Positions 1 to 64,000 of a stretch of 64,000 nucleotides of DNA are shown here, one piece after another. Under the pieces are notes generated by a model. The model was given only the letters and a program-made list of their open reading frames with translations. It was not told where the DNA came from and made no database searches. The DNA lies in the NCBI GenBank assembly GCA_964460615.1, contig CAYWPX010000005.1, forward strand, positions 9,524 through 73,523. Direction: 5' to 3'. How positions within the stretch are numbered: position 1 is the first letter of the stretch; the number at the start of each line of letters is the position of its first letter. The position numbers and the translations under genes were made by a program. The stretch is from an uncultured Planctomycetia bacterium. GTDB taxonomy: Bacteria; Omnitrophota; Gorgyraeia; CAYWPX01.

Positions 1-167
1 AGAAGTAACTGGCACTTTTGAAGTAGACAAGAAGATTATTGTCGGGGTGGAAGGGAAAAAGCGCCTTGACTCGCTCTTTTATATTAAAGACGCAGTAATT
101 AATAAAAAGAATCAAACGATATTCCAGGGAATATTTTAAAAATTAATTATTGGGAGGTTTTATAAGT

Positions 168-1157
168 ATGCATAAAAAAATTTTAGTAGTTTTTTTGTTT
201 ACATTTTTTTTTAGCTCGTCTTTTATTGTTGCCTCAAGTGAAGAGGTAGCAAAAAAACCCGATGTCATTACTACACTTTTCCCCACATATGATTTTGCCA
301 GACAAATAGGCAGGGACAAAATTGATTTGACCCTACTTTTGCCACCTGGAGTTGAGCCGCATGCCTATGAACCTAAACCACAGGATATTGTAAAGATAAG
401 TAAAGCGGATATTTTTATATATACCGGTAAAACTATGGAGCCCTGGGTAGAGAATATTCTAAAGGGCATTTCTAATAAAAATCTTCTGGTTGTTGACGCA
501 AGTTCCGGAATTGGTTTAATGAGTGAGGATGACCATGATTTGGATGAGGAGCTTCAAGAAGGCGGCCACCATGATGGAAAACACTCTGAAGCTCATGATG
601 AACACGGCCATCATCATCACGGGGGAAAAGACCCTCATATTTGGCTTGATCTGGCTAATGACCAGATCATAGTCGATACGATTACAAAAGCGCTTATTGA
701 GAAAGATTTGACCAATAAAGAATTTTATTCGAAAAATGCTGAAGAATATAAACTCAAACTGGCAAGCCTGGACAACCGGTTTAAGGAAACACTTGCTACC
801 GCCAAACATAAAACAATTATCTACGGAGGCCATTTTGCTTTTGGATACTTTGCAAAACGATACGGATTGGAGTATAATTCACCATATAAGGGTTTTTCAC
901 CAAACGCCGAGCCCAGCCCTAAGTCCATAGTAGAATTGATGGGGAAAATGAAAAAAACCGGGTCAAAATATATTTATCACGAGGAACTGCTTGACCCGAA
1001 AATTGCCCGGACAATTGCCGATGAGACAGGGGCAAAGCTTGAACTGCTTCACGGCGCCCACAATATTAGCAAAGATGAACTTAGCCAGGGGAAAACCTTC
1101 CTTGATATAATGGAAGATAACTTGAATAAATTAAAAATAGGCCTTGAATGCCAATGA
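168..1157 (+). CDS. znuA: Metal (Zn/Mn) ABC transporter substrate-binding protein, ZnuA/TroA family, with a His-rich loop (HDGKHSEAHDEHGHHHHGG)
   Basis: Signal peptide, TroA-fold signature regions and a His/Asp/Glu-rich flexible loop typical of ZnuA. The ORF track begins at a TTG at 150, but a GGGAGG RBS at 152-157 favours the ATG at 168. Followed directly by an ABC ATPase and permease. Confidence 0.8.
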   Translation: MHKKILVVFLFTFFFSSSFIVASSEEVAKKPDVITTLFPTYDFARQIGRDKIDLTLLLPPGVEPHAYEPKPQDIVKISKADIFIYTGKTMEPWVENILKGISNKNLLVVDASSGIGLMSEDDHDLDEELQEGGHHDGKHSEAHDEHGHHHHGGKDPHIWLDLANDQIIVDTITKALIEKDLTNKEFYSKNAEEYKLKLASLDNRFKETLATAKHKTIIYGGHFAFGYFAKRYGLEYNSPYKGFSPNAEPSPKSIVELMGKMKKTGSKYIYHEELLDPKIARTIADETGAKLELLHGAHNISKDELSQGKTFLDIMEDNLNKLKIGLECQ

Positions 1158-1894
1158 GTATTGTTGAAGTAAAAGACCTTACTGTAAAATACCGTGAAAT
1201 AACTGCGCTTTCAAATATAAGTTTCGGTGTAGAGCCTTCGGACTTTATAGGTGTAGTCGGGCCTAACGGTTCCGGGAAGACAACGTTGGTAAAAGCGCTT
1301 TTGGGGCTTCTGCCTTATGAAGGAAGTATTCTGTTTAAGGGAAAAGATTTCTTTTCCTTCACCAAAACCGGCCATGTAGGGTATCTTCCGCAGAAAATGT
1401 CTTATCTTGACCAGCATTTCCCTGCGACGGCTCTTGAGATAGTAGTGTCGGGAGTATATTGCTGTAAAAAATTCCCGAAATATCTACTTAAAAGTGACTA
1501 CAAATCCGCGCTTAAGGCTATGGATACCCTTGGAGTTATAAATCTTAGAAATCGTCCTGTCGGGATGCTGTCGGGCGGACAGCAGCAGAGAATTTTGTTG
1601 GCGCGCTCACTTGTGCATAATCCGGAAATACTGATACTTGACGAGCCAACAATAGCTCTTGACCCTCAGTCAAGGGACGTTTTTTATGAAACGGTGGAAA
1701 AACTAAACAAGGAAAGAAAAGTTACGGTAATTTTAGTAACGCATGATGTTGTTTCTATACAAAAATACGTTTCAAAGATACTCTATCTTGATAACAGGCT
1801 TATTTTCTACGGGTCATTTGATGACTTCTGCTCTTCCGCCAAAATGTCTGATTATTTCAAGGCAGGACAGCCAATAATATGTCACAGGCATTAG
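1148..1894 (+). CDS. znuC: Metal ABC transporter ATP-binding protein
   Basis: Walker A GPNGSGKTT, ABC signature LSGGQQQR, Walker B ILILDEP. Start overlaps the znuA stop (ATGA-type coupling). Confidence 0.8.
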   Translation: MPMSIVEVKDLTVKYREITALSNISFGVEPSDFIGVVGPNGSGKTTLVKALLGLLPYEGSILFKGKDFFSFTKTGHVGYLPQKMSYLDQHFPATALEIVVSGVYCCKKFPKYLLKSDYKSALKAMDTLGVINLRNRPVGMLSGGQQQRILLARSLVHNPEILILDEPTIALDPQSRDVFYETVEKLNKERKVTVILVTHDVVSIQKYVSKILYLDNRLIFYGSFDDFCSSAKMSDYFKAGQPIICHRH

Positions 1895-1964
1895 TTATAA
1901 AGAATTTACAAACAATAGATAGTTAAATATTAACTCAAGGTTTGGGAAAAAATTATACTACAAT

Positions 1965-2783
1965 ATGGATATTTTATTACAAATTAAAGAAGCTCTTCAG
2001 TATGGCTTTATCCAAAGAGCAGTCATAGCGGGATGTTTTATGGCTATAGGATGCTCATTTCTGGGGGTTTTTCTTGTGTTGCGGCGCTTTTCTTTAATTG
2101 GTGACGGACTGGCGCATGTAAGTTTTGCGACTGTGGCAATAGCGCTTCTTTTGCATGCTCAGCCGATGATCATATCTATACCGCTCGTTGGTCTGGCTTC
2201 TTTGGCCATTTTGAAGCTCAATGAAAAAGCCCACGTCTTTGGCGATGCAGCCATTGGGCTTGTCTCGTCATTTGGCATAGCGCTCGGGGTTATTATTGCA
2301 AGCACAGCCGGAGGGTTTAATGTCGATCTATTCAGCTATTTATTCGGAAATATACTATCTGTAAGTTCATTTGAGACATGGTTGACGGTAATAATATCTA
2401 TGATCGTTCTAATGGTGGTAATTCTTTTTTATCACGATCTCTTCGCTATTACTTTTGACGAAAACTATGCCTCAATCTCGGGTATAAAGGTAAAGATGGT
2501 CAATAAGATCCTGATCCTGCTGACTTCTCTTATAGTCGTACTCGGGATAAAGATCGTAGGCACAATGCTTGTTTCAAGCCTGATTATTTTGCCGGCAATC
2601 ACCGCATTGCAGATAGTAAAGAGTTTTAAAGCAACGATTTTGGTAGCGGGGATTTTGTCTATCGTTTCGGTGGTTATCGGGATCTTTGTCTCATATATTT
2701 TTAATTTACCTTCGGGCGCAACGATCGTAATGGTTAATTTTTTATTTTTTGGGGTTGCTTATCTTAAAAACCGGTTTTCTTAG
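1965..2783 (+). CDS. znuB: Metal ABC transporter permease (ABC-3 family)
   Basis: Polytopic hydrophobic 272-aa protein at the third position of the znuACB arrangement. Confidence 0.75.
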   Translation: MDILLQIKEALQYGFIQRAVIAGCFMAIGCSFLGVFLVLRRFSLIGDGLAHVSFATVAIALLLHAQPMIISIPLVGLASLAILKLNEKAHVFGDAAIGLVSSFGIALGVIIASTAGGFNVDLFSYLFGNILSVSSFETWLTVIISMIVLMVVILFYHDLFAITFDENYASISGIKVKMVNKILILLTSLIVVLGIKIVGTMLVSSLIILPAITALQIVKSFKATILVAGILSIVSVVIGIFVSYIFNLPSGATIVMVNFLFFGVAYLKNRFS

Positions 2784-2859
2784 CAGAATAAAATCGCTAT
2801 TCTAAACCTTGCCTAAAAATGTAACCATACTAAATCAATAAGAGGAGAGCATAGATTCG

Positions 2860-3603
2860 ATGAAAAGATTTTTTAACTGGCAAGTCATTCTTGCTTGCTT
2901 ACTGATAAGCCTTTCAATAATATTTTATCTTCTGCATTATTTTTTATTCAGAGATGCCCATCATATTTTCTTATATATGATAGGCGACATAGCATTTTTA
3001 TTTTTAGATGTCCTCATTGTGACAATGGTCCTGCATCGTCTGCTTGAATTCAGGGAAAAAAGATCGATACTTAATAAGCTTAATATGGTTATCGGAACTT
3101 TTTTCAGCGAAGTAGGCACCGAGCTTTTGAAAAAATGCTCAAGGTTTGACCCGGGGTTAACCGATATAGCTAAGTCGCTAGTTATCACAGCAGACTGGAA
3201 CAATAAAGAGTTTGCCGCAGGACGCGCATCCGTAAAAAAACACGCTTCTAACCTGAACAGCAAAAGCGGCAATCTGGCTGAGGTAAAAGATTTTTTGGTA
3301 ACAAAGAGGCCTTTTTTGCTGAACCTCCTGGAGAATCCTAATTTATTGGAGCACGAGTCGTTTACGGAACTATTGTGGGCGGTATTTCATTTGACCGATG
3401 AACTGGTGCACAGAAAAGATCTTTCTAGATTACCCGATACCGACTATCAGCATCTGTCAGGTGATATAAAGCGGGCTTACCAGCAGTTGATTTTGCAATG
3501 GCTGGATTACATGAGGCACCTTAAATGCAACTATCCTTATCTATTTTCTCTGGCGATTCGTATGAATCCTTTTGACGAGAAAGCCTCTATAGAGGTTAAA
3601 TAA
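2860..3603 (+). CDS. Hypothetical membrane protein
   Basis: Two N-terminal TM helices followed by a soluble domain. No motif recognised. Confidence 0.4.
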   Translation: MKRFFNWQVILACLLISLSIIFYLLHYFLFRDAHHIFLYMIGDIAFLFLDVLIVTMVLHRLLEFREKRSILNKLNMVIGTFFSEVGTELLKKCSRFDPGLTDIAKSLVITADWNNKEFAAGRASVKKHASNLNSKSGNLAEVKDFLVTKRPFLLNLLENPNLLEHESFTELLWAVFHLTDELVHRKDLSRLPDTDYQHLSGDIKRAYQQLILQWLDYMRHLKCNYPYLFSLAIRMNPFDEKASIEVK

Positions 3604-3625
3604 ATAGTCAATGACTATTTATTTA

Positions 3626-3658
3626 GCTCATGGCTTCCGCCACAAAGCGTTGGCGGGC
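3626..3658. repeat. Intergenic module GCTCATGG-CTTCCGCCACAAAGCGTTGGCGGGC (CCGCCA/TGGCGG hairpin). Second, diverged copy at 9656-9694
   Basis: Direct comparison of the two intergenic stretches. Both lie 60-150 nt upstream of a + strand start and are followed by a GATAGCTGATGG-type heptamer module. Confidence 0.6.
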
Positions 3659-3808
3659 CCCGAGAAATTGTGAAGCAATTTCCGGGACTAAGTCCTTGGA
3701 ATTTTATTATTTAAAATTCCTAAGGGCAGGGATAGCTGATGGTTATAACGCGCTGCTTGGCACCAGGAATACAATTAAATCAATACAACCTTAACTATAG
3801 GAGGAGAT

Positions 3809-3967
3809 ATGAAAAAGACCAAGGTAATTGGAATATCGTTTTTGATTTTAGCAGTTTATACAATCATAGGCATGATCTTAAATAACGATGCTTTTTGGGC
3901 AGTGTATAACTACATAACTTTGGGTTTATCGATAATTAGCGGGGTTATGCTAGTAAGAGAGAAGTAA
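3809..3967 (+). CDS. Small hypothetical membrane peptide (52 aa)
   Basis: Strong RBS TAGGAGGAG 6 nt upstream of the ATG. Hydrophobic 52-aa product. Not in the ORF track (below 60 aa). Confidence 0.3.
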   Translation: MKKTKVIGISFLILAVYTIIGMILNNDAFWAVYNYITLGLSIISGVMLVREK

Positions 3968-3987
3968 TAAAATAAATCGCCTTATGG

Positions 3988-4542
3988 CTATTGGTTTCTC
4001 CCAGTAGCTTCTTTTAAAGCATTGAGGAATTTAGGATTAACGCTATACCCAAGTTCAATAGCCTTATTTACATCATCCCAGCAGTTATCGTATTGGGCTT
4101 TTCGGAAATAGGCAACGGAACGATCATAATAAAATTGTCCTTTATTGCTGTTGTCAGTTCCAATATTCAATGCCTCGCCAAAATATTTAATCGCCGCGTC
4201 CATATTGTCATTCATAGCATAAGTTAATCCTAAGTCATGATAAACATTAGGATCTTTGGGATTGGCAGCTATTGCTTTATTATAATCTGAGATGGCTTTA
4301 TCAAAATCACCTTTTTTGGCATATGCGGTTGCACGGTTCGCAAGCGCGGTAGAATTATTTGGTTCTATCGCCAGGGCTTTATCGTATTCGCTAATAGCAT
4401 AGTCATAATTTCCTTGCTCATAATAGTCAAACCCTTGGTTAATATACGAGCTAACATCTTGGGCATAAACATTACCATAAATTGCCACAATGCCATAACA
4501 AAAGAATAATGTTTTTATAAAAAATAGTTTATTTCGTTTCAT
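3988..4542 (-). CDS. Secreted TPR-repeat protein
   Basis: Signal peptide, then repeated TPR-like segments (YYEQGNYDYAISEYDKALAIEPNN, AYAKKGDFDKAISDYNKAIAANP). Confidence 0.7.
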   Translation of the reverse strand: MKRNKLFFIKTLFFCYGIVAIYGNVYAQDVSSYINQGFDYYEQGNYDYAISEYDKALAIEPNNSTALANRATAYAKKGDFDKAISDYNKAIAANPKDPNVYHDLGLTYAMNDNMDAAIKYFGEALNIGTDNSNKGQFYYDRSVAYFRKAQYDNCWDDVNKAIELGYSVNPKFLNALKEATGRNQ

Positions 4543-4556
4543 CTAAAATACTCCTC

Positions 4557-5948
4557 TTATTTCCAATATTCTGGATTTAGTGTAGTAAAATCAAATTTTC
4601 CCATTACTTCGGCTTCAGGGGTCATGGGACCATAGTTGACGGACTTCATGTCGTCAGTTATTGAAATAAGCCGTGGAGCCCTTCGGCTAACACTTATTCC
4701 TATAAGCCCCGCTTCAATAATATCACTGGTTGTACTTTTCGCTATTACGAGCCGGTCTCCATCAATAGCTTCGGGATCAATGGTAACGGTTGCGGTATAC
4801 CCACCCATCTTTTTGGCAAGCGTTAATTCTGTGAAATGATAATCAGGGTTTGTGCCATAGCTTTCCACTGACTTTAGATTAAAATCTTTAATCCAAATAA
4901 AAAGTATATCGGTACATTTTCCGGGAGGAAGGAAAGAATGCCTGTCCATTTCATAGTTGCGTCCGGCCATCATCGAATGTGTGAGACTAAAAGGAGCTTT
5001 TTTATCGAGGATCCTTATAATAATATTATCTAGTTTGCGGTTACCATCATATAAATGCAAAACTTTACCTACCGTGGGATTATTATTGCTCTGGCTATTT
5101 GAAATAAACCAGCTGGGGCATTGCCCGAGAGGCTCGTCATAAGCGCTCAACTCATAACCTTTGGCAAAAATACGGTAATAGCCTTGATTTATTATATTAA
5201 TAGTAAAATACCCACCGCCATCTGTCAAAGCTGAATAGGTATGACCATTTCTGATATTTACCGCGAATACCATGGATTTTTTTTGTGAGTTGGATGTTTC
5301 GACTTTACCAGAGATCGTATGAACAGTTTCAGGAGCCCACATGCCACGTAAATCCGCTCGATCCTGTTCGCTAAAGGCAAGGAATTCGTCATCGCTCCAT
5401 GCCTTAGTACCGCAGAGCATTATGGCAGAAGTCGAAGCAGCATGCTCAAGACCCAATGCATGCCCTATCTCATGGATCATAGTATTGTAGGACATTGCAT
5501 AATAACCGTATTCGGTATTTAAAATTACTAAACCTTTTTGATAATCATGGGGGATAGCGCCTGAGTAACTTCCTCCGCCAGAAACCGATTTCCCAGGAAC
5601 AGTTGCCCCTGCCAGCACAACATAGATACAACCATCATTAGGAACTTCACTGATATTACCGTAATTGAAATTTTCAAGACCCTTGAAGACAAACTTTAGC
5701 CCTGTCTCAGGCACCGAACCCCATAATTCAAAAGCCTTTTTTATTTTTTCTACAACAGGTTCGGGCGTGGAAATATTTTTATTTTGTCTTTTATCAAATA
5801 GATTCGAGGATATCTTGTAGTTAATTATCCTAGCGGATTTTGATTGGCCGGAAGGTTTATCGGCATAGGAAGTTACATCTATCAAAAAAAGAAACATTAA
5901 ACTTAAAAGAAAAGCAGTATACCTACTGATCGCATAATCTGATCTCAT
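4557..5948 (-). CDS. Secreted metzincin-type zinc metalloprotease
   Basis: Extended zinc-binding motif HEIGHALGLEH (HExxHxxGxxH) with a downstream Met-turn candidate. N-terminal signal/TM. C-terminal beta-rich region. Confidence 0.7.
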   Translation of the reverse strand: MRSDYAISRYTAFLLSLMFLFLIDVTSYADKPSGQSKSARIINYKISSNLFDKRQNKNISTPEPVVEKIKKAFELWGSVPETGLKFVFKGLENFNYGNISEVPNDGCIYVVLAGATVPGKSVSGGGSYSGAIPHDYQKGLVILNTEYGYYAMSYNTMIHEIGHALGLEHAASTSAIMLCGTKAWSDDEFLAFSEQDRADLRGMWAPETVHTISGKVETSNSQKKSMVFAVNIRNGHTYSALTDGGGYFTINIINQGYYRIFAKGYELSAYDEPLGQCPSWFISNSQSNNNPTVGKVLHLYDGNRKLDNIIIRILDKKAPFSLTHSMMAGRNYEMDRHSFLPPGKCTDILFIWIKDFNLKSVESYGTNPDYHFTELTLAKKMGGYTATVTIDPEAIDGDRLVIAKSTTSDIIEAGLIGISVSRRAPRLISITDDMKSVNYGPMTPEAEVMGKFDFTTLNPEYWK

Positions 5949-6192
5949 AATGCCTCATTGTAATAAAGATTTTCCTTTAACTTATAGAGCAATGAATATA
6001 GTAATATTATAACTAATTTCTTCTTTAAATGCAATAGATGGTATTAAACCATATTTCTAATATCATACATAATATCAATGATCATTTTTTTCTTAAAACG
6101 CATTTTGATTAAATGTGAAATTTCATAGAATAAGGATACCCTATATGCTATAATGAGCTTTATTATCAAAACATCAAGAAAGCAAGTAAAAT

Positions 6193-6648
6193 ATGGTTAA
6201 ATGTTATATATGCGGTCTTGAATATGAAGAAAACCAGGGGGTATCATGCCCGCGTTGCGAGGCAAAACCGTCTGGTTTTAACATGTCAGATCTGTTCAAT
6301 CCAAAAAAAACATCTAAAGATAAACAAAGAAACGCTCTTGTCACAGCTGGCCGCCTTTTAAAAAGAGATATGTATATAGATGGAATAGGTTTTATAAGCG
6401 GTCTTATATTTTTCGGGCTATCAACTTTTGCTGAAATGTTCGCTTTATTAGGGACTGTTTCTTTATACATATGGTTTTTCTGGAGATTATTTGTTGTAAT
6501 AAGGATACGCTACCTTTTGATATTTATGGATAAAAAGAGGGGAACAGTATTTTTCTCTCAATTGCTTGCGTTACTTCTGCCGTTTGGCGAAATATTAATC
6601 GGGATAGATACATTATTCCAATTAAAAGATATGCTAAAAAAAGCCTAG
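6193..6648 (+). CDS. Zinc-ribbon membrane protein
   Basis: N-terminal CxxC...CxxC (CYICGLEYEENQGVSCPRC) then two TM helices. Extended -10 (TGCTATAAT) upstream. Confidence 0.5.
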   Translation: MVKCYICGLEYEENQGVSCPRCEAKPSGFNMSDLFNPKKTSKDKQRNALVTAGRLLKRDMYIDGIGFISGLIFFGLSTFAEMFALLGTVSLYIWFFWRLFVVIRIRYLLIFMDKKRGTVFFSQLLALLLPFGEILIGIDTLFQLKDMLKKA

Positions 6649-6649
6649 A

Positions 6650-6827
6650 TCAGTGGTTATGAGTTATGAGTTGGGAGTAAGAGATTGCTCAAGGGTCTAG
6701 GGGATAGGGTCTAGGGAAGAGAAAAAACGCTTCAGGTTACAAGCTTTTCCTCAGTTTAAACTTCGGGCTACGCAGGTTACAAGAAGAAGGTGTAGAAGAA
6801 CACAAGAACACATGTCACAGGTAAATA
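6650..6827. repeat. Mosaic intergenic repeat, composite part: (GTTATGA)x2, (GGGTCTAGG)x2, GCTTCAGGTTACAAG, CACAAGAACACATGTCACAGG modules
   Basis: Short tandem heptamer/nonamer iterations. Modules shared with the family-A and family-B copies elsewhere. Confidence 0.6.
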
Positions 6828-6946
6828 AGCTCATAGCTCATGGCTCATAGAAAAAGATAAGAGAAGCTTCAGGCCGCAAGCCACAGGCTACAGGTAAAAG
6901 ATTGAACCAAAAACGCCGTACCCCGTACGCCGTACTAAAAAAATAG
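6828..6946. repeat. Intergenic repeat family A, copy 1: (AGCTCAT)x3 - GCTTCAGGCCGCAAG - (CCACAGG,CTACAGG) - (CCGTACN)x3
   Basis: ~90% identical to 16946-17067. Clear 7-nt periodicity. Confidence 0.8.
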
Positions 6947-6976
6947 CTTATACAAAAATAAAAAGAAAGGCAGAAT

Positions 6977-9418
6977 ATGAACATACGAATATTAAAAGAA
7001 AAAAAATCGATTTTTAAGGTTTTAAGTTTAGTTGTTATTTTTTCATTTACACTGATAGTTAAACCGCTTTTAGCCGAAGATGCGGCCACGAACACGGCTT
7101 CTACAAGCAATGACTCTGCAACATCTGCCCCGACTATTGATAAAATAATCGAGACCACGACTTCAACGGAAGACACCGAATATTTACGCTCAGTTTTAAA
7201 AGAAACTTTTGATTCTTTATTATATTACAGGCACCCGGTTACAGGACTGTATTCCCAGAATCCTCAGAGCAACAAGGAGATGTCCAAGTGCGACCATATA
7301 GGTATGGTCTTTGGTTGTATTGCTATCGGCGGTAAAATAGGGCTTATCAGTGACGAAGAAGCTAAGCGCGAACTTGGTAAAGCACTGAGTTCTTTAGAAA
7401 AAGTCCCTACTGCTTCAGGGTTTCCCGCTGAACCGATAAAAGCTTCCGATCCTACAATAGGCTCTTCGGGTTGGGTAGCAGTGGCGGATATGGGGTGGTA
7501 TCCCTGCGGACTGATTGTTGCAGGAGAGGCGTATCCTGAATTTAAGCCACGAATTATGAAACTAATAAACGCTATGGACTGGACCAAGATGTACAACGCC
7601 GAAAAAGGATTCCTAAAAGGCATCTATGCCGTACAAAACGGGGTTTTAAAGGCTGAGGGACTTGATCTCTTGATCGCAAGCGACCAGCGTATGGCGATTT
7701 TTATTTCCATAGCCTCAGGAAAAGTCCCCGCATCAGTATGGGATAGAATGCCGCGCAATTACCTTACCAGATACGGCGAAAAATATTTAAAGCCAGGCGA
7801 AGGCCTCGGCTATGGGGAACAACCCTGGGATATGGGATATTATATAGATGAACGAGGTTCGGAAGTAGGCATGTCCAATGCTAACTTAGCCTGGGTGCAA
7901 ATGCATTACGCTTTGGATATGTGGTATCCGACTTGGGGATGGTCAAACTGTCTTACTCTTGAAAGATATATGGGTTTTGGCGATCCAGATACGTCCTGGT
8001 CATCGATAAATGCCCATGCAATAGCGCCGGCAGTAGTATTTTACCCAAACCAGGTAGTAAAAGCGCTAAAAAAACTGGAAGAACTTGGGAATAGAGAACC
8101 GGTCAGGCCTGATGGAATTACACTAAAAAAATTCGGCTTCAGAGCATCGTATGATGTGGATAAGAAAAAATCTCCTGAGGCGGTTCTTGCGGGCCTGGAC
8201 CAGCCGATGATATTTATGTCACTGGCAAATTACTTATACGACGGAATAATTTGGAAGCTTTTCAAACAAAACGAGATGGTAAGTAACGGCCTAAAATTAA
8301 TTAAGGAATATTCTAACCCCAATGCTGATTACATCAAACTTTATAAATCACGTGATACTAAAGGCCCGTCTATTGAATATAACCCGAAAGAACCCGGAAA
8401 GAAAATTATTGTAGTAGACGATTTTACAAAAAACGGCAACATAAATTCTCTTGGCGCCAATAGAGAACCGACTCTTTGCAGGCTGAACTCAACCAATGGC
8501 ATCGGAGCTCTTGAATTTATTGGAATCGGAAGCAGCCGCGGTTGGTTTATTGAAAAACTTAATGGAGTTAATCTGGTCCATCACCGGCTTCTTAAGCTAT
8601 CTATAAAAGGCAAAACTGAAGGCAAGGTCAAATTATCCCTGCGTATCGGAGGTACGGGAGGGTACAGGATGTTACCTATCACGACCGAGTGGACTGAGTA
8701 TTTGATACCCCTACGCAGTATGCTAGGCGGAACCGGGTACGACTATTCAAAAGAAAATCCTGAATTTCCATGGACAGCTATGTGGTACAACAGGTTTTCC
8801 GGTGAAGAGATCAGGATAGACCAGTTAGAAATGCCTTCTTTTGAACTTAAAGAAATATCCTTTATTGCCGCCACACCCGAAGAGATAGATATAGCCGCAG
8901 CAGCACTTGTTGCCGTCAAACCTACGGTGATAGAGCCTGACGGGACTTTTGACAGAATGGAAAAAATAGCTCTATGGTATGCGATCAGATCAGGACATAA
9001 CTCAAAGGCCGAAATATCTTCTTTGCCGGGCGTAGAAGGTAAAGGTATAGCCCTTAATTTCCAATTTCTGGAAACAGGCGCTGATAACTGGGCTTTAATC
9101 GGCAGAAAAGTCGCTTTTGAATTCCCGGAAAAAATGGATCTGGTTTTCAACATGAAGGTTACCGGAGGCCCGGCAGACCTGGAAGTAAAATTTGTTGATA
9201 ATAGCGGTGCTAACTACAGGATCACTCTGCCGAATAAAATTGTAAGTTCTGATTGGCAGATTGTAAGAGTGCCTATAGATACTATCCCTTACGGATGGGG
9301 CGGCATAGCAAAACCAAGAATTACTGATGCAGTTGAACTTCATTTTGCGGCAGTCTCAAAGTCAATGGTAAGCGGGACTGTTATCTTTGATAATTTGAAA
9401 ATTGAGAAGTCGAAGTAA
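6977..9418 (+). CDS. Large secreted protein (813 aa). Central region possibly an (alpha/alpha)6 glycoside-hydrolase-like (DUF3131/GH144-like) domain, with a C-terminal beta-sandwich CBM-like domain
   Basis: Signal peptide, Thr/Ser-rich linker, Trp/Tyr/Asp-rich central domain, C-terminal beta-rich domain. The family assignment is by recall only. Confidence 0.35.
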   Translation: MNIRILKEKKSIFKVLSLVVIFSFTLIVKPLLAEDAATNTASTSNDSATSAPTIDKIIETTTSTEDTEYLRSVLKETFDSLLYYRHPVTGLYSQNPQSNKEMSKCDHIGMVFGCIAIGGKIGLISDEEAKRELGKALSSLEKVPTASGFPAEPIKASDPTIGSSGWVAVADMGWYPCGLIVAGEAYPEFKPRIMKLINAMDWTKMYNAEKGFLKGIYAVQNGVLKAEGLDLLIASDQRMAIFISIASGKVPASVWDRMPRNYLTRYGEKYLKPGEGLGYGEQPWDMGYYIDERGSEVGMSNANLAWVQMHYALDMWYPTWGWSNCLTLERYMGFGDPDTSWSSINAHAIAPAVVFYPNQVVKALKKLEELGNREPVRPDGITLKKFGFRASYDVDKKKSPEAVLAGLDQPMIFMSLANYLYDGIIWKLFKQNEMVSNGLKLIKEYSNPNADYIKLYKSRDTKGPSIEYNPKEPGKKIIVVDDFTKNGNINSLGANREPTLCRLNSTNGIGALEFIGIGSSRGWFIEKLNGVNLVHHRLLKLSIKGKTEGKVKLSLRIGGTGGYRMLPITTEWTEYLIPLRSMLGGTGYDYSKENPEFPWTAMWYNRFSGEEIRIDQLEMPSFELKEISFIAATPEEIDIAAAALVAVKPTVIEPDGTFDRMEKIALWYAIRSGHNSKAEISSLPGVEGKGIALNFQFLETGADNWALIGRKVAFEFPEKMDLVFNMKVTGGPADLEVKFVDNSGANYRITLPNKIVSSDWQIVRVPIDTIPYGWGGIAKPRITDAVELHFAAVSKSMVSGTVIFDNLKIEKSK

Positions 9419-9448
9419 GAAATAGTTCATAGACATTGGAGCGCCAAG

Positions 9449-9582
9449 ACACAACGTCACAAGTTTAAAGAAGAAGAATTTGCTTGTGCTCTTGTGTCAT
9501 TGTGCTCATGTGTCAATAAATGCTGGTAACTGGTGCTCTGGCGATTGGTGCACTGGTAACAGCAATACCGGTACCCTGATGA
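9449..9582. repeat. Intergenic repeat family B, diverged copy 3
   Basis: Shares GTCACAAGTTTAAAG...GCTTGTGCTCTTGTG...ACAGCAATACCGGTACCCTG with the copies at 10984 and 13153. Confidence 0.6.
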
Positions 9583-9750
9583 CTTGCGTAGCCCCGAGGT
9601 TTCAACCAAAGGATAGCTGGTTCACTTTTTACGCTGAATGCTGATGACTAAAAACTTCCACCACAAACCGTTGGCGGGCGGGCATAGCTGATAGTTGGGG
9701 GTTCTAACTAAATAACATTTCCTATATTATTTATACAACAGGAGAAAGAA

Positions 9751-10968
9751 ATGAATATGAAAAATAAATTTATTGGAAATATAGTATTTGTCTTTTTATC
9801 AGTTCTTATAATTTTTATTTGCTCTGGATGTGCTACTTTGAGACATCCGGTCCCATCTAATATGATCGGCAAGGCTCATGTAGATAATATGTCGGATATA
9901 CGGACATTCTACGGTGATAGGGGTTCCGAACTGGCGAAGAATGCATTGCTGTCTTTCAAGGAAGAAAATATAACTGATTACCCTGTAAACTCCGATGGTA
10001 AGCGCGTCTATCCGCTGCTCTGCATATCCGGGGGCTCGGCAAATGGAGCATATGGGGCAGGATTATTAAATGGATGGTCAAAAGAAGGCTCAAGGCCCAA
10101 ATTTAAAGCCATTACCGGGGTATCCACCGGAGCTATAATAGCTCCTCTTGTATTCCTCGGCGAAGAATACGACGATATGGTAGAAAATCTTTATACAACT
10201 ATGGCGACAAAACAAGTAATGACTCTAAAAGGCCCTCTTAGGGCTCTCTTCGGAAATTCCCTTGCAAGCAACAAACCCTTAGAAAAACAGCTCGATAAAT
10301 ACATCACTGACGACATATTAAAAAAGATCGCAGATGAACATAAGCGCGGCCGAAGGCTATATGTGGGCACAACATACCTGGACGCGCAAAGATTTGTAAT
10401 ATGGGACATGGGCGCAATTGCCTTAAGAGGCGATGCGAAATTATTCCGAAAAGTTATTTTGGCTTCTGCTGCAATACCAATGGTATTCCCGCCTGTATTT
10501 ATTAAAGTGGAGGATAAAGGCAAAATATACGATGAGATGCACGTAGATGGCGGAACATTGATGCAGGCTTTCTCACTCTACAAAATATTTGAAGGGGAGG
10601 AAGAGAACGCCAAAAAAATGGGTATTGATCCGGAAAAGATAAAAGCAGATTACTACATTATAAGAAACGGATATTTTGACCCAAGCTATAAAGTCGTTGA
10701 TGATGAATTGGCTTCAATAGGAGGGCAAACGTTCGATACAATGATAAATTCTCAGGGCATTGGCGATGCTTACAGAATATATGCATTCATGCAACGAAGA
10801 GGCAATACTTATAACCTAGCGTTTATACCCGGAGATTTCAGGCCTCCCAAAAAAGAGGAATTTGACCCAAGCCAGATGAAAATGCTTTTTGATAAGGGAT
10901 ATGAGGACGCTGTTAACGGATATAAATGGAGCAATGTTCCGCCGGGGTTGGATATCAATAGGGAATAG
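9751..10968 (+). CDS. Patatin-like phospholipase lipoprotein
   Basis: Lipobox ICSGC, oxyanion-hole GGSANGAYGAG, nucleophile motif GVSTG (GxSxG), and a DGG Asp dyad motif further downstream. Confidence 0.75.
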   Translation: MNMKNKFIGNIVFVFLSVLIIFICSGCATLRHPVPSNMIGKAHVDNMSDIRTFYGDRGSELAKNALLSFKEENITDYPVNSDGKRVYPLLCISGGSANGAYGAGLLNGWSKEGSRPKFKAITGVSTGAIIAPLVFLGEEYDDMVENLYTTMATKQVMTLKGPLRALFGNSLASNKPLEKQLDKYITDDILKKIADEHKRGRRLYVGTTYLDAQRFVIWDMGAIALRGDAKLFRKVILASAAIPMVFPPVFIKVEDKGKIYDEMHVDGGTLMQAFSLYKIFEGEEENAKKMGIDPEKIKADYYIIRNGYFDPSYKVVDDELASIGGQTFDTMINSQGIGDAYRIYAFMQRRGNTYNLAFIPGDFRPPKKEEFDPSQMKMLFDKGYEDAVNGYKWSNVPPGLDINRE

Positions 10969-10983
10969 AATTACAGCCTCAGG

Positions 10984-11103
10984 CCTGCCAGCAAAGCTGG
11001 GGAGGTTACAAGAAGAAAGGGCAAAAGAGCACAAGAACACACGTCACCAGTTTAAAGCTTTTGCTGGTGCTCTGGTGACAGCAATACCGGTACTCTGGTG
11101 ATC
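10984..11103. repeat. Intergenic repeat family B, copy 1 (CCAGCAAAGCTGG palindrome; GTCACCAG-TTTAAAGCTTTTG-CTGGTGCTCTGGTGAC nested hairpin)
   Basis: Direct repeat of 13153-13309 (~80% identity). Nested inverted repeats read directly. Confidence 0.8.
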
Positions 11104-11130
11104 ATTGTACTCTTCTAGTTGCAAATTAAC

Positions 11131-11230
11131 TGATAGCTGAAACCTGCCTGCCAGCAGGCAGGGCTGATGGCTGATAGCTCATAGTAAAAAAACAAATAGC
11201 GATTAGCCAATTGGGCGAATAGGCGATTAG
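11131..11230. repeat. Intergenic module: CTGATAGCTGA - perfect palindrome CCTGCCTGCCAGCAGGCAGG - GCTGATGGCTGATAGCTCATAG - GCGATTAG x2 around the CCAATTGG palindrome
   Basis: Read directly. Shares AGCTGAT-type heptamers with the family-A tail. Confidence 0.6.
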
Positions 11231-11258
11231 GTAAAAATTTAAAAGGAATAAGAAAAGC

Positions 11259-12395
11259 GTGAAGCAAATAATTATAATTATCATAATCCTCGGTTCAATA
11301 GTAATGGCAATCCCCAGGCTCATTGAACCTATTATTGCGATTCAGACAAAAAAAGAACTAGAAAAAGTTTTTACACAAAGCAAAGTATCGGTCGGAAAAT
11401 GCATTTTCCGACCCACAAAATCTATCGCGCTTCAGGATATTTCAATAAATAAAAAAGGTTCTTACGATATCCATGTGAAAACCGCTGCGGTTCAGTATAA
11501 ACTTTCTACAATTTTCAGGCCGGGAGCCTTAAGGTTGTCTCTAAATGACGCAGCAATAAATGTACATACCCCGAAGGAAAATATTAATAAGTTAGCCCGC
11601 AATATTAGTCTTAAAGTAGGAAAATCCCCTCTATTCGGATACTTAACACTATCAGGCTTAAAAGTAGATATAAGCACAAAAGACCTTACTATTAAAGGTA
11701 CCGTGTCAGCGGGAGTCCGTCTTAGAAGGCAAACCATAGATACAATGGAAGTTAAAACGGACATCTTCAAGATGCAGGGAGTTGAGCTTAGCAATATATT
11801 CCTTAAGACAGATTCGGCTGAACCCCAAGGGGATTTTGGAATTGCAAAGATAAAATATAACGACCTCAATATCTACGACATGAACGGAAAGATCAAGTTG
11901 CAGGGCAAGGAGATAATATTTTCTGATTTTTCAGCTAATTCCCTGGGAGGCAAGATAGGCGGTAACCTTAACATTAAAATTGACAAGGAAGTGGTATATC
12001 TGCTTAATCTTATATGCACAGATATTGATATACAAAAATTAGTTACAGATTTCAAATTAAAAGAAAAATTTGATATGACCGGGTTAATTAATGGCGGCCT
12101 AAATCTTAAAGGTAATGGCATTAACATAGAATTACTATCCGGAGGTTTCTCGGTAGTACCTCCTGGAGGCATAATGTCTATAAAGGATACAAAATTTCTT
12201 GAGAACATGGCCAAATCGACTGACCAGCCGGTTGAATTAATAGTAGAAAGTTTTAGGAATTACAAGTATAATACAGGTATGATAGTACTTAGCTTTAAGG
12301 AGAACGATGTACTTCTTGATATGAATCTTGACGGCAACGCCGGCAAAAGAACTCTAAATGTAATAATGCATAATTTTAACAGTATTGTCCCATAA
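11259..12395 (+). CDS. AsmA/YdbH-like envelope protein
   Basis: N-terminal hydrophobic anchor. C-terminal Gly/Asn-rich beta-repeat region (GGKIGGNLNIKID, GGLNLKGNGINIE) resembling the AsmA-like C-terminal domain. Start is ambiguous: GTG at 11259 versus ATG at 11305. Confidence 0.45.
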   Translation: MKQIIIIIIILGSIVMAIPRLIEPIIAIQTKKELEKVFTQSKVSVGKCIFRPTKSIALQDISINKKGSYDIHVKTAAVQYKLSTIFRPGALRLSLNDAAINVHTPKENINKLARNISLKVGKSPLFGYLTLSGLKVDISTKDLTIKGTVSAGVRLRRQTIDTMEVKTDIFKMQGVELSNIFLKTDSAEPQGDFGIAKIKYNDLNIYDMNGKIKLQGKEIIFSDFSANSLGGKIGGNLNIKIDKEVVYLLNLICTDIDIQKLVTDFKLKEKFDMTGLINGGLNLKGNGINIELLSGGFSVVPPGGIMSIKDTKFLENMAKSTDQPVELIVESFRNYKYNTGMIVLSFKENDVLLDMNLDGNAGKRTLNVIMHNFNSIVP

Positions 12396-12551
12396 GCCCT
12401 AAATGAATTTTACCGGCAGCTTTACCGGAATAATTGAAGATAATAACATTAGATAATACCCGGCCGCTTCTAAATGGTCGCAGCCCTTGGTATTAATTCC
12501 TTCGACGTCGCTTTGAAAGTGCAAGTCGGAGCCATTAAGGAGAAATTTGTT

Positions 12552-13121
12552 ATGAAAAAAATCTTTACTTTATTAGCAGTGGCAATTTTTACTTTTGGGT
12601 GCGCCAGGGTAAGCTTGCAGGCACCCAAAGAACCCATAAAACTCGACATCTCCATGCGCCTTGATATCTACCAGCATGTCGAAAAGGATATCGACGCAAT
12701 TGAAGATTTGGTCTCCGGAGGAGGAGCAGCCGATAAGGTTGCAGCTCCGGATAAACAAAGTTTTCTGAACTCTTTTGTTTCAATCGCTTACGCAGAAGAT
12801 GGATTAAGCCCTGAGGTAGAAGAAGCCGCCTTAAGACGTAAATCAAGGCTTGGAGAGTTACGCTCATTAGAAACAAGTGGAGCTATTGGTGAAAGCAATA
12901 TGGGTTTAGTTGAGATAAGAGACTCTTCAAAAGCTGAAGGTTCTATTAATGAACTTATTAGAATGGAAAATAGCGACCGAATGATAATATACCGGTCTGT
13001 TGCTGAAAAAAACGGCACCACAGTTGAAGATGTGCAAAAAATATACGGTAAAAGACTCCAGAACGACGCACCTAGCGGAACCCCGATTGAAACCGATTCA
13101 GGGGAATGGAGCGTGAAATAA
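12552..13121 (+). CDS. YdbL-like lipoprotein (DUF1318)
   Basis: AAGGAG RBS and lipobox TFGCA. C-terminal region (IIYRSVAEKNGTTVEDVQKIYGKRL...GEW) resembles the YdbL/DUF1318 family, which in E. coli follows ydbH (AsmA-like). Confidence 0.5.
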   Translation: MKKIFTLLAVAIFTFGCARVSLQAPKEPIKLDISMRLDIYQHVEKDIDAIEDLVSGGGAADKVAAPDKQSFLNSFVSIAYAEDGLSPEVEEAALRRKSRLGELRSLETSGAIGESNMGLVEIRDSSKAEGSINELIRMENSDRMIIYRSVAEKNGTTVEDVQKIYGKRLQNDAPSGTPIETDSGEWSVK

Positions 13122-13152
13122 CGCCACATGCCACAAGCGCCAGGTCACAGGT

Positions 13153-13309
13153 CTGCCAGCAAAGCTGGCGAGGTTACAAGAAAAAAGTACGAAGGAACAC
13201 AAGAGCACACGTTACCAGTTTAAAGCTTTTACTTGTGTTCTTGTGACTTATGCTCTGGCAACAGCAATACTTGTGCTCTGGAAACATCAATACTTGTACT
13301 CTGGTGATC
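13153..13309. repeat. Intergenic repeat family B, copy 2 (internal duplication of the ACAGCAATAC-TTGTRCTCTGG unit)
   Basis: Alignment by eye with 10984-11103. Confidence 0.8.
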
Positions 13310-13362
13310 TGTGTAAGCCTGATTGAAGAGTACGATTGACAGAACAAAAAAAGGAGGAAATA

Positions 13363-13575
13363 ATGGCAAAATACGCACTATCAAGAAGAAAAGCGATCAG
13401 CCGCGCTCAGATGGGCAAAAATAATTCCTTTTATGGCAGAAAACATTCCAAAGAAACTCTTAAAAAGCTTTCCGCCGCCACCAAAGGAAAAAATAATCCC
13501 ATGTTCGGCAAACACCATTCCGTTGCGGCAAAACGAAAAATGAGACTTGCCAGACTACGAACAATTGGGAAATAG
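13363..13575 (+). CDS. Stand-alone protein with two NUMOD3 DNA-binding repeats (70 aa)
   Basis: Two tandem motifs, GKNNSFYGRKHSKETLKKLSAATKG and GKNNPMFGKHHSVAAKRKM, matching the NUMOD3 module of GIY-YIG/HNH homing endonucleases. No nuclease domain. AGGAGG RBS puts the start at 13363. Confidence 0.55.
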   Translation: MAKYALSRRKAISRAQMGKNNSFYGRKHSKETLKKLSAATKGKNNPMFGKHHSVAAKRKMRLARLRTIGK

Positions 13576-13611
13576 TCATATAATTTTGTTTGTGCAATAA
13601 AGGGCCGTTTA

Positions 13612-14622
13612 ATGGTTAAAACTAAGATAATAGCTACTCTCGGGCCGGCGTCATCTCGTGAAACAACGATAAGAAAAATGATGCTTGCCGGGATGGATGT
13701 TGTTAGATTTAATTTTTCTCACGCTAACACGGATGAACTACTGAGCAGGATCAGCATTATCAATAAACTGAACTCAAAATACCACAGGCATATTAGATTC
13801 CTCGGCGACTTACAAGGCCATCGCATACGAATAGGCTCTCTTCATAAGCCAATCCTTCTTATTAAACACAGAATCATATATCTTACTCAAAAAAATATTA
13901 TTGGAACCGATATTTTGGTCCCTTTTGATTATAAAGGACCTCTTGATAGTATTAAAACTGGCCATCACATTTTCATTGATGACGGGAATATCTCTCTTCA
14001 GGTAACAGGCCGGTCAAAAGATAAATTAAAAACAAAGGTAATTGTCGGAGGCCTGCTCAAAGAACATAAAGGCGTAAATATCCCTGATGCAAAACTCAAA
14101 TTCGACGGACTAAACATGAAAGATATCATTGATGCTGGGTTTTGTCAGGCCAATGGCGTAGATTATGTTGCGCAGTCATTTGTGCGGACAAAAAATGACA
14201 TTGACAGAGTTAGGGCGCTTTTTAATGAAGACTCTGGCATTAAAATAATTGCTAAGATCGAAAATAGAGACGGGATCAATAATATAGACAGCATTATTAA
14301 GGCATCCGACGGGATAATGATAGCGAGAGGGGATATGGGGGTATCAATACCTATATATGAAATCCCTATAATTCAAAAAATGATCATCAAAAAATGTAAT
14401 AAGTCGGGCAAATTTGTTATCACTGCCACCCAAATGCTCGAAAGCATGACCGAAAATCTTCGCCCTACACGTGCCGAGGTAACAGATGTAGCCAATGCCA
14501 TAATAGATGGCGCTGACTTTGTTATGCTTTCAGGAGAATCTGCCGTTGGTAAATATCCGTCCGAAACAATCACGATGATGAACAATATAATAAAATATAC
14601 TGAAAAATTTTTAAAACAATAG
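13612..14622 (+). CDS. Pyruvate kinase lacking the C-terminal (allosteric) domain
   Basis: Matches the PK barrel and B domain ([54 protein letters not shown]). Ends where the A domain ends, at 336 aa. Confidence 0.7.
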
Positions 14623-14640
14623 AAGACTTTTAAAAATTAC

Positions 14641-15564
14641 ATGATAAATAAAATATTGGAAAAATTTTCGCGCCTTCTGGTTTTATGGGTAATATTAGCA
14701 GCTGGGATAGGATATATATATCCATATGTACTTACACCGCTCAAACCCTTTACTGACTGGCTATTTGCCTTTACCATGTTTGGTATAGGATGTCTCCTAT
14801 CGACAAAAGATTTTAAGCCTATAATTGAAAAACCAAAACTAATTTTTCTTGGTACTGCGGCACAATTTATTATAATGCCTATTTTGGCTTTTCTTATAAT
14901 AAAGTTTTTAAACGTCCCGCCGGTTTTGGCGATCGGACTTATATTAGCAGCGGCAGTCCCTGATGCTATGGCTGCGGGAGTAATGTCGTACCTGGCTGAA
15001 GCGGATGTGGCGTTTTCAGTAGCACTCACTACGGCTACCACTCTAATTTCACCAATCGTTACACCGGCTTTAACATACTTCTTAGGTAGGGAATACATAC
15101 CCATACAATTCTGGCCGATGGTATTAAGCATAATGCAGATGGTAATAATACCTCTTTTATTAGGGTTGTGGGTACAGCATAGATTCCATAAGATAACCTC
15201 AAAAATTAAGCCTGTTTTTCCGGCAATATCGACACTTTTTATCGCTTTTATCTGCGGCTTAGTTGTCGCGCTTAATAAAATGACCCTTAGCAGGATAACA
15301 ATAGTTATTTTTATAGCAGTTGTTCTCTTGAATATTTTTGGACTTATTTTAGGTTACTTGACAGGAAAGGGTTTTGGATTTAATCTTGCCCAGCGCAGGA
15401 CGCTTGCTATAAATGTAGGCATGCAAAATGCGGGCATGGGGGCGGTACTTGCCATAAAACACATATCAAGCGAAGCTGCAATACCAAATGCGCTTTTTGC
15501 AACTTGGTGTATCATTTCTGCTGCCATACTGGCAGAAATTTGGAGCGCCAAAAAACATATATAA
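14641..15564 (+). CDS. Bile acid:sodium symporter (BASS) family transporter
   Basis: Polytopic 307-aa protein with BASS-like organisation. Confidence 0.6.
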   Translation: MINKILEKFSRLLVLWVILAAGIGYIYPYVLTPLKPFTDWLFAFTMFGIGCLLSTKDFKPIIEKPKLIFLGTAAQFIIMPILAFLIIKFLNVPPVLAIGLILAAAVPDAMAAGVMSYLAEADVAFSVALTTATTLISPIVTPALTYFLGREYIPIQFWPMVLSIMQMVIIPLLLGLWVQHRFHKITSKIKPVFPAISTLFIAFICGLVVALNKMTLSRITIVIFIAVVLLNIFGLILGYLTGKGFGFNLAQRRTLAINVGMQNAGMGAVLAIKHISSEAAIPNALFATWCIISAAILAEIWSAKKHI

Positions 15565-15566
15565 AT

Positions 15567-15884
15567 ATGGGACCAATTAAATATTTTCATAATAAATTTA
15601 GATCTGCATCAAAACCAGTCAGATGGGGAATGATCGGAGCCATGATACTGCCGCTTTTTTATATAGTTCCTATGGTCATATCGCATTACCCCGACTTTGT
15701 CATCAATGTATTAGGACCATTTGGAATTATTATCTGGCTGATCCAGTGGATTTCATTTATTATCGGAGGATGGGCGTTTGCTATTGCTTCAACCATAATA
15801 TTTTTTATTTTATCGGGATATGTGTTTGGTTTTTTAATAGCTGTTTTTTTGTCTAAAAAGGGGAGAGAATATCGAGTCTTTTAA
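15567..15884 (+). CDS. Small hypothetical membrane protein
   Basis: ATG 2 nt after the BASS stop. Three predicted TM helices. Confidence 0.35.
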   Translation: MGPIKYFHNKFRSASKPVRWGMIGAMILPLFYIVPMVISHYPDFVINVLGPFGIIIWLIQWISFIIGGWAFAIASTIIFFILSGYVFGFLIAVFLSKKGREYRVF

Positions 15885-15900
15885 AAAATAACTAAAATCT

Positions 15901-16188
15901 ATGAAGAAAAAAAGTGTCCTCCAATTAACAATATTCTTTAATTTGCTTTTAAGCTTAATTATCGGGATATGCGGATTAGTCCATAGCCCCGAAGACTCAA
16001 CTAAAGGCATTGATATCGTACCTGATACTACAGTTACAGTGCTCAGAAAACTAGAGGCCTTCTTTACTGGAAATTTAGAATGGACCATGTCACCTGAGAT
16101 AAAACCAAATAAAGACGACTATACGCTTGACCCATTGGGCCGTGAGATACCGCGTTCTACACTTAATAACATCACCCAGGAAGATTAA
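15901..16188 (+). CDS. Small secreted hypothetical protein
   Basis: Signal-anchor N-terminus. No motif recognised. Confidence 0.35.
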   Translation: MKKKSVLQLTIFFNLLLSLIIGICGLVHSPEDSTKGIDIVPDTTVTVLRKLEAFFTGNLEWTMSPEIKPNKDDYTLDPLGREIPRSTLNNITQED

Positions 16189-16206
16189 AAAACTTTAGGA
16201 GCAACT

Positions 16207-16665
16207 ATGATAAAAAGGGATTCAACTCTACGAAATAATATTTTACAACTACTTAATAGCCAGAAATTAGGAGTTTTGGCTACTCAAAGCGAAATGTACC
16301 CGCATACTTCTTTGGTGGCCTATGCTTTTACAAAGGATCTTAAATTTATTATTTTTGCCACATTAAAAAATTCCAGAAAATTTAAAAATATTGAAAATCA
16401 TCCTGAAGTTTCAATATTAATCGATAACAGAAAAAACCGGACATCAGATTTTAAAAATGCCGTGGCTTTGACCGCAACCGGTATTGCTCTGAGGCCGTCT
16501 AAACTCCAAAATATTAGATACAGGTACCTTTACTTAAAATCCTTTCCTGATCTAAGGGGTTTTATTAACGATCCGGATTCTATGATAATCCCGCTGAAAG
16601 TAGATAAATATACTTACGTACAACAATTTCAAGAAGTTGCAGAACTTAAAATTAACAAAATATAA
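16207..16665 (+). CDS. Pyridoxamine 5'-phosphate oxidase-like FMN-binding protein
   Basis: PNPOx-like split-barrel pattern (QKLGVLATQSEMYPHTSLVAYAF...ILIDNRKN). Confidence 0.55.
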   Translation: MIKRDSTLRNNILQLLNSQKLGVLATQSEMYPHTSLVAYAFTKDLKFIIFATLKNSRKFKNIENHPEVSILIDNRKNRTSDFKNAVALTATGIALRPSKLQNIRYRYLYLKSFPDLRGFINDPDSMIIPLKVDKYTYVQQFQEVAELKINKI

Positions 16666-16676
16666 AGAGAATAAAT

Positions 16677-16940
16677 ATGATGAAAAAAAATATTATGAAC
16701 AATGAACGCGGAGGAGCCTTTACGCTATTAGGACTTTTATTAGCATTGGCTATTATATGTTTTTTAATTATTAAAATGTTTTCGGGTTATACCGCGAGTG
16801 AATCCCTTGATAAAGAAACAAAAAAATCATTATCCAAAGAAGGTATAAATTTAGAAGGCCCCAAAAAGATCTTGGATAGCACCAGAGATATCATTAAGCA
16901 ATCTAATAAAAGCACTCAGAAAATAGAAGAAGTTAAGTAA
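16677..16940 (+). CDS. Small membrane-anchored hypothetical protein
   Basis: One TM helix, Lys-rich tail. Confidence 0.35.
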   Translation: MMKKNIMNNERGGAFTLLGLLLALAIICFLIIKMFSGYTASESLDKETKKSLSKEGINLEGPKKILDSTRDIIKQSNKSTQKIEEVK

Positions 16941-16945
16941 AACTT

Positions 16946-17097
16946 AGCTCATGGCTCATGGCTCATAGAAAAAGATAGGAGAAGCTTCAGGCCGCAAGTC
17001 ACAGGCTACAGGTAAAAGATTGGACCAAAAACGCCGTACTCCGTACGCCGTACTAAAAGAAAAATAGCTGATGGCTGAAAGCTGATAGCTGGTAGCT
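16946..17097. repeat. Intergenic repeat family A, copy 2, with a heptamer tail (AGCTGAT,GGCTGAA,AGCTGAT,AGCTGGT)
   Basis: Near-identical to 6828-6946. The tail module recurs at 3728, 9683 and 11133-11175. Confidence 0.8.
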
Positions 17098-17119
17098 AAT
17101 ACAGTCAACGCATAATATT

Positions 17120-17833
17120 ATGAAAAAACAAACCAAAAAAAGACGCAAAAATATATTTCACAAACTCAGCCAAATAAAGATACTATCTTTCAGTCTTATT
17201 GAATTACTCATAGTAATTGCTATGGTAGGAATCCTTGCCGGATTGCTTTTGCCGACTATGGGCAAGGCAAGAGAAGGAGCGCGCCGGGCTCAGTGCGCTA
17301 ATAACCTGAGGCAAATAGGCATAGCTTGGCAACTCTATCTAGAGGACCACAACGATACATTTTGGGTAGGGCCGATTGCACCGAGTACTACATTTGGCGG
17401 AAAACGCGGCACTGTAGGAGGCGGATTAGATATCGGGCCAAAAGAAAGGCCTTTAAATACCTATGTTGGTATTGATACATCGAGACCGGAAGATGAGGTC
17501 CAATCCGACCCCGGCATGGAAGTATTTCACTGCCCAAGCGACACGGGAAGCAATAATCAATTTACTCAGTTTGGAAACTCTTATTACGCTAATCTATCGG
17601 TATTGGGCAAGAATACTGCATCTTTCACAACTTCTTTTTCGAAACTGATACTATGCTACGACAAAATTGGTTTAATTGATTATCACGGCAGTGTCGGCCC
17701 CGATAAACTTATAAATATCTTATTAATGGACGGGCATGTTAGGATGTTTAAATGGCCCAAAGAAGTAGATGCTATTATAGAAGGGCCTGTTAAGCAAAAC
17801 GATCCCTCTAAGGACGCATATTTGCAGCCATAA
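17120..17833 (+). CDS. Prepilin-type N-terminal cleavage/methylation domain protein with DUF1559 (H-X9-DG) C-terminus
   Basis: [22 protein letters not shown] class-III signal/pseudopilin N-terminus. C-terminal LMDGHVRMF matches the H-X9-DG DUF1559 tail typical of PVC-group bacteria. Confidence 0.75.
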
Positions 17834-18195
17834 TCTATCCATATTATTTTATTAATTAGTTAAAGACAATCCTTATATAATATGCTATAATTAAAAGAAT
17901 AAATATGGATCACGTTGCTATTAAACAAAATTAGCTATGCCGGTCAACCGGCAGATAAGCGATAAGTTAATGATAGACAGAGTTTACCGCTTATAATAGA
18001 TGCTTATGTTGAATAAGCTATTAGTTCAATATGAACATTATTTCTTCAGGGTTACAAAAACATTGAAAAACTTCAACTTCCCTTCATCTCCCAAGAAATC
18101 CTAATAAAAATAGGTAGCAAAGTAGTATTTACCATATTACAATGGGGGCAGATGCTCCTGAGATCACATCTCTTTACATTTTCTACGAAAGGTTT

Positions 18196-19302
18196 ATGAT
18201 AGATAAATTAAAACCACTAATTATTGGGGACCTCGAGATCAAGGTTCCTATTATTCAAGGCGGCATGGGAGTAAGATTGTCTCTGGCGCCATTAGCAGCA
18301 GCTGTGGCAAATTGCGGTGGGGCAGGAACTATAGCAAGTGTGGGCCTTCCGCCTGATACAGAAGACAACAGAATGAATAAGCTTGTCCGCGAAACAGAAT
18401 ACCTTCCTCGCGAGATAAAAAAAGCCCGGGAACTGTCCAAAAATGGCGTTATCGGGGTTAATATAATGGTAGCTTTGAGTAATTACGAGGCGATGGTAAA
18501 AACAACCGTAAAAGAAGGTGTGGATTTTATTATTTCCGGAGCCGGGTTACCGATAAGTCTTCCGGAATTTGCCGAAGGCACCAAAGCTAAACTGATACCT
18601 GTAATCTCTTCTAGCCGGGGCGCTGAGCTACTGATAAAAACATGGTTTAGGCGTTACAAACGATTTCCGGACGCATTGATCGTTGAAGGGCCGTTATCCG
18701 GAGGCCACATAGCCGGCCATACCCTTGAAGAACTGAGAGCCAATAAAGACAAAATTAAAAACGAACCCCTTCTGGAAAATGCCGTCAAAGAAGTGCTGGA
18801 GATGGTTAGAAAATACGAAATGGAACATAAAATATGCATACCTGTGATCGCGGCCGGAGGAATTTTTGACGGCAAGGATATTGCAAAATTTTTAAAGCTC
18901 GGAGCTTCCGGGGTCCAGATGGGGACAAGATTTATAGCCACCACAGAATGTTCGGCTGCCAATGAATTCAAAGAGCTCTATGTAAAGGCAAAGGACGAGG
19001 ATATAGTTTTTATACAAAGCCCTGTTGGAATGCCGGCAAAAGTGATTAGAACTAAATTTATTGATAAGATTATGCGAGGTGAAGGCGAACCATTTACGTG
19101 CAACTATTTATGCCTTAGGACCTGTGATCCCAATAAAGTCCCATACTGCATTGCCAAGGCGCTTATTAATGCGGCTGAGGGAAGGGTGGATCAAGGAGTG
19201 GTACTGGCCGGAACAAATGTTGCTAAAATCAAAAAGATCGTCCCGGTAAAGGAACTTATGAATGAGCTCGTTAGCGAAGCTGTTAAAGAGCTTAATAAAT
19301 AA
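18196..19302 (+). CDS. Nitronate monooxygenase / FabK-like FMN-dependent oxidoreductase (NMO family)
   Basis: IIQGGMGVRLS FMN-binding motif and TIM-barrel NMO-like pattern. ATG at 18196 chosen over the track's upstream start. Confidence 0.65.
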   Translation: MIDKLKPLIIGDLEIKVPIIQGGMGVRLSLAPLAAAVANCGGAGTIASVGLPPDTEDNRMNKLVRETEYLPREIKKARELSKNGVIGVNIMVALSNYEAMVKTTVKEGVDFIISGAGLPISLPEFAEGTKAKLIPVISSSRGAELLIKTWFRRYKRFPDALIVEGPLSGGHIAGHTLEELRANKDKIKNEPLLENAVKEVLEMVRKYEMEHKICIPVIAAGGIFDGKDIAKFLKLGASGVQMGTRFIATTECSAANEFKELYVKAKDEDIVFIQSPVGMPAKVIRTKFIDKIMRGEGEPFTCNYLCLRTCDPNKVPYCIAKALINAAEGRVDQGVVLAGTNVAKIKKIVPVKELMNELVSEAVKELNK

Positions 19303-19410
19303 ATTTGATTATTGTTCAAAAAAAATAGACAAGCCTATGAAAAAAACAACTTTTAGGCTTTTTTTCATAGTCTTTTTATAGTAAACTGATGATAAAAAAG
19401 GAGTATGCAA

Positions 19411-19887
19411 ATGGCAGGAAAAATAGTTATACTGGAAACTAATTTGGGAACAATAGAGCTTGAGCTTATGGAGAACATTGCTCCAAAAGCATGTGAAAAC
19501 TTTTCAACACTCGCTGAAAAAGGCTACTACAATAACCTCATATTCCACCGAGTAATCCAAGGGTTTATGGTACAGGGAGGGGATCCCACGGGAACCGGTA
19601 TGGGAGGAGAATCTATATGGGGCAAACCATTCCAGGACGAAGTTTCTATGGATGTAAAATTCAATAAACCCGGTATTCTCGCCATGGCTAATTCCGGGCC
19701 CAATACTAACGGCAGCCAGTTCTTTATTACAACCGCAAAAACACCGTGGCTGAATATGCGCCATACCATTTTTGGCAAGGTAATAAATGGTTATGATGTT
19801 GTAGAAAAAATCGAAAATAGTCCGACCGGCCAGGAGGATAGGCCCCTTGACACTATAAAAATCGTCAAAGCTTACGTAAAAAATTAA
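19411..19887 (+). CDS. ppiB: Cyclophilin-type peptidyl-prolyl cis-trans isomerase
   Basis: HRVIQGFMVQGGDPTGTGMGGESIWG, FFITT. AAGGAG RBS favours the second ATG. Confidence 0.85.
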   Translation: MAGKIVILETNLGTIELELMENIAPKACENFSTLAEKGYYNNLIFHRVIQGFMVQGGDPTGTGMGGESIWGKPFQDEVSMDVKFNKPGILAMANSGPNTNGSQFFITTAKTPWLNMRHTIFGKVINGYDVVEKIENSPTGQEDRPLDTIKIVKAYVKN

Positions 19888-19966
19888 TTTTAGTCTCCCA
19901 TGAGTCCGGCTGGATTATTTATTTATAGTAATGTATAATCATTATAACGCGGAAAGATAGGCCATT

Positions 19967-20728
19967 ATGCTCTTAGCCATAGACATAGGAAATTCAAATA
20001 TAGTATTCGGAGTTTTTAAGAACAATGAACTCAGTTTAACCTTCAGGTTTGAAACTAAACACCCGTCATACAAAAAGTCCATACTTTCTTTCTTAAAGAT
20101 TAATAGATTAAAAAAAGATTTGATAAAAAATATAATCATCTCTTCGGTAGTACCTGAGGCATCCGAGCGTCTGCAGAAAGATATTTATAATATCTTTCAC
20201 ATCAAGCCCCTCGTGTTAGGGAAAAACGTCCTTGTCCCCATAAAAAATCTTTACAAAAAACCAAAAGAAGTCGGCCAGGATAGACTTGTCAACAGTTTTG
20301 CCGCCAAGACGCTTTATGGAACACCTTCAATAACTATCGACTTGGGTACCGCCATTACATTTGACGTCATCTCCAAAAAAGGGGAATATCTTGGCGGGCT
20401 GATTTTTCCGGGATTAGAGCTGTCTATGGAAGCGCTATCTCTTAAGGCGGCGCTTTTACCCAGGATCACTCTCCGCAAACCCAAAAATCTAGTCGGAAAA
20501 GAGACTGCTGAAAGCATGAGAAGCGGTATCTACTACGGCATAGGATCCCTATGTGACGGTATCATAGAAAAGCTTAACAATAAATTTAACACCAGGTTTA
20601 AAGTCATAGCTACCGGTGGCCACTCCCGAGAAATTGCAAATTTCTGCGAATTAATAGATAAAGTTGATATGGATCTTACATTAAAAGGTTTGAATTTAAT
20701 ATTTAATGAAATATATCAAAATAATTAG
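19967..20728 (+). CDS. coaX: Type III pantothenate kinase
   Basis: MLLAIDIGNSNIVFGVF N-terminus and acetate/sugar kinase fold motifs (GTAITFD, ATGG). Confidence 0.8.
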   Translation: MLLAIDIGNSNIVFGVFKNNELSLTFRFETKHPSYKKSILSFLKINRLKKDLIKNIIISSVVPEASERLQKDIYNIFHIKPLVLGKNVLVPIKNLYKKPKEVGQDRLVNSFAAKTLYGTPSITIDLGTAITFDVISKKGEYLGGLIFPGLELSMEALSLKAALLPRITLRKPKNLVGKETAESMRSGIYYGIGSLCDGIIEKLNNKFNTRFKVIATGGHSREIANFCELIDKVDMDLTLKGLNLIFNEIYQNN

Positions 20729-20800
20729 AAAAACTCTTTTTTTACCAGGTTTTTTCTTAAAAATCCTCCATAAATCCTATCTAATATCCTAAAATAATGC

Positions 20801-20829
20801 TTGATTTTTCCTTAATTTACTATTAGAAT
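20801..20829 (+). promoter_or_regulatory. Sigma70-like promoter TTGATT-N17-TAGAAT upstream of groES
   Basis: Hexamers read directly. Followed 10 nt later by a CIRCE-like inverted repeat. Confidence 0.45.
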
Positions 20830-20838
20830 AGGCCCCTG

Positions 20839-20865
20839 TTAGCAGTTTAGTCTAACGAGTGCTAA
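20839..20865 (+). promoter_or_regulatory. CIRCE-like HrcA operator (TTAGCAGTT-N9-GAGTGCTAA)
   Basis: 9-N9-9 inverted repeat matching CIRCE consensus TTAGCACTC-N9-GAGTGCTAA with 2 mismatches in the left arm, ~45 nt upstream of groES. Confidence 0.6.
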
Positions 20866-20911
20866 AAAGCCATAAATAAACCAAAAAAAATTTGAAAGGA
20901 GGGTTTTGCAA

Positions 20912-21199
20912 ATGGCAATACAACCACTAGGTGACAGAGTAGTTGTAGAAGTATTAGAGGCAAAGGAAAAAACTCAGGGAGGCATCTTTCTTCCCGAAAC
21001 AGCTAAAGAAAAGCCTCAGGTAGGCAAAGTAATTGCAGTTGGCAAAGGCCGATTAGTAAATGACGGCAAAGTTGTACCGCTTGATGTAAAAATCGGTGAT
21101 AAGATCCTTTTCGGGAAATATTCCGGTAACGAAATACACATTGATGATAAGGAATATTTGATAATTAAAGAAGAAGAAATATTTGGTATAGTGAAATAA
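20912..21199 (+). CDS. groES: Co-chaperonin GroES
   Basis: MAIQPLGDRVVVEVLEAKEKTQGGIFLPETAKEKPQ. GGAGGG RBS favours the second ATG. Confidence 0.9.
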   Translation: MAIQPLGDRVVVEVLEAKEKTQGGIFLPETAKEKPQVGKVIAVGKGRLVNDGKVVPLDVKIGDKILFGKYSGNEIHIDDKEYLIIKEEEIFGIVK

Positions 21200-22903
<1,704 letters not shown>

Positions 22904-22952
22904 AATAGCGAATGGCAAACAGCCAATAGCTAAAAATACAAAAACAATAAAT

Positions 22953-22988
22953 AACCCCTTCAAGCAATTGGAGGGGTTATTTTATTAC
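22953..22988 (+). terminator. Rho-independent terminator after groEL
   Basis: Hairpin CCCCTTCAA-gcaa-TTGGAGGGG followed by TTATTTTATT. Confidence 0.6.
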
Positions 22989-23106
22989 AAATACTCTTGA
23001 CATTTATGCCTGCCGCATATATGATTATAGGTTAAATAAGAGACTATTCTGCCAGTATTTTTCGTTTAATTATTACTTTAAAAAAATAGATTTGGAGGAT
23101 TTTATA

Positions 23107-24267
23107 ATGGGAGTCTGGATAGGAAAAGGCCGAAGAGTAAGACGTTGTTATGGTTTTGATGAGGTAGCTTTAGTTCCGGGAAATGTAACTATAAACCCAA
23201 ATGAAGTTGACACCAGCTGGGAAATTAACGGAAAAAAATTCAAAGTTCCGATACTTGCAGCCGCTATGGACGGAGTAGTAGACGTAAATTTTGCTATAAA
23301 AATGGGAAAAATGGGCGGGGTAGCTGTATTGAACCTCGAAGGAATACAAACCAGATACGAAAACCCAAATGAGGTCCTTGATGCAATTTCTAAGGCCACA
23401 CCTGAAAAAGCCACCGAACTTGTCCAGGGCATATACACCAAACCTATCAAAGAAAAACTCATTGAAAAAAGAATAAAAGAAATAAAGAATGCCAAAGTCC
23501 CTTGCGTAGTAAGTTCTATACCTCAAAGGGCTGAAAAATTTGGCAAAATTGCCCAAGATGCCGGCTGCGACATATTTATCGTTCAATCCACTGTATGCAC
23601 GGTTAAGCACGTTGCCACCGAATACAAGACCCTGGATTTACAGAAATTCTGCAGATCGATGAAAATTCCTGTGGTTCTTGGAAACTGCGTAACTTATGAA
23701 GTCGCCTTGGACCTTATGGAAGCAGGAGCATCCGCATTATTGGTCGGGATAGGACCGGGAGCAGCTTGTACCACCAGAGGAGTTCTTGGTATAGGCGTAC
23801 CTCAGGTTACTGCCACTATTGACTGCGCATCCGCAAGAGATTTTTTCTACAAAAGAAAAGGTAAATACGTCCCGATTATCACTGATGGCGGAATGTCCAC
23901 CGGAGGAGAGATCTGCAAAGCTTTCGCTTCCGGAGCAGATGCGGCAATGGTCGGGTCGGCTTTCGCAAGAGCAAAAGAGGCCCCCGGAAGAGGTTACCAC
24001 TGGGGCATGGCAACACCGCACGCCAATTTACCGAGAGGAACAAGAATCAGAGTTGGAACAACCGGCACACTGGAAGAAATTCTTTTTGGCCCGGCCAAGC
24101 TTGATGACGGCTCTCAGAACCTTATGGGCGCTCTTCAAACTTCTATGGGTAATGTGGGTGCAAGAAATATTAAAGAGATGCAGCTTACCGAAATTATCAT
24201 TGCACCATCCATTCAAACGGAAGGAAAAGTATTTCAGGTTGCTCAAAAAGTAGGAATGGGGAAATAA
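23107..24267 (+). CDS. IMP dehydrogenase/GMP reductase-family protein without CBS domains
   Basis: Catalytic-loop motif GIGPGAACTTR (IMPDH GIGPGSICTTR), TIM-barrel, ~385 aa, no CBS insertion. GGAGGA RBS at 23107. Confidence 0.6.
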   Translation: MGVWIGKGRRVRRCYGFDEVALVPGNVTINPNEVDTSWEINGKKFKVPILAAAMDGVVDVNFAIKMGKMGGVAVLNLEGIQTRYENPNEVLDAISKATPEKATELVQGIYTKPIKEKLIEKRIKEIKNAKVPCVVSSIPQRAEKFGKIAQDAGCDIFIVQSTVCTVKHVATEYKTLDLQKFCRSMKIPVVLGNCVTYEVALDLMEAGASALLVGIGPGAACTTRGVLGIGVPQVTATIDCASARDFFYKRKGKYVPIITDGGMSTGGEICKAFASGADAAMVGSAFARAKEAPGRGYHWGMATPHANLPRGTRIRVGTTGTLEEILFGPAKLDDGSQNLMGALQTSMGNVGARNIKEMQLTEIIIAPSIQTEGKVFQVAQKVGMGK

Positions 24268-24268
24268 C

Positions 24269-24772
24269 ATGGCTGACGAAATAAAAAGACCAAAATTCAG
24301 TTTAACTACCATCCAGACAGTGCTTGCAATTTTAGTTGCTTTGGGCACTCTGACCGCTACCACACTCACGATAAAAAAGAATTTTTTTACTGAAAAATCG
24401 GACGGTAACTTGATAGGTGTTGTTAAAGATAAGAAAAATTTTAAGCCCATAGAAGGCGTCACCGCTGAGATTTATGATTCTTCAAATGCTCTCCTTTTTT
24501 CGCAGATCACGAGCCCTGAAGGAACATTCAAGAAAAATAAACTCAAAGAAGGCCCCTATACCATCAAAGTATCTAACAATAACTATGAACCTGAAATAAA
24601 AACCGTATCTATCATAGGCAAAGAAACATCCGAAGTGGTCATTTACATGGTCCCTTTAGCCAAAGAAAAAGATGCCGTTACTAAAGCCCTGGAACAAAAG
24701 GCTGCTGAGTTCATATCCGGTTTCGGGAAAACCAAAGAGACAAGCAATAATCCTCCTTTAACAACCCAATAA
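24269..24772 (+). CDS. Membrane-anchored protein with a carboxypeptidase-regulatory-like beta-sandwich domain
   Basis: TM anchor plus IEGVTAEIYD...GPYTIKVSNNNYEP pattern typical of CarboxypepD_reg-like domains. Confidence 0.35.
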   Translation: MADEIKRPKFSLTTIQTVLAILVALGTLTATTLTIKKNFFTEKSDGNLIGVVKDKKNFKPIEGVTAEIYDSSNALLFSQITSPEGTFKKNKLKEGPYTIKVSNNNYEPEIKTVSIIGKETSEVVIYMVPLAKEKDAVTKALEQKAAEFISGFGKTKETSNNPPLTTQ

Positions 24773-24775
24773 TAG

Positions 24776-25513
24776 ATGTTTAAAATAGATGATGGAATTT
24801 TCAAAAATTTTTTTGGCATAGATAGAGAACGCATTAATTCAAAAATCATTATCAGCCCCTATATTCCCGCAAAATCTTTTAATAGCTTTATAGAAAAAAA
24901 AGAAGAATTTTGCGGGATTCTTTTTTCCGGTTTTAATACCAAGGATTTTACTTACATTAAATCCGGGATAGGTTCCAACCTGACCGGTGACTGCGTATTA
25001 TGCCTTAAGTACAGCCCTGCAAAATCTGCAGTATTTATTGGGAGTATCGGGGGGATGAACGGCCTGGCATTAGGCGATATAGTTATGCCCAAAAGGGCTT
25101 ATAATGGCGAGGGTTTTTCAAAATATCACAAAGATAATGCCGAACCGGTTGAAATACACAGCGATAAATTTGTCGATATAGACACGGTTTATCTAAAAAA
25201 AACCATTCAAACGGCGGATAAATTAAATATTAATTATAAAGTTGAGGATATATTCACTATCGGGTCTATCTTCGGGGAAGAAGATAGTTTTTTGAAGTTT
25301 CTTGAAAAAGAATCGTTTTTCGGGGTTGATCTGGAACTTTCTGCTTTTTTCTCTGCTTCCAAGAAAATAGGTATCAACTATACGGCTATAACCTATGTTT
25401 CGGATCTGCCATTATCAAAACCTCTTCACAAAATGGTTAGTCATAAAAACAATGTTCGCAGCAAAAACCCTCTAAAAACTTCCATTGAACTTGCTATTAA
25501 AATCATTGAATGA
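24776..25513 (+). CDS. PNP/UDP phosphorylase-superfamily nucleosidase (MTA/SAH-nucleosidase- or futalosine-hydrolase-like)
   Basis: C-terminal FGVDLELSAFFSASKKIGINYTAITYVSDLP matches the phosphorylase family 1 fold. Confidence 0.55.
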   Translation: MFKIDDGIFKNFFGIDRERINSKIIISPYIPAKSFNSFIEKKEEFCGILFSGFNTKDFTYIKSGIGSNLTGDCVLCLKYSPAKSAVFIGSIGGMNGLALGDIVMPKRAYNGEGFSKYHKDNAEPVEIHSDKFVDIDTVYLKKTIQTADKLNINYKVEDIFTIGSIFGEEDSFLKFLEKESFFGVDLELSAFFSASKKIGINYTAITYVSDLPLSKPLHKMVSHKNNVRSKNPLKTSIELAIKIIE

Positions 25514-26901
25514 CCATGCAAAGACTCAATAACAATTTATTCCGTGAATCAGAAATCATATTCGATCAAAAGACAAAAGGGATCTTCGGTATAAATAAAT
25601 CGAAAGACCTTGTGCGCTTGATATTTGAGATATCAATTAGAAATTCTATAAGTCCTGAAAAGATATTTAATAACCCAACGATCTCAAATACGCTTGAAAA
25701 TTCCTTGCTCTCCCAAAACAAAAAATTTGATGCTATTAAATCTCATCTTGTATCGCTCCGTTTCCCTAATTGCTATGACAAATATGACGATCTTTTTATT
25801 GGAGGCGTATCAAAAAAAGAGGATTTCGGCACAGATATGCCCGTAACCTCAGATAAATTTGAACCATTAAGGATATTTATCGAAAATGGCGCCAAGGATT
25901 CTATTCTCAGCAAGCGCGTATGCCGCCTTTTTCCAAATAGTGAAATAATCCAGTTAACATCCCTTAAAGAATACAAAAGTTTTAGAAAAAAAATATTTTC
26001 TAAATGGAAGCAGGACCTCTTCATTACAAATGAAAAATTTGACTTTTTTAAGGATTGCCCCTGCACAAAAGGAGCCGTATCTTGTGGGTATAAAATTTTT
26101 AATATCGGATTCGGCTGCCCGTTTGATTGCACATACTGCTACTTACAGGAATACACAAATTTTCCCGGCATAATCCTGCAGGCCAATATCGAAGACTATC
26201 TAAAAGCTTTTTCATGGTCATTCAAAGGGAAAGAGAAATTACGCATTGGAACAGGTGAATTCGCTGATTCATTAGCCCTGGACCATGTTTCTGAATACTC
26301 AAAAACACTGGTACCTTTTTTTGGCGGCACAAGCCACACGCTTGAGCTTAAAACAAAAAGCGCAAATATAAACAATCTGAAAGGACTCAATCATAATGGC
26401 CAAACAGTTATATCGTGGTCATTAAACCCCCAAAAGATAATAGATTCCGATGAGCATAAAAGCGCATCTCTATCCCAAAGGCTTGAAGCTATGGAAAAGA
26501 CGCTAGAGTGGGGCTATAGGGTGGCAGCCCATTTTGATCCGATAATATTCTATCCGGGATATCTGGATGACTACAAAGAAGTAATTGATAAACTGTTTAA
26601 GACATCCAAAGGAAAGCTTAGCTGGATAAGCCTCGGAACTTTCCGTTTTAGACCGGGATTAAAATCAATTATTGAAGAAAGATTCCCTGAGACTCGGTAC
26701 ATCTATGAAGAATTTATTTTAGACTGGGACAAAAAAGCCAGATATTTCCCAAATTTGCGCGTGGATATATATAAAAATATCTCAAAATTGTTTAACAAAT
26801 TCGAACTAACGCCTGTTTATCTCTGTATGGAAAAAAAATCTATATGGGAAAAGATCGATCTAGAATCCAAGGCCTTGACTTATCTTAGTAGTACTAATTA
26901 A
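25510..26901 (+). CDS. Radical SAM protein of the spore-photoproduct-lyase (SplB)-like family with a ~110-aa N-terminal extension
   Basis: GFGCPFDCTYCY (CxxxCxxC embedded in the SplB-type CxYCY context). Start overlaps the upstream stop (ATGA). Confidence 0.55.
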   Translation: MTMQRLNNNLFRESEIIFDQKTKGIFGINKSKDLVRLIFEISIRNSISPEKIFNNPTISNTLENSLLSQNKKFDAIKSHLVSLRFPNCYDKYDDLFIGGVSKKEDFGTDMPVTSDKFEPLRIFIENGAKDSILSKRVCRLFPNSEIIQLTSLKEYKSFRKKIFSKWKQDLFITNEKFDFFKDCPCTKGAVSCGYKIFNIGFGCPFDCTYCYLQEYTNFPGIILQANIEDYLKAFSWSFKGKEKLRIGTGEFADSLALDHVSEYSKTLVPFFGGTSHTLELKTKSANINNLKGLNHNGQTVISWSLNPQKIIDSDEHKSASLSQRLEAMEKTLEWGYRVAAHFDPIIFYPGYLDDYKEVIDKLFKTSKGKLSWISLGTFRFRPGLKSIIEERFPETRYIYEEFILDWDKKARYFPNLRVDIYKNISKLFNKFELTPVYLCMEKKSIWEKIDLESKALTYLSSTN

Positions 26902-26912
26902 ATAAAAAATAT

Positions 26913-26940
26913 TTGCAATTTTCATTTGTTATGGTATAAT
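26913..26940 (+). promoter_or_regulatory. Sigma70-like promoter TTGCAA-N16-TATAAT
   Basis: Hexamers read directly, ~45 nt upstream of the 26988 start. Confidence 0.5.
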
Positions 26941-26987
26941 GAAAAAAATTAATTTTTCAACCTTTCCAATTTAAAGGAGCCAAAAGA

Positions 26988-27779
26988 ATGGATAAATCTC
27001 CCGCCAAATTAAATATGAGCGTGCAGATAATAGTCATTATCGTACTGGTAGTTTTCTGCGGAATCCTTTTTGTTTTAAATAATGGGGAAAAAACAAGGCG
27101 TAAGCAGGTTGAGACCAAGCTTGTTGAAACTTTAAAAGCTAAAGAAGAAACCCAAAAAAACCTAAACGATCTTAAGACGGCAAAAGATGCCATGGAAACC
27201 AAGATAACGGGGTTGGAAGCTGATATTAAAAAACTTAATGATTCTTTAGTAAAAGAAAAAGGCGAGAAGACGGTCCTGAAAACAGATCTTGATGCTAAGA
27301 CATCTATGATAAATGACCTAAATGAACAACTTGACAGAGAAAGAAGCGATAAAAATGCTATCAACGACAGGCTTACAAAAACCCAGAGAGACCTTGACGG
27401 CTTAAAAGCCCAGATCGACCAACTTACAAAAATAAAGATGGACCTGGAAGCAAAAGTCAAAGAACTGTCCGAAATGCCGTCACCTCAGGCTCTTGACAAG
27501 GAAGGCGGCGTAGAATTAGAAAAAATCGTAGTAAGCGCCGATTCCAAAGTTAAAGGCGAAGTTGTCGTAGTAAACACAAACCTTGGATTTGTTGTCGTAA
27601 ACCTTGGTTCAAAAAATAACATAACAGCAGGAACTATCTTAGGCATATACAGAAATGAAAGCTTTATAGGTGAAGTTCAGGTAGATAAGGTATACGAGGG
27701 GATCTCATCTGCCAATATTTTACCTGAATGGAAAAATGTTGCTTTCAAAGAAGGCGACAAAGCTATTATAATGGAATAA
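26988..27779 (+). CDS. Membrane-anchored coiled-coil protein with a C-terminal beta domain
   Basis: TM helix, ~130 aa heptad-rich region (LKTDLDAKTSMINDLNEQLDRERSDKNAINDRLTKTQRDLDGLKAQIDQL), beta-rich C-terminus. Confidence 0.45.
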   Translation: MDKSPAKLNMSVQIIVIIVLVVFCGILFVLNNGEKTRRKQVETKLVETLKAKEETQKNLNDLKTAKDAMETKITGLEADIKKLNDSLVKEKGEKTVLKTDLDAKTSMINDLNEQLDRERSDKNAINDRLTKTQRDLDGLKAQIDQLTKIKMDLEAKVKELSEMPSPQALDKEGGVELEKIVVSADSKVKGEVVVVNTNLGFVVVNLGSKNNITAGTILGIYRNESFIGEVQVDKVYEGISSANILPEWKNVAFKEGDKAIIME

Positions 27780-27819
27780 AATATAGAGTACTTGACAATT
27801 TGCTTGGACTCCTTAAAAA

Positions 27820-27850
27820 AAGCGGATGAATAATCTTCCTCCGCTTTTTT
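27820..27850 (+). terminator. Rho-independent terminator
   Basis: AGCGGATGAA-taatc-TTCCTCCGCT stem followed by TTTTTT. Confidence 0.6.
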
Positions 27851-27893
27851 AATGCATATATCTTCGAAAACTACCCAACCAATTAGAGTGACC

Positions 27894-29174
27894 ATGGCTC
27901 AATTCAGCATAAATAAAGCCTCTGAAATTAGAGGCGAGATAAACCTTGCCGGCGATAAATCAATAACCCACAGGGCTATTATGATCGGGGCGATCACGAA
28001 CGGCCTTACCCGCATAAAGAACTTTTCACTAAGCAATGATTGTTCAGTAACTATCAGAGCTTTTCAGGATATGGGCGTTGCAATAGAAAATAAGCAGAAT
28101 GAACTTATTATCCATGGTAAGGGGTTCGACCTTAAACCTCCTAAAAACGATCTTTTTATGGCAGATTCAGGCACATCGATCAGGCTTTTATTGGGCATAT
28201 TAGCGGGACAAAATTTTAAAACCTCTCTTTTTGGAGATGATGGGCTGGCAAAAAGGCCCATGAAAAGAGTGACCGAACCTCTCAGGTTAATGGGCGCTAA
28301 AATAACCGGCCCGCAGGATGCAAATTTTATTCCCATCACAATTGAAGGCGGCAAACTAAGATCTATTGAATACACGACACCTGCCGCCAGCGCCCAAATA
28401 AAATCAGCCATACTGCTTGCAGGGCTCTTTGCTGATAAAACCACCAGAGTAACAGAGCCTGCGAAGTCGAGAGACCACACGGAAAGAATGCTTAAGCTCT
28501 TCGGCGCAAAGATAGACGTGGATAATCTAACAGTATCCGTAGAACCCCGCCCGGGTCTAAAGCCGCAGTCTCTTACCATACCCGGAGATATTTCTAGCGC
28601 TGCCTTTTTTATCGTAGGTGCTACTATTGTAAAAAATTCTGAGCTTACTATTAAATCCGTCTCCCTGAACCCTACCAGGATCGGCATTATCAATGCTATT
28701 ACAAAAATGGGGGGTAAGATTGACGTAGTTGAAAAACCCGGTGCATTTGAACCTATTGGGGATATTATCATAAAAAGCTCTCAACTAAAAAGCATTACTA
28801 TAGAAAAAGATGAAATACCATCCCTTATCGATGAATTACCAATACTCATGGTTGCGGCTAGCTTTGCAGACGGCACCACTATCATAAGATCGGCCGGGGA
28901 ATTAAGAATAAAAGAGACTGACCGCATAAACTCCATGCTTACAAATCTCAAATCGCTGGGCGTCGATATAAATGCAACCGGGGATGATATTGTTATTGTC
29001 GGAAAACCAATTTTACATGGAGGAAAGGCTATGAGCTTTAACGACCACAGAACAGTCATGGCCATGGCTATCGCAGGACTAAGAACCGAAAACGATGTTA
29101 TAATTGACGATATCGATTGTATCAAGAAATCTTTTCCGGATTTTTTTGATAAACTTAATGGTATCATTAAATAA
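27894..29174 (+). CDS. aroA: 3-phosphoshikimate 1-carboxyvinyltransferase (EPSP synthase)
   Basis: LAGDKSITHRAIMIGA and full-length EPSPS pattern. Start taken at MAQFSI. Confidence 0.9.
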   Translation: MAQFSINKASEIRGEINLAGDKSITHRAIMIGAITNGLTRIKNFSLSNDCSVTIRAFQDMGVAIENKQNELIIHGKGFDLKPPKNDLFMADSGTSIRLLLGILAGQNFKTSLFGDDGLAKRPMKRVTEPLRLMGAKITGPQDANFIPITIEGGKLRSIEYTTPAASAQIKSAILLAGLFADKTTRVTEPAKSRDHTERMLKLFGAKIDVDNLTVSVEPRPGLKPQSLTIPGDISSAAFFIVGATIVKNSELTIKSVSLNPTRIGIINAITKMGGKIDVVEKPGAFEPIGDIIIKSSQLKSITIEKDEIPSLIDELPILMVAASFADGTTIIRSAGELRIKETDRINSMLTNLKSLGVDINATGDDIVIVGKPILHGGKAMSFNDHRTVMAMAIAGLRTENDVIIDDIDCIKKSFPDFFDKLNGIIK

Positions 29175-29179
29175 ATATT

Positions 29180-32100
29180 ATGCAACACTCAGACTTTGTA
29201 CATCTGCACCTACACACTCAATACAGCCTACTTGATGGAGCATGCCATCTTGAAAAGCTGATGGATCTGGCAAAAAGCTATAAAATGCCTGCTATTGCCA
29301 TTACAGACCATGGGAATATGTTCGGTGCGATTGAGTTTTATAATCTAGCGTTTTCCTACGGGATAAAACCTATCATCGGCTGCGAAGTATATATAGCCCC
29401 CGAAAGCCGCTTTGACAAAAAAGCCAGCGGGATAAATGAGGCTTCCTTTCATTTAATACTTTTATGTAAAGACGAGATTGGCTACGGAAATTTAATTAAA
29501 CTTGTTTCTTACGGCTTTATTGAGGGATTTTATTACCGCCCCAGGATTGACAAAGAGATACTATCCAGGCACTCCAAAGGTCTCATATGTCTATCTAGCT
29601 GCCTAAAAGGCGAGATAGCAAGCCTTATAAATTCCAAAAAAGAGGAAGAAGCCGAAAAAGTAGCAAAGTTTTATAAAGATACTTTTGGTAGAGATAATTT
29701 CTTTCTTGAGATACAAGACAACCGCATTCCCGAACAGACAATAGTCAATAATGGGCTTATAAAACTTGCAAAAAAACTTGACTTGGAACTAGTTGCTACA
29801 AATGACGTCCATTATCTAAAAAAAGAAGACGCAGAAGCTCACGAGGCACTTCTTAGCATACAAACACAAACGACTCTCGACGATCCTAATAGAATGCGTT
29901 TTCAGACTGATGAATTCTATTTTAAAAGCCCCGAGGTGATGAAAAAGTCTTTTGAATCTATCGCTCCTGAGGCTATTAAAAATACTATTAAAATCGCTGA
30001 AAGGTGCAATCTCGAACTGGATTTCTCTAAAACACATCTACCGCAGTACAGGCCTCCTGATGGGAAGACCAGGGAAGAGTTCTTGCTCGAACTTGTTAAA
30101 GCCGGTCTATCAAAACGTTATCCCGAAATAACCAAAAAAATTTCCGAGAGAGTGGAATATGAGCTTTCGGTAATACGAAAAAGCGGTTATACGAGCTATT
30201 TTTTAATAGCATGGGATTTTGTCAATTATGCAAAAAGCAAAGGTATCCCGGTCGGCCCCGGCAGAGGAAGCGCGGCCGGAAGCGTCGTAAGCTATGCCCT
30301 TGGCATTACGGATATAGACCCATTAAAATACGACCTGCTTTTTGAAAGATTTTTGAATCCCGAACGAGTAAGCCTGCCTGATGTCGATATAGACTTCTGC
30401 TACGAAAGAAGGAATGAGGTAATAGAATATGTGACAAGCAAATATTCCAAAGACAACGTCTGTCAGATAATAACGTTCGGAACTATGATGGCAAGAGCCG
30501 TTGTTCGCGACGTAGGCAGGGTAATGGCTATACCCTACGGTGAGGTCGATAAGATAGCAAAGCTCATCCCTTTTGAACTGAATATGACCCTTGAAGACGC
30601 TCTCAAAAAAGAACCGCAATTGAAAGATATCTATGATAAGAATTTTCAGATAAAAAAACTAATCGACACGGCTAAGATCCTTGAAGGGCTTACAAGGCAC
30701 GCATCCACCCATGCGGCAGGGGTAGTCATTTGCGAAGAACCGCTGATAAACCTTGTCCCTCTATTTAAAACCGGCGACGACCAGATTACGACGCAATACG
30801 CGATGAGTTCCTTAGAAAAACTTGGCGTACTTAAGATGGATTTTTTGGGACTTAGAACACTTACTGTTGTAAGCGAGGCTGTAAAGATAATCAAGAGAAC
30901 CCGAGGCCTCGAACTAGACATAACTACGATCCCACTTGATGATAAAAAAACATTCCAATTACTAGCTAGCGGCGAGGCAATAGGAGTGTTCCAGCTTGAA
31001 AGTAGCGGTATGAGAGACCTGTTGAAAAAGCTAAAAACCGATAAATTTGAGGATCTTATAGCTTTACTTGCGCTTTTTAGACCTGGCCCGCTTGGCAGCG
31101 GATTAACAGATGATTTTTGTTCCAGAAAAAATGGGAAGACACCCATAAAATATGACCACCCAAAACTGGAACCCATTTTAAAGGAAACTTATGGCATTAT
31201 CCTTTACCAAGAACAGGTTATGCGTATTGCCAGTAATTTGGCAGGATTTAGCCTTGCTCAGGCAGATTCCCTCAGACGCGCCATCGGTAAAAAAATCCCT
31301 GAAGCAATGGCTGAAGCCAAAAAAAAGTTTATTGACGGTGCGGTCAAAAATAAGATAGATGAAAAAATTGCTACAAAAATATTTGAACAGATTGAATACT
31401 TTGCCGGATATGGCTTTAATAAATCCCACTCTGCCGCATATGCTATGATCAGTTACCGCACAGCCTATCTTAAGGCAAATTTTCCTATTGAATTCATGAC
31501 TGCTCTTCTAACCTCAGAAAAAGATAATACCGACAAGATTGTTGAGTATATCAATGAGTCAACAAGAATGAATATCCCCATTAAACCTCCCGATATAAAT
31601 GAAAGCTTTGCAAAATTTACCGTCGTCGGTGATTCTATCAGATTCGGGCTCTCAGCAATAAAAAATGTCGGACAAGGGGCTATTGATTCTATTATCAACG
31701 CCCGCGAGAAAAACGGCAGATTTAAAGATATTTATAATTTTTGCGAACATATAGACACAAGGCTCGCTAACAGGAAGGTCATTGAAAGCTTGATAAAATC
31801 AGGTGCTATGGATAGCCTGGGTCTGAAAAGATCCCAAATGATGATTGCTATAGATAAGGCTCTTGAAATGGCTAACTCTATACAAAAAGACAGGTCAAAT
31901 GGCCAGCTTTCTTTTTTTGATGTTGGAAAAAAGGATAGCACCTTTAACCATTCTTTCAACGATATCCCTGATATGGAAGAATGGCCGGAACATGAATTTT
32001 TAATAAATGAAAAAGAGATGCTGGGATTTTATATCACAAAGCACCCATTGGCAAGGTACGAAAAGATCATAAAATCATTTTCTAGCACATCTTCAAAAAC

Positions 32101-32629
32101 ACTTGGTTCCCTAAAAGATAACGACTTGGTCAGTATCGGCGGGATAATAAGCAAAGCCAAGTTCACTGTTACAAAAAGAACTGGTGAACGCATGGCGATA
32201 TTAAATCTGGAAGATTTTGACGGATCAACAGAAACGCTTGTATTCCCTAAGACTTTCCAGGCTTCAGCGCAGTACATCAAGGTTGACTCTATAGTATATA
32301 TTAAAGGCCGTTTAAACCTTAAGGAAGACACCCCTAAGATCATTGCCGATGAGATCATTCCGATAGAAAAAGCTGAAGAAAAAATGATTAAATCGGTCTC
32401 CATTAAACTAAACTCTGCTAAATTGGAAAAAAAGGACCTTGAAGAGCTTAAGTGGATCTTATCACAAAACCCCGGGACTATTCCCGTGTATCTGAACTTC
32501 ATAACCGCCGATAATAAATCAGTAGGGGTAGTAGCCAATAAAAACTCCGGAATAAAGATTTCCGGGGTATTTATTGATCAGGTTGAAAAAATTGCAGGTG
32601 AGAACACTGTGAAACTAAACTTATCATAA
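29180..32629 (+). CDS. dnaE: DNA polymerase III alpha subunit
   Basis: PHP domain HLHLHTQYSLLDGA, polymerase core, OB-fold. 1149 aa. Confidence 0.95.
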   Translation: MQHSDFVHLHLHTQYSLLDGACHLEKLMDLAKSYKMPAIAITDHGNMFGAIEFYNLAFSYGIKPIIGCEVYIAPESRFDKKASGINEASFHLILLCKDEIGYGNLIKLVSYGFIEGFYYRPRIDKEILSRHSKGLICLSSCLKGEIASLINSKKEEEAEKVAKFYKDTFGRDNFFLEIQDNRIPEQTIVNNGLIKLAKKLDLELVATNDVHYLKKEDAEAHEALLSIQTQTTLDDPNRMRFQTDEFYFKSPEVMKKSFESIAPEAIKNTIKIAERCNLELDFSKTHLPQYRPPDGKTREEFLLELVKAGLSKRYPEITKKISERVEYELSVIRKSGYTSYFLIAWDFVNYAKSKGIPVGPGRGSAAGSVVSYALGITDIDPLKYDLLFERFLNPERVSLPDVDIDFCYERRNEVIEYVTSKYSKDNVCQIITFGTMMARAVVRDVGRVMAIPYGEVDKIAKLIPFELNMTLEDALKKEPQLKDIYDKNFQIKKLIDTAKILEGLTRHASTHAAGVVICEEPLINLVPLFKTGDDQITTQYAMSSLEKLGVLKMDFLGLRTLTVVSEAVKIIKRTRGLELDITTIPLDDKKTFQLLASGEAIGVFQLESSGMRDLLKKLKTDKFEDLIALLALFRPGPLGSGLTDDFCSRKNGKTPIKYDHPKLEPILKETYGIILYQEQVMRIASNLAGFSLAQADSLRRAIGKKIPEAMAEAKKKFIDGAVKNKIDEKIATKIFEQIEYFAGYGFNKSHSAAYAMISYRTAYLKANFPIEFMTALLTSEKDNTDKIVEYINESTRMNIPIKPPDINESFAKFTVVGDSIRFGLSAIKNVGQGAIDSIINAREKNGRFKDIYNFCEHIDTRLANRKVIESLIKSGAMDSLGLKRSQMMIAIDKALEMANSIQKDRSNGQLSFFDVGKKDSTFNHSFNDIPDMEEWPEHEFLINEKEMLGFYITKHPLARYEKIIKSFSSTSSKTLGSLKDNDLVSIGGIISKAKFTVTKRTGERMAILNLEDFDGSTETLVFPKTFQASAQYIKVDSIVYIKGRLNLKEDTPKIIADEIIPIEKAEEKMIKSVSIKLNSAKLEKKDLEELKWILSQNPGTIPVYLNFITADNKSVGVVANKNSGIKISGVFIDQVEKIAGENTVKLNLS

Positions 32630-33298
32630 ATGAAACTAACCAGCAAAACCTTAGAAATTAATAAATCCCTTTATCCTATCTACAAAAAATTGCTCAATGA
32701 ATTTGGCACTCAGCATTGGTGGCCGGCAAAAACCAAGTTTGAGGTTATTATCGGAGCCATCCTTACTCAAAACACATCCTGGCAAAATGTTGAGAAGGCA
32801 ATATTAAATCTAAAACGAAAAAAACTTCTCAATCCCAAAAACATCAGAGACGTAGATATAGCTACTCTTGCCGGGCATATAAAGCCCTCCGGTTATTACA
32901 ACATAAAAGCTAAAAGAATAAAGAATTTTGTAAATTGGTTTCATATAAATTTTGATTCAAGTATCAGCCGTATGTCCAAGGCTCCTCTTTATGATCTCAG
33001 GAAAGGACTACTCTCAGTCAACGGGATTGGACCTGAAACAGCTGACTCCATCTTACTATATGCTGTTCAAAAACCGGTATTCGTGGTTGACGCATACACG
33101 AGAAGAATTTTTTTCAGACACAAACTTATAAGTCAAGATGCTTCTTACGAGCAAATCCAGTCTTTTTTCCAGAACAGCCTGGCGACAGATACCGAATTAT
33201 TTAATGAGTATCACGCTCTAATTGTTAAACTCGCTAAAACATACTGTAAAAAAACTCCGGAATGCAATAGATGCCCTTTGGTTGATTTCAAACAATAA
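32630..33298 (+). CDS. HhH-GPD superfamily base-excision glycosylase (endonuclease III-like, COG2231-like)
   Basis: HhH-GPD pattern (VNGIGPETADSILLYA). ATG abuts the dnaE stop. Confidence 0.6.
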   Translation: MKLTSKTLEINKSLYPIYKKLLNEFGTQHWWPAKTKFEVIIGAILTQNTSWQNVEKAILNLKRKKLLNPKNIRDVDIATLAGHIKPSGYYNIKAKRIKNFVNWFHINFDSSISRMSKAPLYDLRKGLLSVNGIGPETADSILLYAVQKPVFVVDAYTRRIFFRHKLISQDASYEQIQSFFQNSLATDTELFNEYHALIVKLAKTYCKKTPECNRCPLVDFKQ

Positions 33299-33352
33299 GC
33301 AAATTGAAGCTTAATAGTCTTTCTGACATAATAAAAAAATATAAATTGAATT

Positions 33353-34123
33353 ATGAAAAAAAATATTAAAAAAACAACAGAAAATATAAAAGTTAAAAGG
33401 GAAAAGATATCCAGCCTAGAATTTTTCATTTCTAAAAAGATCGGCCGCGCGATCTTTGATTATAATATGCTTTCTGATAACGACAGAATACTCGTAGCGG
33501 TTTCAGGGGGGAAAGACAGCCTGATGCTTTTAAGAATTTTACATCAAAGGCAGTCATTCGTCCCCATAAAATACAAGCTTCTTGCCGTGCATATTGTCAG
33601 TGATTTCCATTGCCAGGGTTGCGCAAATTCAAAAAATCTTGAGAAGTTCTTTAAAGAGAATGATATCGATTATATCATCAAAAAAATCGAGATCCTGAAA
33701 AATTCCAAAAAAAAGATAGACTGTTTCTGGTGCAGCTGGAATAGGCGTAAAGCACTTTTTGATCTGGCTAAAGAGCACTCATGCAAAAAAATCGCATTTG
33801 GCCACCATAAAGACGATATCGCTCAGACAATGCTTTTAAATCTTTTTTTTAACGGCGAGATAAGCACAATGCCTGCAAAACTGAGTATGTTTAATGGTGA
33901 GTTCCATATAATAAGACCCCTGGCTTATGTGGAAGAAAAAGACATTGCCAGATTCGCTAAGGAGATAAATCTGCCTATAAATGCGTGCAGGTGCCCTTAT
34001 GGCGCGGATTCTTCCAGAAACCTTATGAGAAATATCATCAAAGAGGTGGAAGAGATTAATCCGAAAGCGAAGACAAATATCATAAAATCACTTGAACGAA
34101 TAAAAGAAGGCTACCTTTTGTGA
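33353..34123 (+). CDS. PP-loop ATPase, TtcA-like tRNA 2-thiocytidine/thiolation enzyme
   Basis: PP-loop LVAVSGGKDS plus Cys pairs (CQGC, CFWC, CRCP). Confidence 0.6.
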   Translation: MKKNIKKTTENIKVKREKISSLEFFISKKIGRAIFDYNMLSDNDRILVAVSGGKDSLMLLRILHQRQSFVPIKYKLLAVHIVSDFHCQGCANSKNLEKFFKENDIDYIIKKIEILKNSKKKIDCFWCSWNRRKALFDLAKEHSCKKIAFGHHKDDIAQTMLLNLFFNGEISTMPAKLSMFNGEFHIIRPLAYVEEKDIARFAKEINLPINACRCPYGADSSRNLMRNIIKEVEEINPKAKTNIIKSLERIKEGYLL

Positions 34124-34884
34124 AAAAATACAACAGTATCATCACTTTTCTTGGAACAGGAGCGGGGACGCCCACCAAAACAAGGTCCGAGGCCGGCATC
34201 CTTATTTCATCCGGTTCCTTAAAAATCCTGATCGATCCCGGCTCTGCCATTATTGAGCGATTACTCAAAATAAATGTGACATATCACGATATTACTCATA
34301 TAGTCATATCGCATCTGCACCCTGATCACGTTCAGGGATTGATTTCATTTCTTTTTTCGTCAAAATTCCATCTTTCTCCAAGGCGAAATGACCTGATAAT
34401 AATCGCACCCAAAGGTTTCAGGCGCTTTCTTAATAAACTTCAGGAGACATTTGACAATACGATCACGCCCGAATTTTATAAACTTAACATCCATGAGGCA
34501 AGCAATAAGGTCATAAATTTTAAAGAGCTTAAAATCACTTTTGCAAAAACTCTCCACAGCATAGAAAGCATTGGCTACAGATTCCATATAAATGGCAGGA
34601 TCATAACATACTCAGGAGATACGGGTTATTGCCAAGACATCATCGATCTTTCCAAACATTCAGACATCCTGATTTTAGAATGTTCTATGCCTGATAAATT
34701 TAAGGTAAAAAATCACCTTACACCAAGCTTGGCCGGAAAGATAGCTTCTCAATCCGGCTCAAAAATCCTAATATTAACTCATTTTTTCCCTATTTGTGAA
34801 AAATTTGATATACTAAGTAAAGCGCATTTAATATTTAAGGGAAAGATCGTACAAGCATATGATTTCATGAGTATAAAAATATAG
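34120..34884 (+). CDS. MBL-fold metallo-hydrolase (RNase Z/ElaC-like)
   Basis: HxHxDH motif ISHLHPDHVQG. Start overlaps the upstream stop (GTGA/ATGA coupling). Confidence 0.65.
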   Translation: MKKYNSIITFLGTGAGTPTKTRSEAGILISSGSLKILIDPGSAIIERLLKINVTYHDITHIVISHLHPDHVQGLISFLFSSKFHLSPRRNDLIIIAPKGFRRFLNKLQETFDNTITPEFYKLNIHEASNKVINFKELKITFAKTLHSIESIGYRFHINGRIITYSGDTGYCQDIIDLSKHSDILILECSMPDKFKVKNHLTPSLAGKIASQSGSKILILTHFFPICEKFDILSKAHLIFKGKIVQAYDFMSIKI

Positions 34885-34893
34885 GGGGTATTT

Positions 34894-35286
34894 ATGGCCA
34901 AAGTGTCAAAAAGCAAGCCTAAAAAATCAAAAAAAATTTCCAAGAGACCTAAATCTAAAAAACCTTCCAAAAAAATATCAAAGACTTCTGCTAAAAAAAT
35001 TAAAAAAAACAAAATAACTTCTGAAATTACGCAAAATATGGCACTTATCGGCAGTATTGTGCATTATTTTCCACATGTAAAAGTAGGTGTTATAAATATT
35101 TCCGAGGGAACGTTAGCTAAGAACGATAATATATTTATCAAAGGGCATACTACTAAATTCAGGCAAAAAGTCAGTTCGCTTGAAATTGACCACAAGAAAG
35201 TAAATGAAATAAAAAAGAATGATGACGCAGGCATCCTGTTAAAAGCACGGGTTAGAATAGGCGATCTGGTTTACAAAATCGGTTAA
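34894..35286 (+). CDS. Lys-rich histone H1-like N-terminus fused to a small beta-barrel (EF-Tu domain-2-like) domain
   Basis: Residues 1-50 are about 50% Lys/Ser/Pro (KSKPKKSKKISKRPKSKKPSKKISKTSAKKIKK). C-terminal ~80 aa are beta-rich (VGVINISEGTLAKNDNIFIKG...GILLKARVRIGDLVYK). Confidence 0.4.
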   Translation: MAKVSKSKPKKSKKISKRPKSKKPSKKISKTSAKKIKKNKITSEITQNMALIGSIVHYFPHVKVGVINISEGTLAKNDNIFIKGHTTKFRQKVSSLEIDHKKVNEIKKNDDAGILLKARVRIGDLVYKIG

Positions 35287-35287
35287 T

Positions 35288-35818
35288 ATGGCTGATCATA
35301 AAATATTAAAAGAGAAATTAATTCATAAAGGGAAGGTCTTTAGCTTAGTAAATGAAGTCATTTACGCTAAAGGCAAAAATATCTCAGTTGACCTGATTAA
35401 GCACCCCGGAGCGGTAGTAATAATACCCGTTTTAAATAACAATAAAGTAGTACTATTAAAACAATTCCGGCCCGCAGTAAAAAAATATATCTATGAATTC
35501 CCGGCAGGAACTCTTAATCAAAATGAGACGCCTTTATCGGCAGCAAATAGAGAACTGGAAGAAGAGACAGGTTTTGTAGCGAAAAAACTGGACAAAGTAT
35601 TTAAAGTTATTCCGGTCCCCGGATACTCAACAGAGATCATGCATTTCTTTATAGCTAAGGATTTAATAAAAGGCAAATTAAATCTCGATAAAGATGAAAT
35701 ACTTAAAGCTGAGGTTATTGGCATAGACAAAATACTTTCTCTGGCAAAAAAAGGAAAAATATCTGATGCCAAAACGCTTGTCGGGATTTTTATACTAAAA
35801 TATTTGAAAGAATTATAA
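35288..35818 (+). CDS. NUDIX hydrolase (ADP-ribose pyrophosphatase-like)
   Basis: Nudix box GTLNQNETPLSAANRELEEETGF. Confidence 0.75.
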   Translation: MADHKILKEKLIHKGKVFSLVNEVIYAKGKNISVDLIKHPGAVVIIPVLNNNKVVLLKQFRPAVKKYIYEFPAGTLNQNETPLSAANRELEEETGFVAKKLDKVFKVIPVPGYSTEIMHFFIAKDLIKGKLNLDKDEILKAEVIGIDKILSLAKKGKISDAKTLVGIFILKYLKEL

Positions 35819-35819
35819 A

Positions 35820-36056
35820 ATGAAAAAAGAACACTACAAAAAGATCCTTTTCGGTTTGGGCTTTGATTCCAAAGACGGCCATGTAAGAATTACTAAAGGC
35901 GATAATTTCAAGTTATTTGGAGGATCAAAAAATACCCATGAGATGATGCAGGAAAAAGCAATCAAATTCAATGAACAACTCAAGAAAAAAGGAAAGACGC
36001 TCGATGATATCTCAAGGGAAGAATTTTTGGATATTATGCATAAGACTTTGAAATAG
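35820..36056 (+). CDS. Small hypothetical protein (78 aa)
   Basis: ORF only. ATG immediately after the upstream stop. Confidence 0.3.
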   Translation: MKKEHYKKILFGLGFDSKDGHVRITKGDNFKLFGGSKNTHEMMQEKAIKFNEQLKKKGKTLDDISREEFLDIMHKTLK

Positions 36057-36090
36057 TATAGGCAAATATCTCTGATACTTTAAAACTTTC

Positions 36091-36118
36091 TTGAAATAAT
36101 ATATATTTAATGTATAAT
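36091..36118 (+). promoter_or_regulatory. Sigma70-like promoter TTGAAA-N16-TATAAT
   Basis: Near-consensus hexamers read directly, ~25 nt upstream of the 36144 start. Confidence 0.55.
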
Positions 36119-36143
36119 TATATAAAATCATAAAAAATCCTAT

Positions 36144-37388
36144 ATGGCCAAAAACGATACATTAAGCGACCAAAATAAAAGGCAGTATCTCAGAATAGAT
36201 ACTGTTTTTCCTATAGAATTCCAGATTACCAGCGAAGACAGGATGCGCACTCTCTCTGATTTAAAAGAGGGATTTACCAGAAATATCGGTAAAGGCGGTA
36301 TCTGCATAACCACAAAAATAGTAAAAGGTGCCTCTTTTCCCGATCTCTTGCCGAAAAAAACCAAATTAAAGCTTATTATCAATATCCCCCCTGACCGAGA
36401 ACCCTTAGAGTCATTCGCTACGGTCGAATGGGTAGAAAAATATTCCGGTTCACTTTTGGATACATATACATTCGGTGCTTCCTACGATTATATAAACGAA
36501 GAAGAATATGAAAGAATATTAGGCTATTTGAACTGGATCCGCCACAAACCGAAGGTCCTTACCGGTTTTGTTATAGTTCTAAGCTTAATAATAATATTTG
36601 GCATTGGGCTGATGATAAAATCAAATAAATTGCAAAACATCGCTCAGCAATTTCTTATCAGTAAAGACACCCTTGTAAAGATCGAGTCCGAACTCGAAAG
36701 GAAAAAACTCGAGGTCTTATCCATACAAAAGGAACTTGAAAATCTTCAGACCCAAAGAGAGACCGAAGAGTCATTAAGGGACGAATTAGAATCTAAGCAG
36801 TCAGATCTTGAGAAATTTCTTAAGGATCTGGAAGCCAAAAAAAATTCCTTACGCGAAGAAATAGACTCTCTTAATGCCGAAAAAAATGCCGATGAAGAAC
36901 AACTCCTGGAAAACGAAACTACTAAATCGGAAACTGAAACTATAGTTCCTGAAGAGCTTGGCTCTGAAGAGGTTATCCCTAAGTCCGCCGAAACTGTTGC
37001 CTCAAAATCTCCCCAGATTTCCCAAGAACTACTTAGACTAGAGGAAACCAATTACAACAGATTCCGCGAATTGATCCTTCAGGAAAAGGTACAGAGCCTT
37101 GAAATCTACTGCTCATCTCACAAATCTAGCATATATTATCCAGCGGCACTTTTTGCCTTAGCCGAGATTCAATACAAAGCCAGAAATAATACATTCGCAA
37201 AAGCCAATTACACAAAACTAGTCGAAAATTTTCCTGATAGCATATACGGCCTTTATTCAGGACATCGTTTGGATCAAATAAATAGTTATTATAATTACAA
37301 CCGGTATTCATTAAAAGATTTATCCGAACAATACAATTTGCCGGCTCTTTATGACTATAAAAAACTAGAGCCTTATATCAAAGAATAG
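36144..37388 (+). CDS. PilZ-domain protein with TM helix, long coiled coil and C-terminal TPR/YbgF-like region
   Basis: PilZ motifs RQYLRID (RxxxR) and NIGKGGI (D/NxSxxG). TM at ~130-150. Heptad-rich 170-300. C-terminal TPR-like segment. Confidence 0.6.
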   Translation: MAKNDTLSDQNKRQYLRIDTVFPIEFQITSEDRMRTLSDLKEGFTRNIGKGGICITTKIVKGASFPDLLPKKTKLKLIINIPPDREPLESFATVEWVEKYSGSLLDTYTFGASYDYINEEEYERILGYLNWIRHKPKVLTGFVIVLSLIIIFGIGLMIKSNKLQNIAQQFLISKDTLVKIESELERKKLEVLSIQKELENLQTQRETEESLRDELESKQSDLEKFLKDLEAKKNSLREEIDSLNAEKNADEEQLLENETTKSETETIVPEELGSEEVIPKSAETVASKSPQISQELLRLEETNYNRFRELILQEKVQSLEIYCSSHKSSIYYPAALFALAEIQYKARNNTFAKANYTKLVENFPDSIYGLYSGHRLDQINSYYNYNRYSLKDLSEQYNLPALYDYKKLEPYIKE

Positions 37389-37404
37389 AATGGAGGTGTA
37401 TAAA

Positions 37405-37635
37405 TTGAAAATCAAAGCATATGTGCTAATGAACTTGAATACCGACAATCTTCAGTCAACATTAGAAAATGTCAAGAAAATCTCCGGCGTAACAACGGCT
37501 GATGCTATCATCGGGCCTTACGATGCTATAGCCATTTTGGAAGCAGGACACATGGATGAGATAGGAAAAATCGTTGTCGAAAAAATCCTTAAAGTTCCAG
37601 GTGTGGCTAAAACCCTTACATGCGTAACCGTTTAA
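37405..37635 (+). CDS. Stand-alone Lrp/AsnC C-terminal (RAM) ligand-binding-domain mini-protein
   Basis: ~77 aa beta-alpha-beta-beta-alpha-beta pattern (KAYVLMNL...ISGVTTADAIIGPYDAIAILEAGHMDEIGKIVVEKI). TTG start 8 nt after a GGAGGTG RBS. Ends 6 nt before the next ATG. Confidence 0.4.
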   Translation: MKIKAYVLMNLNTDNLQSTLENVKKISGVTTADAIIGPYDAIAILEAGHMDEIGKIVVEKILKVPGVAKTLTCVTV

Positions 37636-37641
37636 CTATAA

Positions 37642-39594
37642 ATGCAAATATTCAAATATTTTCAGGATAAGGCATATATAATCAATCAGCTGCCAATTTT
37701 TTCTGATTTAAGCGATGATGAGAAGAAAATGGTAGCTGAATTATGCCAATTTTCTGAATATAAAAAAAATGAACTTATTTATAAGCAATCAAGCCCGCCT
37801 GACAAATTCTATCTCATTATAACCGGAAGGGTCGAGGTTTTCTCTTTTTCGAAAAACGGAAAAGAGGAACCTCTTGAATATTTAAGAAGAGGACAATTTT
37901 TCGGTATTATTTCACTCTTAATAGGCGAACCGCATTCTGTAAGCGCAAAGGCAATAAATGATTCTGTAATACTGACGATAGAAAAAGATAATTTTGATCT
38001 TATCCTTAAAAAAATACCCGGACTTTCTTTCTATTTCAGCCAATACTTATCAAGAAGATTAAAAAGAAAAGACCTTCATCCGAAATCTGTTTTTGAAAGC
38101 ACTATAATTGCGGTCTTTTCGCAAGATAGGCTTACCGGCAAAACTCTCTATTCGGTGAACCTGGCTCTCAGCCTTATCAAAGAATCCAACAAAAAGGTCA
38201 TCCTTGTCGATATGAGCCCTCAGGGGAATAAGATCTTTTCTATGCTCGGAGAACCCGCTCCTAAAGCCATAAATTTAAACAACAGCTTCTTTGATGAAAA
38301 AGCCATTAAAGAAAACCGAATATATCATAAGCTGGGAATCGATATATTAGGAATAGAATACTCTGAGCTTAAAAGCGAAGAGTCTTTTAAGATAGGGGCT
38401 CTCTTAAGCCTTTTGACAAACGAGTACCACTATATCATTCTTGATCTGCCCCATATTATCGATTCTACAATCTCAAAAACATTAGCACAATCTGATCTTA
38501 TACATATCATTACTGTTGCCGAAGAAGAATACCTCAAAAAAACCAATTCTATTATTAAAGAATTCAAAGAAAACCTGAAATCAAAAAGTGAGGATATCAA
38601 GGTAATAGTAAATGAATACGAACTTAAAAAATCTTTACCGCATTCAAAAAGGGCCGAAATACTTGGGCATCAGATTTACGCGACTCTCCCTGATATAGAG
38701 CTTCATCTTAGCTTCGACAAAGAAAAAATTGTTTTAGACTACCCGGAATCATCTTACGCAAAAGCTATTCGACGCATAGCCAGAGACATAAGCCATGTTT
38801 TGATCGGATTGGCACTGGGTTGCGGCGGAGCCATGGGATTAGCTGACATAGGAATACTAAAAGTCTTTGAAAGGGAAAAGATCCCCATTGATATGATCTC
38901 CGGGACAAGCATAGGAGCTATAATTGCGGGTTTCTGGGCGGCCGGATTCAATTCAAAAGACTTGGAGAACATATTTAGAAAACAGACCGGAAAATTTTCT
39001 ATGTTTGGGTTGATCGATCTTGTTTACCCTAAAAGCGGTTTCATAAAAGGCAAAAAAATTGAAAATTTTCTTAAAAAATACCTGGGTACCAAAACCTTTT
39101 ACGATACAAAATTGCCTCTCAAGATCATCGCTTGTGATTTAGTGAACCGCCAGGAAGTTGTACTAGACAAGGGAAGCCTCACTAGCGCAATACGCGCCAG
39201 CATAGCAATCCCGGGAGTAATACAACCTCTGGAGCTGGATGGAAGAATACTTGTTGACGGAGGGATCGTAAATCCGGTGCCGACAGATGTCCTGATCCAG
39301 TCAGGAGCCAGTAAGATAATATCCGTCAATTCACTTCCTGGTCCTGTAGCTAGTAAAAATCTCAGAAAAATTCGTTTTAAAGCGGGAATTTTTGACACGA
39401 TTGTGATCAGTATCCAGGCAACTGAATTCATTATAGGGGAAAGAAGTTGCGAAGATTCCGATATAGCTCTTAGGCCAATCCTTGATGAAGTTGAATGGTT
39501 TGAATTTAGCGAGATCGATAGGCTTATAAAACTTGGCGAAGAGACCGCAGAACAATTCCTTCCTCAAATTAGGCAGTTAAGCTTGGACCAATAA
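37642..39594 (+). CDS. Three-domain protein: N-terminal cyclic-nucleotide-binding (CAP-type) domain, middle degenerate ParA/MinD-like domain, C-terminal patatin-like phospholipase (NTE/RssA-like)
   Basis: cNMP domain (GRVEVFSF...RRGQFFGIISLL...SAKAIND). Middle region has a degenerate Walker-A-like segment SQDRLTGKTLYSVNLALSL. Patatin motifs GCGGAMGLADIG (oxyanion), GTSIG (GxSxG) and DGG. Confidence 0.7.
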   Translation: MQIFKYFQDKAYIINQLPIFSDLSDDEKKMVAELCQFSEYKKNELIYKQSSPPDKFYLIITGRVEVFSFSKNGKEEPLEYLRRGQFFGIISLLIGEPHSVSAKAINDSVILTIEKDNFDLILKKIPGLSFYFSQYLSRRLKRKDLHPKSVFESTIIAVFSQDRLTGKTLYSVNLALSLIKESNKKVILVDMSPQGNKIFSMLGEPAPKAINLNNSFFDEKAIKENRIYHKLGIDILGIEYSELKSEESFKIGALLSLLTNEYHYIILDLPHIIDSTISKTLAQSDLIHIITVAEEEYLKKTNSIIKEFKENLKSKSEDIKVIVNEYELKKSLPHSKRAEILGHQIYATLPDIELHLSFDKEKIVLDYPESSYAKAIRRIARDISHVLIGLALGCGGAMGLADIGILKVFEREKIPIDMISGTSIGAIIAGFWAAGFNSKDLENIFRKQTGKFSMFGLIDLVYPKSGFIKGKKIENFLKKYLGTKTFYDTKLPLKIIACDLVNRQEVVLDKGSLTSAIRASIAIPGVIQPLELDGRILVDGGIVNPVPTDVLIQSGASKIISVNSLPGPVASKNLRKIRFKAGIFDTIVISIQATEFIIGERSCEDSDIALRPILDEVEWFEFSEIDRLIKLGEETAEQFLPQIRQLSLDQ

Positions 39595-39633
39595 AGAGCT
39601 TTGAAATCAAATTATTAGGCTTTTAAATTAGCT

Positions 39634-39660
39634 TGATTAATTTACCCATTAATATATAAT
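39634..39660 (+). promoter_or_regulatory. Possible promoter TTGATT-N15-TATAAT overlapping a CCCATTA/TAATGGG hairpin
   Basis: Hexamers read directly. Spacer is short (15 nt). Confidence 0.25.
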
Positions 39661-39685
39661 AATGGGTGTCTAATATTTAGGGGAA

Positions 39686-40186
39686 ATGATGATATTATTT
39701 ATAGAATTATTGGTTATTCTGGTTTTAATGCTCATCTGGTTTTCGGTGAGTAGGGAGGAATCCCAAAAAATCAAAGATTCAATCTCCAAGGCTACTCTCA
39801 GGGAAATATGGGAAGGTACTGAAAGAAGGAGGTCTTTCAGATTGCCCGTATCTTTAGAAGTGCGGTATGTTATCGAGAAAAAAATACAAGCCAGTTTAAA
39901 AAGCAGGAGTAAAAATATTTCATCCGGCGGGATAATGCTTGAAGCTGAAGAGAAAATTTATCCGGGCACTCCGCTTAAATTAGAGATCATTCTGCTGGAT
40001 AATAAACCCCCTATCCAGACTGAAGCAGAGGTTATTTGGGTAGATGAAGCTAATGAATCCGATAATATCGAAAAAAGACACTTTAATATCGGAGCAAAGT
40101 TTATTTATTTAAATAATGCCAGCCTTAAACGCATAGATGAGTATGTAAAACAAAAAAGGGAAGATTCCAATGAAAGAGAGACGTAA
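39686..40186 (+). CDS. Membrane-anchored PilZ-domain protein
   Basis: TM helix, then RRSFRLPVSLEV (RxxxR) and NISSGGI (DxSxxG-like). Confidence 0.65.
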   Translation: MMILFIELLVILVLMLIWFSVSREESQKIKDSISKATLREIWEGTERRRSFRLPVSLEVRYVIEKKIQASLKSRSKNISSGGIMLEAEEKIYPGTPLKLEIILLDNKPPIQTEAEVIWVDEANESDNIEKRHFNIGAKFIYLNNASLKRIDEYVKQKREDSNERET

Positions 40187-40712
40187 ATTTAAACGTTTAG
40201 CCGTAGAAATACCCATTCAGTTGGAACCGGTTTTAAACAAAAAACAAGCTTCAACCACTGCGTATCTATTCAATTCAAAAAATATTGCTGAAGCGGGAAT
40301 GTTCCTTCATACTCCTATTAAATATAAAAAAAATCAGGCACTCGATTTTCTCATTAAACTTAGGAATGATTCTAACCCAATTCATCTGATAGGAAAAATT
40401 GTCTGGATAGCCAATAAAAAGGACCACCCATATCTCTATCCGGGAATTGGCATTAAATTCTCATTGATCAATGAGAATGATAAAAAAAGATTAAAAAAGT
40501 TCTTAAAGAGCCGCTTAGCCAGCTACAAAGATGCCAGAGAAATGAAGGATATGTACCTAAAACTAAAGAAAATGGCCGCAAGGCTTATTTCTTTGGAGGA
40601 AAAACATCCCACCGCATCTCAGTTTAAAATAATTATCGATAAGGCGATTTCGGAGATCGACAATGCCGCTCACACAATAGACAGAGAAATTATGGAGATC
40701 AAGAAGCTCTAA
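40170..40712 (+). CDS. PilZ-domain protein with C-terminal helical extension
   Basis: RRKFKRLAVEIP and NIAEAGM motifs. 17-nt overlap with the upstream gene. Confidence 0.65.
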   Translation: MKERRKFKRLAVEIPIQLEPVLNKKQASTTAYLFNSKNIAEAGMFLHTPIKYKKNQALDFLIKLRNDSNPIHLIGKIVWIANKKDHPYLYPGIGIKFSLINENDKKRLKKFLKSRLASYKDAREMKDMYLKLKKMAARLISLEEKHPTASQFKIIIDKAISEIDNAAHTIDREIMEIKKL

Positions 40713-40726
40713 AGGCTTTATAATAA

Positions 40727-41245
40727 ATGGGTACTATCAAAAAACCTCTTCCGGTTAAACTTATTGCTGGGCTTATCTACCATGATGAATCATTCCTAGA
40801 GTTGTCCAAAAAATTTCTTGTAAAAAAATTTGGACAGATTGATTTCGAAAGCGAAACCCTAAATTTTAATTATACAGATTATTACTCAAAAGAGATGGGT
40901 AATAATTTGCTAAGAAAATTTATTAGCTTCAAAAAACTTCTTATTCCCGAAGATTTTGATAGAATAAAGCTTTATACAAATAAAATTGAATCAAGACTAT
41001 CATGCAATGATAAGAGGCAGATCAATATTGATCCAGGATATCTGAATGACGCAAAACTCGTGCTATTGACCACTAAAGACTATTCGCATAGGATCTATCT
41101 TGGCCGCGGCATATATGCCGAAACAACTCTTGTTTACAAAAAAGGGAACTTTGAAGGCTATGATTGGACATATCCTGATTACAAAAAAGATTATATCAAT
41201 ATATTCACGGACATAAGAAAGATATTTTTATCACAAATACATTAA
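40727..41245 (+). CDS. DUF4416-like protein
   Basis: Pattern KKPLPVKLIAGLIY...INIDPGYL...LVLLTTKDYSHRIYLGRGIYAE recalls DUF4416. Assignment by recall only. Confidence 0.4.
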   Translation: MGTIKKPLPVKLIAGLIYHDESFLELSKKFLVKKFGQIDFESETLNFNYTDYYSKEMGNNLLRKFISFKKLLIPEDFDRIKLYTNKIESRLSCNDKRQINIDPGYLNDAKLVLLTTKDYSHRIYLGRGIYAETTLVYKKGNFEGYDWTYPDYKKDYINIFTDIRKIFLSQIH

Positions 41246-41246
41246 A

Positions 41247-41852
41247 ATGGGAAAAATTTTAAAGAAAAAAAGTATTATTGTTATAACCGTATCTTCAATA
41301 ACGCTCTCGATAGTGATCCTCTCGACTTTTGCGGGATTTTTTCTGTATGCAACTTGGAAAGAGAACGAGGGCGAAGAGTTGTATTTGGAAAAATTAGGCT
41401 CAGTATTGGCGCAAACATATTATAATAAGATTGTCATTACTGATTTAGAGGCAAAAATAAGCAAAACATACCCATATAAAGAAAAACCTGTTCTGAAGGG
41501 ATCCATTGAAAATTTGGGGAACTCTACTATTAAACATCTGGTCATAAAAGTCTACTTTCTTGATTTTAGAAATGACTCAATATATGATGTCGAATTTGAG
41601 CCGTTAAAATATATTTCAAAAAAAGAAGGTGTGGTTACTCCGTTTATTGAGATGCTTATCAGGGAAGACGAGGTCCCGTTGGGGGAAAACGAAAAGGCTG
41701 AATTTACTTATAGTCTGGAAAACTGCCCCCCGGAAATCGGCAAAATGATTGAAAACAACCAACTAAAACCTACTTTTGTCAAACACAGAATAAACAAGGA
41801 TTCGTGGTCAGGTAAATTGAAAACCAAGATATTAAGGATGAGATTTTTTTAA
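41247..41852 (+). CDS. Membrane-anchored hypothetical protein
   Basis: N-terminal TM helix. Soluble ~170-aa domain of unknown function. Tightly coupled to its neighbours. Confidence 0.4.
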   Translation: MGKILKKKSIIVITVSSITLSIVILSTFAGFFLYATWKENEGEELYLEKLGSVLAQTYYNKIVITDLEAKISKTYPYKEKPVLKGSIENLGNSTIKHLVIKVYFLDFRNDSIYDVEFEPLKYISKKEGVVTPFIEMLIREDEVPLGENEKAEFTYSLENCPPEIGKMIENNQLKPTFVKHRINKDSWSGKLKTKILRMRFF

Positions 41853-43522
41853 TGAAAAGAATTGCTTTTGTATTAATTACAGTCGCGAGCTTAATCGTTC
41901 TCATTTTCTTTGCCTCTTTTTATTTTGTAGATAGAGAGAAACGAAAAGTTTATTATTATAATATCTATAAAGATAATAACTTGATGGGCCATATTAAGCT
42001 TGAAAGATTCATTACTGAAGATAAAATTATTTATATCTCAACAAAAACTTTAGAATTCGAGCCATACCAAAAAAAAGTCAAATCAAAGCTTGTTATAGAT
42101 AAGTTTTCCCATGAATTCGAAGATTTTAGCGAAGAAGAAATTGAACTTGGAGCAAAAAAATTTTTAACACTGCAAAACAAAAAAAATAGAATAAGTTTTT
42201 TAAGCTCTGAAGATTCTGAATTTACTTATCTTGAAAATCATGAGATCACCAAGAAAATTAGCTTATTTAAAAAAGACAGCATCATAACTTTCCCTGAAAT
42301 TATAAAAAAGTTCAATCCTGAAAGAGGGCTTACTGCCGAGATAAATTGCTTAAACCAATTCTCCGGAACTTATCCTCCTATAGAAAAAATGTTCAGGATT
42401 TCGTTATCCAAAAATGAGATCTTCCGATATAACAATGCCAATGTAAGGACTAATCATCTTATTTTTCATCTTTACAACGATGAAGACATATCCGTATGGA
42501 CTTATGGCTGGCTTAACACTATCATATCCATTGAGATACCTAAAGAAGGCATCAAAATAAACCTGACTCGTAAACCCAGGCTTGACGAAGGCGTGGCTTA
42601 TAAAATAGAAAATAAAACCTACAATGAAACTGAAATAAAATTCAAAAATGGGAATATTGCCCTATATGGGTCGCTGACTACCACGAGAGACCCTAATAAG
42701 GTCCCTGCCGTGATACTGATAGCCGACAGAGGGATAATGGACAGGAACGGAAAAGGTTTATTTCTGACTTTGGCCGATTCCCTTTCAAAAAAAGGCATAA
42801 CAGTCCTTAGATACGATAAGCGTGGCGTCGGAAAAAGTGAGGGCGACTACTCGGCCACAAGTCTAAAAAATAGCCTGGGGGATATCAAGGCAGCTATAGA
42901 TTACTTATATACAATGGAATATATCGATCGGGACAAGATCGGTATAATCGGATGGGGATATGGCGGATACCTCGGGCTCAAATATGCTTCAAGCGATGAT
43001 AGGGTAAAATTTATGATATCCCTTAATAGCGAAGCATTTAATAGAACTAGCGACGAGAACTTTGAAAAACTTCAAAATTTTCTTGAAAATAAAATGGGCG
43101 ATATCAAAAGCTATTTTAATACTATAATAGACTCCTACAAACAAACCTTTGCTATTGCCAGATCTGATAAAGATTGGGCCAATCTAATAGGCAAAAAGGT
43201 TTATTTGGTCAGAACAAGGGAAAATCTTGAAAACAATTTTGACGAAAATTTGAAAAATCTTAATATCCCTGTTTTGATTCTGCATGGCAGGGAAGATACC
43301 GTCGTACCCGTTGAAGAGGCCGATATTTTACATAACAAGATCAGATCTTCCAACAGTATATTATGCGAACTCAAGCTATTTCATAAACTCGGACACAACC
43401 TAGGCGATTACCTATATGACGGACATCATCGTAAATATATTATCGTAAACCAAGAAGTTGTAGGCACAATAACGAATTATATTAATAAAATATCTGTTGA
43501 GGAATACAATACTCAAAAATAA
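41852..43522 (+). CDS. Membrane-anchored S9-like alpha/beta hydrolase-fold protein with the catalytic Ser replaced by Gly (probable pseudo-enzyme)
   Basis: C-terminal domain has the peptidase S9 nucleophile-elbow context GWGYGGY in place of GWSYGGY. Asp (REDTVV) and His (HKLGHN) positions are retained. N-terminal TM plus a ~300-aa unknown domain. Confidence 0.55.
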   Translation: MKRIAFVLITVASLIVLIFFASFYFVDREKRKVYYYNIYKDNNLMGHIKLERFITEDKIIYISTKTLEFEPYQKKVKSKLVIDKFSHEFEDFSEEEIELGAKKFLTLQNKKNRISFLSSEDSEFTYLENHEITKKISLFKKDSIITFPEIIKKFNPERGLTAEINCLNQFSGTYPPIEKMFRISLSKNEIFRYNNANVRTNHLIFHLYNDEDISVWTYGWLNTIISIEIPKEGIKINLTRKPRLDEGVAYKIENKTYNETEIKFKNGNIALYGSLTTTRDPNKVPAVILIADRGIMDRNGKGLFLTLADSLSKKGITVLRYDKRGVGKSEGDYSATSLKNSLGDIKAAIDYLYTMEYIDRDKIGIIGWGYGGYLGLKYASSDDRVKFMISLNSEAFNRTSDENFEKLQNFLENKMGDIKSYFNTIIDSYKQTFAIARSDKDWANLIGKKVYLVRTRENLENNFDENLKNLNIPVLILHGREDTVVPVEEADILHNKIRSSNSILCELKLFHKLGHNLGDYLYDGHHRKYIIVNQEVVGTITNYINKISVEEYNTQK

Positions 43523-43591
43523 TTTGAAATATTGAAATTCATGGTCTTTTGGTGTATATTATTACTTATATGCTAGCAAAAAGAGAGGGAT

Positions 43592-44101
43592 ATGAGTTTT
43601 GAATTATTAGGGTATTATTTAGTTTTTTGCAGTATTGTAATATTCGGTCTGGCAGTCTACTTTGTAATTATTAAATTTAAAAGGTTAACTGAAGACATTA
43701 ACCTGTATGGTAATCTTGCAGGAAATAGTTTTAAAAACCCTGATAAAAAAATTTTTAAAGAACGGCGTGTTTTTGAAAGATTAGGAATAGAGTTAGATGC
43801 TATCTTAAATATCCCGGAACAGAAAAATGTCTTTGAAGCTCAAACAAAAGACATAAGTTCGAGAGGGGTAGGGGTAAAATCTAGGATTTTCTTTCCTGAA
43901 AAAACTCATGTCGAAATAAACCTTATATTATCAAAAACCGACCAATTCGTAACCAAGGGAATGGTTGTTTGGTCTAAGGAAAATTATGATGGAATAAGTA
44001 ACCTTGGGATTAAATTTGATAATTTACTAACGAATGAAATGATCAGAGTTTATAAATACTTTGATGAACTAAAAAATTCAAATTCTAAATTAATAGGTTA
44101 A
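43592..44101 (+). CDS. Membrane-anchored PilZ-domain protein
   Basis: TM helix, then RRVFERLGIELD and DISSRGVGV motifs. Confidence 0.65.
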   Translation: MSFELLGYYLVFCSIVIFGLAVYFVIIKFKRLTEDINLYGNLAGNSFKNPDKKIFKERRVFERLGIELDAILNIPEQKNVFEAQTKDISSRGVGVKSRIFFPEKTHVEINLILSKTDQFVTKGMVVWSKENYDGISNLGIKFDNLLTNEMIRVYKYFDELKNSNSKLIG

Positions 44102-44117
44102 AAAAGGATAAGGCAAA

Positions 44118-44489
44118 ATGGTCAGACTCCCTGATGAAAAAAGAAGATATATTAGATTAGAAATGCCTATAAAGATTATTTATAATGCAAAAAATGACAA
44201 TCAAATGAAAGAATCTTTCTCTAAAGACATATCTGCTGAGGGTCTTAGGTTCATAGCAAGCAGCCCGATTAACCCTGGAGCCGAAATCGAGCTTAAAATT
44301 TCATTGCCTGATGCCACTAACCCGGTTCACATACAAGGCAAGACCGTTTGGTGCAGCAAAACAAATCAAGGCGATGAAATCTATGAAGTAGGAGTTGAGT
44401 TTGTAAAAATTGAGGAAGATAATAAAAATACTTTTTTAAAGTTTCTATGTGACACAATGTATAAACAAGCAAAAAAACTATCAGCTTAA
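44118..44489 (+). CDS. PilZ-domain protein
   Basis: RRYIRLEMPIKI and DISAEGLRF motifs. Confidence 0.65.
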   Translation: MVRLPDEKRRYIRLEMPIKIIYNAKNDNQMKESFSKDISAEGLRFIASSPINPGAEIELKISLPDATNPVHIQGKTVWCSKTNQGDEIYEVGVEFVKIEEDNKNTFLKFLCDTMYKQAKKLSA

Positions 44490-44503
44490 ATACGGAGTTA
44501 TTA

Positions 44504-44878
44504 ATGAAGAGATATTCGATTACCCAGATATTATTGATAATTACTTTTTTGTTTATATGCGGCTGTGCCAACAATCAAACATTTAATATCGCAGGTATTG
44601 AACCCTTGCAAATACCTAAAGATGTGGGAGACAACCCTCTGGGAACCACCGCTTTAAGGATTGGCATGACAAAGGATGAGGTCAAATCACTATGGGGACA
44701 ACCGGATTTTATTAACCCAATACCATCAACAGATGACGCATCCGGATCGATAAAAGAAGAATGGGTTTACAGGGCTAAGAAATATTCGCCAATCCCTGTT
44801 GATGTAGAATACTTATCTAACAACAAGCATCTGTTCTTTGATGGCCCTAATTTAACAAAAATAGCTGAGGATAAGTAA
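44504..44878 (+). CDS. Hypothetical lipoprotein
   Basis: Lipobox FICGCA. No domain recognised. Confidence 0.4.
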   Translation: MKRYSITQILLIITFLFICGCANNQTFNIAGIEPLQIPKDVGDNPLGTTALRIGMTKDEVKSLWGQPDFINPIPSTDDASGSIKEEWVYRAKKYSPIPVDVEYLSNNKHLFFDGPNLTKIAEDK

Positions 44879-44894
44879 GGATCATACCTGATAT

Positions 44895-45095
44895 ATGAAA
44901 AAAAAATTCCCATTATATCTTGCTTGCGTGCTTGTGCCTCAAATTATGATTATTTTGGGGGTTATATATTTATCAAAATCTGATAAAAACTTAAAAAAAA
45001 CCGGCCTTAGGATATCTCAATTAAGCTTAGCTGTTATGATCATCGGTTCTTTTTTTTACTACCTTTTTTTTACCCCATTATTTGGTTTAGATTGA
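44895..45095 (+). CDS. Small membrane protein (two TM helices)
   Basis: ORF and hydrophobicity only. Confidence 0.3.
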   Translation: MKKKFPLYLACVLVPQIMIILGVIYLSKSDKNLKKTGLRISQLSLAVMIIGSFFYYLFFTPLFGLD

Positions 45096-45113
45096 GATGA
45101 TAGAGAATTTATT

Positions 45114-45596
45114 ATGAAAATTTTACCTTTAAAAAAATATCCAAACAAAGTATTGTCTAAAAAAAATTTAATTGTTGAAAAAATCACTCCGGATGAATTG
45201 AAACTATTGAATGATATGGCGGCTACCATGTATGCCAGCTACGGCATAGGACTTGCTGCGCCGCAGATAGGAGTAAATAAACAGCTTGCTGTTATTGACG
45301 TAGGCAATGGGTTGATCAAATTAATAAACCCCGTGATTATCAAAAAAATCGGTAGAGACTGTATGGAAGAAGGGTGTCTAAGTTTACCTTCTGGCTTCCA
45401 AGTTAAGGTTACTAGAGCCAAGGAGGTGCATGCAAAATATCTCAATGAATACGGTGAGCAGATTTTTGTAAAAGCTTCTGGCCTTTTAGCTAAGGCTATC
45501 CAGCATGAAGTTGACCATTTAATGGGTATATTGATAATAGACAAGGTAAACCCGGTAAAAAAGATCTTTATAATAAACAAGCTTTCCAAAACTTAA
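45114..45596 (+). CDS. def: Peptide deformylase
   Basis: GIGLAAPQIG, EGCLS and HEVDHL motifs. Confidence 0.9.
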   Translation: MKILPLKKYPNKVLSKKNLIVEKITPDELKLLNDMAATMYASYGIGLAAPQIGVNKQLAVIDVGNGLIKLINPVIIKKIGRDCMEEGCLSLPSGFQVKVTRAKEVHAKYLNEYGEQIFVKASGLLAKAIQHEVDHLMGILIIDKVNPVKKIFIINKLSKT

Positions 45597-45638
45597 TATT
45601 TGGCTAATATGCCAAACTAAATAGGAAGGAGTACTATA

Positions 45639-46073
45639 ATGAATAAGAATAGGGTGGTTTTACTAACATTAATAGTTTCTCTTGCTTTTAATCTTAGCGC
45701 ATTTGGTGCCGAAAAAAAAGCAGCTCCAACCGGCAAAAATGCCCCTGCGCAAGAAGCCCTCAAACCACAAAATACTGCACCTGCAATGCAACCACTAAAA
45801 ACCAACATTGCTTACGGTGAAGTCGTTTCTATTGATCTCAACAGTTCTGTTTTAACAATTAAAGACGCAACAGGTGCAACTGAAAGTTCTATCAGTTTTA
45901 CACCTTCAACAGGTGTTACAAAAATGACCGATGCTTCTGAAATCAAACAGGGAGATAAGATCAGAATAATTTATCAGGACAATGAGGGCAAAAAAGTAGC
46001 CAAAGCCATTATGTTCGGTAAGATCAGAACTGCGCCGGCAGCCCCTAAGCCAATGGAAACACCAAAAAAATAG
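45639..46073 (+). CDS. Secreted hypothetical protein with a Pro/Ala-rich N-terminus
   Basis: Signal peptide and low-complexity linker. No domain recognised. Confidence 0.4.
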   Translation: MNKNRVVLLTLIVSLAFNLSAFGAEKKAAPTGKNAPAQEALKPQNTAPAMQPLKTNIAYGEVVSIDLNSSVLTIKDATGATESSISFTPSTGVTKMTDASEIKQGDKIRIIYQDNEGKKVAKAIMFGKIRTAPAAPKPMETPKK

Positions 46074-46165
46074 CTTGACTTAAAGCATTACTTATGATAA
46101 ACTACCTGTATTATTAAAGTTAAGTAAAACACAATGAAAAGAATTAAACTAAATAGCTAGCTTTT

Positions 46166-46203
46166 GCCATCTAAATCTTAACAAGATTTAGATGGCTTTT
46201 TTT
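46166..46203 (+). terminator. Rho-independent terminator
   Basis: Perfect hairpin GCCATCTAAATCTT-aaca-AGATTTAGATGGC followed by TTTTTTT. Confidence 0.7.
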
Positions 46204-46322
46204 CATATTTTAAAATTTTTAAGGAAGTAAGCAGGCCAGTCCTTAATACAATTAATAGGCCTGTAGTAAAGCGACTGAATTACGCCATGTATTTAAGTCG
46301 TTGACTAAAAAGGAGGAAGTTA

Positions 46323-46526
46323 ATGGCAACGGGAACAGTAAAATGGTTTAGCGACCAAAAAGGGTATGGTTTTATTACGCCTGACGGCGGCGGCAAAGAT
46401 CTTTTCGTCCATCACACAGCCATTGAAGGCGAAGGTTTCAGAACCTTAAAAGAGGGACAAAAAGTACAATACGAAGTAACTCAAGGGGCTAAGGGAGAAC
46501 AGGCCACCAAAGTTACTAAAGTCTAA
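46323..46526 (+). CDS. Cold-shock protein (CspA family)
   Basis: [18 protein letters not shown]...DLFVHHTAI, with RNP1/RNP2 motifs. Confidence 0.9.
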
Positions 46527-46542
46527 TATCTTGATTAAATCA

Positions 46543-46585
46543 ATACCTTTGTGTATTTACCTTAATACACAAAGGTATTTTTTTA
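46543..46585 (+). terminator. Rho-independent terminator after csp
   Basis: ATACCTTTGTGTATT-tacctta-AATACACAAAGGTAT followed by TTTTTTT. Confidence 0.7.
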
Positions 46586-46674
46586 ACATGTTATTTAGAT
46601 TTTAATTTTATCATTGCGAAATTATTTATTTTGAGTTAAAATACTATAAATAAAACTAAAGGGGGTGAATATTA

Positions 46675-47049
46675 ATGAAAAAAGTAATCATTGTTATTGC
46701 CATAATCCTATCATTTGCTTTTATTGCTTCAACAGCAATGTGTGAAAACGGGAAGCCTGCGGAAGGGAAGAAAAGTTTTACGCAATGGCTTAGAGATGTA
46801 CTTCATTATCCTACAAAAGTAACAAATAAGACATCTGAAGTAGTCGCTGATTCCGCAAAGAAAACTGTTGATACAGCCGCACAAACTGTTGACACTACCA
46901 CCAATGTATTAACAGGTGAAGTGAAAGAAGCCGATAAGATTATAATGACTCCGGCTCAAGGCGCTGCTGATGTTATTACAGAAACTACCGAAGGTGTTGT
47001 AACGGCTCCTGTTGATGCTGCTAAGCAGTTAGAAACAACGACACAATAA
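46675..47049 (+). CDS. Secreted hypothetical protein with Thr/Val/Ala-rich repeats
   Basis: Signal peptide. Repetitive TAAQTVDTTTNV-like segments. Confidence 0.4.
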   Translation: MKKVIIVIAIILSFAFIASTAMCENGKPAEGKKSFTQWLRDVLHYPTKVTNKTSEVVADSAKKTVDTAAQTVDTTTNVLTGEVKEADKIIMTPAQGAADVITETTEGVVTAPVDAAKQLETTTQ

Positions 47050-47059
47050 TATTTACTCA

Positions 47060-47109
47060 AAAAAAGAGCCATATTGTGCTATGGATATATACATTATGGC
47101 TCTTTTTTT
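47060..47109 (+). terminator. Rho-independent terminator
   Basis: AAAAAAGAGCCAT...ATGGCTCTTTTTTT hairpin. It lies inside the 5' part of track ORF 47074, so I moved that gene's start to 47122. Confidence 0.55.
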
Positions 47110-47121
47110 AGGCTAAAACAA

Positions 47122-47853
47122 ATGAACTTAAATGTCAGGGAAATAGGAAGAATAAGTATTATTGATATTGAAGGCCAGATAGATATCAACTCTTCTGAAT
47201 TAGTTGAAACTGTAGGCTGGTTAGTTAAAAATGATAAGGTCAGCATTATATGTAACCTTGAAAAAGTTGAATTAGTTGATTACAGCGGGTTATCGATTTT
47301 TGCAATAATTTTCAAGAATGTATCAAACCATGGCGGGCACTTAAAATTCTGCAATGTTCCTCTCCATATTTTAGAGCTTTTTAGGGTGGTCCAATTAGAC
47401 TCGATATTTACCTTTTATAACAGCGAAGATGCTGCTATCAAAAGCTTTATAATACCCTCAGAAATTGATAAAGCCACCCTTAGAAGGCGTTTCCAAAGGG
47501 CTTATGTTCAGATAAATGTAAAATACAGGATAATAAGCAATAACTCCGAAACCAGCTATTCCCACCCGGGCAAGATACTTAATATAGGCGGCGAAGGAAT
47601 GTATATTTATACCCAGGAAATTTTTCCTATAGGAACCAGACTTGAACTCGAAGTGGATTTAGGCCCTCACAATAAACCTGCTATTATAAATGGTTTTGTT
47701 GTTTGGATCGCCGATAAAGAGATCCAACCGCACTCCTATCCAGGGATGGGGGTCCAATTTGCTAAATTAAACGACAATATACAAAAAAATATTATTGATT
47801 TCATAAACAAACATGTTACCCATAGAAGCGGACTTTACGACAATTTGTTATAA
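47122..47853 (+). CDS. STAS (anti-sigma-factor antagonist-like) domain fused to a C-terminal PilZ domain
   Basis: N-terminal SpoIIAA-like STAS pattern (ISIIDIEGQIDINSS...VELVDYSGLSIFAIIFKN...LKFCNVPLHILELFRVVQLDSIF). C-terminal RRRFQRAYVQIN and NIGGEGMYI PilZ motifs. Confidence 0.55.
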   Translation: MNLNVREIGRISIIDIEGQIDINSSELVETVGWLVKNDKVSIICNLEKVELVDYSGLSIFAIIFKNVSNHGGHLKFCNVPLHILELFRVVQLDSIFTFYNSEDAAIKSFIIPSEIDKATLRRRFQRAYVQINVKYRIISNNSETSYSHPGKILNIGGEGMYIYTQEIFPIGTRLELEVDLGPHNKPAIINGFVVWIADKEIQPHSYPGMGVQFAKLNDNIQKNIIDFINKHVTHRSGLYDNLL

Positions 47854-47985
47854 TGAATTATTTTTAATAAATCATTTGAATCTTTACATAAACATGTTAA
47901 AATAGTCCAAAGCTCATATTTATTTGGTAAAAATTGTAAAATTATGCTATACTTTAGTCAGATGTAATACACTTTAGGGAAAAGT

Positions 47986-48759
47986 ATGGATGTAGTTCTA
48001 GAAAAAACCAACAAAAAAAATCAAACTACTTTGAAAAACCAAAAAAAAGATAGGACCCACTATCATTTAGAGCAAGATTCTATAAAAGCTAAACTAGCCG
48101 ATACATATATATTTAACTCACCCAAGAAAAAAGAGACCATCCCTTTAACTTCCAAGAAAAATATTCAAAAAAAATACAACTTTTCAATGATTATTGGTGG
48201 CATTTTACTGCTTTGTGCAGTTATCCTTATCTCTAAGAATTTATTTTTTAATACCGACCCTAATAACAATCTTTCTTTATCCAATAAAAATGCTTTATTC
48301 AGTAATGGTTTGGCTAGTAAGGATAGCATAATACTCACAAATCTTAATTTCTATGGAAATTTAAGCGAAAATTCTAAACTGACTCAAGAATATATCTATT
48401 TATCAAAGTCAAGGGGAACAAAAAAGGCTGGGGTTGAAATTAAAATTAATACCCCTATAAACACTGAGAAGGGCTCTTTAATCTTATTAGCCAAAGGAGA
48501 GATAGGGGATGAAAATCTTTCAATTGTTTTGATTGACGGTGAAGAAAGTGGAGACAACACGATCAAACAGATCAGGATTTCCCCGCATTTCGGAAGTCTC
48601 ACTTCTAACTGGCAAAAGGTACTCGTTCCGTTTGAACAGATTAAAGAAAAAAATACTTTAAAAAAGATTTCGTCTATAGCATTTGAGGTCTCGGATTCAA
48701 AAAAAACTGATTCTAAGGCATCGTGCTATTTGAAGGATATTGTGCTCTTAAACGAATAG
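47986..48759 (+). CDS. Membrane-anchored protein with a C-terminal beta-sandwich (CBM-like) domain
   Basis: TM at ~60-80. C-terminal beta-rich ~130 aa with a pattern similar to the C-terminus of the 813-aa secreted protein. Confidence 0.35.
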   Translation: MDVVLEKTNKKNQTTLKNQKKDRTHYHLEQDSIKAKLADTYIFNSPKKKETIPLTSKKNIQKKYNFSMIIGGILLLCAVILISKNLFFNTDPNNNLSLSNKNALFSNGLASKDSIILTNLNFYGNLSENSKLTQEYIYLSKSRGTKKAGVEIKINTPINTEKGSLILLAKGEIGDENLSIVLIDGEESGDNTIKQIRISPHFGSLTSNWQKVLVPFEQIKEKNTLKKISSIAFEVSDSKKTDSKASCYLKDIVLLNE

Positions 48760-48780
48760 TAACATAAAAAGGAGGAAAGC

Positions 48781-49866
48781 ATGATAGTAATTTCCCTATC
48801 AAACCAAAAAGGTGGTTGTGGGAAAACGACGTCGAGCATTAATTTGGCCGCTTCTTTAGCGTATAATAATTACAAAGTCCTTTTAATTGATCTGGATCCT
48901 CAGGCTCATGCATCTATGGGTGTCGGCATCAAAACTGACAGAATTGAAAAATCTATGTATAACGTGCTAACTAGCTCTACCGATAAAAAGAAGGATCTAA
49001 ATGACGTTATACTGCATTTATGGGAAAATTTCGACCTAGCTAGCGGTCATATATTGCTAAGCACTGTGGAGCAGGAATTAAGCGACACAGAAAATGCCAT
49101 ATCCTTAGTTTACGAGGCTCTTAACAAACTAACCACTCCTTACGATTATGTAGTTATAGACTGCCCTCCAAGCTTAGGTTTTTTGACTTTCAACGCTTTA
49201 CGTGCCTCTCATGAAGTAATTATACCTGTTGAAACCAGCTCATATTCTCTTTCAGGCGTAGGTAAATTGATCAACATGGTTGAACTCATACAGCTAAAAC
49301 TCCATAGATCCCCTAAGATCAAAGGGCTTGTGACCATATTCGACAAAAGAACTAATTTTTCGAATAGAATGTTAGGTGAGATAAGAGACTATTTTAAGGA
49401 TAATATCTATTCTTCAATAATACGGGTAAATGTTGCCTTAAAAGAAGCTTCATCTAAAGGCATACCTTGTATCAAGTTTGATAAATATTCAAATGGCTCT
49501 AAAGATTATATGGCTCTGGCAGATGAAGTCATAGCGGATACCAAAAGACTCCAGCTTGAAAATTTTTATTTAAGAGCTGAATCATTATTGGAGAATATAA
49601 AGGATACTCTTCGCATAAAGAACTTTAATCTATATTCACCTAATGCGGTCGAGGTATTTATTGTGGGTGACTTTAATAATTGGACTATAAATGATGAATC
49701 CAGGCTGGAATACAATAAAGGCGGGTTCTGGGAAAAGAGAGTAGCCGTCCAGCCGGGAAAATACAGGTATAAATTCGTTGTTGATGGAAAATGGATACAT
49801 GACCCCAATAACTCAGAGACTGAGATTAATCAATACGGCGGCTTAGATTCCATCTTAACAATGTAA
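48781..49866 (+). CDS. ParA/MinD-family ATPase fused to a C-terminal CBM48/AMPK-beta glycogen-binding domain
   Basis: Deviant Walker A ISLSNQKGGCGKTTSSINLAASLA and ParA fold to ~aa 270. C-terminal VEVFIVGDFNNWTINDESRLEYNKGGFWEKRVAVQPGKYRYKFVVDGKWIHDPNN matches the AMPK1_CBM/CBM48 signature. Confidence 0.6.
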   Translation: MIVISLSNQKGGCGKTTSSINLAASLAYNNYKVLLIDLDPQAHASMGVGIKTDRIEKSMYNVLTSSTDKKKDLNDVILHLWENFDLASGHILLSTVEQELSDTENAISLVYEALNKLTTPYDYVVIDCPPSLGFLTFNALRASHEVIIPVETSSYSLSGVGKLINMVELIQLKLHRSPKIKGLVTIFDKRTNFSNRMLGEIRDYFKDNIYSSIIRVNVALKEASSKGIPCIKFDKYSNGSKDYMALADEVIADTKRLQLENFYLRAESLLENIKDTLRIKNFNLYSPNAVEVFIVGDFNNWTINDESRLEYNKGGFWEKRVAVQPGKYRYKFVVDGKWIHDPNNSETEINQYGGLDSILTM

Positions 49867-50147
49867 ATATAAGTATTTTAATTATATTTTATCCGCAAAA
49901 AAACCTCTAGAAGCTTAAATAAAAAGCCTTTCGGAAGTTCTTGTATTTTTTCTACTTTTTATAGCTAATTTCATCAAATAAATATATACTTTATATATAT
50001 GATAATGGTATAATATTCCAAATTGATTGTCGATATACGATAATAAATCACTAAAGAGCTTATTACAGGAGCCCTGAGATTAGACCCACAGCTCATATAG
50101 CCGCATCGGCAATTTCATCTAGTCTATTTTATTTTGTTACCCAATCC

Positions 50148-50582
50148 TTGGAATATAGCATCTATTGTTTTCTTATTGGGTTCCTGATCGATTTAGATCA
50201 TATTATTGATTTAGTGTTTAATTATGGATTTAATTTTAAAATCAATGAGGCTTATAAAATTCTAGCCGAGTGCAGATTGGCTAAAATATATCTTTTTTGC
50301 CATTCTTTTGAATTATTGATCATTACATTTATAATATCGCTAAACGGATCTTTATTTTGGAGTGCTATTGTTTTTGGCATAGGACAACACTTACTCTTTG
50401 ATACTATATTCAACCCAATGGGAAGGTATTCCTATTTTATTACATATAGGATCCTAAATAAATTTAATAAAGACAAGCTTATTGATAGCAAGAAAAGTTG
50501 CTATCTCAAAAATAAATTTAACAAGATGTTAGCAAGTAAATCACCTTTAAAAAGATACATTGCAATATTAATTTATGATTGA
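50148..50582 (+). CDS. Hypothetical membrane protein
   Basis: ORF with three predicted TM helices whose 3' end overlaps the porC start. Weak call. Confidence 0.25.
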   Translation: MEYSIYCFLIGFLIDLDHIIDLVFNYGFNFKINEAYKILAECRLAKIYLFCHSFELLIITFIISLNGSLFWSAIVFGIGQHLLFDTIFNPMGRYSYFITYRILNKFNKDKLIDSKKSCYLKNKFNKMLASKSPLKRYIAILIYD

Positions 50583-51123
50583 GATCAGATTTCATGGAAG
50601 AGGGGGGCAGGGAGTAGTAGTTGCCTCCAATCTATTAGGTGAAGCCGCCTTCAGAGAAGGTAAATTCATTCAATCCTTTCCTTTCTTTGGTGTCGAAAGA
50701 AGGGGTGCGCCTATCATGTCGTTTTTGAGAATTGCCGATAATAAAATTTATACCAGAACCCAGATTTACAACCCTGATTTTGTTATTGTTCTGGACCCGA
50801 CTCTTTTAAAATTCGTCGATGTTTTAAGCGGCATAAAAAGCAATGGTATCATTCTCATCAACACGCATAAAAAACCTTCAGAATTTGATCTTAAAAAAAA
50901 TATCAAAGTATGCACGATTGCAGCTAATAATATCGCGGAAGAATTTGATCTGGGATCAAAAACGTCTCCTATAATAAATACAATTATGCTGGGGGCTTTT
51001 GTTAAAGCAACAAATATAGTAAAACTGGACAGCCTTCTTGGCTCAATAAACGATCTTATTAAAATAAAAACACAAAATAATGTAGACGCGGCAGGAAAAG
51101 CATATGAAAAAGTTATCCTTTAA
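50575..51123 (+). CDS. porC: Pyruvate/2-oxoacid:ferredoxin oxidoreductase gamma subunit
   Basis: GRGGQGVV motif, ~180 aa, first of a gamma-delta-alpha-beta run. Confidence 0.8.
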
Positions 51124-51385
51124 AAAAGCAAAAAATTTACCGGAAATGGTAGTATCTTTCTATAGCTCAAAGACCAATAAGACAGGTTCATGGAGAACTC
51201 TAAAACCTGTTTTGAACAAAAAAAAGTGTATATCCTGCTTAATTTGCTGGAAATTTTGCCCGGATGCTGCTATTCTATTAAGAAAAGGCAAACCTGTTAT
51301 TGATTATAAATTCTGCAAAGGCTGTGGAATTTGTGTTGAGGAATGCCCAACCAAGGCAATATTTTGGGAAGAAGAGGAAAAATGA
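51104..51385 (+). CDS. porD: POR delta subunit (2x[4Fe-4S] ferredoxin)
   Basis: Two CxxCxxCxxxCP motifs ([24 protein letters not shown]). Confidence 0.8.
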
Positions 51386-52530
51386 AGAAGCTTTTAACTG
51401 GAAATTATGCTGCTGCTTACTCAGCCATGCTTTCAAAGGTTGAGGTTATTGCTGCATATCCTATTACGCCTCAGACTGAAATTGCTGAAAAACTATCTGA
51501 GATGGTTTCTGACGGGTTATTAAGGGCTAAATATATAAATGTTGAATCTGAGCACTCAGCAATGGCTGCCTGTATAGGCGCTTCATCTACCGGGGCAAGA
51601 GCCTTCACAGCAACATCTTCTCAAGGGTTAGCACTAATGCATGAATTGCTGCATTGGGCTTCAGGTGCAAGGCTTCCTATCGTGATGGCAAATGTTAATA
51701 GGTCCTTAGGCCCTCCCTGGAATGTTTGGTGCGATCAAACTGATTCATTGGCACAAAGGGACACCGGTTGGATGCAATTTTATTGTCAGGACAATCAGGA
51801 AGTAATGGATACTATTATTCAGGCTTATAAAATCAGCGAGGCCTTACTATTACCTTCAATGATAGTCATGGATGCTTTTATATTATCTCATACGAGCGAA
51901 GTGGTTGATATCCCTTCGGAACACGATGTTAACAGATTTCTACCGTCATTCAACCCAAAATTTAAAATGGATGTTAATCAGCCTCATACTTTCGGAAGCC
52001 TCACAGGTCCGGACCTCTATTTTGAATTTAGATATAAAATACAAAGATCGATGGAAGAAGCACTTAGTAAAATCAACTCTGTGGGCAAGGAATTCGGTAA
52101 AGTTTTCGGAAGGGAATATGGCCTTATCGAAAAATACATGTCCAACGATGCTGAAATTATTTTAGTTACATCGGGCTCTTTATCGCTAACTGCTAGAGAA
52201 CTAATAGATAAGCTTAGAAAGCACAATCTAAAGATCGGATTAGTAAGAGTAAGGGCTTTCAGGCCATTTCCTAACGACGAAATATACGAAGCCATAAAAA
52301 ATGCTAAGGTAGTCGGTGTGATAGACAGGAACATTTCATTAGGCAATGAAGGTATATTCTTTAATGAAATCAAAGCCGGGTGCTGCAATAAAACTGATAA
52401 GCCCAAGATCTTTGGATTTATTGCCGGACTTGGCGGCAGAGATATTAAAGTTTCGGATTTGGAAAAAATTGTGAAAATCCTCCAAAATAAACCTTCTCAA
52501 TATATTAATTGGATAGGACTAAAAAAGTGA
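51382..52530 (+). CDS. porA: POR alpha subunit
   Basis: Start moved to MKKLLTG (GAGGAAAA RBS, 4-nt overlap with porD). PorA-like pattern throughout. Confidence 0.8.
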
Positions 52531-53420
52531 AAAAAATAAAACCTACTATTCCAACCGAAGAGATCATGTGCCCCGGACATTTAGCTTGCCAGGGGTGCGG
52601 GGGAACCCTCGCCATGAGGCTTGCTTTGAAAGCTCTCGGGAGAGACACCATGTTAGTGATTCCGGCATGCTGCTGGTCCGTGGTGGATGGGGCTTTTCCT
52701 AATTCTTCAGTCGGAGTACCCCTTTTCCACACCGCTTTCGAAACAGCTGCTTCCGTAGCCACTGGAGTAAGAGCTGCCTTAGAAATTAAAAATAAGAAAA
52801 AAACTTCTGTTTTGGCATGGGCAGGGGACGGGGGGACTTTTGATATAGGACTTCAAGCGCTTTCCGGAGCTGCCGAGAGAAATGAAGATTTTATCTACGT
52901 TTGCTATGACAATGAAGCTTATATGAATACAGGGGTCCAGAGAAGCTCATCAACCCCTTACGGATCATGGACATCAACAACACCGGTCAAGATTTTTAAA
53001 TCATCCCATAAAAAAAATATCATAGAAATAATGAATGCTCACAAAATTCCTTACATAGCAACTGCCAGCATATTCAACCCTGAAGATCTTGTAGCTAAAC
53101 TGATTAAAGCCAAAGATATTGTTGGAACTAAATATATACATATTTTAGCTCCTTGTCCGGTTGGATGGAAATTCCCTTCTTCAAAAACAATTGGAATGGC
53201 AAAACTTGCATTTGAAACATGCATATTTCCTCTCTATGAAATTGAAAACGGTAAATATACGGTCAAGAAACCTTCTGTAAAAAAACCTGTTAAGGAATAT
53301 CTTAAAATTCAAGGCAGATTTGCCCATGTAGACGAAAAATTGATAAGATCGATACAGGAAAATACCGATAAAGACTGGGAAATCCTCTTAAATAAAGAAA
53401 TAGCTTCTAAAAATTGCTAA
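52509..53420 (+). CDS. porB: POR beta subunit (TPP-binding)
   Basis: Cys cluster CPGHLACQGCGG and TPP motif GDGGTFDIG. Confidence 0.8.
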   Translation: MDRTKKVKKIKPTIPTEEIMCPGHLACQGCGGTLAMRLALKALGRDTMLVIPACCWSVVDGAFPNSSVGVPLFHTAFETAASVATGVRAALEIKNKKKTSVLAWAGDGGTFDIGLQALSGAAERNEDFIYVCYDNEAYMNTGVQRSSSTPYGSWTSTTPVKIFKSSHKKNIIEIMNAHKIPYIATASIFNPEDLVAKLIKAKDIVGTKYIHILAPCPVGWKFPSSKTIGMAKLAFETCIFPLYEIENGKYTVKKPSVKKPVKEYLKIQGRFAHVDEKLIRSIQENTDKDWEILLNKEIASKNC

Positions 53421-53432
53421 CAGAGGCATTTA

Positions 53433-53651
53433 ATGAGATTATTTTTGCTTTTTTTGATCATATTAACGGTATTTTTTAGGGTGGTCCTGGATAGCGAAAC
53501 ATTCAGAATAGTTTCAATCCCCAAAGAAGAGGGGCTATATACAGTTTCTCGTTTTGAATGGAATTGGGGCAATTTTTCAAAATACCTAGACGTAAAATAT
53601 GAAGAAATCGGCAAATCCATATATCTTAAATTCCATTCAATTATCAAATAA
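53433..53651 (+). CDS. Small secreted hypothetical protein (72 aa)
   Basis: Signal peptide. No motif recognised. Confidence 0.3.
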   Translation: MRLFLLFLIILTVFFRVVLDSETFRIVSIPKEEGLYTVSRFEWNWGNFSKYLDVKYEEIGKSIYLKFHSIIK

Positions 53652-53654
53652 AAT

Positions 53655-54254
53655 ATGAAAAAATCCGAGATTACGTTAAAAATCGTAGGAATATTAGGAA
53701 GCCCTAGAAAAAACGGCAACTCAGAAGCATTGCTTGATGCCGCACTTAAAGCATTCGATAAAAATAATGTCCGGATAGAAAGAATCGTCCTTAACAATCT
53801 TGACTTTAGACCCTGTATTGAATGCGGAGGATGTGATAAAACCGGAATATGCGTATTAAAGGACGACCTTGTGAATGTATACAAAAAGGTTAAGGAAAGC
53901 GATATCCTTATCATTGCTTCACCGATTTTTTTTGGGAACATCTCTGCTCTTACAAAAATGCTTATCGACAGATTCCAATGTATTTGGGTAGAAAAATACA
54001 TTTTAAAAAAATATGACAAACCTGCGCCAAAAAGATTGGGCGCTTTTATTGCCGTAAGCGGATCTAATAATATCAAATTTTTTAAAAATGCTGAAAGTAT
54101 AATTAAAATATTCTTTGCTGTCACGAACACTATTTATGCTGATAGTCTATTTATCGGTGGTTGCGACAAGAAGGGCGATATTAACAAAAATAATCCGGCA
54201 AGAAAAAAAGCCTACAAACTAGGCTTATCACTATTAAATAAAATAACTCTTTAG
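53655..54254 (+). CDS. Iron-sulfur flavoprotein (NADPH-dependent FMN reductase fold)
   Basis: Flavodoxin-like N-terminus (VGILGSPRKNGNSE) with the compact Isf Cys motif CIECGGCDKTGIC. Confidence 0.65.
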   Translation: MKKSEITLKIVGILGSPRKNGNSEALLDAALKAFDKNNVRIERIVLNNLDFRPCIECGGCDKTGICVLKDDLVNVYKKVKESDILIIASPIFFGNISALTKMLIDRFQCIWVEKYILKKYDKPAPKRLGAFIAVSGSNNIKFFKNAESIIKIFFAVTNTIYADSLFIGGCDKKGDINKNNPARKKAYKLGLSLLNKITL

Positions 54255-54288
54255 TTTTTTTTAACACTTAACTTATAATAAATATTAA

Positions 54289-55092
54289 ATGACTAACGAT
54301 ACGTTTAAAAATATATGCATTAAAGCTGCCTTAGAGTCAGGAAAATACATCAAAGAAAACCTCGGTAAAATCAAAACCTTGTCCTATAAGAGCAAGTCAA
54401 ATCTCGTTACAAATATTGATAAATCTTCTGAAAAACTTATAGTTAAAATTATCAGACGCTCTTTTCCCGATCATGACATCATAGCGGAAGAAGGTGCTCA
54501 GGTAAAAAGAAAGAGTGAATACCGATGGGTGATCGACCCTTTGGACGGTACAACCAATTTTGTGCACGGGTTCCCTTTTTTTTCTGTCTCGATAGCGCTG
54601 GAAAATTTTAAGACCAAAGAAATCGTCGTTGGTTCTGTATTTGACCCGATAAAAAATGAGCTCTTCTATGCGCAAAAGGGGCATGGCTCTTTTCTGAACA
54701 AAAAAAGGATTTGTGTCTCAACTAACTCCAAGCTAAAGGACAGCCTTTTAGCAACTGGGTTCGCCTACAACCCTACCGACCCCGATAGCGATAACCTTAA
54801 ATACTTTACAAAATTCATATTCTCTTCGCAAGCAATAAGACGCGCTGGTTCCGCCGCCTTAGATCTGTCATATGTTGCATGCGGTAGATTTGATGGATAT
54901 TGGGAGCTTGGACTAAAACCATGGGATACCGCGGCGGGAATACTAATAGTTAAGGAAGCAGGCGGGCGGGTAACAACTATTAATGGCAGCTCTTTCGACC
55001 CCTATAAAAAAGAAATTGTTGCGTCAAATAGCCTTATACATAACAAAATGTTGGAAACTTTCAAAAAACCTATGAGTAGTTTTTATATATAA
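54289..55092 (+). CDS. suhB: Inositol monophosphatase family protein
   Basis: WVIDPLDGTTNF and WDTAAG motifs. Confidence 0.8.
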   Translation: MTNDTFKNICIKAALESGKYIKENLGKIKTLSYKSKSNLVTNIDKSSEKLIVKIIRRSFPDHDIIAEEGAQVKRKSEYRWVIDPLDGTTNFVHGFPFFSVSIALENFKTKEIVVGSVFDPIKNELFYAQKGHGSFLNKKRICVSTNSKLKDSLLATGFAYNPTDPDSDNLKYFTKFIFSSQAIRRAGSAALDLSYVACGRFDGYWELGLKPWDTAAGILIVKEAGGRVTTINGSSFDPYKKEIVASNSLIHNKMLETFKKPMSSFYI

Positions 55093-55102
55093 GGGAGGTG
55101 CT

Positions 55103-55561
55103 ATGAAAAATAAAATTCTCGATTTTATTCAAAGCCCTGTTGCCATAGTAACAACCAAATACAAAGAAGAAGTAAATGGAATGACTTCAGCATGGATCGC
55201 GCAAGTCTCTTATAGCCCAACATTAATAATTGTGAGCATTGCTCACGAAAGATATACTCATCAACTTATTCAATTAAGCAAGGTATTCGCTCTAAATTTT
55301 ATTACCTCTGATCAGATTAAATTAGCGAAGTTTTTTGGAACCAAATCAGGGAAAAACACCAACAAATTTGAAGGAATTAAATATTCAAGCTTAATAACCG
55401 GGTCACCAATCCTTCCGGAAGTATATGCCTATGCTGACTGCAAAGTCTTATCCGGGTCTAGAATGGGCGATCATACTGTCTTTTCAGGAGAAGTCTTGGA
55501 CTATAAAGTCTTTGAAGACAAAAAACCTCTAATATTCAGAAGCAGGGATTTCTTTAAGTAA
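55103..55561 (+). CDS. Flavin reductase-like FMN-binding split-barrel protein
   Basis: ~150 aa with a flavin-reductase-domain pattern (VAIVTT...GMTSAWIAQVSYSPTLIIVSI). Confidence 0.5.
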   Translation: MKNKILDFIQSPVAIVTTKYKEEVNGMTSAWIAQVSYSPTLIIVSIAHERYTHQLIQLSKVFALNFITSDQIKLAKFFGTKSGKNTNKFEGIKYSSLITGSPILPEVYAYADCKVLSGSRMGDHTVFSGEVLDYKVFEDKKPLIFRSRDFFK

Positions 55562-55597
55562 GAATTATTTAAAATTTGCATAACCATTCTATATTAT

Positions 55598-56653
55598 ATG
55601 AATAAAATCCCAATCACCAATCTCTCCAAAGAAGAGCTGGCAAAAAAACTTCAAATTCACGATATCGAAAGCTATCGGGCTAATCAGATTTTTAGATGGA
55701 TTTTTAATAAGAATATCCATGATTTTGAAAAAATGACCGATATCCCCAGAAATAAGCTAGAAATATTAAAAGAGAATTTTCTTGTATTAACCTCTAAGCT
55801 TATGGACAAGAAAATTTCAAAAGATGGCACAGTAAAGTTTCTTATCAAACTTGCTGATGATTATTACATCGAAACCGTATTATTAAAAGATCGTACAAGA
55901 AATACTATTTGCGTTTCTACACAAGTCGGATGCGCCCTAAAATGCAGATTCTGCCTGAGCGGAAAATTTGAATTCAAGAGAAATCTAACAACTTCTGAGA
56001 TCATAGATCAGCTTCTTATAGCCGCTGATCATATTTCAACTAATGGAAGAATAGATAATATAGTATTTATGGGGATGGGGGAACCCCTCCTAAATATTGA
56101 TAATGTACTGCGAGCAATAGAGATTATAACTTCATCAAATTCATTTAATATTGGTGCGAGAAAAATAACGGTCTCAACTTCAGGGATAATCCCGGGTATC
56201 GATAAATTATCCTCTTACGATAAGCAGATAAGGTTAAGCATATCCTTACATTCTCCATTCCAAAAAGTCAGAGAAAAATTGATGCCTATCGGGTTAAAAT
56301 ATAACCTGAACGATTTAATAAAATCCATCAAAAACTATTCACAAAAAACTAAAAGAGAAATAACGTTTGAATATATCCTTATTGATCATATAAACAATTC
56401 CGATAAGGATATCCATGAACTTTCAAAAATTTTGAAGGGTATCAGATGCACGCTTAATATCATTCCCTATAATAATACAAACATGAGGGAATATTTATCG
56501 CCAAACAATGAAGAGATAAGATCATTTTTTAACAAGCTTGAAGCTAATGGGATAAAAGCAATTTTACGGAAAAGAAGAGGTTCTGATATAGATGCTGCTT
56601 GCGGCCAGCTCAGCCTCAAAACCATTTTTAAGGAACCCGAATATAATGATTAA
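55598..56653 (+). CDS. rlmN: 23S rRNA/tRNA adenine C2-methyltransferase RlmN (radical SAM)
   Basis: CALKCRFC cluster. N-terminal RlmN-specific region (YRANQIFRWIF). MGMGEPLLN. Confidence 0.85.
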   Translation: MNKIPITNLSKEELAKKLQIHDIESYRANQIFRWIFNKNIHDFEKMTDIPRNKLEILKENFLVLTSKLMDKKISKDGTVKFLIKLADDYYIETVLLKDRTRNTICVSTQVGCALKCRFCLSGKFEFKRNLTTSEIIDQLLIAADHISTNGRIDNIVFMGMGEPLLNIDNVLRAIEIITSSNSFNIGARKITVSTSGIIPGIDKLSSYDKQIRLSISLHSPFQKVREKLMPIGLKYNLNDLIKSIKNYSQKTKREITFEYILIDHINNSDKDIHELSKILKGIRCTLNIIPYNNTNMREYLSPNNEEIRSFFNKLEANGIKAILRKRRGSDIDAACGQLSLKTIFKEPEYND

Positions 56654-57893
56654 AGATCACAAAATCTTTGATTGCATTGTAGTAGGCGCAGGGCCGGCGG
56701 GCCTTATGGCAGCAATACGTGCAAGTGAGCTGGGTAAAAAAACTATTATACTTGAAAAAATGCACAACCCCGGACTTAAGTTATTAATATCCGGTAAAGG
56801 CAGATGCAACATTACAAATGTTAAGGAATTAGGGGATTTTATTGACTCTTTTGGAAAAAATGGCAAATTTCTTTATGGTGCATTTACCAGGTTTTTTACA
56901 AAAGATTTACTGAATTTTTTTGAAGAGAGGGGTATAGAATTTAACATAGAAAGAGGCGGAAGAGTTTTCCCTAAGTCTAACACAGCTTCAACCATACTTA
57001 ATTGCCTTTTAGATGAATTAAAAAAATTAGGCGTTAAGCTGTTACTAAAAACAAACGTCGTAGACATACTTGTTGTCAACGGCAAAGCTGAAGGCGTCGT
57101 TACTGAAAAAGGCGATACCTTTTATGCAAAATCCATAATAGTAACCTGCGGAGGCATGTCATACCCTTTAACAGGTTCTACCGGGGACGGTTATAAATTA
57201 GCAAAAAAATTAAAGCATACCATTGCACCGCCCAAACCATCATTAATAGGGCTCCATACAAAAGAAAAAGAACCTAAGGAGTGGCAAGGTGTCAATCTAA
57301 AAAATGTTGAGATATCATTATATATTGATGGAAAATTAAAACAATCTCTTTTTGGCGAAATGGTCTTTACTCATTTTGGTATCTCAGGACCTATAATTCT
57401 TCAGGTAAGCAAAAACGCACTAAATGGCCTTGAAAAAGGAGGAAAAGTTATTATTAAGCTGGACCTTAAACCGGCCCTTTCGGTTGACCAATTAGACGCA
57501 CGACTTATTAGAGATTTTAAAGAAATGGGCACTAAAATATTCAAAAATTATGCCAAGGAATTACTACCCTCAAAAATGATCAAAGACTTTGTAAAACTTA
57601 GCGAAATAGACCCTGACAAAAAAATTAATCAGATAACTCAATGCGAGCGACATGGGATCATAGATCTCCTTAAAAATATGAGATTTACTATTTGCGGCTC
57701 ACCCAATATAAGCGAAGCTATTATTACCAGCGGCGGCATAGAAACAAGTGAAATTAACCCCAAAACAATGGAATCAAAGCTTATAAAAGGGCTGTTTTTC
57801 GCTGGTGAGGTCATAGATGTAGACGGCATAACCGGTGGATACAACCTCCAGGCAGCCTTCTCTACGGGGTATGTAGCAGGGGAGTCTTCTTAA
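56646..57893 (+). CDS. HI0933-like NAD(P)/FAD-dependent flavoprotein
   Basis: FDCIVVGAGPAGLMAA Rossmann motif. HI0933-like pattern. Start at MIKDHK, 8-nt overlap with rlmN. Confidence 0.7.
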   Translation: MIKDHKIFDCIVVGAGPAGLMAAIRASELGKKTIILEKMHNPGLKLLISGKGRCNITNVKELGDFIDSFGKNGKFLYGAFTRFFTKDLLNFFEERGIEFNIERGGRVFPKSNTASTILNCLLDELKKLGVKLLLKTNVVDILVVNGKAEGVVTEKGDTFYAKSIIVTCGGMSYPLTGSTGDGYKLAKKLKHTIAPPKPSLIGLHTKEKEPKEWQGVNLKNVEISLYIDGKLKQSLFGEMVFTHFGISGPIILQVSKNALNGLEKGGKVIIKLDLKPALSVDQLDARLIRDFKEMGTKIFKNYAKELLPSKMIKDFVKLSEIDPDKKINQITQCERHGIIDLLKNMRFTICGSPNISEAIITSGGIETSEINPKTMESKLIKGLFFAGEVIDVDGITGGYNLQAAFSTGYVAGESS

Positions 57894-57915
57894 TAATGGC
57901 AGGGGAGAACCTTAT

Positions 57916-58518
57916 ATGAAAAAACTGATCTTAGCCTCAAAATCTAAAAGAAGAATAGCTATTTTGGCATCATTAAATATAGAATTTAAAACCTTTAAAA
58001 CCAAAAATTGGGAACTTAGATATGGCTTAAAGGCAAAGGACATGGTAATGGTCAATGCCCTGAATAAGGCCCTAGAAGCCTCAAAAACGCCTATTAATGC
58101 CATTATAATAGCTGCTGACACCATAATATATAAAAATGGCAAGATGCTTGGCAAACCGCGGACAAGGAAAGAAGCATTTAATATGCTAAAACTGCTAAGA
58201 AATAATGCTCATTATGTCTATACAGGCATAGCAATTATTGATAAGTACAAGAAAACTACATTGGTTGATTACCAAAAAAGTACTGTTATTTTTCGAGATT
58301 ATTCGCATAAAGAAATTTACAGATATTTAGCCAAAGAAATGGTATTCGATAAGGCCGGTGGATACAACCTGGGAAGCCTTGGAGCACTATTATACAGCAA
58401 TATACATGGATGCTATTACAATATATTAGGGCTGCCTTTACCTAAATTGGAAAATATGCTTAACCATGAAGGCCTGAGTCTTTTTGATTTTATGAAAAAC
58501 AAAAAAACCTTGACATAA
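57916..58518 (+). CDS. maf: Maf-like nucleoside-triphosphate pyrophosphatase
   Basis: LILASKSKRRIAIL N-terminus. Maf family pattern. Confidence 0.8.
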   Translation: MKKLILASKSKRRIAILASLNIEFKTFKTKNWELRYGLKAKDMVMVNALNKALEASKTPINAIIIAADTIIYKNGKMLGKPRTRKEAFNMLKLLRNNAHYVYTGIAIIDKYKKTTLVDYQKSTVIFRDYSHKEIYRYLAKEMVFDKAGGYNLGSLGALLYSNIHGCYYNILGLPLPKLENMLNHEGLSLFDFMKNKKTLT

Positions 58519-58570
58519 CTTTTTAATTGGGTTATATTTATATTATTAAACTATAAGGAGGTGAATTCAA

Positions 58571-58765
58571 ATGGCTAGAATTAAGATGAGCAGCACAACA
58601 ACAACTACTTCCTCCAATACTTCAAAGACAAAGAATGCAAGTGATGAAGTGGCAAAATTGGCATATCAATTTTTCGTAGAAAGAGGTTATAAGCACGGCC
58701 ACGATCAGGAGGATTGGTTAAGAGCTGAAAGGATTATTAAGGCAAGACGCTCAAACTGGAAGTAA
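58571..58765 (+). CDS. DUF2934-like small protein
   Basis: Thr/Ser-rich N-terminus, then AYQFFVERGYKHGHDQEDWLRAERII. Family name by recall only. Confidence 0.4.
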   Translation: MARIKMSSTTTTTSSNTSKTKNASDEVAKLAYQFFVERGYKHGHDQEDWLRAERIIKARRSNWK

Positions 58766-58862
58766 AAATATAAGGGTGTTTATATGTGTAATACCTGCGG
58801 ATGTCAGGGCAAAAAACCCCCAAAGAAATAAGCAATTTTATAAAATTCAAAAAAATTTTTAA

Positions 58863-58902
58863 GGGCAGGATATATAAATTATATTCTGCCTTTTATTTTT
58901 TT
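58863..58902. terminator. Bidirectional rho-independent terminator
   Basis: GGGCAGGATATA-aatt-ATATTCTGCC followed by TTTTATTTTTTT on + and by a T-run on -. Sits between the + DUF2934 unit and a small - strand ORF. Confidence 0.55.
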
Positions 58903-59020
58903 AAAGCCACCACCATGGGGTCAGGATCGGAATAGCGTTTGGGATAGGTATTGAAGCGCATCCGGAAACACCTAGAAGACAGGCCAAAATAACAATTATT
59001 AATAACATTCTTTTATTCAT
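58901..59020 (-). CDS. Small lipoprotein-like peptide (39 aa, MNKRMLLIIVILACLLGVSGCAS...PWWWL)
   Basis: ORF below the 60-aa track cutoff. Signal peptide plus lipobox (LGVSGC). Ends in the bidirectional terminator. Confidence 0.25.
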   Translation of the reverse strand: MNKRMLLIIVILACLLGVSGCASIPIPNAIPILTPWWWL

Positions 59021-59344
59021 ATTGCTATTATATACTAAACAACAAATAATTCAACAAAAAATTAAGGATGGCAACGGTCATTGAAATATTTGTACTGGAA
59101 GAACCAGTTAATTTACCGTGTTTGCCATCCTCAACATAAGTATACATTAGGAATTCAAAAAAATCAAGCCTACCAAGAAAATACAAAATAATCTAATACT
59201 GGGAAGATAACTTTTAAGCAGATAGGGTATATTTTATTTATCCACAGAATAATAAGATTTATCATAACTTATTTAAATTCAATATGTTATGCCATTATTC
59301 TACAATATCGTAGTTTACATAACATATATTATAGGACGTTAATA

Positions 59345-59380
59345 AACTATTATAAAAGGCATCGTCTTTAAGATGCCTCT
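59345..59380 (-). terminator. Terminator hairpin downstream of pckG (minus strand)
   Basis: AGGCATC-gtctttaa-GATGCCT stem, T-rich on the minus strand. Confidence 0.4.
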
Positions 59381-59416
59381 TATAAAATGCTGGCTTTTTG
59401 TGACAAATCCGGTTTT

Positions 59417-61198
59417 TTATGCGCTCTTATCTAAACGTTTCCTAAGAGCTTCATATTCACGCATAATTTCCTTAGGAAGCTTATTTTTGAATAGTGTAAA
59501 AAAATCTTTTAGGCTCTCAACTTCTTGTTTCCATTCATCTTTACGAATCTGGAAAAGCTTATTTTTTGTTTCCTCTTGCAATTTTAGGTCTGTCATATCA
59601 ATATCATCCCAATATGGTATATACCCTATGGGTGTTTTTTTGGCATCAACCTTGTTGTTGCATCTGGCCAAAATCCACTCCAAAACCCTCAAATTTTCGC
59701 CAAAACCCGGCCATAAATAATCTCCTTTTTCATCCTGTCTAAACCAGTTTACATGAAATATTTTAGGAGCCTTTTTCATCGATTTTCCCATATTTAACCA
59801 GTGTTTGAAATATGAGCCCATATTGTAACCGCAAAATGGGATCATAGCCATGGGATCGCGTCGCACCTGCCCCTGTGCACCATATTGAGCCGCGGTGATC
59901 TCTGATGCCATCGTGGCACCAAGATAAACGCCATGCTGCCAGTTGAACGCCTCATAAACTAATGGCGCTAAATGCGCACGCCTTCCGCCAAATATAATGG
60001 CCGAAATCGGAACACCATGCGGTTGATTGACCCTAAAAGAGACTGTTGGGCACTGATTTACTGGGGCTGTAAAACGGCTATTTGGATGAGCGCCTAGAAT
60101 AGCTTTGCCTTTATCATCCACCATACCAGGCCTCCAGGGCCTGCCTTCCCAATTAATCCCTTCCTGAGGAGCTTCGTCATCCGAACCCTCCCACCAGACA
60201 GTTTTATCCGGCTTAAGCAGCGCGTTGGTATAGATTGTATTTTTTTGTATTGTTTTTATTGCATTTGGATTTGACTTAGAATTTGTCCCTGGTAACACTC
60301 CAAAAAAACCACTCTCAGGATTTACTGCCCAAAGTGATCCATCCGTATCAACTCTCATCCAAGCTATATCGTCACCAACCGTCCAAATACGATATCCTTT
60401 CTTCTGCAATCCTTTAGGTGGGACTAACATAGCTAAATTTGTTTTACCGCAAGCGCTTGGAAAAGCAGCCGCAACGTACTCAATATGGCCATTTGGTTCC
60501 TCAATACCTAAAATCAGCATATGCTCAGCAAGCCAACCTTCTTTTTTGGCCATATAACTGGCGATCCTTAGCGAAAGACATTTTTTACCCAATAGAACAT
60601 TTCCTCCATATCCTGACCCAACACTCCATATGGTATTATCCTGAGGAAAATGCAAAATCATTCGACGATTAATATTAAGATCCGCCTTAGAATGCAAACA
60701 TTTTGTAAATTCTCCGTTTTCACCCAATGCTTCTAAAACATCCTTTCCGATTCTTGTCATTATGCGCATATTCAAAACCACATAAATACTATCTGTAAGC
60801 TCAACCCCTATCTTACTAAAGCGCGATCCTATGGGCCCCATAGAAAATGGTATAACATACATTGTTCGGCCCTTCATTGCATTCTTAAAAATAGCCCTGG
60901 CTTTATTATAGGCCTCTTTAGGACTCATCCAGTTATTTGTTGGCCCGGCTTCATCTTTTTTAGGTGTACATATAAAAGTAAGATGCTCTGTTCTTGCCAC
61001 ATCACTTGGGTCAGTCCTATGATAAAAACAACCCGGAAGCTTCTCTTGGTTGAGTTCAATTAATTCGCCTGTAGAACAAGCTTCTTTTTCCAAGCATCTT
61101 TTCTCTTCTTCGGTGCCGTCAATCCAAACAACCCTATCCGGTTGGCACATCTTAGCCATTTTTTTAACCCATGAATGCAATTTCTTGTGTTTAACCAT
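59417..61198 (-). CDS. pckG: Phosphoenolpyruvate carboxykinase (GTP)
   Basis: Full-length GTP-PEPCK pattern (VVWIDGTEEE, kinase-1a P-loop AFPSACGKTN, FGGRR). Start at MVKHKKLHSW with an AAGGGGA RBS. Confidence 0.9.
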   Translation of the reverse strand: MVKHKKLHSWVKKMAKMCQPDRVVWIDGTEEEKRCLEKEACSTGELIELNQEKLPGCFYHRTDPSDVARTEHLTFICTPKKDEAGPTNNWMSPKEAYNKARAIFKNAMKGRTMYVIPFSMGPIGSRFSKIGVELTDSIYVVLNMRIMTRIGKDVLEALGENGEFTKCLHSKADLNINRRMILHFPQDNTIWSVGSGYGGNVLLGKKCLSLRIASYMAKKEGWLAEHMLILGIEEPNGHIEYVAAAFPSACGKTNLAMLVPPKGLQKKGYRIWTVGDDIAWMRVDTDGSLWAVNPESGFFGVLPGTNSKSNPNAIKTIQKNTIYTNALLKPDKTVWWEGSDDEAPQEGINWEGRPWRPGMVDDKGKAILGAHPNSRFTAPVNQCPTVSFRVNQPHGVPISAIIFGGRRAHLAPLVYEAFNWQHGVYLGATMASEITAAQYGAQGQVRRDPMAMIPFCGYNMGSYFKHWLNMGKSMKKAPKIFHVNWFRQDEKGDYLWPGFGENLRVLEWILARCNNKVDAKKTPIGYIPYWDDIDMTDLKLQEETKNKLFQIRKDEWKQEVESLKDFFTLFKNKLPKEIMREYEALRKRLDKSA

Positions 61199-61319
61199 AT
61201 CAGATTTTCCCCTTATTATTATCATTTTAAGCGCTATATAATAACTTAATTATACCACAAAGTCAAAGAAAAAATATATAAGTTTTAATTGTTAATATAT
61301 GTGCTATAATAAATATATT

Positions 61320-63260
61320 ATGATACTGGATAGATTTCAAGAAGAAGCAATAAAGCACATTAAAAATGGCCATTCCGTACTGGTTTCTGCGCCTACCGGA
61401 GCCGGTAAAACCTTGATCGCTGAACGGGTTATTGAGGAATGCATTGAAAAAAATCTAAAGGCCATCTACACATCTCCCATAAAAGCCCTTTCAAACCAAA
61501 AATTTAGAGATTTTTCTAAATTATACGGAAACAAAGTCGGTATTCTTACCGGGGACGTCAGCATAAATCCTGATGCCGAGATACTTATCATGACCACTGA
61601 GATCTTTAGGAACAAAATACTTGAAAGCGCCTATCAGCTGGCTGAATATGGATGGATAATTTTTGATGAAATACATTATATAGATGACAGAGAACGCGGG
61701 ACTGTTTGGGAAGAATCTATAATGCTAATGCCGCCTCATATAAGGATCCTTGCTCTTAGCGCCACTATCCCAAATGTAGATGAACTAGCTGAGTGGATAT
61801 CCAAAGTCCACGATGTCCCTATTCATGTAGTTACAGAATCTACCCGGCCTGTTCCTTTAAAGGTTCTTTATAACTGCTCAAACAATGTACATAGAAATAT
61901 AAAAGAATTAGACCGCTACCGCAACGAATTCAGGACCCCCCAATCCGGTTTTTATAATAAAAGAAAATACCGCTATCACCACTCAAATATTGCTCCCAAT
62001 AGGATCGACACTCTATTGGAGTTTATTGAAAAAAACGGGGGTTTTCCCTGCATCTATTTTGCTTTTTCTCGCTCCAGATGTGAAGAACTTGCCAGCACAA
62101 TCGTTACAAAAAACTTTTTAACTACAAACGAGAACAAGGCGATCTTAAAATATTATGATGAGTTGGTAGAGAATTTTAACCTGCAAAATGAACGCACCGC
62201 TGCTTTTATGAGAGAGGCTGTAAGCCGCGGGGTCGCATATCATCATGCTGGACTCCTCCCTACCCTGAAAGAAGTGATAGAGAGGTTATTTACTTCGAGG
62301 TTATTAAAGATAATATTTACGACTGAGACATTCGCCCTTGGTATAAATATGCCTGCGAGATCTGTTATATTTGACGAAATAAGAAAGCGCTATGGGGAAA
62401 ACTTTGCAACCCTTAGAGTCAGAGATTTTAACCAAATGGCCGGCAGAGCCGGCAGGCGCGGAATCGATGAAGCCGGATTTGTTTATCTGAGGATAAACCC
62501 GCGCATGCTAGGTTTGGAAGAGATAAAAAGACTTATGTTCGGCAAGCCGGAACGAGTCGCCAGTCAGTTTAACTCCGGCTACGCTACAATATTGAATCTC
62601 TATAGAAAATATGGTGAGAAGCTTTATGATATTTACCCTTCAAGCTTTCATTTCCACCAATCAAACCCAAAAAGAAGATCCGAAGCTACAAACCATTTTA
62701 TGCAAAAAGTTAAGCTTCTTAAAGAGATGGGTTATATTGATGAAAAAGGCCTCACTGAAAAAGGACAATTTGCCTCAGAAATTCACGGTTACGAACTCCC
62801 AATAACCGAGCTTTACCATAATGACTATTTAAGCGGGCTATCCCCCGTTGCACTTTGTATAATCGTCGGTTCTCTCATCTATGAACCTCGTAAAAATCAG
62901 GATGAACCGCCTTTATCAAAAATAGCCCGGGATCTCAAGAGAATTGCCTGGGAAAACGCTAATAATATAAAAAGTATGGAGAGGAATTTTAAACTACAAC
63001 TTGAATCTAAATATCCCTACTTTCATGTTTCAAACGCCATAGAAGCCTTCATGGCAGGGAAAAACTTCTCTGAATTATTTAAAATCACCAGCATCGATGA
63101 AGGAGAATTGGTTAAAATATTTAGAGCTATTATTCAGGTCCTAAGAGAAATATCACACTCACCTAGCGTTTCAAGCTCACTAAAAAATACCGCCTATAGA
63201 GCTATCGAACAATTAAATAGAGATGTAGTCGACGCAGAAAGAGAACTCCGCTATAGTTAA
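61320..63260 (+). CDS. Ski2-like DExH-box helicase
   Basis: Motif I APTGAGKT, motif II FDEIHYIDDRERG (DEIH), motif VI QMAGRAGRRG. Confidence 0.75.
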   Translation: MILDRFQEEAIKHIKNGHSVLVSAPTGAGKTLIAERVIEECIEKNLKAIYTSPIKALSNQKFRDFSKLYGNKVGILTGDVSINPDAEILIMTTEIFRNKILESAYQLAEYGWIIFDEIHYIDDRERGTVWEESIMLMPPHIRILALSATIPNVDELAEWISKVHDVPIHVVTESTRPVPLKVLYNCSNNVHRNIKELDRYRNEFRTPQSGFYNKRKYRYHHSNIAPNRIDTLLEFIEKNGGFPCIYFAFSRSRCEELASTIVTKNFLTTNENKAILKYYDELVENFNLQNERTAAFMREAVSRGVAYHHAGLLPTLKEVIERLFTSRLLKIIFTTETFALGINMPARSVIFDEIRKRYGENFATLRVRDFNQMAGRAGRRGIDEAGFVYLRINPRMLGLEEIKRLMFGKPERVASQFNSGYATILNLYRKYGEKLYDIYPSSFHFHQSNPKRRSEATNHFMQKVKLLKEMGYIDEKGLTEKGQFASEIHGYELPITELYHNDYLSGLSPVALCIIVGSLIYEPRKNQDEPPLSKIARDLKRIAWENANNIKSMERNFKLQLESKYPYFHVSNAIEAFMAGKNFSELFKITSIDEGELVKIFRAIIQVLREISHSPSVSSSLKNTAYRAIEQLNRDVVDAERELRYS

Positions 63261-63261
63261 T

Positions 63262-63546
63262 TTAGTTATCCCGTATATTTTTTATAAATATTATCTTGCC
63301 GTTAATCAGAGCATCTGCAATAACTTGTCTTGATTTTTTTAGGATTCTACCGAATGTCTGCCTGGAGATTCTCATCGATTTTGACGCTTCATCCTGACCC
63401 AATCCTATCAAATCAACTAATCTTAAAGCCTCATACTCCTCAAGCCTTAAAATAACATAATTTGGCCGGCCGCGGCTACCACGCGGACTAAATTTAATTA
63501 CTTTCGGTGATTTCTCTATAAACCTTGGTTTTAACGGCCGAGACAT
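63262..63546 (-). CDS. DUF134/UPF0251-family predicted DNA-binding protein
   Basis: MSRPLKPRFIEKSPKV...ILRLEEYEALRLVDLIGLGQDEASKSMRISRQTFGRILKKSR matches the DUF134 HTH pattern. Confidence 0.6.
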   Translation of the reverse strand: MSRPLKPRFIEKSPKVIKFSPRGSRGRPNYVILRLEEYEALRLVDLIGLGQDEASKSMRISRQTFGRILKKSRQVIADALINGKIIFIKNIRDN

Positions 63547-63706
63547 TAAAGCCCCTTTCTATATAAAAACAAACGTAACTCTTTTATTTAACAATACTTA
63601 TGAACAAAATACCTATTTTATTAAATCTATTTTTAAGTTATCCACAAGAATTAATTATGAGCATTTGCTCAAAATATTTTAAAAAAACAAGAAATATTTT
63701 TTTAAA

Positions 63707-64000
63707 TTATTTTTTGATAACTGTCCTGATCGGGAAAGGTATTACAATATTCTCTTTATTGTACCTTTTGTGGAGAAGTTTTATAAATTCATGTTTTATA
63801 AGATACTGATCTGTAAATTCTTTACCTCTTAAAATCACGGTAAAATCAATGCTGAAATAGTTGAATTTATTAAACCTTATAAAGGGCTCAAAATCGGGTA
63901 CGCCGCCATTTACTTTTTTCATAACCTCTTTTGCAACTTCGCACGTTACCTTTTCAACTTTTTCAAGGTCGCTGGCATAATCCACGCCCACATTGACCAA
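63707..64000 (-). CDS. Mechanosensitive channel MscS-family protein, C-terminal part (gene continues beyond the window end)
   Basis: C-terminal beta domain pattern of MscS (VGVDYASDLEKV...RFNKFNYFSIDFTV...IPFPIRTV). No start codon inside the window. Confidence 0.55.
   Translation of the reverse strand: MVNVGVDYASDLEKVEKVTCEVAKEVMKKVNGGVPDFEPFIRFNKFNYFSIDFTVILRGKEFTDQYLIKHEFIKLLHKRYNKENIVIPFPIRTVIKK

Follow-up and report, generated by a model that had tools for sequence, protein, structure and literature searches.

Dead proteins of the α/β-hydrolase fold are familiar from animals, where DPP6, DPP10 and the neuroligins are among them, and from plants; to our knowledge, conserved bacterial families of this kind have rarely been documented. 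DPP6 and DPP10 are non-peptidase members of S9B that act as auxiliary subunits of Kv4 channels, and in the neuroligins the catalytic replacement is Ser to Gly. In DPP10, Gly takes the place of Ser in an otherwise intact elbow (GKGYGG) with both His and Asp retained, and the protein serves a membrane complex as a non-catalytic subunit (PMC4350108). The fly orthologue of DPP10 is reported to keep peptidase activity (PMC4873792), and neuroligins have been treated as non-enzymatic members of the fold (PMC5943944).

The window, that is the whole stretch of 64,000 nucleotides analyzed here, encodes a protein that resembles DPP10 and DPP6 in crossing the membrane once and in carrying a beta-rich domain ahead of an α/β-hydrolase domain, and in which the elbow reads GWGYGG where that of DPP10 reads GKGYGG. 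The activity of the fly protein also has its counterpart in the cassette family described below, where some orthologues have the triad intact and others are deficient in it. DPP10 and DPP6 differ from the window protein in having an eight-bladed propeller in place of its barrel-like N-terminal domain, and a channel partner where none is known for the bacterial protein; by analogy, DPP10 is the closest functional analogue, in a likeness that is functional and architectural and not one of family membership. Neuroligins and cholinesterase-like adhesion molecules likewise use a non-catalytic α/β-hydrolase fold for protein-protein binding at the membrane, but they are eukaryotic, belong to the type-B carboxylesterase subfamily and are anchored at the C-terminus, so that the kinship extends to the fold only. 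The best matches of the hydrolase domain itself are PET46 (8b4u), the MHETase MHT043-5 (9pjb), TTL lipase (7q4h) and feruloyl and cinnamoyl esterases, with TM-scores to the target of 0.77-0.83. The window protein shares with EstD-like/Hydrolase_4 (S33-type) esterases both the loop D-x-R-G-x-G-x-S-x-G and the elbow G-x-[S]-x-G-G; those esterases are active and carry Ser, whereas the window protein carries Gly and has in addition a transmembrane (TM) anchor and the barrel-like domain.

Domain layout and the nucleophile elbow

The gene at 41852-43522 (+ strand) starts with ATG and encodes a two-domain pseudo-hydrolase of 556 aa, in which the open reading frame, Pfam and an AF2 model delineate a TM anchor, a beta-barrel-like domain and an α/β-hydrolase domain. 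An identical protein (P0001) is present in the public protein collection, and the exact sequence is carried by one contig only. The N-terminal TM helix (aa 2-30, 41855-41941, +), which reaches a 19-residue hydropathy maximum of 2.8, is probably an N-in signal anchor, as judged by the AF2 helix and the flank charges. Family-wide, the N-flank (MKK/MKR) has a charge of +1.7 with zero acidic residues and the C-flank is net neutral or nearly so; the flanks of the window protein itself are charge-ambiguous (C-flank DREKRK), and given this ambiguity a cytoplasmic orientation is possible. The topology we infer is an inner-membrane anchor with periplasmic domains.

The all-beta domain that follows (aa 31-240, 41942-42571, +) is predicted to adopt a closed beta-barrel-like fold and belongs to no Pfam family: a Pfam scan of the domain at E<=10 gave no credible match, the sole one listed being NusG_II at a chance-level E of 0.16. 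Its top fold matches are the closed beta-barrel-like DUF1849-like protein 6ntr and the DUF1089 protein PA1994 (2h1t), at a sequence identity of 7-12% and themselves of unassigned function, with a more distant fold likeness to LolA-like lipid carriers. This fold class suggests that the domain may bind lipid. The hydrolase domain (aa 257-548, 42620-43495, +), recognized by Pfam, by phmmer against PDB sequences and by Foldseek, bears a helical cap at about aa 400-470. The AF2 model and Foldseek predict an intact fold including the cap, and the core fold and strand-elbow-helix arrangement of the superfamily are present.

The elbow, GWGYGGY (aa 367-373), lies at 42950-42970 (+), where the codons GGA TGG GGA TAT GGC GGA TAC place Gly369 (GGA, 42956-42958) at the position of the catalytic Ser. 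In phmmer alignments Gly369 stands opposite the Ser of G-x-S-x-G-G in the solved esterases 9pjb, 8b4u, 9w30 and 7wwh; in the AF2 model it sits between strand 358-368 and helix 370-381, as a nucleophile does; and in an alignment of 50 sequences its column holds Ser 44 times, Gly five times and Asp once. No Ser, Cys or Asp that could substitute as nucleophile is found in the elbow. The other two triad residues are present: Asp482 (codon GAT, 43295-43297, +; context GREDTVVP) at the acid position and His515 (codon CAC, 43394-43396, +; context KLGHNLG) at the base position, each in a column where 48 of the 50 homologues carry the same residue. The features that the earlier note had read from the DNA, namely a membrane-anchored protein of 556 aa with the motif at these coordinates and conserved Asp and His contexts downstream, thus agree with the open reading frame, the AF2 helix and the alignment, and the alignment to known hydrolases that it proposed places Gly369 at the nucleophile position by sequence and by structure. 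As the hydrolase domain is devoid of a nucleophile, it is therefore probably incapable of serine-hydrolase chemistry.

Gene neighbourhood

Upstream of the hydrolase gene, and on the same strand, a PilZ protein with an N-terminal TM helix and the c-di-GMP-binding motifs RRSFR and NISSGG (39686-40186; Pfam PilZ 5.6e-16) overlaps a second PilZ gene (40170-40712; 2.9e-12) with RKFKR and a variant second motif, NIAEAG. They are followed by a 172-aa DUF4416 protein (40727-41245, +; Pfam 6.9e-59), a conserved locus marker that is 50-63% identical across related loci, and by a 201-aa single-pass membrane protein (41247-41852, +) with a weak DUF2393 match (Pfam 1.7e-4, below cut-off). The last gene is joined to that of the hydrolase by a TAATG stop/start overlap through which the two are predicted to be translationally coupled, and its N-flank, KILKKK, suggests an N-in orientation. 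In 11 of 12 informative related loci the gene immediately preceding the hydrolase encodes a homologue of the membrane protein, which never occurs without the hydrolase; at L092 an unannotated 193-aa gene holds this position.

Downstream, the co-directional run continues with a PilZ protein with an N-terminal TM helix (43592-44101, +; RVFER, DISSRG; Pfam 1.8e-11), another PilZ protein (44118-44489, +; RRYIR, DISAEG; Pfam 8.3e-16), a small lipoprotein-like protein with a weak BamE match (44504-44878, +; Pfam 6.5e-3, below cut-off), a small TM protein and def, and reaches up to a terminator-like hairpin at 46166-46196, besides which promoter and terminator scans gave nothing informative. The lipoprotein gene is a conserved downstream neighbour, with a gene at the equivalent position in L001 and L092. 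Both RxxxR and (D/N)xSxxG are present in the translations of the PilZ genes starting at 39686, 43592 and 44118, for which c-di-GMP binding is predicted. The tight run that had first been reported, with two PilZ proteins, a DUF4416-like protein and a membrane protein, is thus real, but it is longer than was stated and includes four PilZ genes.

No Rfam family matches at gathering thresholds anywhere in the window, and hence no c-di-GMP riboswitch was found. PADLOC returned no match for the hydrolase, its TM partner, the DUF4416 protein or the four PilZ proteins, which do not form a known defence system. A patatin fusion encoded upstream of the cassette matches generic effector profiles in PADLOC. 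A search for PDB sequence relatives of DUF4416 and the TM partner found none, and a literature search returned no paper mentioning DUF4416; a preprint on giant genes of Omnitrophota describes abundant pilZ genes and leaves the cassette unmentioned.

As searching genome contigs with the single window protein gave no match, an alignment of DUF4416 then served as the marker. The order DUF4416, DUF2393-like TM protein and hydrolase, accompanied by PilZ genes, was found in the window and at L001, L004, L006, L021, L027, L045, L053, L064, L068, L071, L074 and L092; L003 and L004 are identical in DNA sequence, and the contig of P0087 begins at the gene. Of the 22 PilZ-DUF4416 loci whose sequence extends far enough downstream, 16 are without the hydrolase, and the shared gene order in Omnitrophota may in part stem from synteny across the lineage and not from function.

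Triad variation across the family

A word-indexed protein search yielded two full-length relatives only, and an exhaustive HMMER search some 120 two-domain representatives, clustered at 50% identity, which share the N-terminal TM anchor, the closed beta-barrel-like domain and the cap-bearing α/β-hydrolase domain. Of the 46 members of the outgroup clade all have His, 45 have Asp and 44 have Ser, and the three residues occur together in 44; three outgroup members that were sampled lie in unrelated gene contexts, with neither PilZ nor DUF4416. The cassette clade, whose named-genome examples are mostly labelled Omnitrophota, and with which the window protein shares architecture, gene order and clade-specific residues, has all three residues in 23 of its 77 members. 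Its nucleophile position is occupied by Ser in 29, Gly in 19, Ala in nine, Lys, Arg or Glu in 13 and other residues in seven. Fitch minima on a rough neighbour-joining tree, on which loss counts are approximate, are 18 changes for the nucleophile and 15 each for Asp and His, pointing on this tree to independent triad changes in at least about 15 events. Losses of Ser and His are correlated (Fisher p = 4.5e-6, from raw counts with phylogeny ignored). Cassette gene order remains the same whatever the state of the triad, be it S/D/H (L006, L045, L071), G/D/H (L021, L027), K/D/E (L092), or E/D/A and R/D/A (L068, L074).

These counts bear on whether the window protein could still be an enzyme without a serine nucleophile, for example by using His and Asp as a dyad that serves as general base towards water or substrate. 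Some enzymes of the α/β fold, cofactor-independent dioxygenases among them, dispense with a Ser nucleophile; the window protein holds Asp482 and His515 in conserved contexts within a fold predicted to be intact, and His is kept in 12 of the 48 cassette-clade members that are devoid of Ser. Yet in the other 36 of these 48 His is lost as well, 15 of the 77 members have lost all three residues, and the elbow offers no alternative nucleophile. The sole close orthologue (P0002), which is 50% identical with the same gene order over about 17 kb, has a GWGYGA elbow, with Glu where the Asp would stand and Ser where the His would. A dyad enzyme is accordingly considered improbable. The comparison also answers the question, raised in the earlier note, of whether orthologues carry Gly or Ser: Gly is found both in P0002 and in a 28%-identity member (P0003/P0051), where the elbow is SHGEGA, Arg replaces His, and the core PilZ-PilZ-DUF4416-TM-hydrolase order is kept.

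The label 'S9-type' that had first been given to the protein stands only in part. Eleven Pfam α/β-hydrolase families, including Abhydrolase_1 and DLH, match the window protein at E<1e-3, and Peptidase_S9 (PF00326) does so well above its cut-off (50.6 bits vs 22.6, E = 2.3e-13), but it scores below Hydrolase_4 (PF12146; 59.3 bits, 4.6e-16). Among PDB sequences, phmmer places small esterases nearest (9pjb at 5e-21, 8b4u at 6e-17), with DPP4 and DPP8 only at 1e-4 to 1e-5. Foldseek with the hydrolase domain finds PET46 (6e-18), TTL lipase and feruloyl esterases, and assigns a probability of 1.00 to many esterases; the best NCBIfam profile, EstD (NF041096), is a distant match (87.7 bits vs a cut-off of 600, positions 130-419 of 421). 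Were the protein a true S9 member, it would be a bacterial non-peptidase homologue of the DPP6/DPP10 type, and its motif is indeed one residue off the GWSYGG of DPP4, with Gly at the place equivalent to that in the GKGYGG of DPP10 (PMC4350108). The S9 catalytic Ser in GxSxGG is absent from the window protein, active relatives in its own family carry GHSEGG, and the similarity between GWGYGGY and the DPP4 motif, seen in no family member but the window protein and a single orthologue, looks convergent. A beta-propeller was sought in the N-terminal domain and is absent, the fold there being barrel-like instead. Membership in S9 is thus very unlikely; the nearer relatives are small cap-bearing carboxylesterases without a propeller, the hydrolase domain probably derives from carboxylesterases of the EstD/feruloyl-esterase kind, and 'S9' is imprecise.

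A further possibility is that these genes are functionless relics of an esterase no longer needed, decaying neutrally. The triad columns are poorly conserved, the hydrolase domain of some members falls below Pfam recognition, and an in-frame stop (TGA) interrupts the L027 orthologue. Against this stand full-length intact open reading frames of about 550 aa in roughly 75 divergent representatives, conserved translational coupling to the partner gene and, for the Gly-bearing pair L021 and L027, a dN of 0.071 and dS of 0.656 (dN/dS of about 0.11, from a single pair of which one member has the in-frame TGA); between the window and L001, pN is 0.32 and pS 0.83, with synonymous sites saturated. In addition, clade-specific residues are 87-97% conserved; F23, Y36, T55, Y61, Y154, Q162 and P175-P176 reach 88-97% in the cassette clade vs 13-65% in the outgroup, conservation in the clade having moved to the N-terminal barrel domain. 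The window protein has F23, Y36, T55, E56, Y61, F124, F139 and P175-P176 of the clade-specific residues, and is off the clade consensus at several conserved barrel positions (e.g., Ala for Q162 and Glu for P68). Neutral decay is therefore regarded as most unlikely. With the triad abandoned many times, purifying selection in place and barrel residues invariant, the selected function needs no hydrolysis; the initial suggestion of a probable pseudo-enzyme is borne out by Gly in both orthologues and by repeated triad decay under purifying selection throughout the clade. The view that Gly369 arose through a fault in sequencing or assembly, or through a mutation acquired very recently by this one lineage in an enzyme that is otherwise active, is effectively refuted: although the exact protein is found on one contig only, GGA is two substitutions away from all six Ser codons, the independently assembled P0002 encodes the Gly of its GWGYG with GGT, and more distant cassette members use GGC.

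Proposed role and meaning for the family

The explanation that we consider likely is that of a selected, non-catalytic two-domain envelope protein that works by binding, in a clade in which the triad has been lost repeatedly. A pseudo-enzyme is a known kind of protein, and the family itself is previously undescribed. A single N-terminal TM helix would anchor the protein in the inner membrane, with the barrel and hydrolase domains on the periplasmic face. There the barrel, alone or jointly with what remains of the esterase pocket, may hold another protein or a ligand of hydrophobic or acyl nature; a binding or scaffold role is what we infer for the window protein. The hydrolase-like protein may act as a subunit alongside the membrane protein that is translated with it, and the only tie between the resulting envelope module and c-di-GMP signalling would be that the genes are neighbours. 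A bolder form of this proposal, which we hold as a long shot, would make the clade a bacterial counterpart of the DPP6/DPP10 auxiliary subunits: an esterase turned, repeatedly and along parallel lines, into a periplasmic receptor for ligand or lipid that, jointly with its membrane partner, would couple an envelope signal to DUF4416 and cytoplasmic PilZ/c-di-GMP effectors in Omnitrophota. In the sub-clade with Lys, Arg or Glu fixed where the nucleophile once stood, the former active site would have become a binding site of a new kind.

For annotation, labels such as peptidase or esterase are unsuitable for these genes. The family amounts to a natural experiment in which one cassette holds orthologues from full Ser/Asp/His to zero triad residues while the barrel is conserved, and the contrast between a conserved barrel and a decayed triad tells where in the protein the selected function resides; matched pairs of active-looking and dead-looking orthologues are now at hand for experiments. 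Omnitrophota is a phylum known almost wholly through metagenomes, and in it the uncharacterised DUF4416 and DUF2393-like membrane protein families and the PilZ receptors are here tied to one testable envelope module.

Nucleophile position of the window protein

The pseudo-hydrolase gene at 41852-43522 (+) is a real ORF of 556 aa, and its product carries the heptapeptide GWGYGGY (aa 367-373; nt 42950-42970, +) within an α/β-hydrolase domain assigned by Pfam to approximately aa 280-520. Phmmer alignments to solved structures pair Gly369 with the G-x-S-x-G-G serine of four esterases (9pjb, 8b4u, 9w30 and 7wwh), and in the AlphaFold model (pLDDT 79.8) residue 369 occupies a nucleophile elbow between strand 358-368 and helix 370-381; the model also places a TM helix at aa 2-30. 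Across the 50 hits of the first database search, the Gly369 column holds Ser in 44, Gly in 5 and Asp in 1, and the columns of Asp482 and His515 hold Asp and His in 48/50 each. As the phmmer alignments, the modeled elbow and these columns agree, the earlier note described the ORF, the heptapeptide, the elbow position and the retained Asp and His contexts correctly. Judging from its sequence, the window protein cannot work as a serine hydrolase.

The label “S9-type” given at the same time is imprecise. Peptidase_S9 does match (2.3e-13), but Hydrolase_4 (S33) ranks best (4.6e-16), with Abhydrolase_1, DLH and others following; the elbow of active relatives reads GHSEGG, the DPP4-like Trp and Tyr around Gly being found only in the window protein and its nearest relative, P0002. 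Membership of S9B is likewise very unlikely, as the protein does not pass the propeller test and is related in sequence to Hydrolase_4/EstD-like esterases.

P0002 is 50% identical, comes from independent Logan assemblies and shares the gene order of the window across ~17 kb; its elbow reads GWGYGA with the Gly codon GGT, and its triad Asp and His are replaced by Glu and Ser. With Asp482 and His515 in place, the window protein may, as a single protein, be a dyad-type enzyme, but this is unlikely, since its nearest orthologue has lost both residues. Gly is also present in P0003/P0051 (28% identity; SHGEGA elbow, Arg at the His position), whose gene likewise lies behind PilZ, PilZ, DUF4416 and a ~200-aa protein. 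A sequencing error at Gly369 is effectively excluded: the codon GGA is two positions away from every Ser codon, so a single miscalled base cannot explain it, and P0002 encodes its Gly as GGT.

Triad loss and constraint across the family

The impression of a tiny family left by a word-indexed search was overturned by an exhaustive search in HMMER, whose four-sequence profile found ~120 two-domain representatives (clustered at 50% identity). A rough neighbor-joining tree computed without the triad columns separates an outgroup clade (46 representatives) from a cassette clade (77). The outgroup clade keeps Ser in 44/46, Asp in 45/46, His in 46/46 and all three in 44/46; three sampled members have radical SAM/PqqD/bPH_5 genes, an MFS transporter or unrelated genes as neighbors, and neither PilZ nor DUF4416 occurs in these three contexts.

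The full triad is retained in only 23/77 cassette-clade representatives and wholly lost in 15/77, His being kept in 35/77 and Asp in 61/77, while the nucleophile position holds Ser in 29, Gly in 19, Ala in 9, Lys/Arg/Glu in 13 and other residues in 7. On the rough tree, Fitch parsimony requires minima of 18 (nucleophile), 15 (Asp) and 15 (His) changes. Loss of Ser and of His is correlated (2x2 counts 23/6/12/36; Fisher p = 4.5e-6, not corrected for phylogeny), as expected if catalysis was abandoned as a whole.

Neutral decay of the gene family is contradicted by intact ORFs in ~75 divergent representatives, by conservation of the N-terminal domain and by the two Gly-bearing loci L021 and L027, which share 85.5% protein identity with dN = 0.071 and dS = 0.656 (ratio ~0.11). 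Between the window and L001, a locus of the same gene order, synonymous sites are saturated (pS 0.83) and pN is only 0.32. The top clade-specific conserved positions lie in the juxtamembrane segment and N-terminal domain, not the active site: F23 (97%), Y36 (95%), T55 (96%), Y61 (96%), Y154 (94%), Q162 (95%) and P175/P176 (~90%) are 13-65% conserved in the outgroup clade, and selection in the cassette clade has moved from catalysis to the N-domain. The pseudo-enzyme proposal of the earlier note is thus borne out at the level of the clade, where nucleophile loss is conserved and recurrent in genes still under constraint.

Some variants deserve mention. In the Omnitrophota locus L027, the hydrolase gene (5923-7641) has an in-frame TGA at codon 130, where 85%-identical L021 has GGC (Gly); this most likely reflects a point mutation or a sequencing error, since no other ORF detected there is disrupted. 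A sub-clade of ~600-aa proteins (P0129, P0132, P0135, P0137, P0146, P0147, P0153, P0154, P0160, P0165, P0171, L068 8012-9949 and L074 8090-9859) carries Lys, Arg or Glu at the former nucleophile site in a largely conserved elbow, G-[HYF]-[KRE]-G-G-G-Y, which looks more like a remodeled site than simple decay; P0129 has no Pfam match on record. Remoter relatives have Gly with Asp and His retained (GHGEGA, GYGEGA), indicating that Ser-to-Gly replacement recurs in this superfamily branch; P0015 and P0046 lie outside the two-domain family, P0196 in the outgroup clade, and P0158 and P0183 at the cassette-clade edge.

The gene cassette and its PilZ neighbors

Loci were surveyed on one-genome-per-species contigs with a DUF4416 alignment as marker, the best 80 being taken. 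Candidatus Omnitrophota MAGs are numerous among these, including Ca. Omnitrophus magneticus, and the top dozen (50-59% identity to the window DUF4416) are mostly Omnitrophota-labelled MAGs, with a few of the highest-identity loci labelled Planctomycetales, Chloroflexota or simply “bacterium”. These identities make an Omnitrophota genome the most likely source of the window. PilZ-PilZ precedes DUF4416 (window 40727-41245, +) in Omnitrophota-type loci (survey span L007-L086), and PilZ is immediately upstream of DUF4416 in 29/80. No paper mentioning DUF4416 was found in the literature search, nor a solved relative.

Directly downstream of DUF4416 are members with the triad states S/D/H (P0052 in L006, L045, L071), G/D/H (L021, L027), S/D/R and S/D/G (L052, L053), E/D/A and R/D/A (L068, L074) and K/D/E (P0129 in L092). 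In all of these except L052 the hydrolase is preceded by a ~190-200-aa single-pass membrane protein related to that at 41247-41852, and PilZ genes lie upstream and usually also downstream. In the window, the stop codon of the membrane-protein gene overlaps the start codon of the hydrolase gene (TAATG), which couples the two. The hydrolase is present in 6 of the 22 PilZ-DUF4416 loci with enough downstream sequence and absent from all 51 non-PilZ loci (Chloroflexota, Poribacteria, Desulfobacterota and others); the TM protein and hydrolase genes therefore look like a paired unit that was inserted into a PilZ-PilZ-DUF4416 locus in some members of the phylum. In the remaining 16, DUF4416 is mostly followed at once by a ~320-aa protein (radical SAM in the five tested); where a longer protein stands in this place, the single locus tested (L009) encodes an M48 peptidase.

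All four flanking PilZ proteins match Pfam PilZ and, as read from translations, three retain both c-di-GMP-binding motifs, making a link of the cassette to c-di-GMP signalling plausible from gene neighborhood only. Two, at 39686-40186 (+) and 43592-44101 (+), have their own N-terminal TM helix. The region is unusually rich in c-di-GMP receptor genes, with a STAS-PilZ fusion 3.5 kb downstream (47074-47853, +), in line with the reported abundance of pilZ genes in Omnitrophota (preprint 10.1101/2023.11.21.568195). The co-directional run, starting at or before 39686, is closed by a 14-bp perfect hairpin and T-run at 46166-46196 (+); no other strong terminator-like site lies within 37-46.5 kb. No riboswitch was found within the window, and PADLOC gave no defence-system match to the cassette. 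Directly upstream of the PilZ run, a 650-aa fusion (37642-39594, +) of a cyclic-nucleotide-binding domain, a ParA/MinD-like P-loop (AAA_31) and a patatin phospholipase matches CBASS/Pycsar-type effector profiles weakly in PADLOC; its conservation extends to L001 but not to the remoter cassette loci L004 and L092, which lack it.

Topology, analogues and proposed function

In the cassette clade, the short N-flank (MKK/MKR) has essentially no acidic residues and the 15-residue stretch that follows the helix is about neutral overall (net charge ~0), which favors an N-in signal anchor with most of the protein predicted outside the cytoplasm. Taken alone, the window protein is ambiguous in topology because its C-flank reads DREKRK. 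It would likely function by binding. Complexed with the membrane protein translated alongside it, it may use its N-terminal barrel, possibly with a vestigial esterase pocket under a cap, to bind a hydrophobic ligand or a partner at the outer surface of the inner membrane.

The closest functional analogue is DPP10, likewise a single-pass membrane protein with a β-rich domain followed by an α/β-hydrolase domain, in which GWSYGG has become GKGYGG with His and Asp kept, and which acts in a channel as a non-catalytic subunit (PMC4350108). A fly DPP10 orthologue has kept its activity (PMC4873792), a parallel to the mixed triad states across the cassette clade. The literature search found no description of this pseudo-hydrolase family. 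The window protein is a genuine bacterial pseudo-hydrolase, and a conserved one. Pseudo-enzymes with the α/β-hydrolase fold are already known; the novelty lies in how the family is built, in its gene context and in the triad having been lost repeatedly in parallel.

Follow-up and report, generated by a model that had tools for sequence, protein, structure and literature searches.

We identified a gene (48781..49866; ATG start, 361 aa plus stop) that joins a ParA-type ATPase to a CBM48 glycogen-binding module in a single ORF, and that is accompanied by a conserved gene encoding a membrane protein. The ParA-CBM48 protein and its partner probably represent an undescribed system organising intracellular glycogen; a search of open-access papers and bioRxiv for a ParA with glycogen, CBM48 or AMPK1_CBM returned nothing relevant. 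Based on protein architecture, residue conservation and gene neighbourhood, we propose that the locus could be a two-gene module for ParA-type positioning in which the ATPase bears a glycogen-binding module of its own, a reading to which we assign a probability of about 0.45. All coordinates refer to the window, i.e., the whole 64 kb stretch of DNA that was analysed; the ParA-CBM48 gene, its partner gene and the features described within and directly upstream of them lie on its + strand.

An ATPase and a CBM48 module in one protein

The ParA-CBM48 gene is preceded by a ribosome-binding site that can be read in the sequence (AGGAGG; 48770..48775; 5 nt before the ATG). The encoded protein starts with a complete ParA/Soj ATPase of the deviant-Walker-A type, continues with a helical linker and ends in a CBM48/AMPK-beta module. 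This architecture had been proposed in a preliminary description of the DNA, and Pfam recovered the two parts in one protein; the motifs quoted at the time were also located, with KGGCGKT at residues 10-16, FNNW at residues 298-301 and YRYKF...DGKW at residues 328-338. In the AlphaFold2 model (mean pLDDT 90.5), one continuous helix (residues 238-276) runs from the last ParA helix to the CBM. Because the N-terminus begins at the ParA fold, without any extension, we read the protein as cytoplasmic.

The Soj-type ATPase domain covers residues 1-252 (48781..49536), as defined by AAA_31 and by PDB and Foldseek matches. AAA_31 was detected at residues 3-176 with 179.9 bits, and CbiA with 69 bits (Pfam). 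Sequence matches in the PDB include 8ray (E = 3.5e-51) and HpSoj (E = 3.9e-42), and the best structural matches are the Soj proteins of B. subtilis, H. pylori and T. thermophilus (TM 0.86-0.92; Foldseek), with 42% identity and a TM of 0.92 for B. subtilis Soj (9a6n). Five residues (K10, K15, D37, D39 and D127) are kept in 82-83 of the 83 family members: they comprise the signature lysine K10 and K15 of KGGxGK[ST], invariant in 56/56 and 82/83 members, respectively, and the Walker A' and Walker B aspartates D37, D39 and D127, all of which are present in our protein. The Walker A motif itself (48808-48828) contains a family-specific cysteine, Cys13, since column counts recovered KGGCGKT in 81 of the 83 sequences. 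R190 is kept in 82/83 members and, from its position in the alignment, we take it to correspond to the DNA-binding R189 of B. subtilis Soj. The DNA-binding residues of HpSoj are reportedly K199, K227, K230 and K247 (Chu et al. 2019), which presumably match the columns of the ParA-CBM48 alignment in part (195 K/Q/N, 215 R/H, 219 A/T/S and 235 K/R). Overall, the domain is a Soj-like ParA whose catalytic site is predicted to be intact. MinD features were not observed: the protein ends in a beta strand of the CBM, with no amphipathic membrane-targeting helix, and TIGR01968 scored 56 bits relative to a cutoff of 212.9.

The linker (residues 253-276; 49537..49608) is helical in our protein, where it forms part of the AlphaFold2 helix 238-276 with a pLDDT of 61-79. 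In related proteins, the corresponding segment (E249 to G296) spans 31-92 aa and is often of low complexity, which fits the expectation for a tethered binding module.

The C-terminal module (residues 277-361; 49609..49863) was identified as a glucan-binding domain of the CBM48/AMPK-beta type using Pfam, an alignment to AMPK beta2 and the AlphaFold2 model. Both relevant Pfam models passed their curated cutoffs, in agreement with the domain assignment made earlier: AMPK1_CBM scored 45.4 bits over residues 288-354 (E = 9.5e-12; cutoff 26.8), and CBM_48 scored 39.4 bits over residues 280-341 (cutoff 22.4). When searched alone, the C-terminal 91 aa matched the CBM of AMPK beta2 in the PDB (2f15; E = 3.5e-9), and the model presents seven strands over residues 278-360 (pLDDT 90-95) in a beta-sandwich (E-set) fold. 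We took the glucan-contact residues of AMPK from the literature (PMC9788615; PMC4339375) and aligned them to our protein, where the predicted sugar contacts are W301 (49681-49683), K331 (49771-49773), W338 (49792-49794), Y352 and D356 (49846-49848). W301 and W338, which align to AMPK Trp100 and Trp133, are each kept in 83/83 sequences. Position 331 (AMPK Lys126) is occupied by K in 38 sequences, Q in 23 and R in 22, position 356 (AMPK Asn150) by D in 44 and N in 38, and position 352 (AMPK Leu146) by F or Y across the family. The plant protein PTST no longer binds starch when its equivalent Trp pair is mutated (PMC4339375). The retention of the AMPK-beta contact residues supports the assignment of this CBM to the glucan-binding type. 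Modules closely similar to the ParA-fused CBM48 are also found as secreted tandem repeats.

We further analyzed the distribution of the fusion. The preliminary description had recommended searching for it in other genomes, and at least 120 clusters (90% identity) of proteins 351-407 aa long, at 48-86% identity, were found to share the single-ORF architecture. It was present in all 80 of the 80 retained GTDB species genomes, and at least 590 species-level relatives were matched. Carriers are mostly Omnitrophota, with some Thermodesulfobacteriota, Latescibacterota and Auribacterota, and most of these organisms are uncultivated. All 83 further loci examined encode it as an uninterrupted ORF. A HMMER search with the CBM alone against 1.84 billion representatives was dominated by tandem-repeat CBM48-like proteins, and the size of the fusion family cannot be derived from this search because these proteins swamp the matches.

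The membrane partner and the glycogen genes of related loci

The gene directly upstream (47986..48759) encodes a bitopic membrane protein of 257 aa, and its stop codon is separated from the start of ParA-CBM48 by a 21-nt gap. It had been suggested early on that this protein, with its transmembrane segment and beta-sandwich, could be a partner, and the related loci bear this out. In the loci L002-L005, a homologue directly precedes ParA-CBM48 in the same orientation; an iterative HMM recovered the partner upstream of ParA-CBM48 in 58/84 loci, and 55 of the 75 loci that extend 700 nt or more upstream encode it directly before ParA-CBM48 on the same strand. The gene is a genuine conserved partner of ParA-CBM48 that co-occurs with it across a phylum. 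Other lineages possess a conserved downstream gene in place of the upstream membrane partner.

The partner is predicted to cross the membrane once, through a helix at residues ~65-87 (48178..48246) in N-in orientation (AlphaFold2 helix 60-87; hydropathy peak at residue 65). The number of flanking lysines and arginines averages 4.9 on the N side vs 2.5 on the C side, and is higher on the N side in 47/58 partners. On the cytoplasmic side, the only conserved segment is the N-terminal motif L37-A38-x-x-Y41 (48094..48108), whose L, A and Y are conserved in 86%, 92% and 92% of 59 partners. In related proteins it reads 'KEKLAxTYI' or 'EIYxHLAxxYLGK[RK]' and is followed by a Lys-rich stretch. This conservation makes the motif a candidate ParA-contacting peptide. 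The extracytoplasmic part is a CBM-like beta-jelly-roll (48328..48756; pLDDT about 90) that matches CBM30, CBM4, CBM11 and CBM16 in Foldseek (E = 2e-6 to 1e-5; TM 0.5-0.64), and Pfam CBM30 scored weakly (24.4 bits, below the cutoff of 27). A consensus scan of the 132-nt gap that precedes the partner gene yielded two promoter-like sites with an extended -10 TG (47876..47953); the number of such sites in the region is not above shuffled expectation, and they are a possible, if weak, candidate for the operon promoter.

The other neighbours are less consistently associated with the fusion. The STAS-PilZ gene, which had also been considered as a partner, is kept only in the window and in four relatives at 54-61% identity (L002, L003, L006 and L008), and its position near ParA-CBM48 is local synteny only. 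Further PilZ genes are scattered through the region. On the downstream side, the ORF at 50148-50582 was rejected as a partner: it recurs in only six loci, matched no Pfam model and appears to be a membrane protein retained through synteny. About 32 loci of the short-partner subgroup share conserved DUF4870-like (+1) and EF-Tu-domain-2-like (+2) genes. In the window genome, the homologue of the EF-Tu-domain-2-like gene lies 14 kb away (34885-35283) and the DUF4870-like gene was not found, which indicates that neither is an obligate part of the system.

The suggestion that glycogen metabolism genes would co-occur with the fusion held for the relatives, whose loci contain GH57, GH57 branching enzyme, GlgC and DUF4912 genes, but not for the window, in which we found no glycogen gene and no GH57, DUF4912 or parB within 64 kb. 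The glycogen link of our gene is therefore carried over from relatives with 40-47% identity. Upstream of ParA-CBM48, a GH57 gene (231 bits) was detected in 17 loci, and in 16 of these it immediately precedes the partner gene; in eight loci it lies on the same strand as the partner gene, 13-61 nt away. This adjacency is limited to one subgroup of Omnitrophota and could be inherited synteny. GlgC was found at +5 in L014, and GH57 with BE_C at +4 in L062. Omnitrophota MAGs are known to encode glycogen synthesis (PMC8542988).

Two loci (L086 and L087) present a same-strand cluster composed of ParA-CBM48, a ParA-like protein with an LGKGL peptide, a DUF4912 protein with an LGKGL peptide and a GH57 that is branching-enzyme-like (332 bits, full length to NF041133). 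Outside these clusters, GH57 directly follows the DUF4912 gene in 12/30 independent loci. The N-terminus 'LG[RK]GLEDxSxLFLS' is found in other lineages on both a degenerate ParA-like protein and the DUF4912 protein, and its LG[RK]GL peptide resembles the N-termini of ParB proteins, as read directly from 1vz0 (GLGRGLEALL) and 6t1f (GLGRGLSALL). A phmmer search of the PDB with the 27-aa LGRGL peptide returned only spurious zinc-finger matches, and searches of open-access papers and bioRxiv for 'LGRGL' with ParB and for DUF4912 retrieved nothing relevant. DUF4912 appears to be a glycogen-operon protein able to carry a ParB-like, putatively ParA-activating peptide. The degenerate ParA-like protein, which shares this peptide with DUF4912, constitutes a further lead.

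A proposed model of glycogen tethering and its alternatives

Under the model that we propose, ATP-bound dimers would sit on the nucleoid via Arg190 and neighbouring basic residues. Since each dimer would display two CBM48 modules on flexible linkers, it could bind glycogen particles bivalently. Glycogen would then be tethered and spread across the nucleoid, leading to its even distribution and inheritance. A partner peptide would stimulate ATP hydrolysis, upon which monomers would release DNA and, by loss of avidity, glycogen; cycling between dimer and monomer would drive a redistribution of the ParA type. In the window genome, the activating peptide may be the conserved cytoplasmic N-terminal segment of the partner encoded at 47986. 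Elsewhere, this role might be played by the ParB-like N-terminus of the degenerate ParA-like and DUF4912 proteins, the latter being encoded next to a GH57 branching enzyme. Several observations fit poorly with this model. The partner of Omnitrophota is an integral membrane protein with its bulk facing outward, whereas an activator bound to the cargo should be located on the granule and not in the membrane. The N-terminal motif of this partner also does not resemble LGRGL. The outward CBM-like jelly roll also has a role that glycogen tethering leaves unaccounted for.

It is conceivable, although unlikely, that glycogen is the signal rather than the cargo. CBM48 would then sense the carbon store and modulate a ParA that positions the chromosome, the division site, or the membrane partner and an envelope complex, such that the cell cycle or envelope organisation would be coupled to carbon reserves. 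The nearest sequence relatives of the module are the CBMs of AMPK beta, and in AMPK the binding of glycogen or cyclodextrin regulates the kinase allosterically (PMC9788615). The conserved partner is a membrane protein rather than an obvious granule protein, and PilZ (c-di-GMP) proteins are plentiful nearby in the window genome. However, the length, variability and frequent disorder of the linker speak against the CBM and the ATPase sharing a defined allosteric interface, and the presence of glycogen enzymes within the operon of L086 and L087 fits a cargo better than a signal.

We consider it rather improbable that the ATPase positions an envelope complex instead. Here, ParA would organise the bitopic partner and perhaps an AlgE-like barrel, and CBM48 would dock a cytoplasmic alpha-glucan or GH57, for instance for glucan import, export or turnover, in a manner resembling BcsQ. 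The partner indeed carries an outward CBM-like jelly roll, an Alginate_exp-type (AlgE-like) outer-membrane barrel (81.6 bits) is encoded two to three genes upstream in about 26 loci, Pfam CBP_BcsQ matched the ATPase at 34 bits and BcsQ structures are among the Foldseek matches. Nevertheless, the ATPase is far nearer to Soj than to BcsQ or MinD (180 vs 34 bits), and the BcsQ equivalog model TIGR03371 scored 54.6 bits vs a cutoff of 157.85, with no bcs genes in the window or the loci. In addition, neither the barrel nor the membrane partner was found in carriers outside Omnitrophota, and no glycosyltransferase or synthase is conserved in the ParA-CBM48 loci.

The C-terminal module might alternatively be a CBM48-like E-set that mediates protein-protein contact or binds another ligand, with no role in glycogen biology, which we regard as distinctly improbable. 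CBM48-like folds do occur in non-glycan contexts, including the T9SS plug (NF052315, E = 5.6e-8; 6h3j, E = 0.002), and the window is devoid of detected glycogen genes. Conservation nonetheless extends beyond the fold to the residues expected to contact glucan (the Trp pair in 83/83 sequences, D/N at Asn150 and F/Y at Leu146), and the fusion repeatedly adjoins GH57, GlgC and DUF4912-GH57 genes.

The similarity to B. subtilis Soj and the retention of R190 would also be expected of a chromosomal Soj/ParA with an accessory domain, paired with a ParB encoded elsewhere. In four loci, a gene that we presume to be mnmG (gidA), recognised by eye from its N-terminus, lies two to three genes downstream. 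The gene adjoining it (c57) was considered as a ParB and rejected: it reads by eye as a radical-SAM-type protein, and the phmmer search for ParB was empty in these loci. This possibility is very unlikely, given that no ParB-like gene was detected with the N-terminal 67 aa of T. thermophilus Spo0J (phmmer) in the window, in 85 loci or in 30 further DUF4912 loci, and that the Pfam annotation of the neighbours contains no ParBc domain. Moreover, the conserved neighbours are lineage-specific and unrelated to ParB, and the Walker A cysteine is distinctive. Finally, an assembly or frameshift artefact joining two neighbouring genes, the caveat raised in the preliminary description, is already refuted: we found no point in its favour, the single ORF is uninterrupted in 83/83 further loci and recurs across the protein clusters and 80 species-level genomes from independent assemblies, and the confident AlphaFold2 model is continuous over the junction.

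Comparison with known systems

ParA/MinD ATPases position chromosomes, plasmids, carboxysomes, chemoreceptor arrays, flagella and division sites. To our knowledge, the cargo of these systems is recognised via a separate adaptor protein. ParA-CBM48 is a widespread family in which a presumed cargo-recognition module, predicted to be specific for alpha-glucan, is fused to the motor. If our model is correct, storage polysaccharide would be a new class of ParA cargo, several bacterial phyla would contain glycogen as an organelle-like body that is actively organised and inherited, and the question of how glycogen granules are distributed at bacterial division would receive a testable answer. Somewhat short of even odds, and judging from the features described above, this could be the first dedicated machine for partitioning a storage polysaccharide, combining a CBM48 grip in cis, ATP-switched bivalent or monovalent binding and lineage-specific activator peptides in several phyla. 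The fusion could double as a genetically encoded glycogen tether or probe.

ParA-CBM48 resembles the chromosomal Soj/ParA proteins (type Ib) of B. subtilis, T. thermophilus and H. pylori in its fold, its signature lysine and its Walker A, A' and B motifs (34-42% identity; TM about 0.9). It differs from the solved ParA structures by about 110 extra C-terminal residues, which correspond to the linker and CBM48, and from Soj by KGGCGKT in place of KGGVGKT, by a conserved neighbour that is a membrane protein and by the absence of a detected adjoining ParB.

Several ParA-family ATPases act on large non-DNA cytoplasmic cargo, namely in McdA/McdB, PpfA-TlpT, ParC-ParP and PomXYZ. These systems possess a small, fast-evolving adjacent partner, and activation of the ATPase is expected to come from a basic peptide at the N-terminus of this partner. 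Like McdA, the ATPase described here adjoins a co-inherited partner gene; unlike McdA/McdB, its cargo-binding module is fused in cis and its presumed cargo is a polysaccharide, and McdA structures matched it at only 18-20% identity (Foldseek). The similarity to BcsQ of cellulose secretion lies in the association of a ParA/MinD-fold ATPase with polysaccharide biology and in the CBP_BcsQ match, although this similarity is far weaker than that to Soj, bcs genes were not found nearby and BcsQ has no CBM.

The CBM of AMPK beta is the best sequence match of residues 285-358 (E = 3.5e-9), with equivalents of Trp100, Lys126, Trp133 and Asn150. Our protein departs from it at three aligned positions (Leu146 to Tyr/Phe, Thr148 to Gly and Asn150 to Asp) and in being joined to a ParA ATPase, not to a kinase scaffold. 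Plant PTST, which combines a coiled coil with CBM48, is eukaryotic and plastidial, lacks an ATPase and presents no sign of common descent with ParA-CBM48 beyond the CBM. Its binding relies, however, on the Trp pair equivalent to W301/W338 and, as we propose for ParA-CBM48, a helical segment followed by a C-terminal CBM48 targets another activity to an alpha-glucan granule (PMC4339375).

Architecture and distribution of the fusion

The preliminary description had proposed a ParA-type ATPase joined to a glycogen-binding module, and this architecture was borne out. A single ORF of 361 aa lies at 48781-49866 (+), with an AGGAGG ribosome-binding site 5 nt ahead of its ATG (48781, + strand). A ParA-type P-loop domain occupies residues 3-176 (Pfam AAA_31, 179.9 bits; CbiA, 69 bits) and the module occupies residues 280-354, where AMPK1_CBM (45.4 bits; cutoff 26.8) and CBM_48 (39.4; cutoff 22.4) both exceed their cutoffs; the motifs first quoted for the protein are located at residues 10-16, 298-301 and 328-338. 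Searched alone against the PDB, the C-terminal 91 residues matched the CBMs of AMPK beta2 (2f15; E = 3.5e-9) and beta1 (1z0n; E = 7.7e-8), followed by those of pullulanases and glucan phosphatases. The AlphaFold2 model built from the family alignment has a mean pLDDT of 90.5; in it, the final helix of the ParA fold continues as a single helix (238-276) and is followed by a seven-strand beta domain (278-360).

We found the same fusion in many other genomes. A search of 5.8 billion proteins yielded at least 120 clusters with identical Pfam architecture (351-407 aa; 48-86% identity). Where names were given, the organism was always Candidatus Omnitrophica/Omnitrophota, and the protein carried no annotation beyond "chromosome partitioning protein" or "AAA family ATPase". 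A scan of GTDB with one genome per species returned 598 matching stretches, 590 of them encoding relatives, and 80 loci were retained. All but one (79/80) begin at query residues 1-3 and reach about 344-361, the exception (L053) being cut by a contig end. Counting the loci collected earlier, the fusion is one uninterrupted ORF in 83 loci. We rejected a frame-fusion artefact, whose chance appears negligible, because the single-ORF fusion recurs across these clusters and loci and the modeled helix is continuous across the junction. Carriers are mostly Omnitrophota, including MAGs labelled "uncultured Planctomycetia", and full-length versions are also present in MAGs under the labels Thermodesulfobacteriota, delta proteobacterium, Syntrophaceae, Syntrophorhabdales, Desulfobacterales, Latescibacterota, Auribacter, Eisenbacteria and Planctomycetota. 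Judging from its nearest relatives, the window (35-40% G+C) comes from an Omnitrophota-type genome.

The ATPase half is nearest to chromosomal Soj/ParA. By sequence it matched 8ray (E = 3.5e-51) and the Soj proteins of H. pylori (E = 3.9e-42) and T. thermophilus (E = 5e-36), and its top structural match was B. subtilis Soj (42% identity; TM 0.92), with McdA, FleN, BcsQ, MinD and ParF further away. None of the solved structures matched in the structure search covers the C-terminal 100 residues of the fusion, which also scores far under every cutoff of the curated MinD, BcsQ, RepA and SopA models. Across 83 family members (one truncated sequence set aside), K10, K15, D37, D39 and D127 are invariant and R190, which we take from its alignment position and the Soj literature to be the counterpart of Arg189, a DNA-binding residue in B. 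subtilis Soj, is kept in 82. The Walker A motif reads KGGCGKT, with Cys in place of the usual KGGVGKT, in 81 of the 83 members; since it is kept across phyla, this Cys13 (48817-48819, +) may be a family signature or a redox-sensitive residue. The window encodes a second unusual ParA-family fusion of 650 aa (37642-39594, +), composed of a cyclic-nucleotide-binding domain (75 bits), a ParA-like AAA_31/CbiA domain (46.5 bits) and a C-terminal patatin phospholipase (102.7 bits).

Predicted glucan-binding site and alpha-glucan genes

In the structure of AMPK beta1 with cyclodextrin, the sugar stacks on Trp100 and Trp133 and is hydrogen-bonded by Lys126 and Asn150, while Leu146 and Thr148 add to binding (PMC9788615), and mutating the equivalent Trp pair abolishes starch binding by plant PTST (PMC4339375). 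The PDB alignment places Trp100, Trp133, Lys126, Asn150, Leu146 and Thr148 at W301, W338, K331, D356, Y352 and G354 of the fusion. Among the 83 members, W301 and W338 are conserved at 100%, as are Y330, D341 and S357; K, R or Q stands at position 331, D (44 members) or N (38) at 356, and F or Y (78) at 352. Because these predicted contacts are conserved, we infer that selection maintains a glucan-binding site, beyond the mere fold, in every lineage. ATPase and CBM are separated by 31 to 92 residues (measured from E249 to G296), often rich in Pro, Glu, Lys and Ala, which probably behave as a flexible tether. Since the fusion begins right at the ParA fold without an N-terminal extension, the module apparently faces the cytoplasm, where the alpha-glucan to be expected is glycogen. 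Glycogen synthesis has been reported as encoded in Omnitrophota MAGs (PMC8542988). By sequence, the nearest CBM relatives are secreted-type proteins (P0137, P0142, P0147, P0155) with signal-peptide-like N-termini and 3-18 tandem CBM48-like modules (GxFNxW...YxYKFxVDGxW...FGGxNS), typically of about 480 aa with four copies.

We then clustered the neighbours of all loci and annotated the representatives. In 17 loci, all of the Omnitrophota subgroup with short partners, a GH57 gene (230.8 bits) is encoded upstream of the fusion; its catalytic domain is not preceded by an N-terminal leader, and its nearest solved relatives are 8zyi-type GH57 proteins. In 16 of these loci it immediately precedes the gene of the membrane partner, at a gap of 13-61 nt in eight; in L017 the place of the partner is taken by a PIN-PhoH gene. 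GlgC is found at +5 in L014 and a GH57+BE_C branching enzyme at +4 in L062. At +4, L039 encodes a protein of 627 aa that combines a Lys-rich N-terminus with DUF4912 (129.8 bits; 9725-11608). Metagenomes scanned with the DUF4912 portion gave 30 loci (among them L086:6915-8786, L087:4587-6437, L088:7191-8771 and L089-L113), in 12 of which the DUF4912 gene is directly followed by a branching-enzyme-type GH57 gene. L086 and L087 carry a same-strand cluster of ParA-CBM48, a ParA-like pseudo-ATPase, a NucS-like protein, PgeF, DUF4912 and GH57, the last aligning over its full length to GH57 1,4-alpha-glucan branching-protein models (331.5 bits). DUF4912 may be a glycogen-associated protein; we found no description of it in the open-access literature, where absence is not proof. 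Co-occurrence with glycogen genes is seen near the fusions of relatives but not in the 64 kb window, which has none of these GH57, GlgC, branching-enzyme or DUF4912 neighbours, so that for the window genome the link to glycogen is drawn by homology.

From -3 to +2, the short-partner subgroup (L029-L083) shows a recurrent order: an AlgE-like outer-membrane barrel (Alginate_exp, 81.6 bits), GH57 in some loci, the partner, ParA-CBM48, a membrane protein of about 107 aa (weak precomputed PF09685 MamF_MmsF match in L004/L005) and a Lys-rich EF-Tu-domain-2-like barrel protein, whose window homologue (34885-35283) is unlinked to the fusion.

Membrane partner and ParB-like peptides

Two neighbours had been put forward as partners. 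The first, the 47986-48759 (+) product, is well supported: in four metagenomic relatives a homologous gene (233-313 aa) ends 4-20 nt ahead of the ParA start despite differing downstream genes, and an iterated HMM locates the partner as the next gene upstream, in the same orientation, in 58/84 loci (55 of the 75 with at least 700 nt of upstream sequence). The second, a STAS-PilZ protein (47074/47122-47853), was not upheld: it occurs only in the window and four relatives (L002, L003, L006, L008; 54-61% identity), and we treat it as local synteny within a PilZ-rich region. Five PilZ-domain proteins, one STAS-fused, lie within about 8 kb (39686-40712, 43592-44489, 47074-47853) and PilZ genes recur in syntenic regions of relatives, which suggests heavy c-di-GMP signalling in this lineage. 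Behind the locus, a four-subunit pyruvate/2-oxoacid:ferredoxin oxidoreductase operon (50575-53420, +; POR gamma, Fer4 delta, POR_N alpha and TPP beta by synteny with L002/L003) is syntenic only in close relatives.

The partner falls into classes of about 192 aa and 235-315 aa, with N-terminal motifs EIYxHLAxxYLGK[RK] and KEKLAxTYI, respectively (L, A and Y 86-92% conserved), followed by a Lys-rich stretch, one hydrophobic helix and, at the C-terminus, a beta domain in which one Trp is invariant. Charges flanking the helix (K+R averaging 4.9 on the N side and 2.5 on the C side; N>C in 47/58) favour an N-in orientation, in which the short N-terminal peptide would be the sole part able to reach a cytoplasmic ATPase. 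The C-terminal domain (AlphaFold2 pLDDT ~90) resembles CBM30, CBM4, CBM11 and CBM16 jelly rolls (Foldseek E 2e-6 to 1e-5; TM 0.5-0.64), in agreement with a sub-threshold Pfam CBM30 match. A protein of 813 aa (6977-9418, +) carrying a "putative glucoamylase" domain (PF10091, 40 bits) weakly matches the partner HMM (E = 3.3e-4), presumably via a similar jelly-roll domain.

In carriers without the membrane partner, the next downstream gene starts with K-[KR]-L-G-[RK]-G-L-[ED]-[DE]-x-[SA]-x-[LI]-F-[LI]-S. In L055, L072 and L075 it encodes an uncharacterised product of about 185 aa; in L039, L062, L081 and L084 the product is longer (about 310 aa) and has a degenerate CbiA/ParA P-loop (33 bits). 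Such pseudo-ParA genes directly follow ParA-CBM48 at L039:7128-8045, L062:4507-5454, L081:7080-8036, L084:3339-4277 and L086:4336-5253; a pseudo-ParA bearing what appears to be a ParB-like, ParA-activating-type peptide (K-K-LG[RK]GLEDxSxLFLS) looks unusual. The same LGKGL-type peptide follows the Lys-rich leader of four DUF4912 proteins, those of the query locus L039 and three metagenomic loci (L086, L087, L088). ParB N-termini in the PDB read GLGRGLEALL (1vz0) and GLGRGLSALL (6t1f), and this peptide reportedly stimulates the Soj ATPase, in work attributed to Leonard et al. 2005. This resemblance suggests that the LG[RK]GL proteins are candidate ATPase activators in lineages without the membrane partner; one of them, DUF4912, is part of a glycogen gene pair. 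We detected no protein with a ParB domain in the loci examined. A Desulfobacterota subgroup (L018-L028, Thermodesulfobacteriota-type) keeps at +1 a protein of 145-190 aa that starts "MPFIRxRRIWWEPVP" and has no family match above threshold, which may be a third, independent partner type.

Proposed mechanism and known systems

We propose, with a probability of about 0.45, that ParA cycling spreads glycogen over the nucleoid with the partner peptide as trigger. ATP dimers of the fusion would bind the nucleoid and, being bivalent, would grip glycogen particles; the peptide would set off ATP hydrolysis, and the resulting monomers would drop DNA, and glycogen through loss of avidity, so that cycling would spread granules across the nucleoid. 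ParA systems spread plasmids and carboxysomes over the nucleoid likewise. The model draws on sequence features: an intact Soj-type ATPase with a glucan-type CBM48 on a flexible, apparently cytoplasmic tether, a co-inherited partner with a conserved, probably cytoplasmic peptide, and the repeated adjacency of relatives to alpha-glucan enzymes. Its weak points are that the Omnitrophota activator candidate sits in the membrane, not on the granule, and that the partner's outward jelly roll plays no part in it.

Glycogen might instead regulate, as it does AMPK, a ParA that serves some other task, which we consider rather unlikely. The system might also position an envelope complex and dock glucan there, in the manner of BcsQ, which would accommodate a membrane-anchored partner; the ATPase itself is Soj-like, and this reading seems unlikely. 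A non-glycan role of the module, set beside its invariant Trp pair, is improbable. That the protein is the usual chromosomal Soj carrying an accessory domain would match the ATPase half, but no ParB-like gene was found in the loci examined, and this reading is very doubtful.

We found no description of a ParA-CBM48 fusion in the open-access literature, where absence is again not proof. The protein belongs to the ParA/MinD superfamily, Soj-like within it, and its C-terminal module belongs to CBM48/AMPK1_CBM. With an adjacent ParB as the defining feature, ParABS does not include it, and it also falls outside the MinD and BcsQ families. Its nearest functional analogues are the McdAB-type orphan-ParA cargo systems, from which it differs by carrying its cargo-binding module in cis, and the nearest analogue for its CBM logic is plant PTST.
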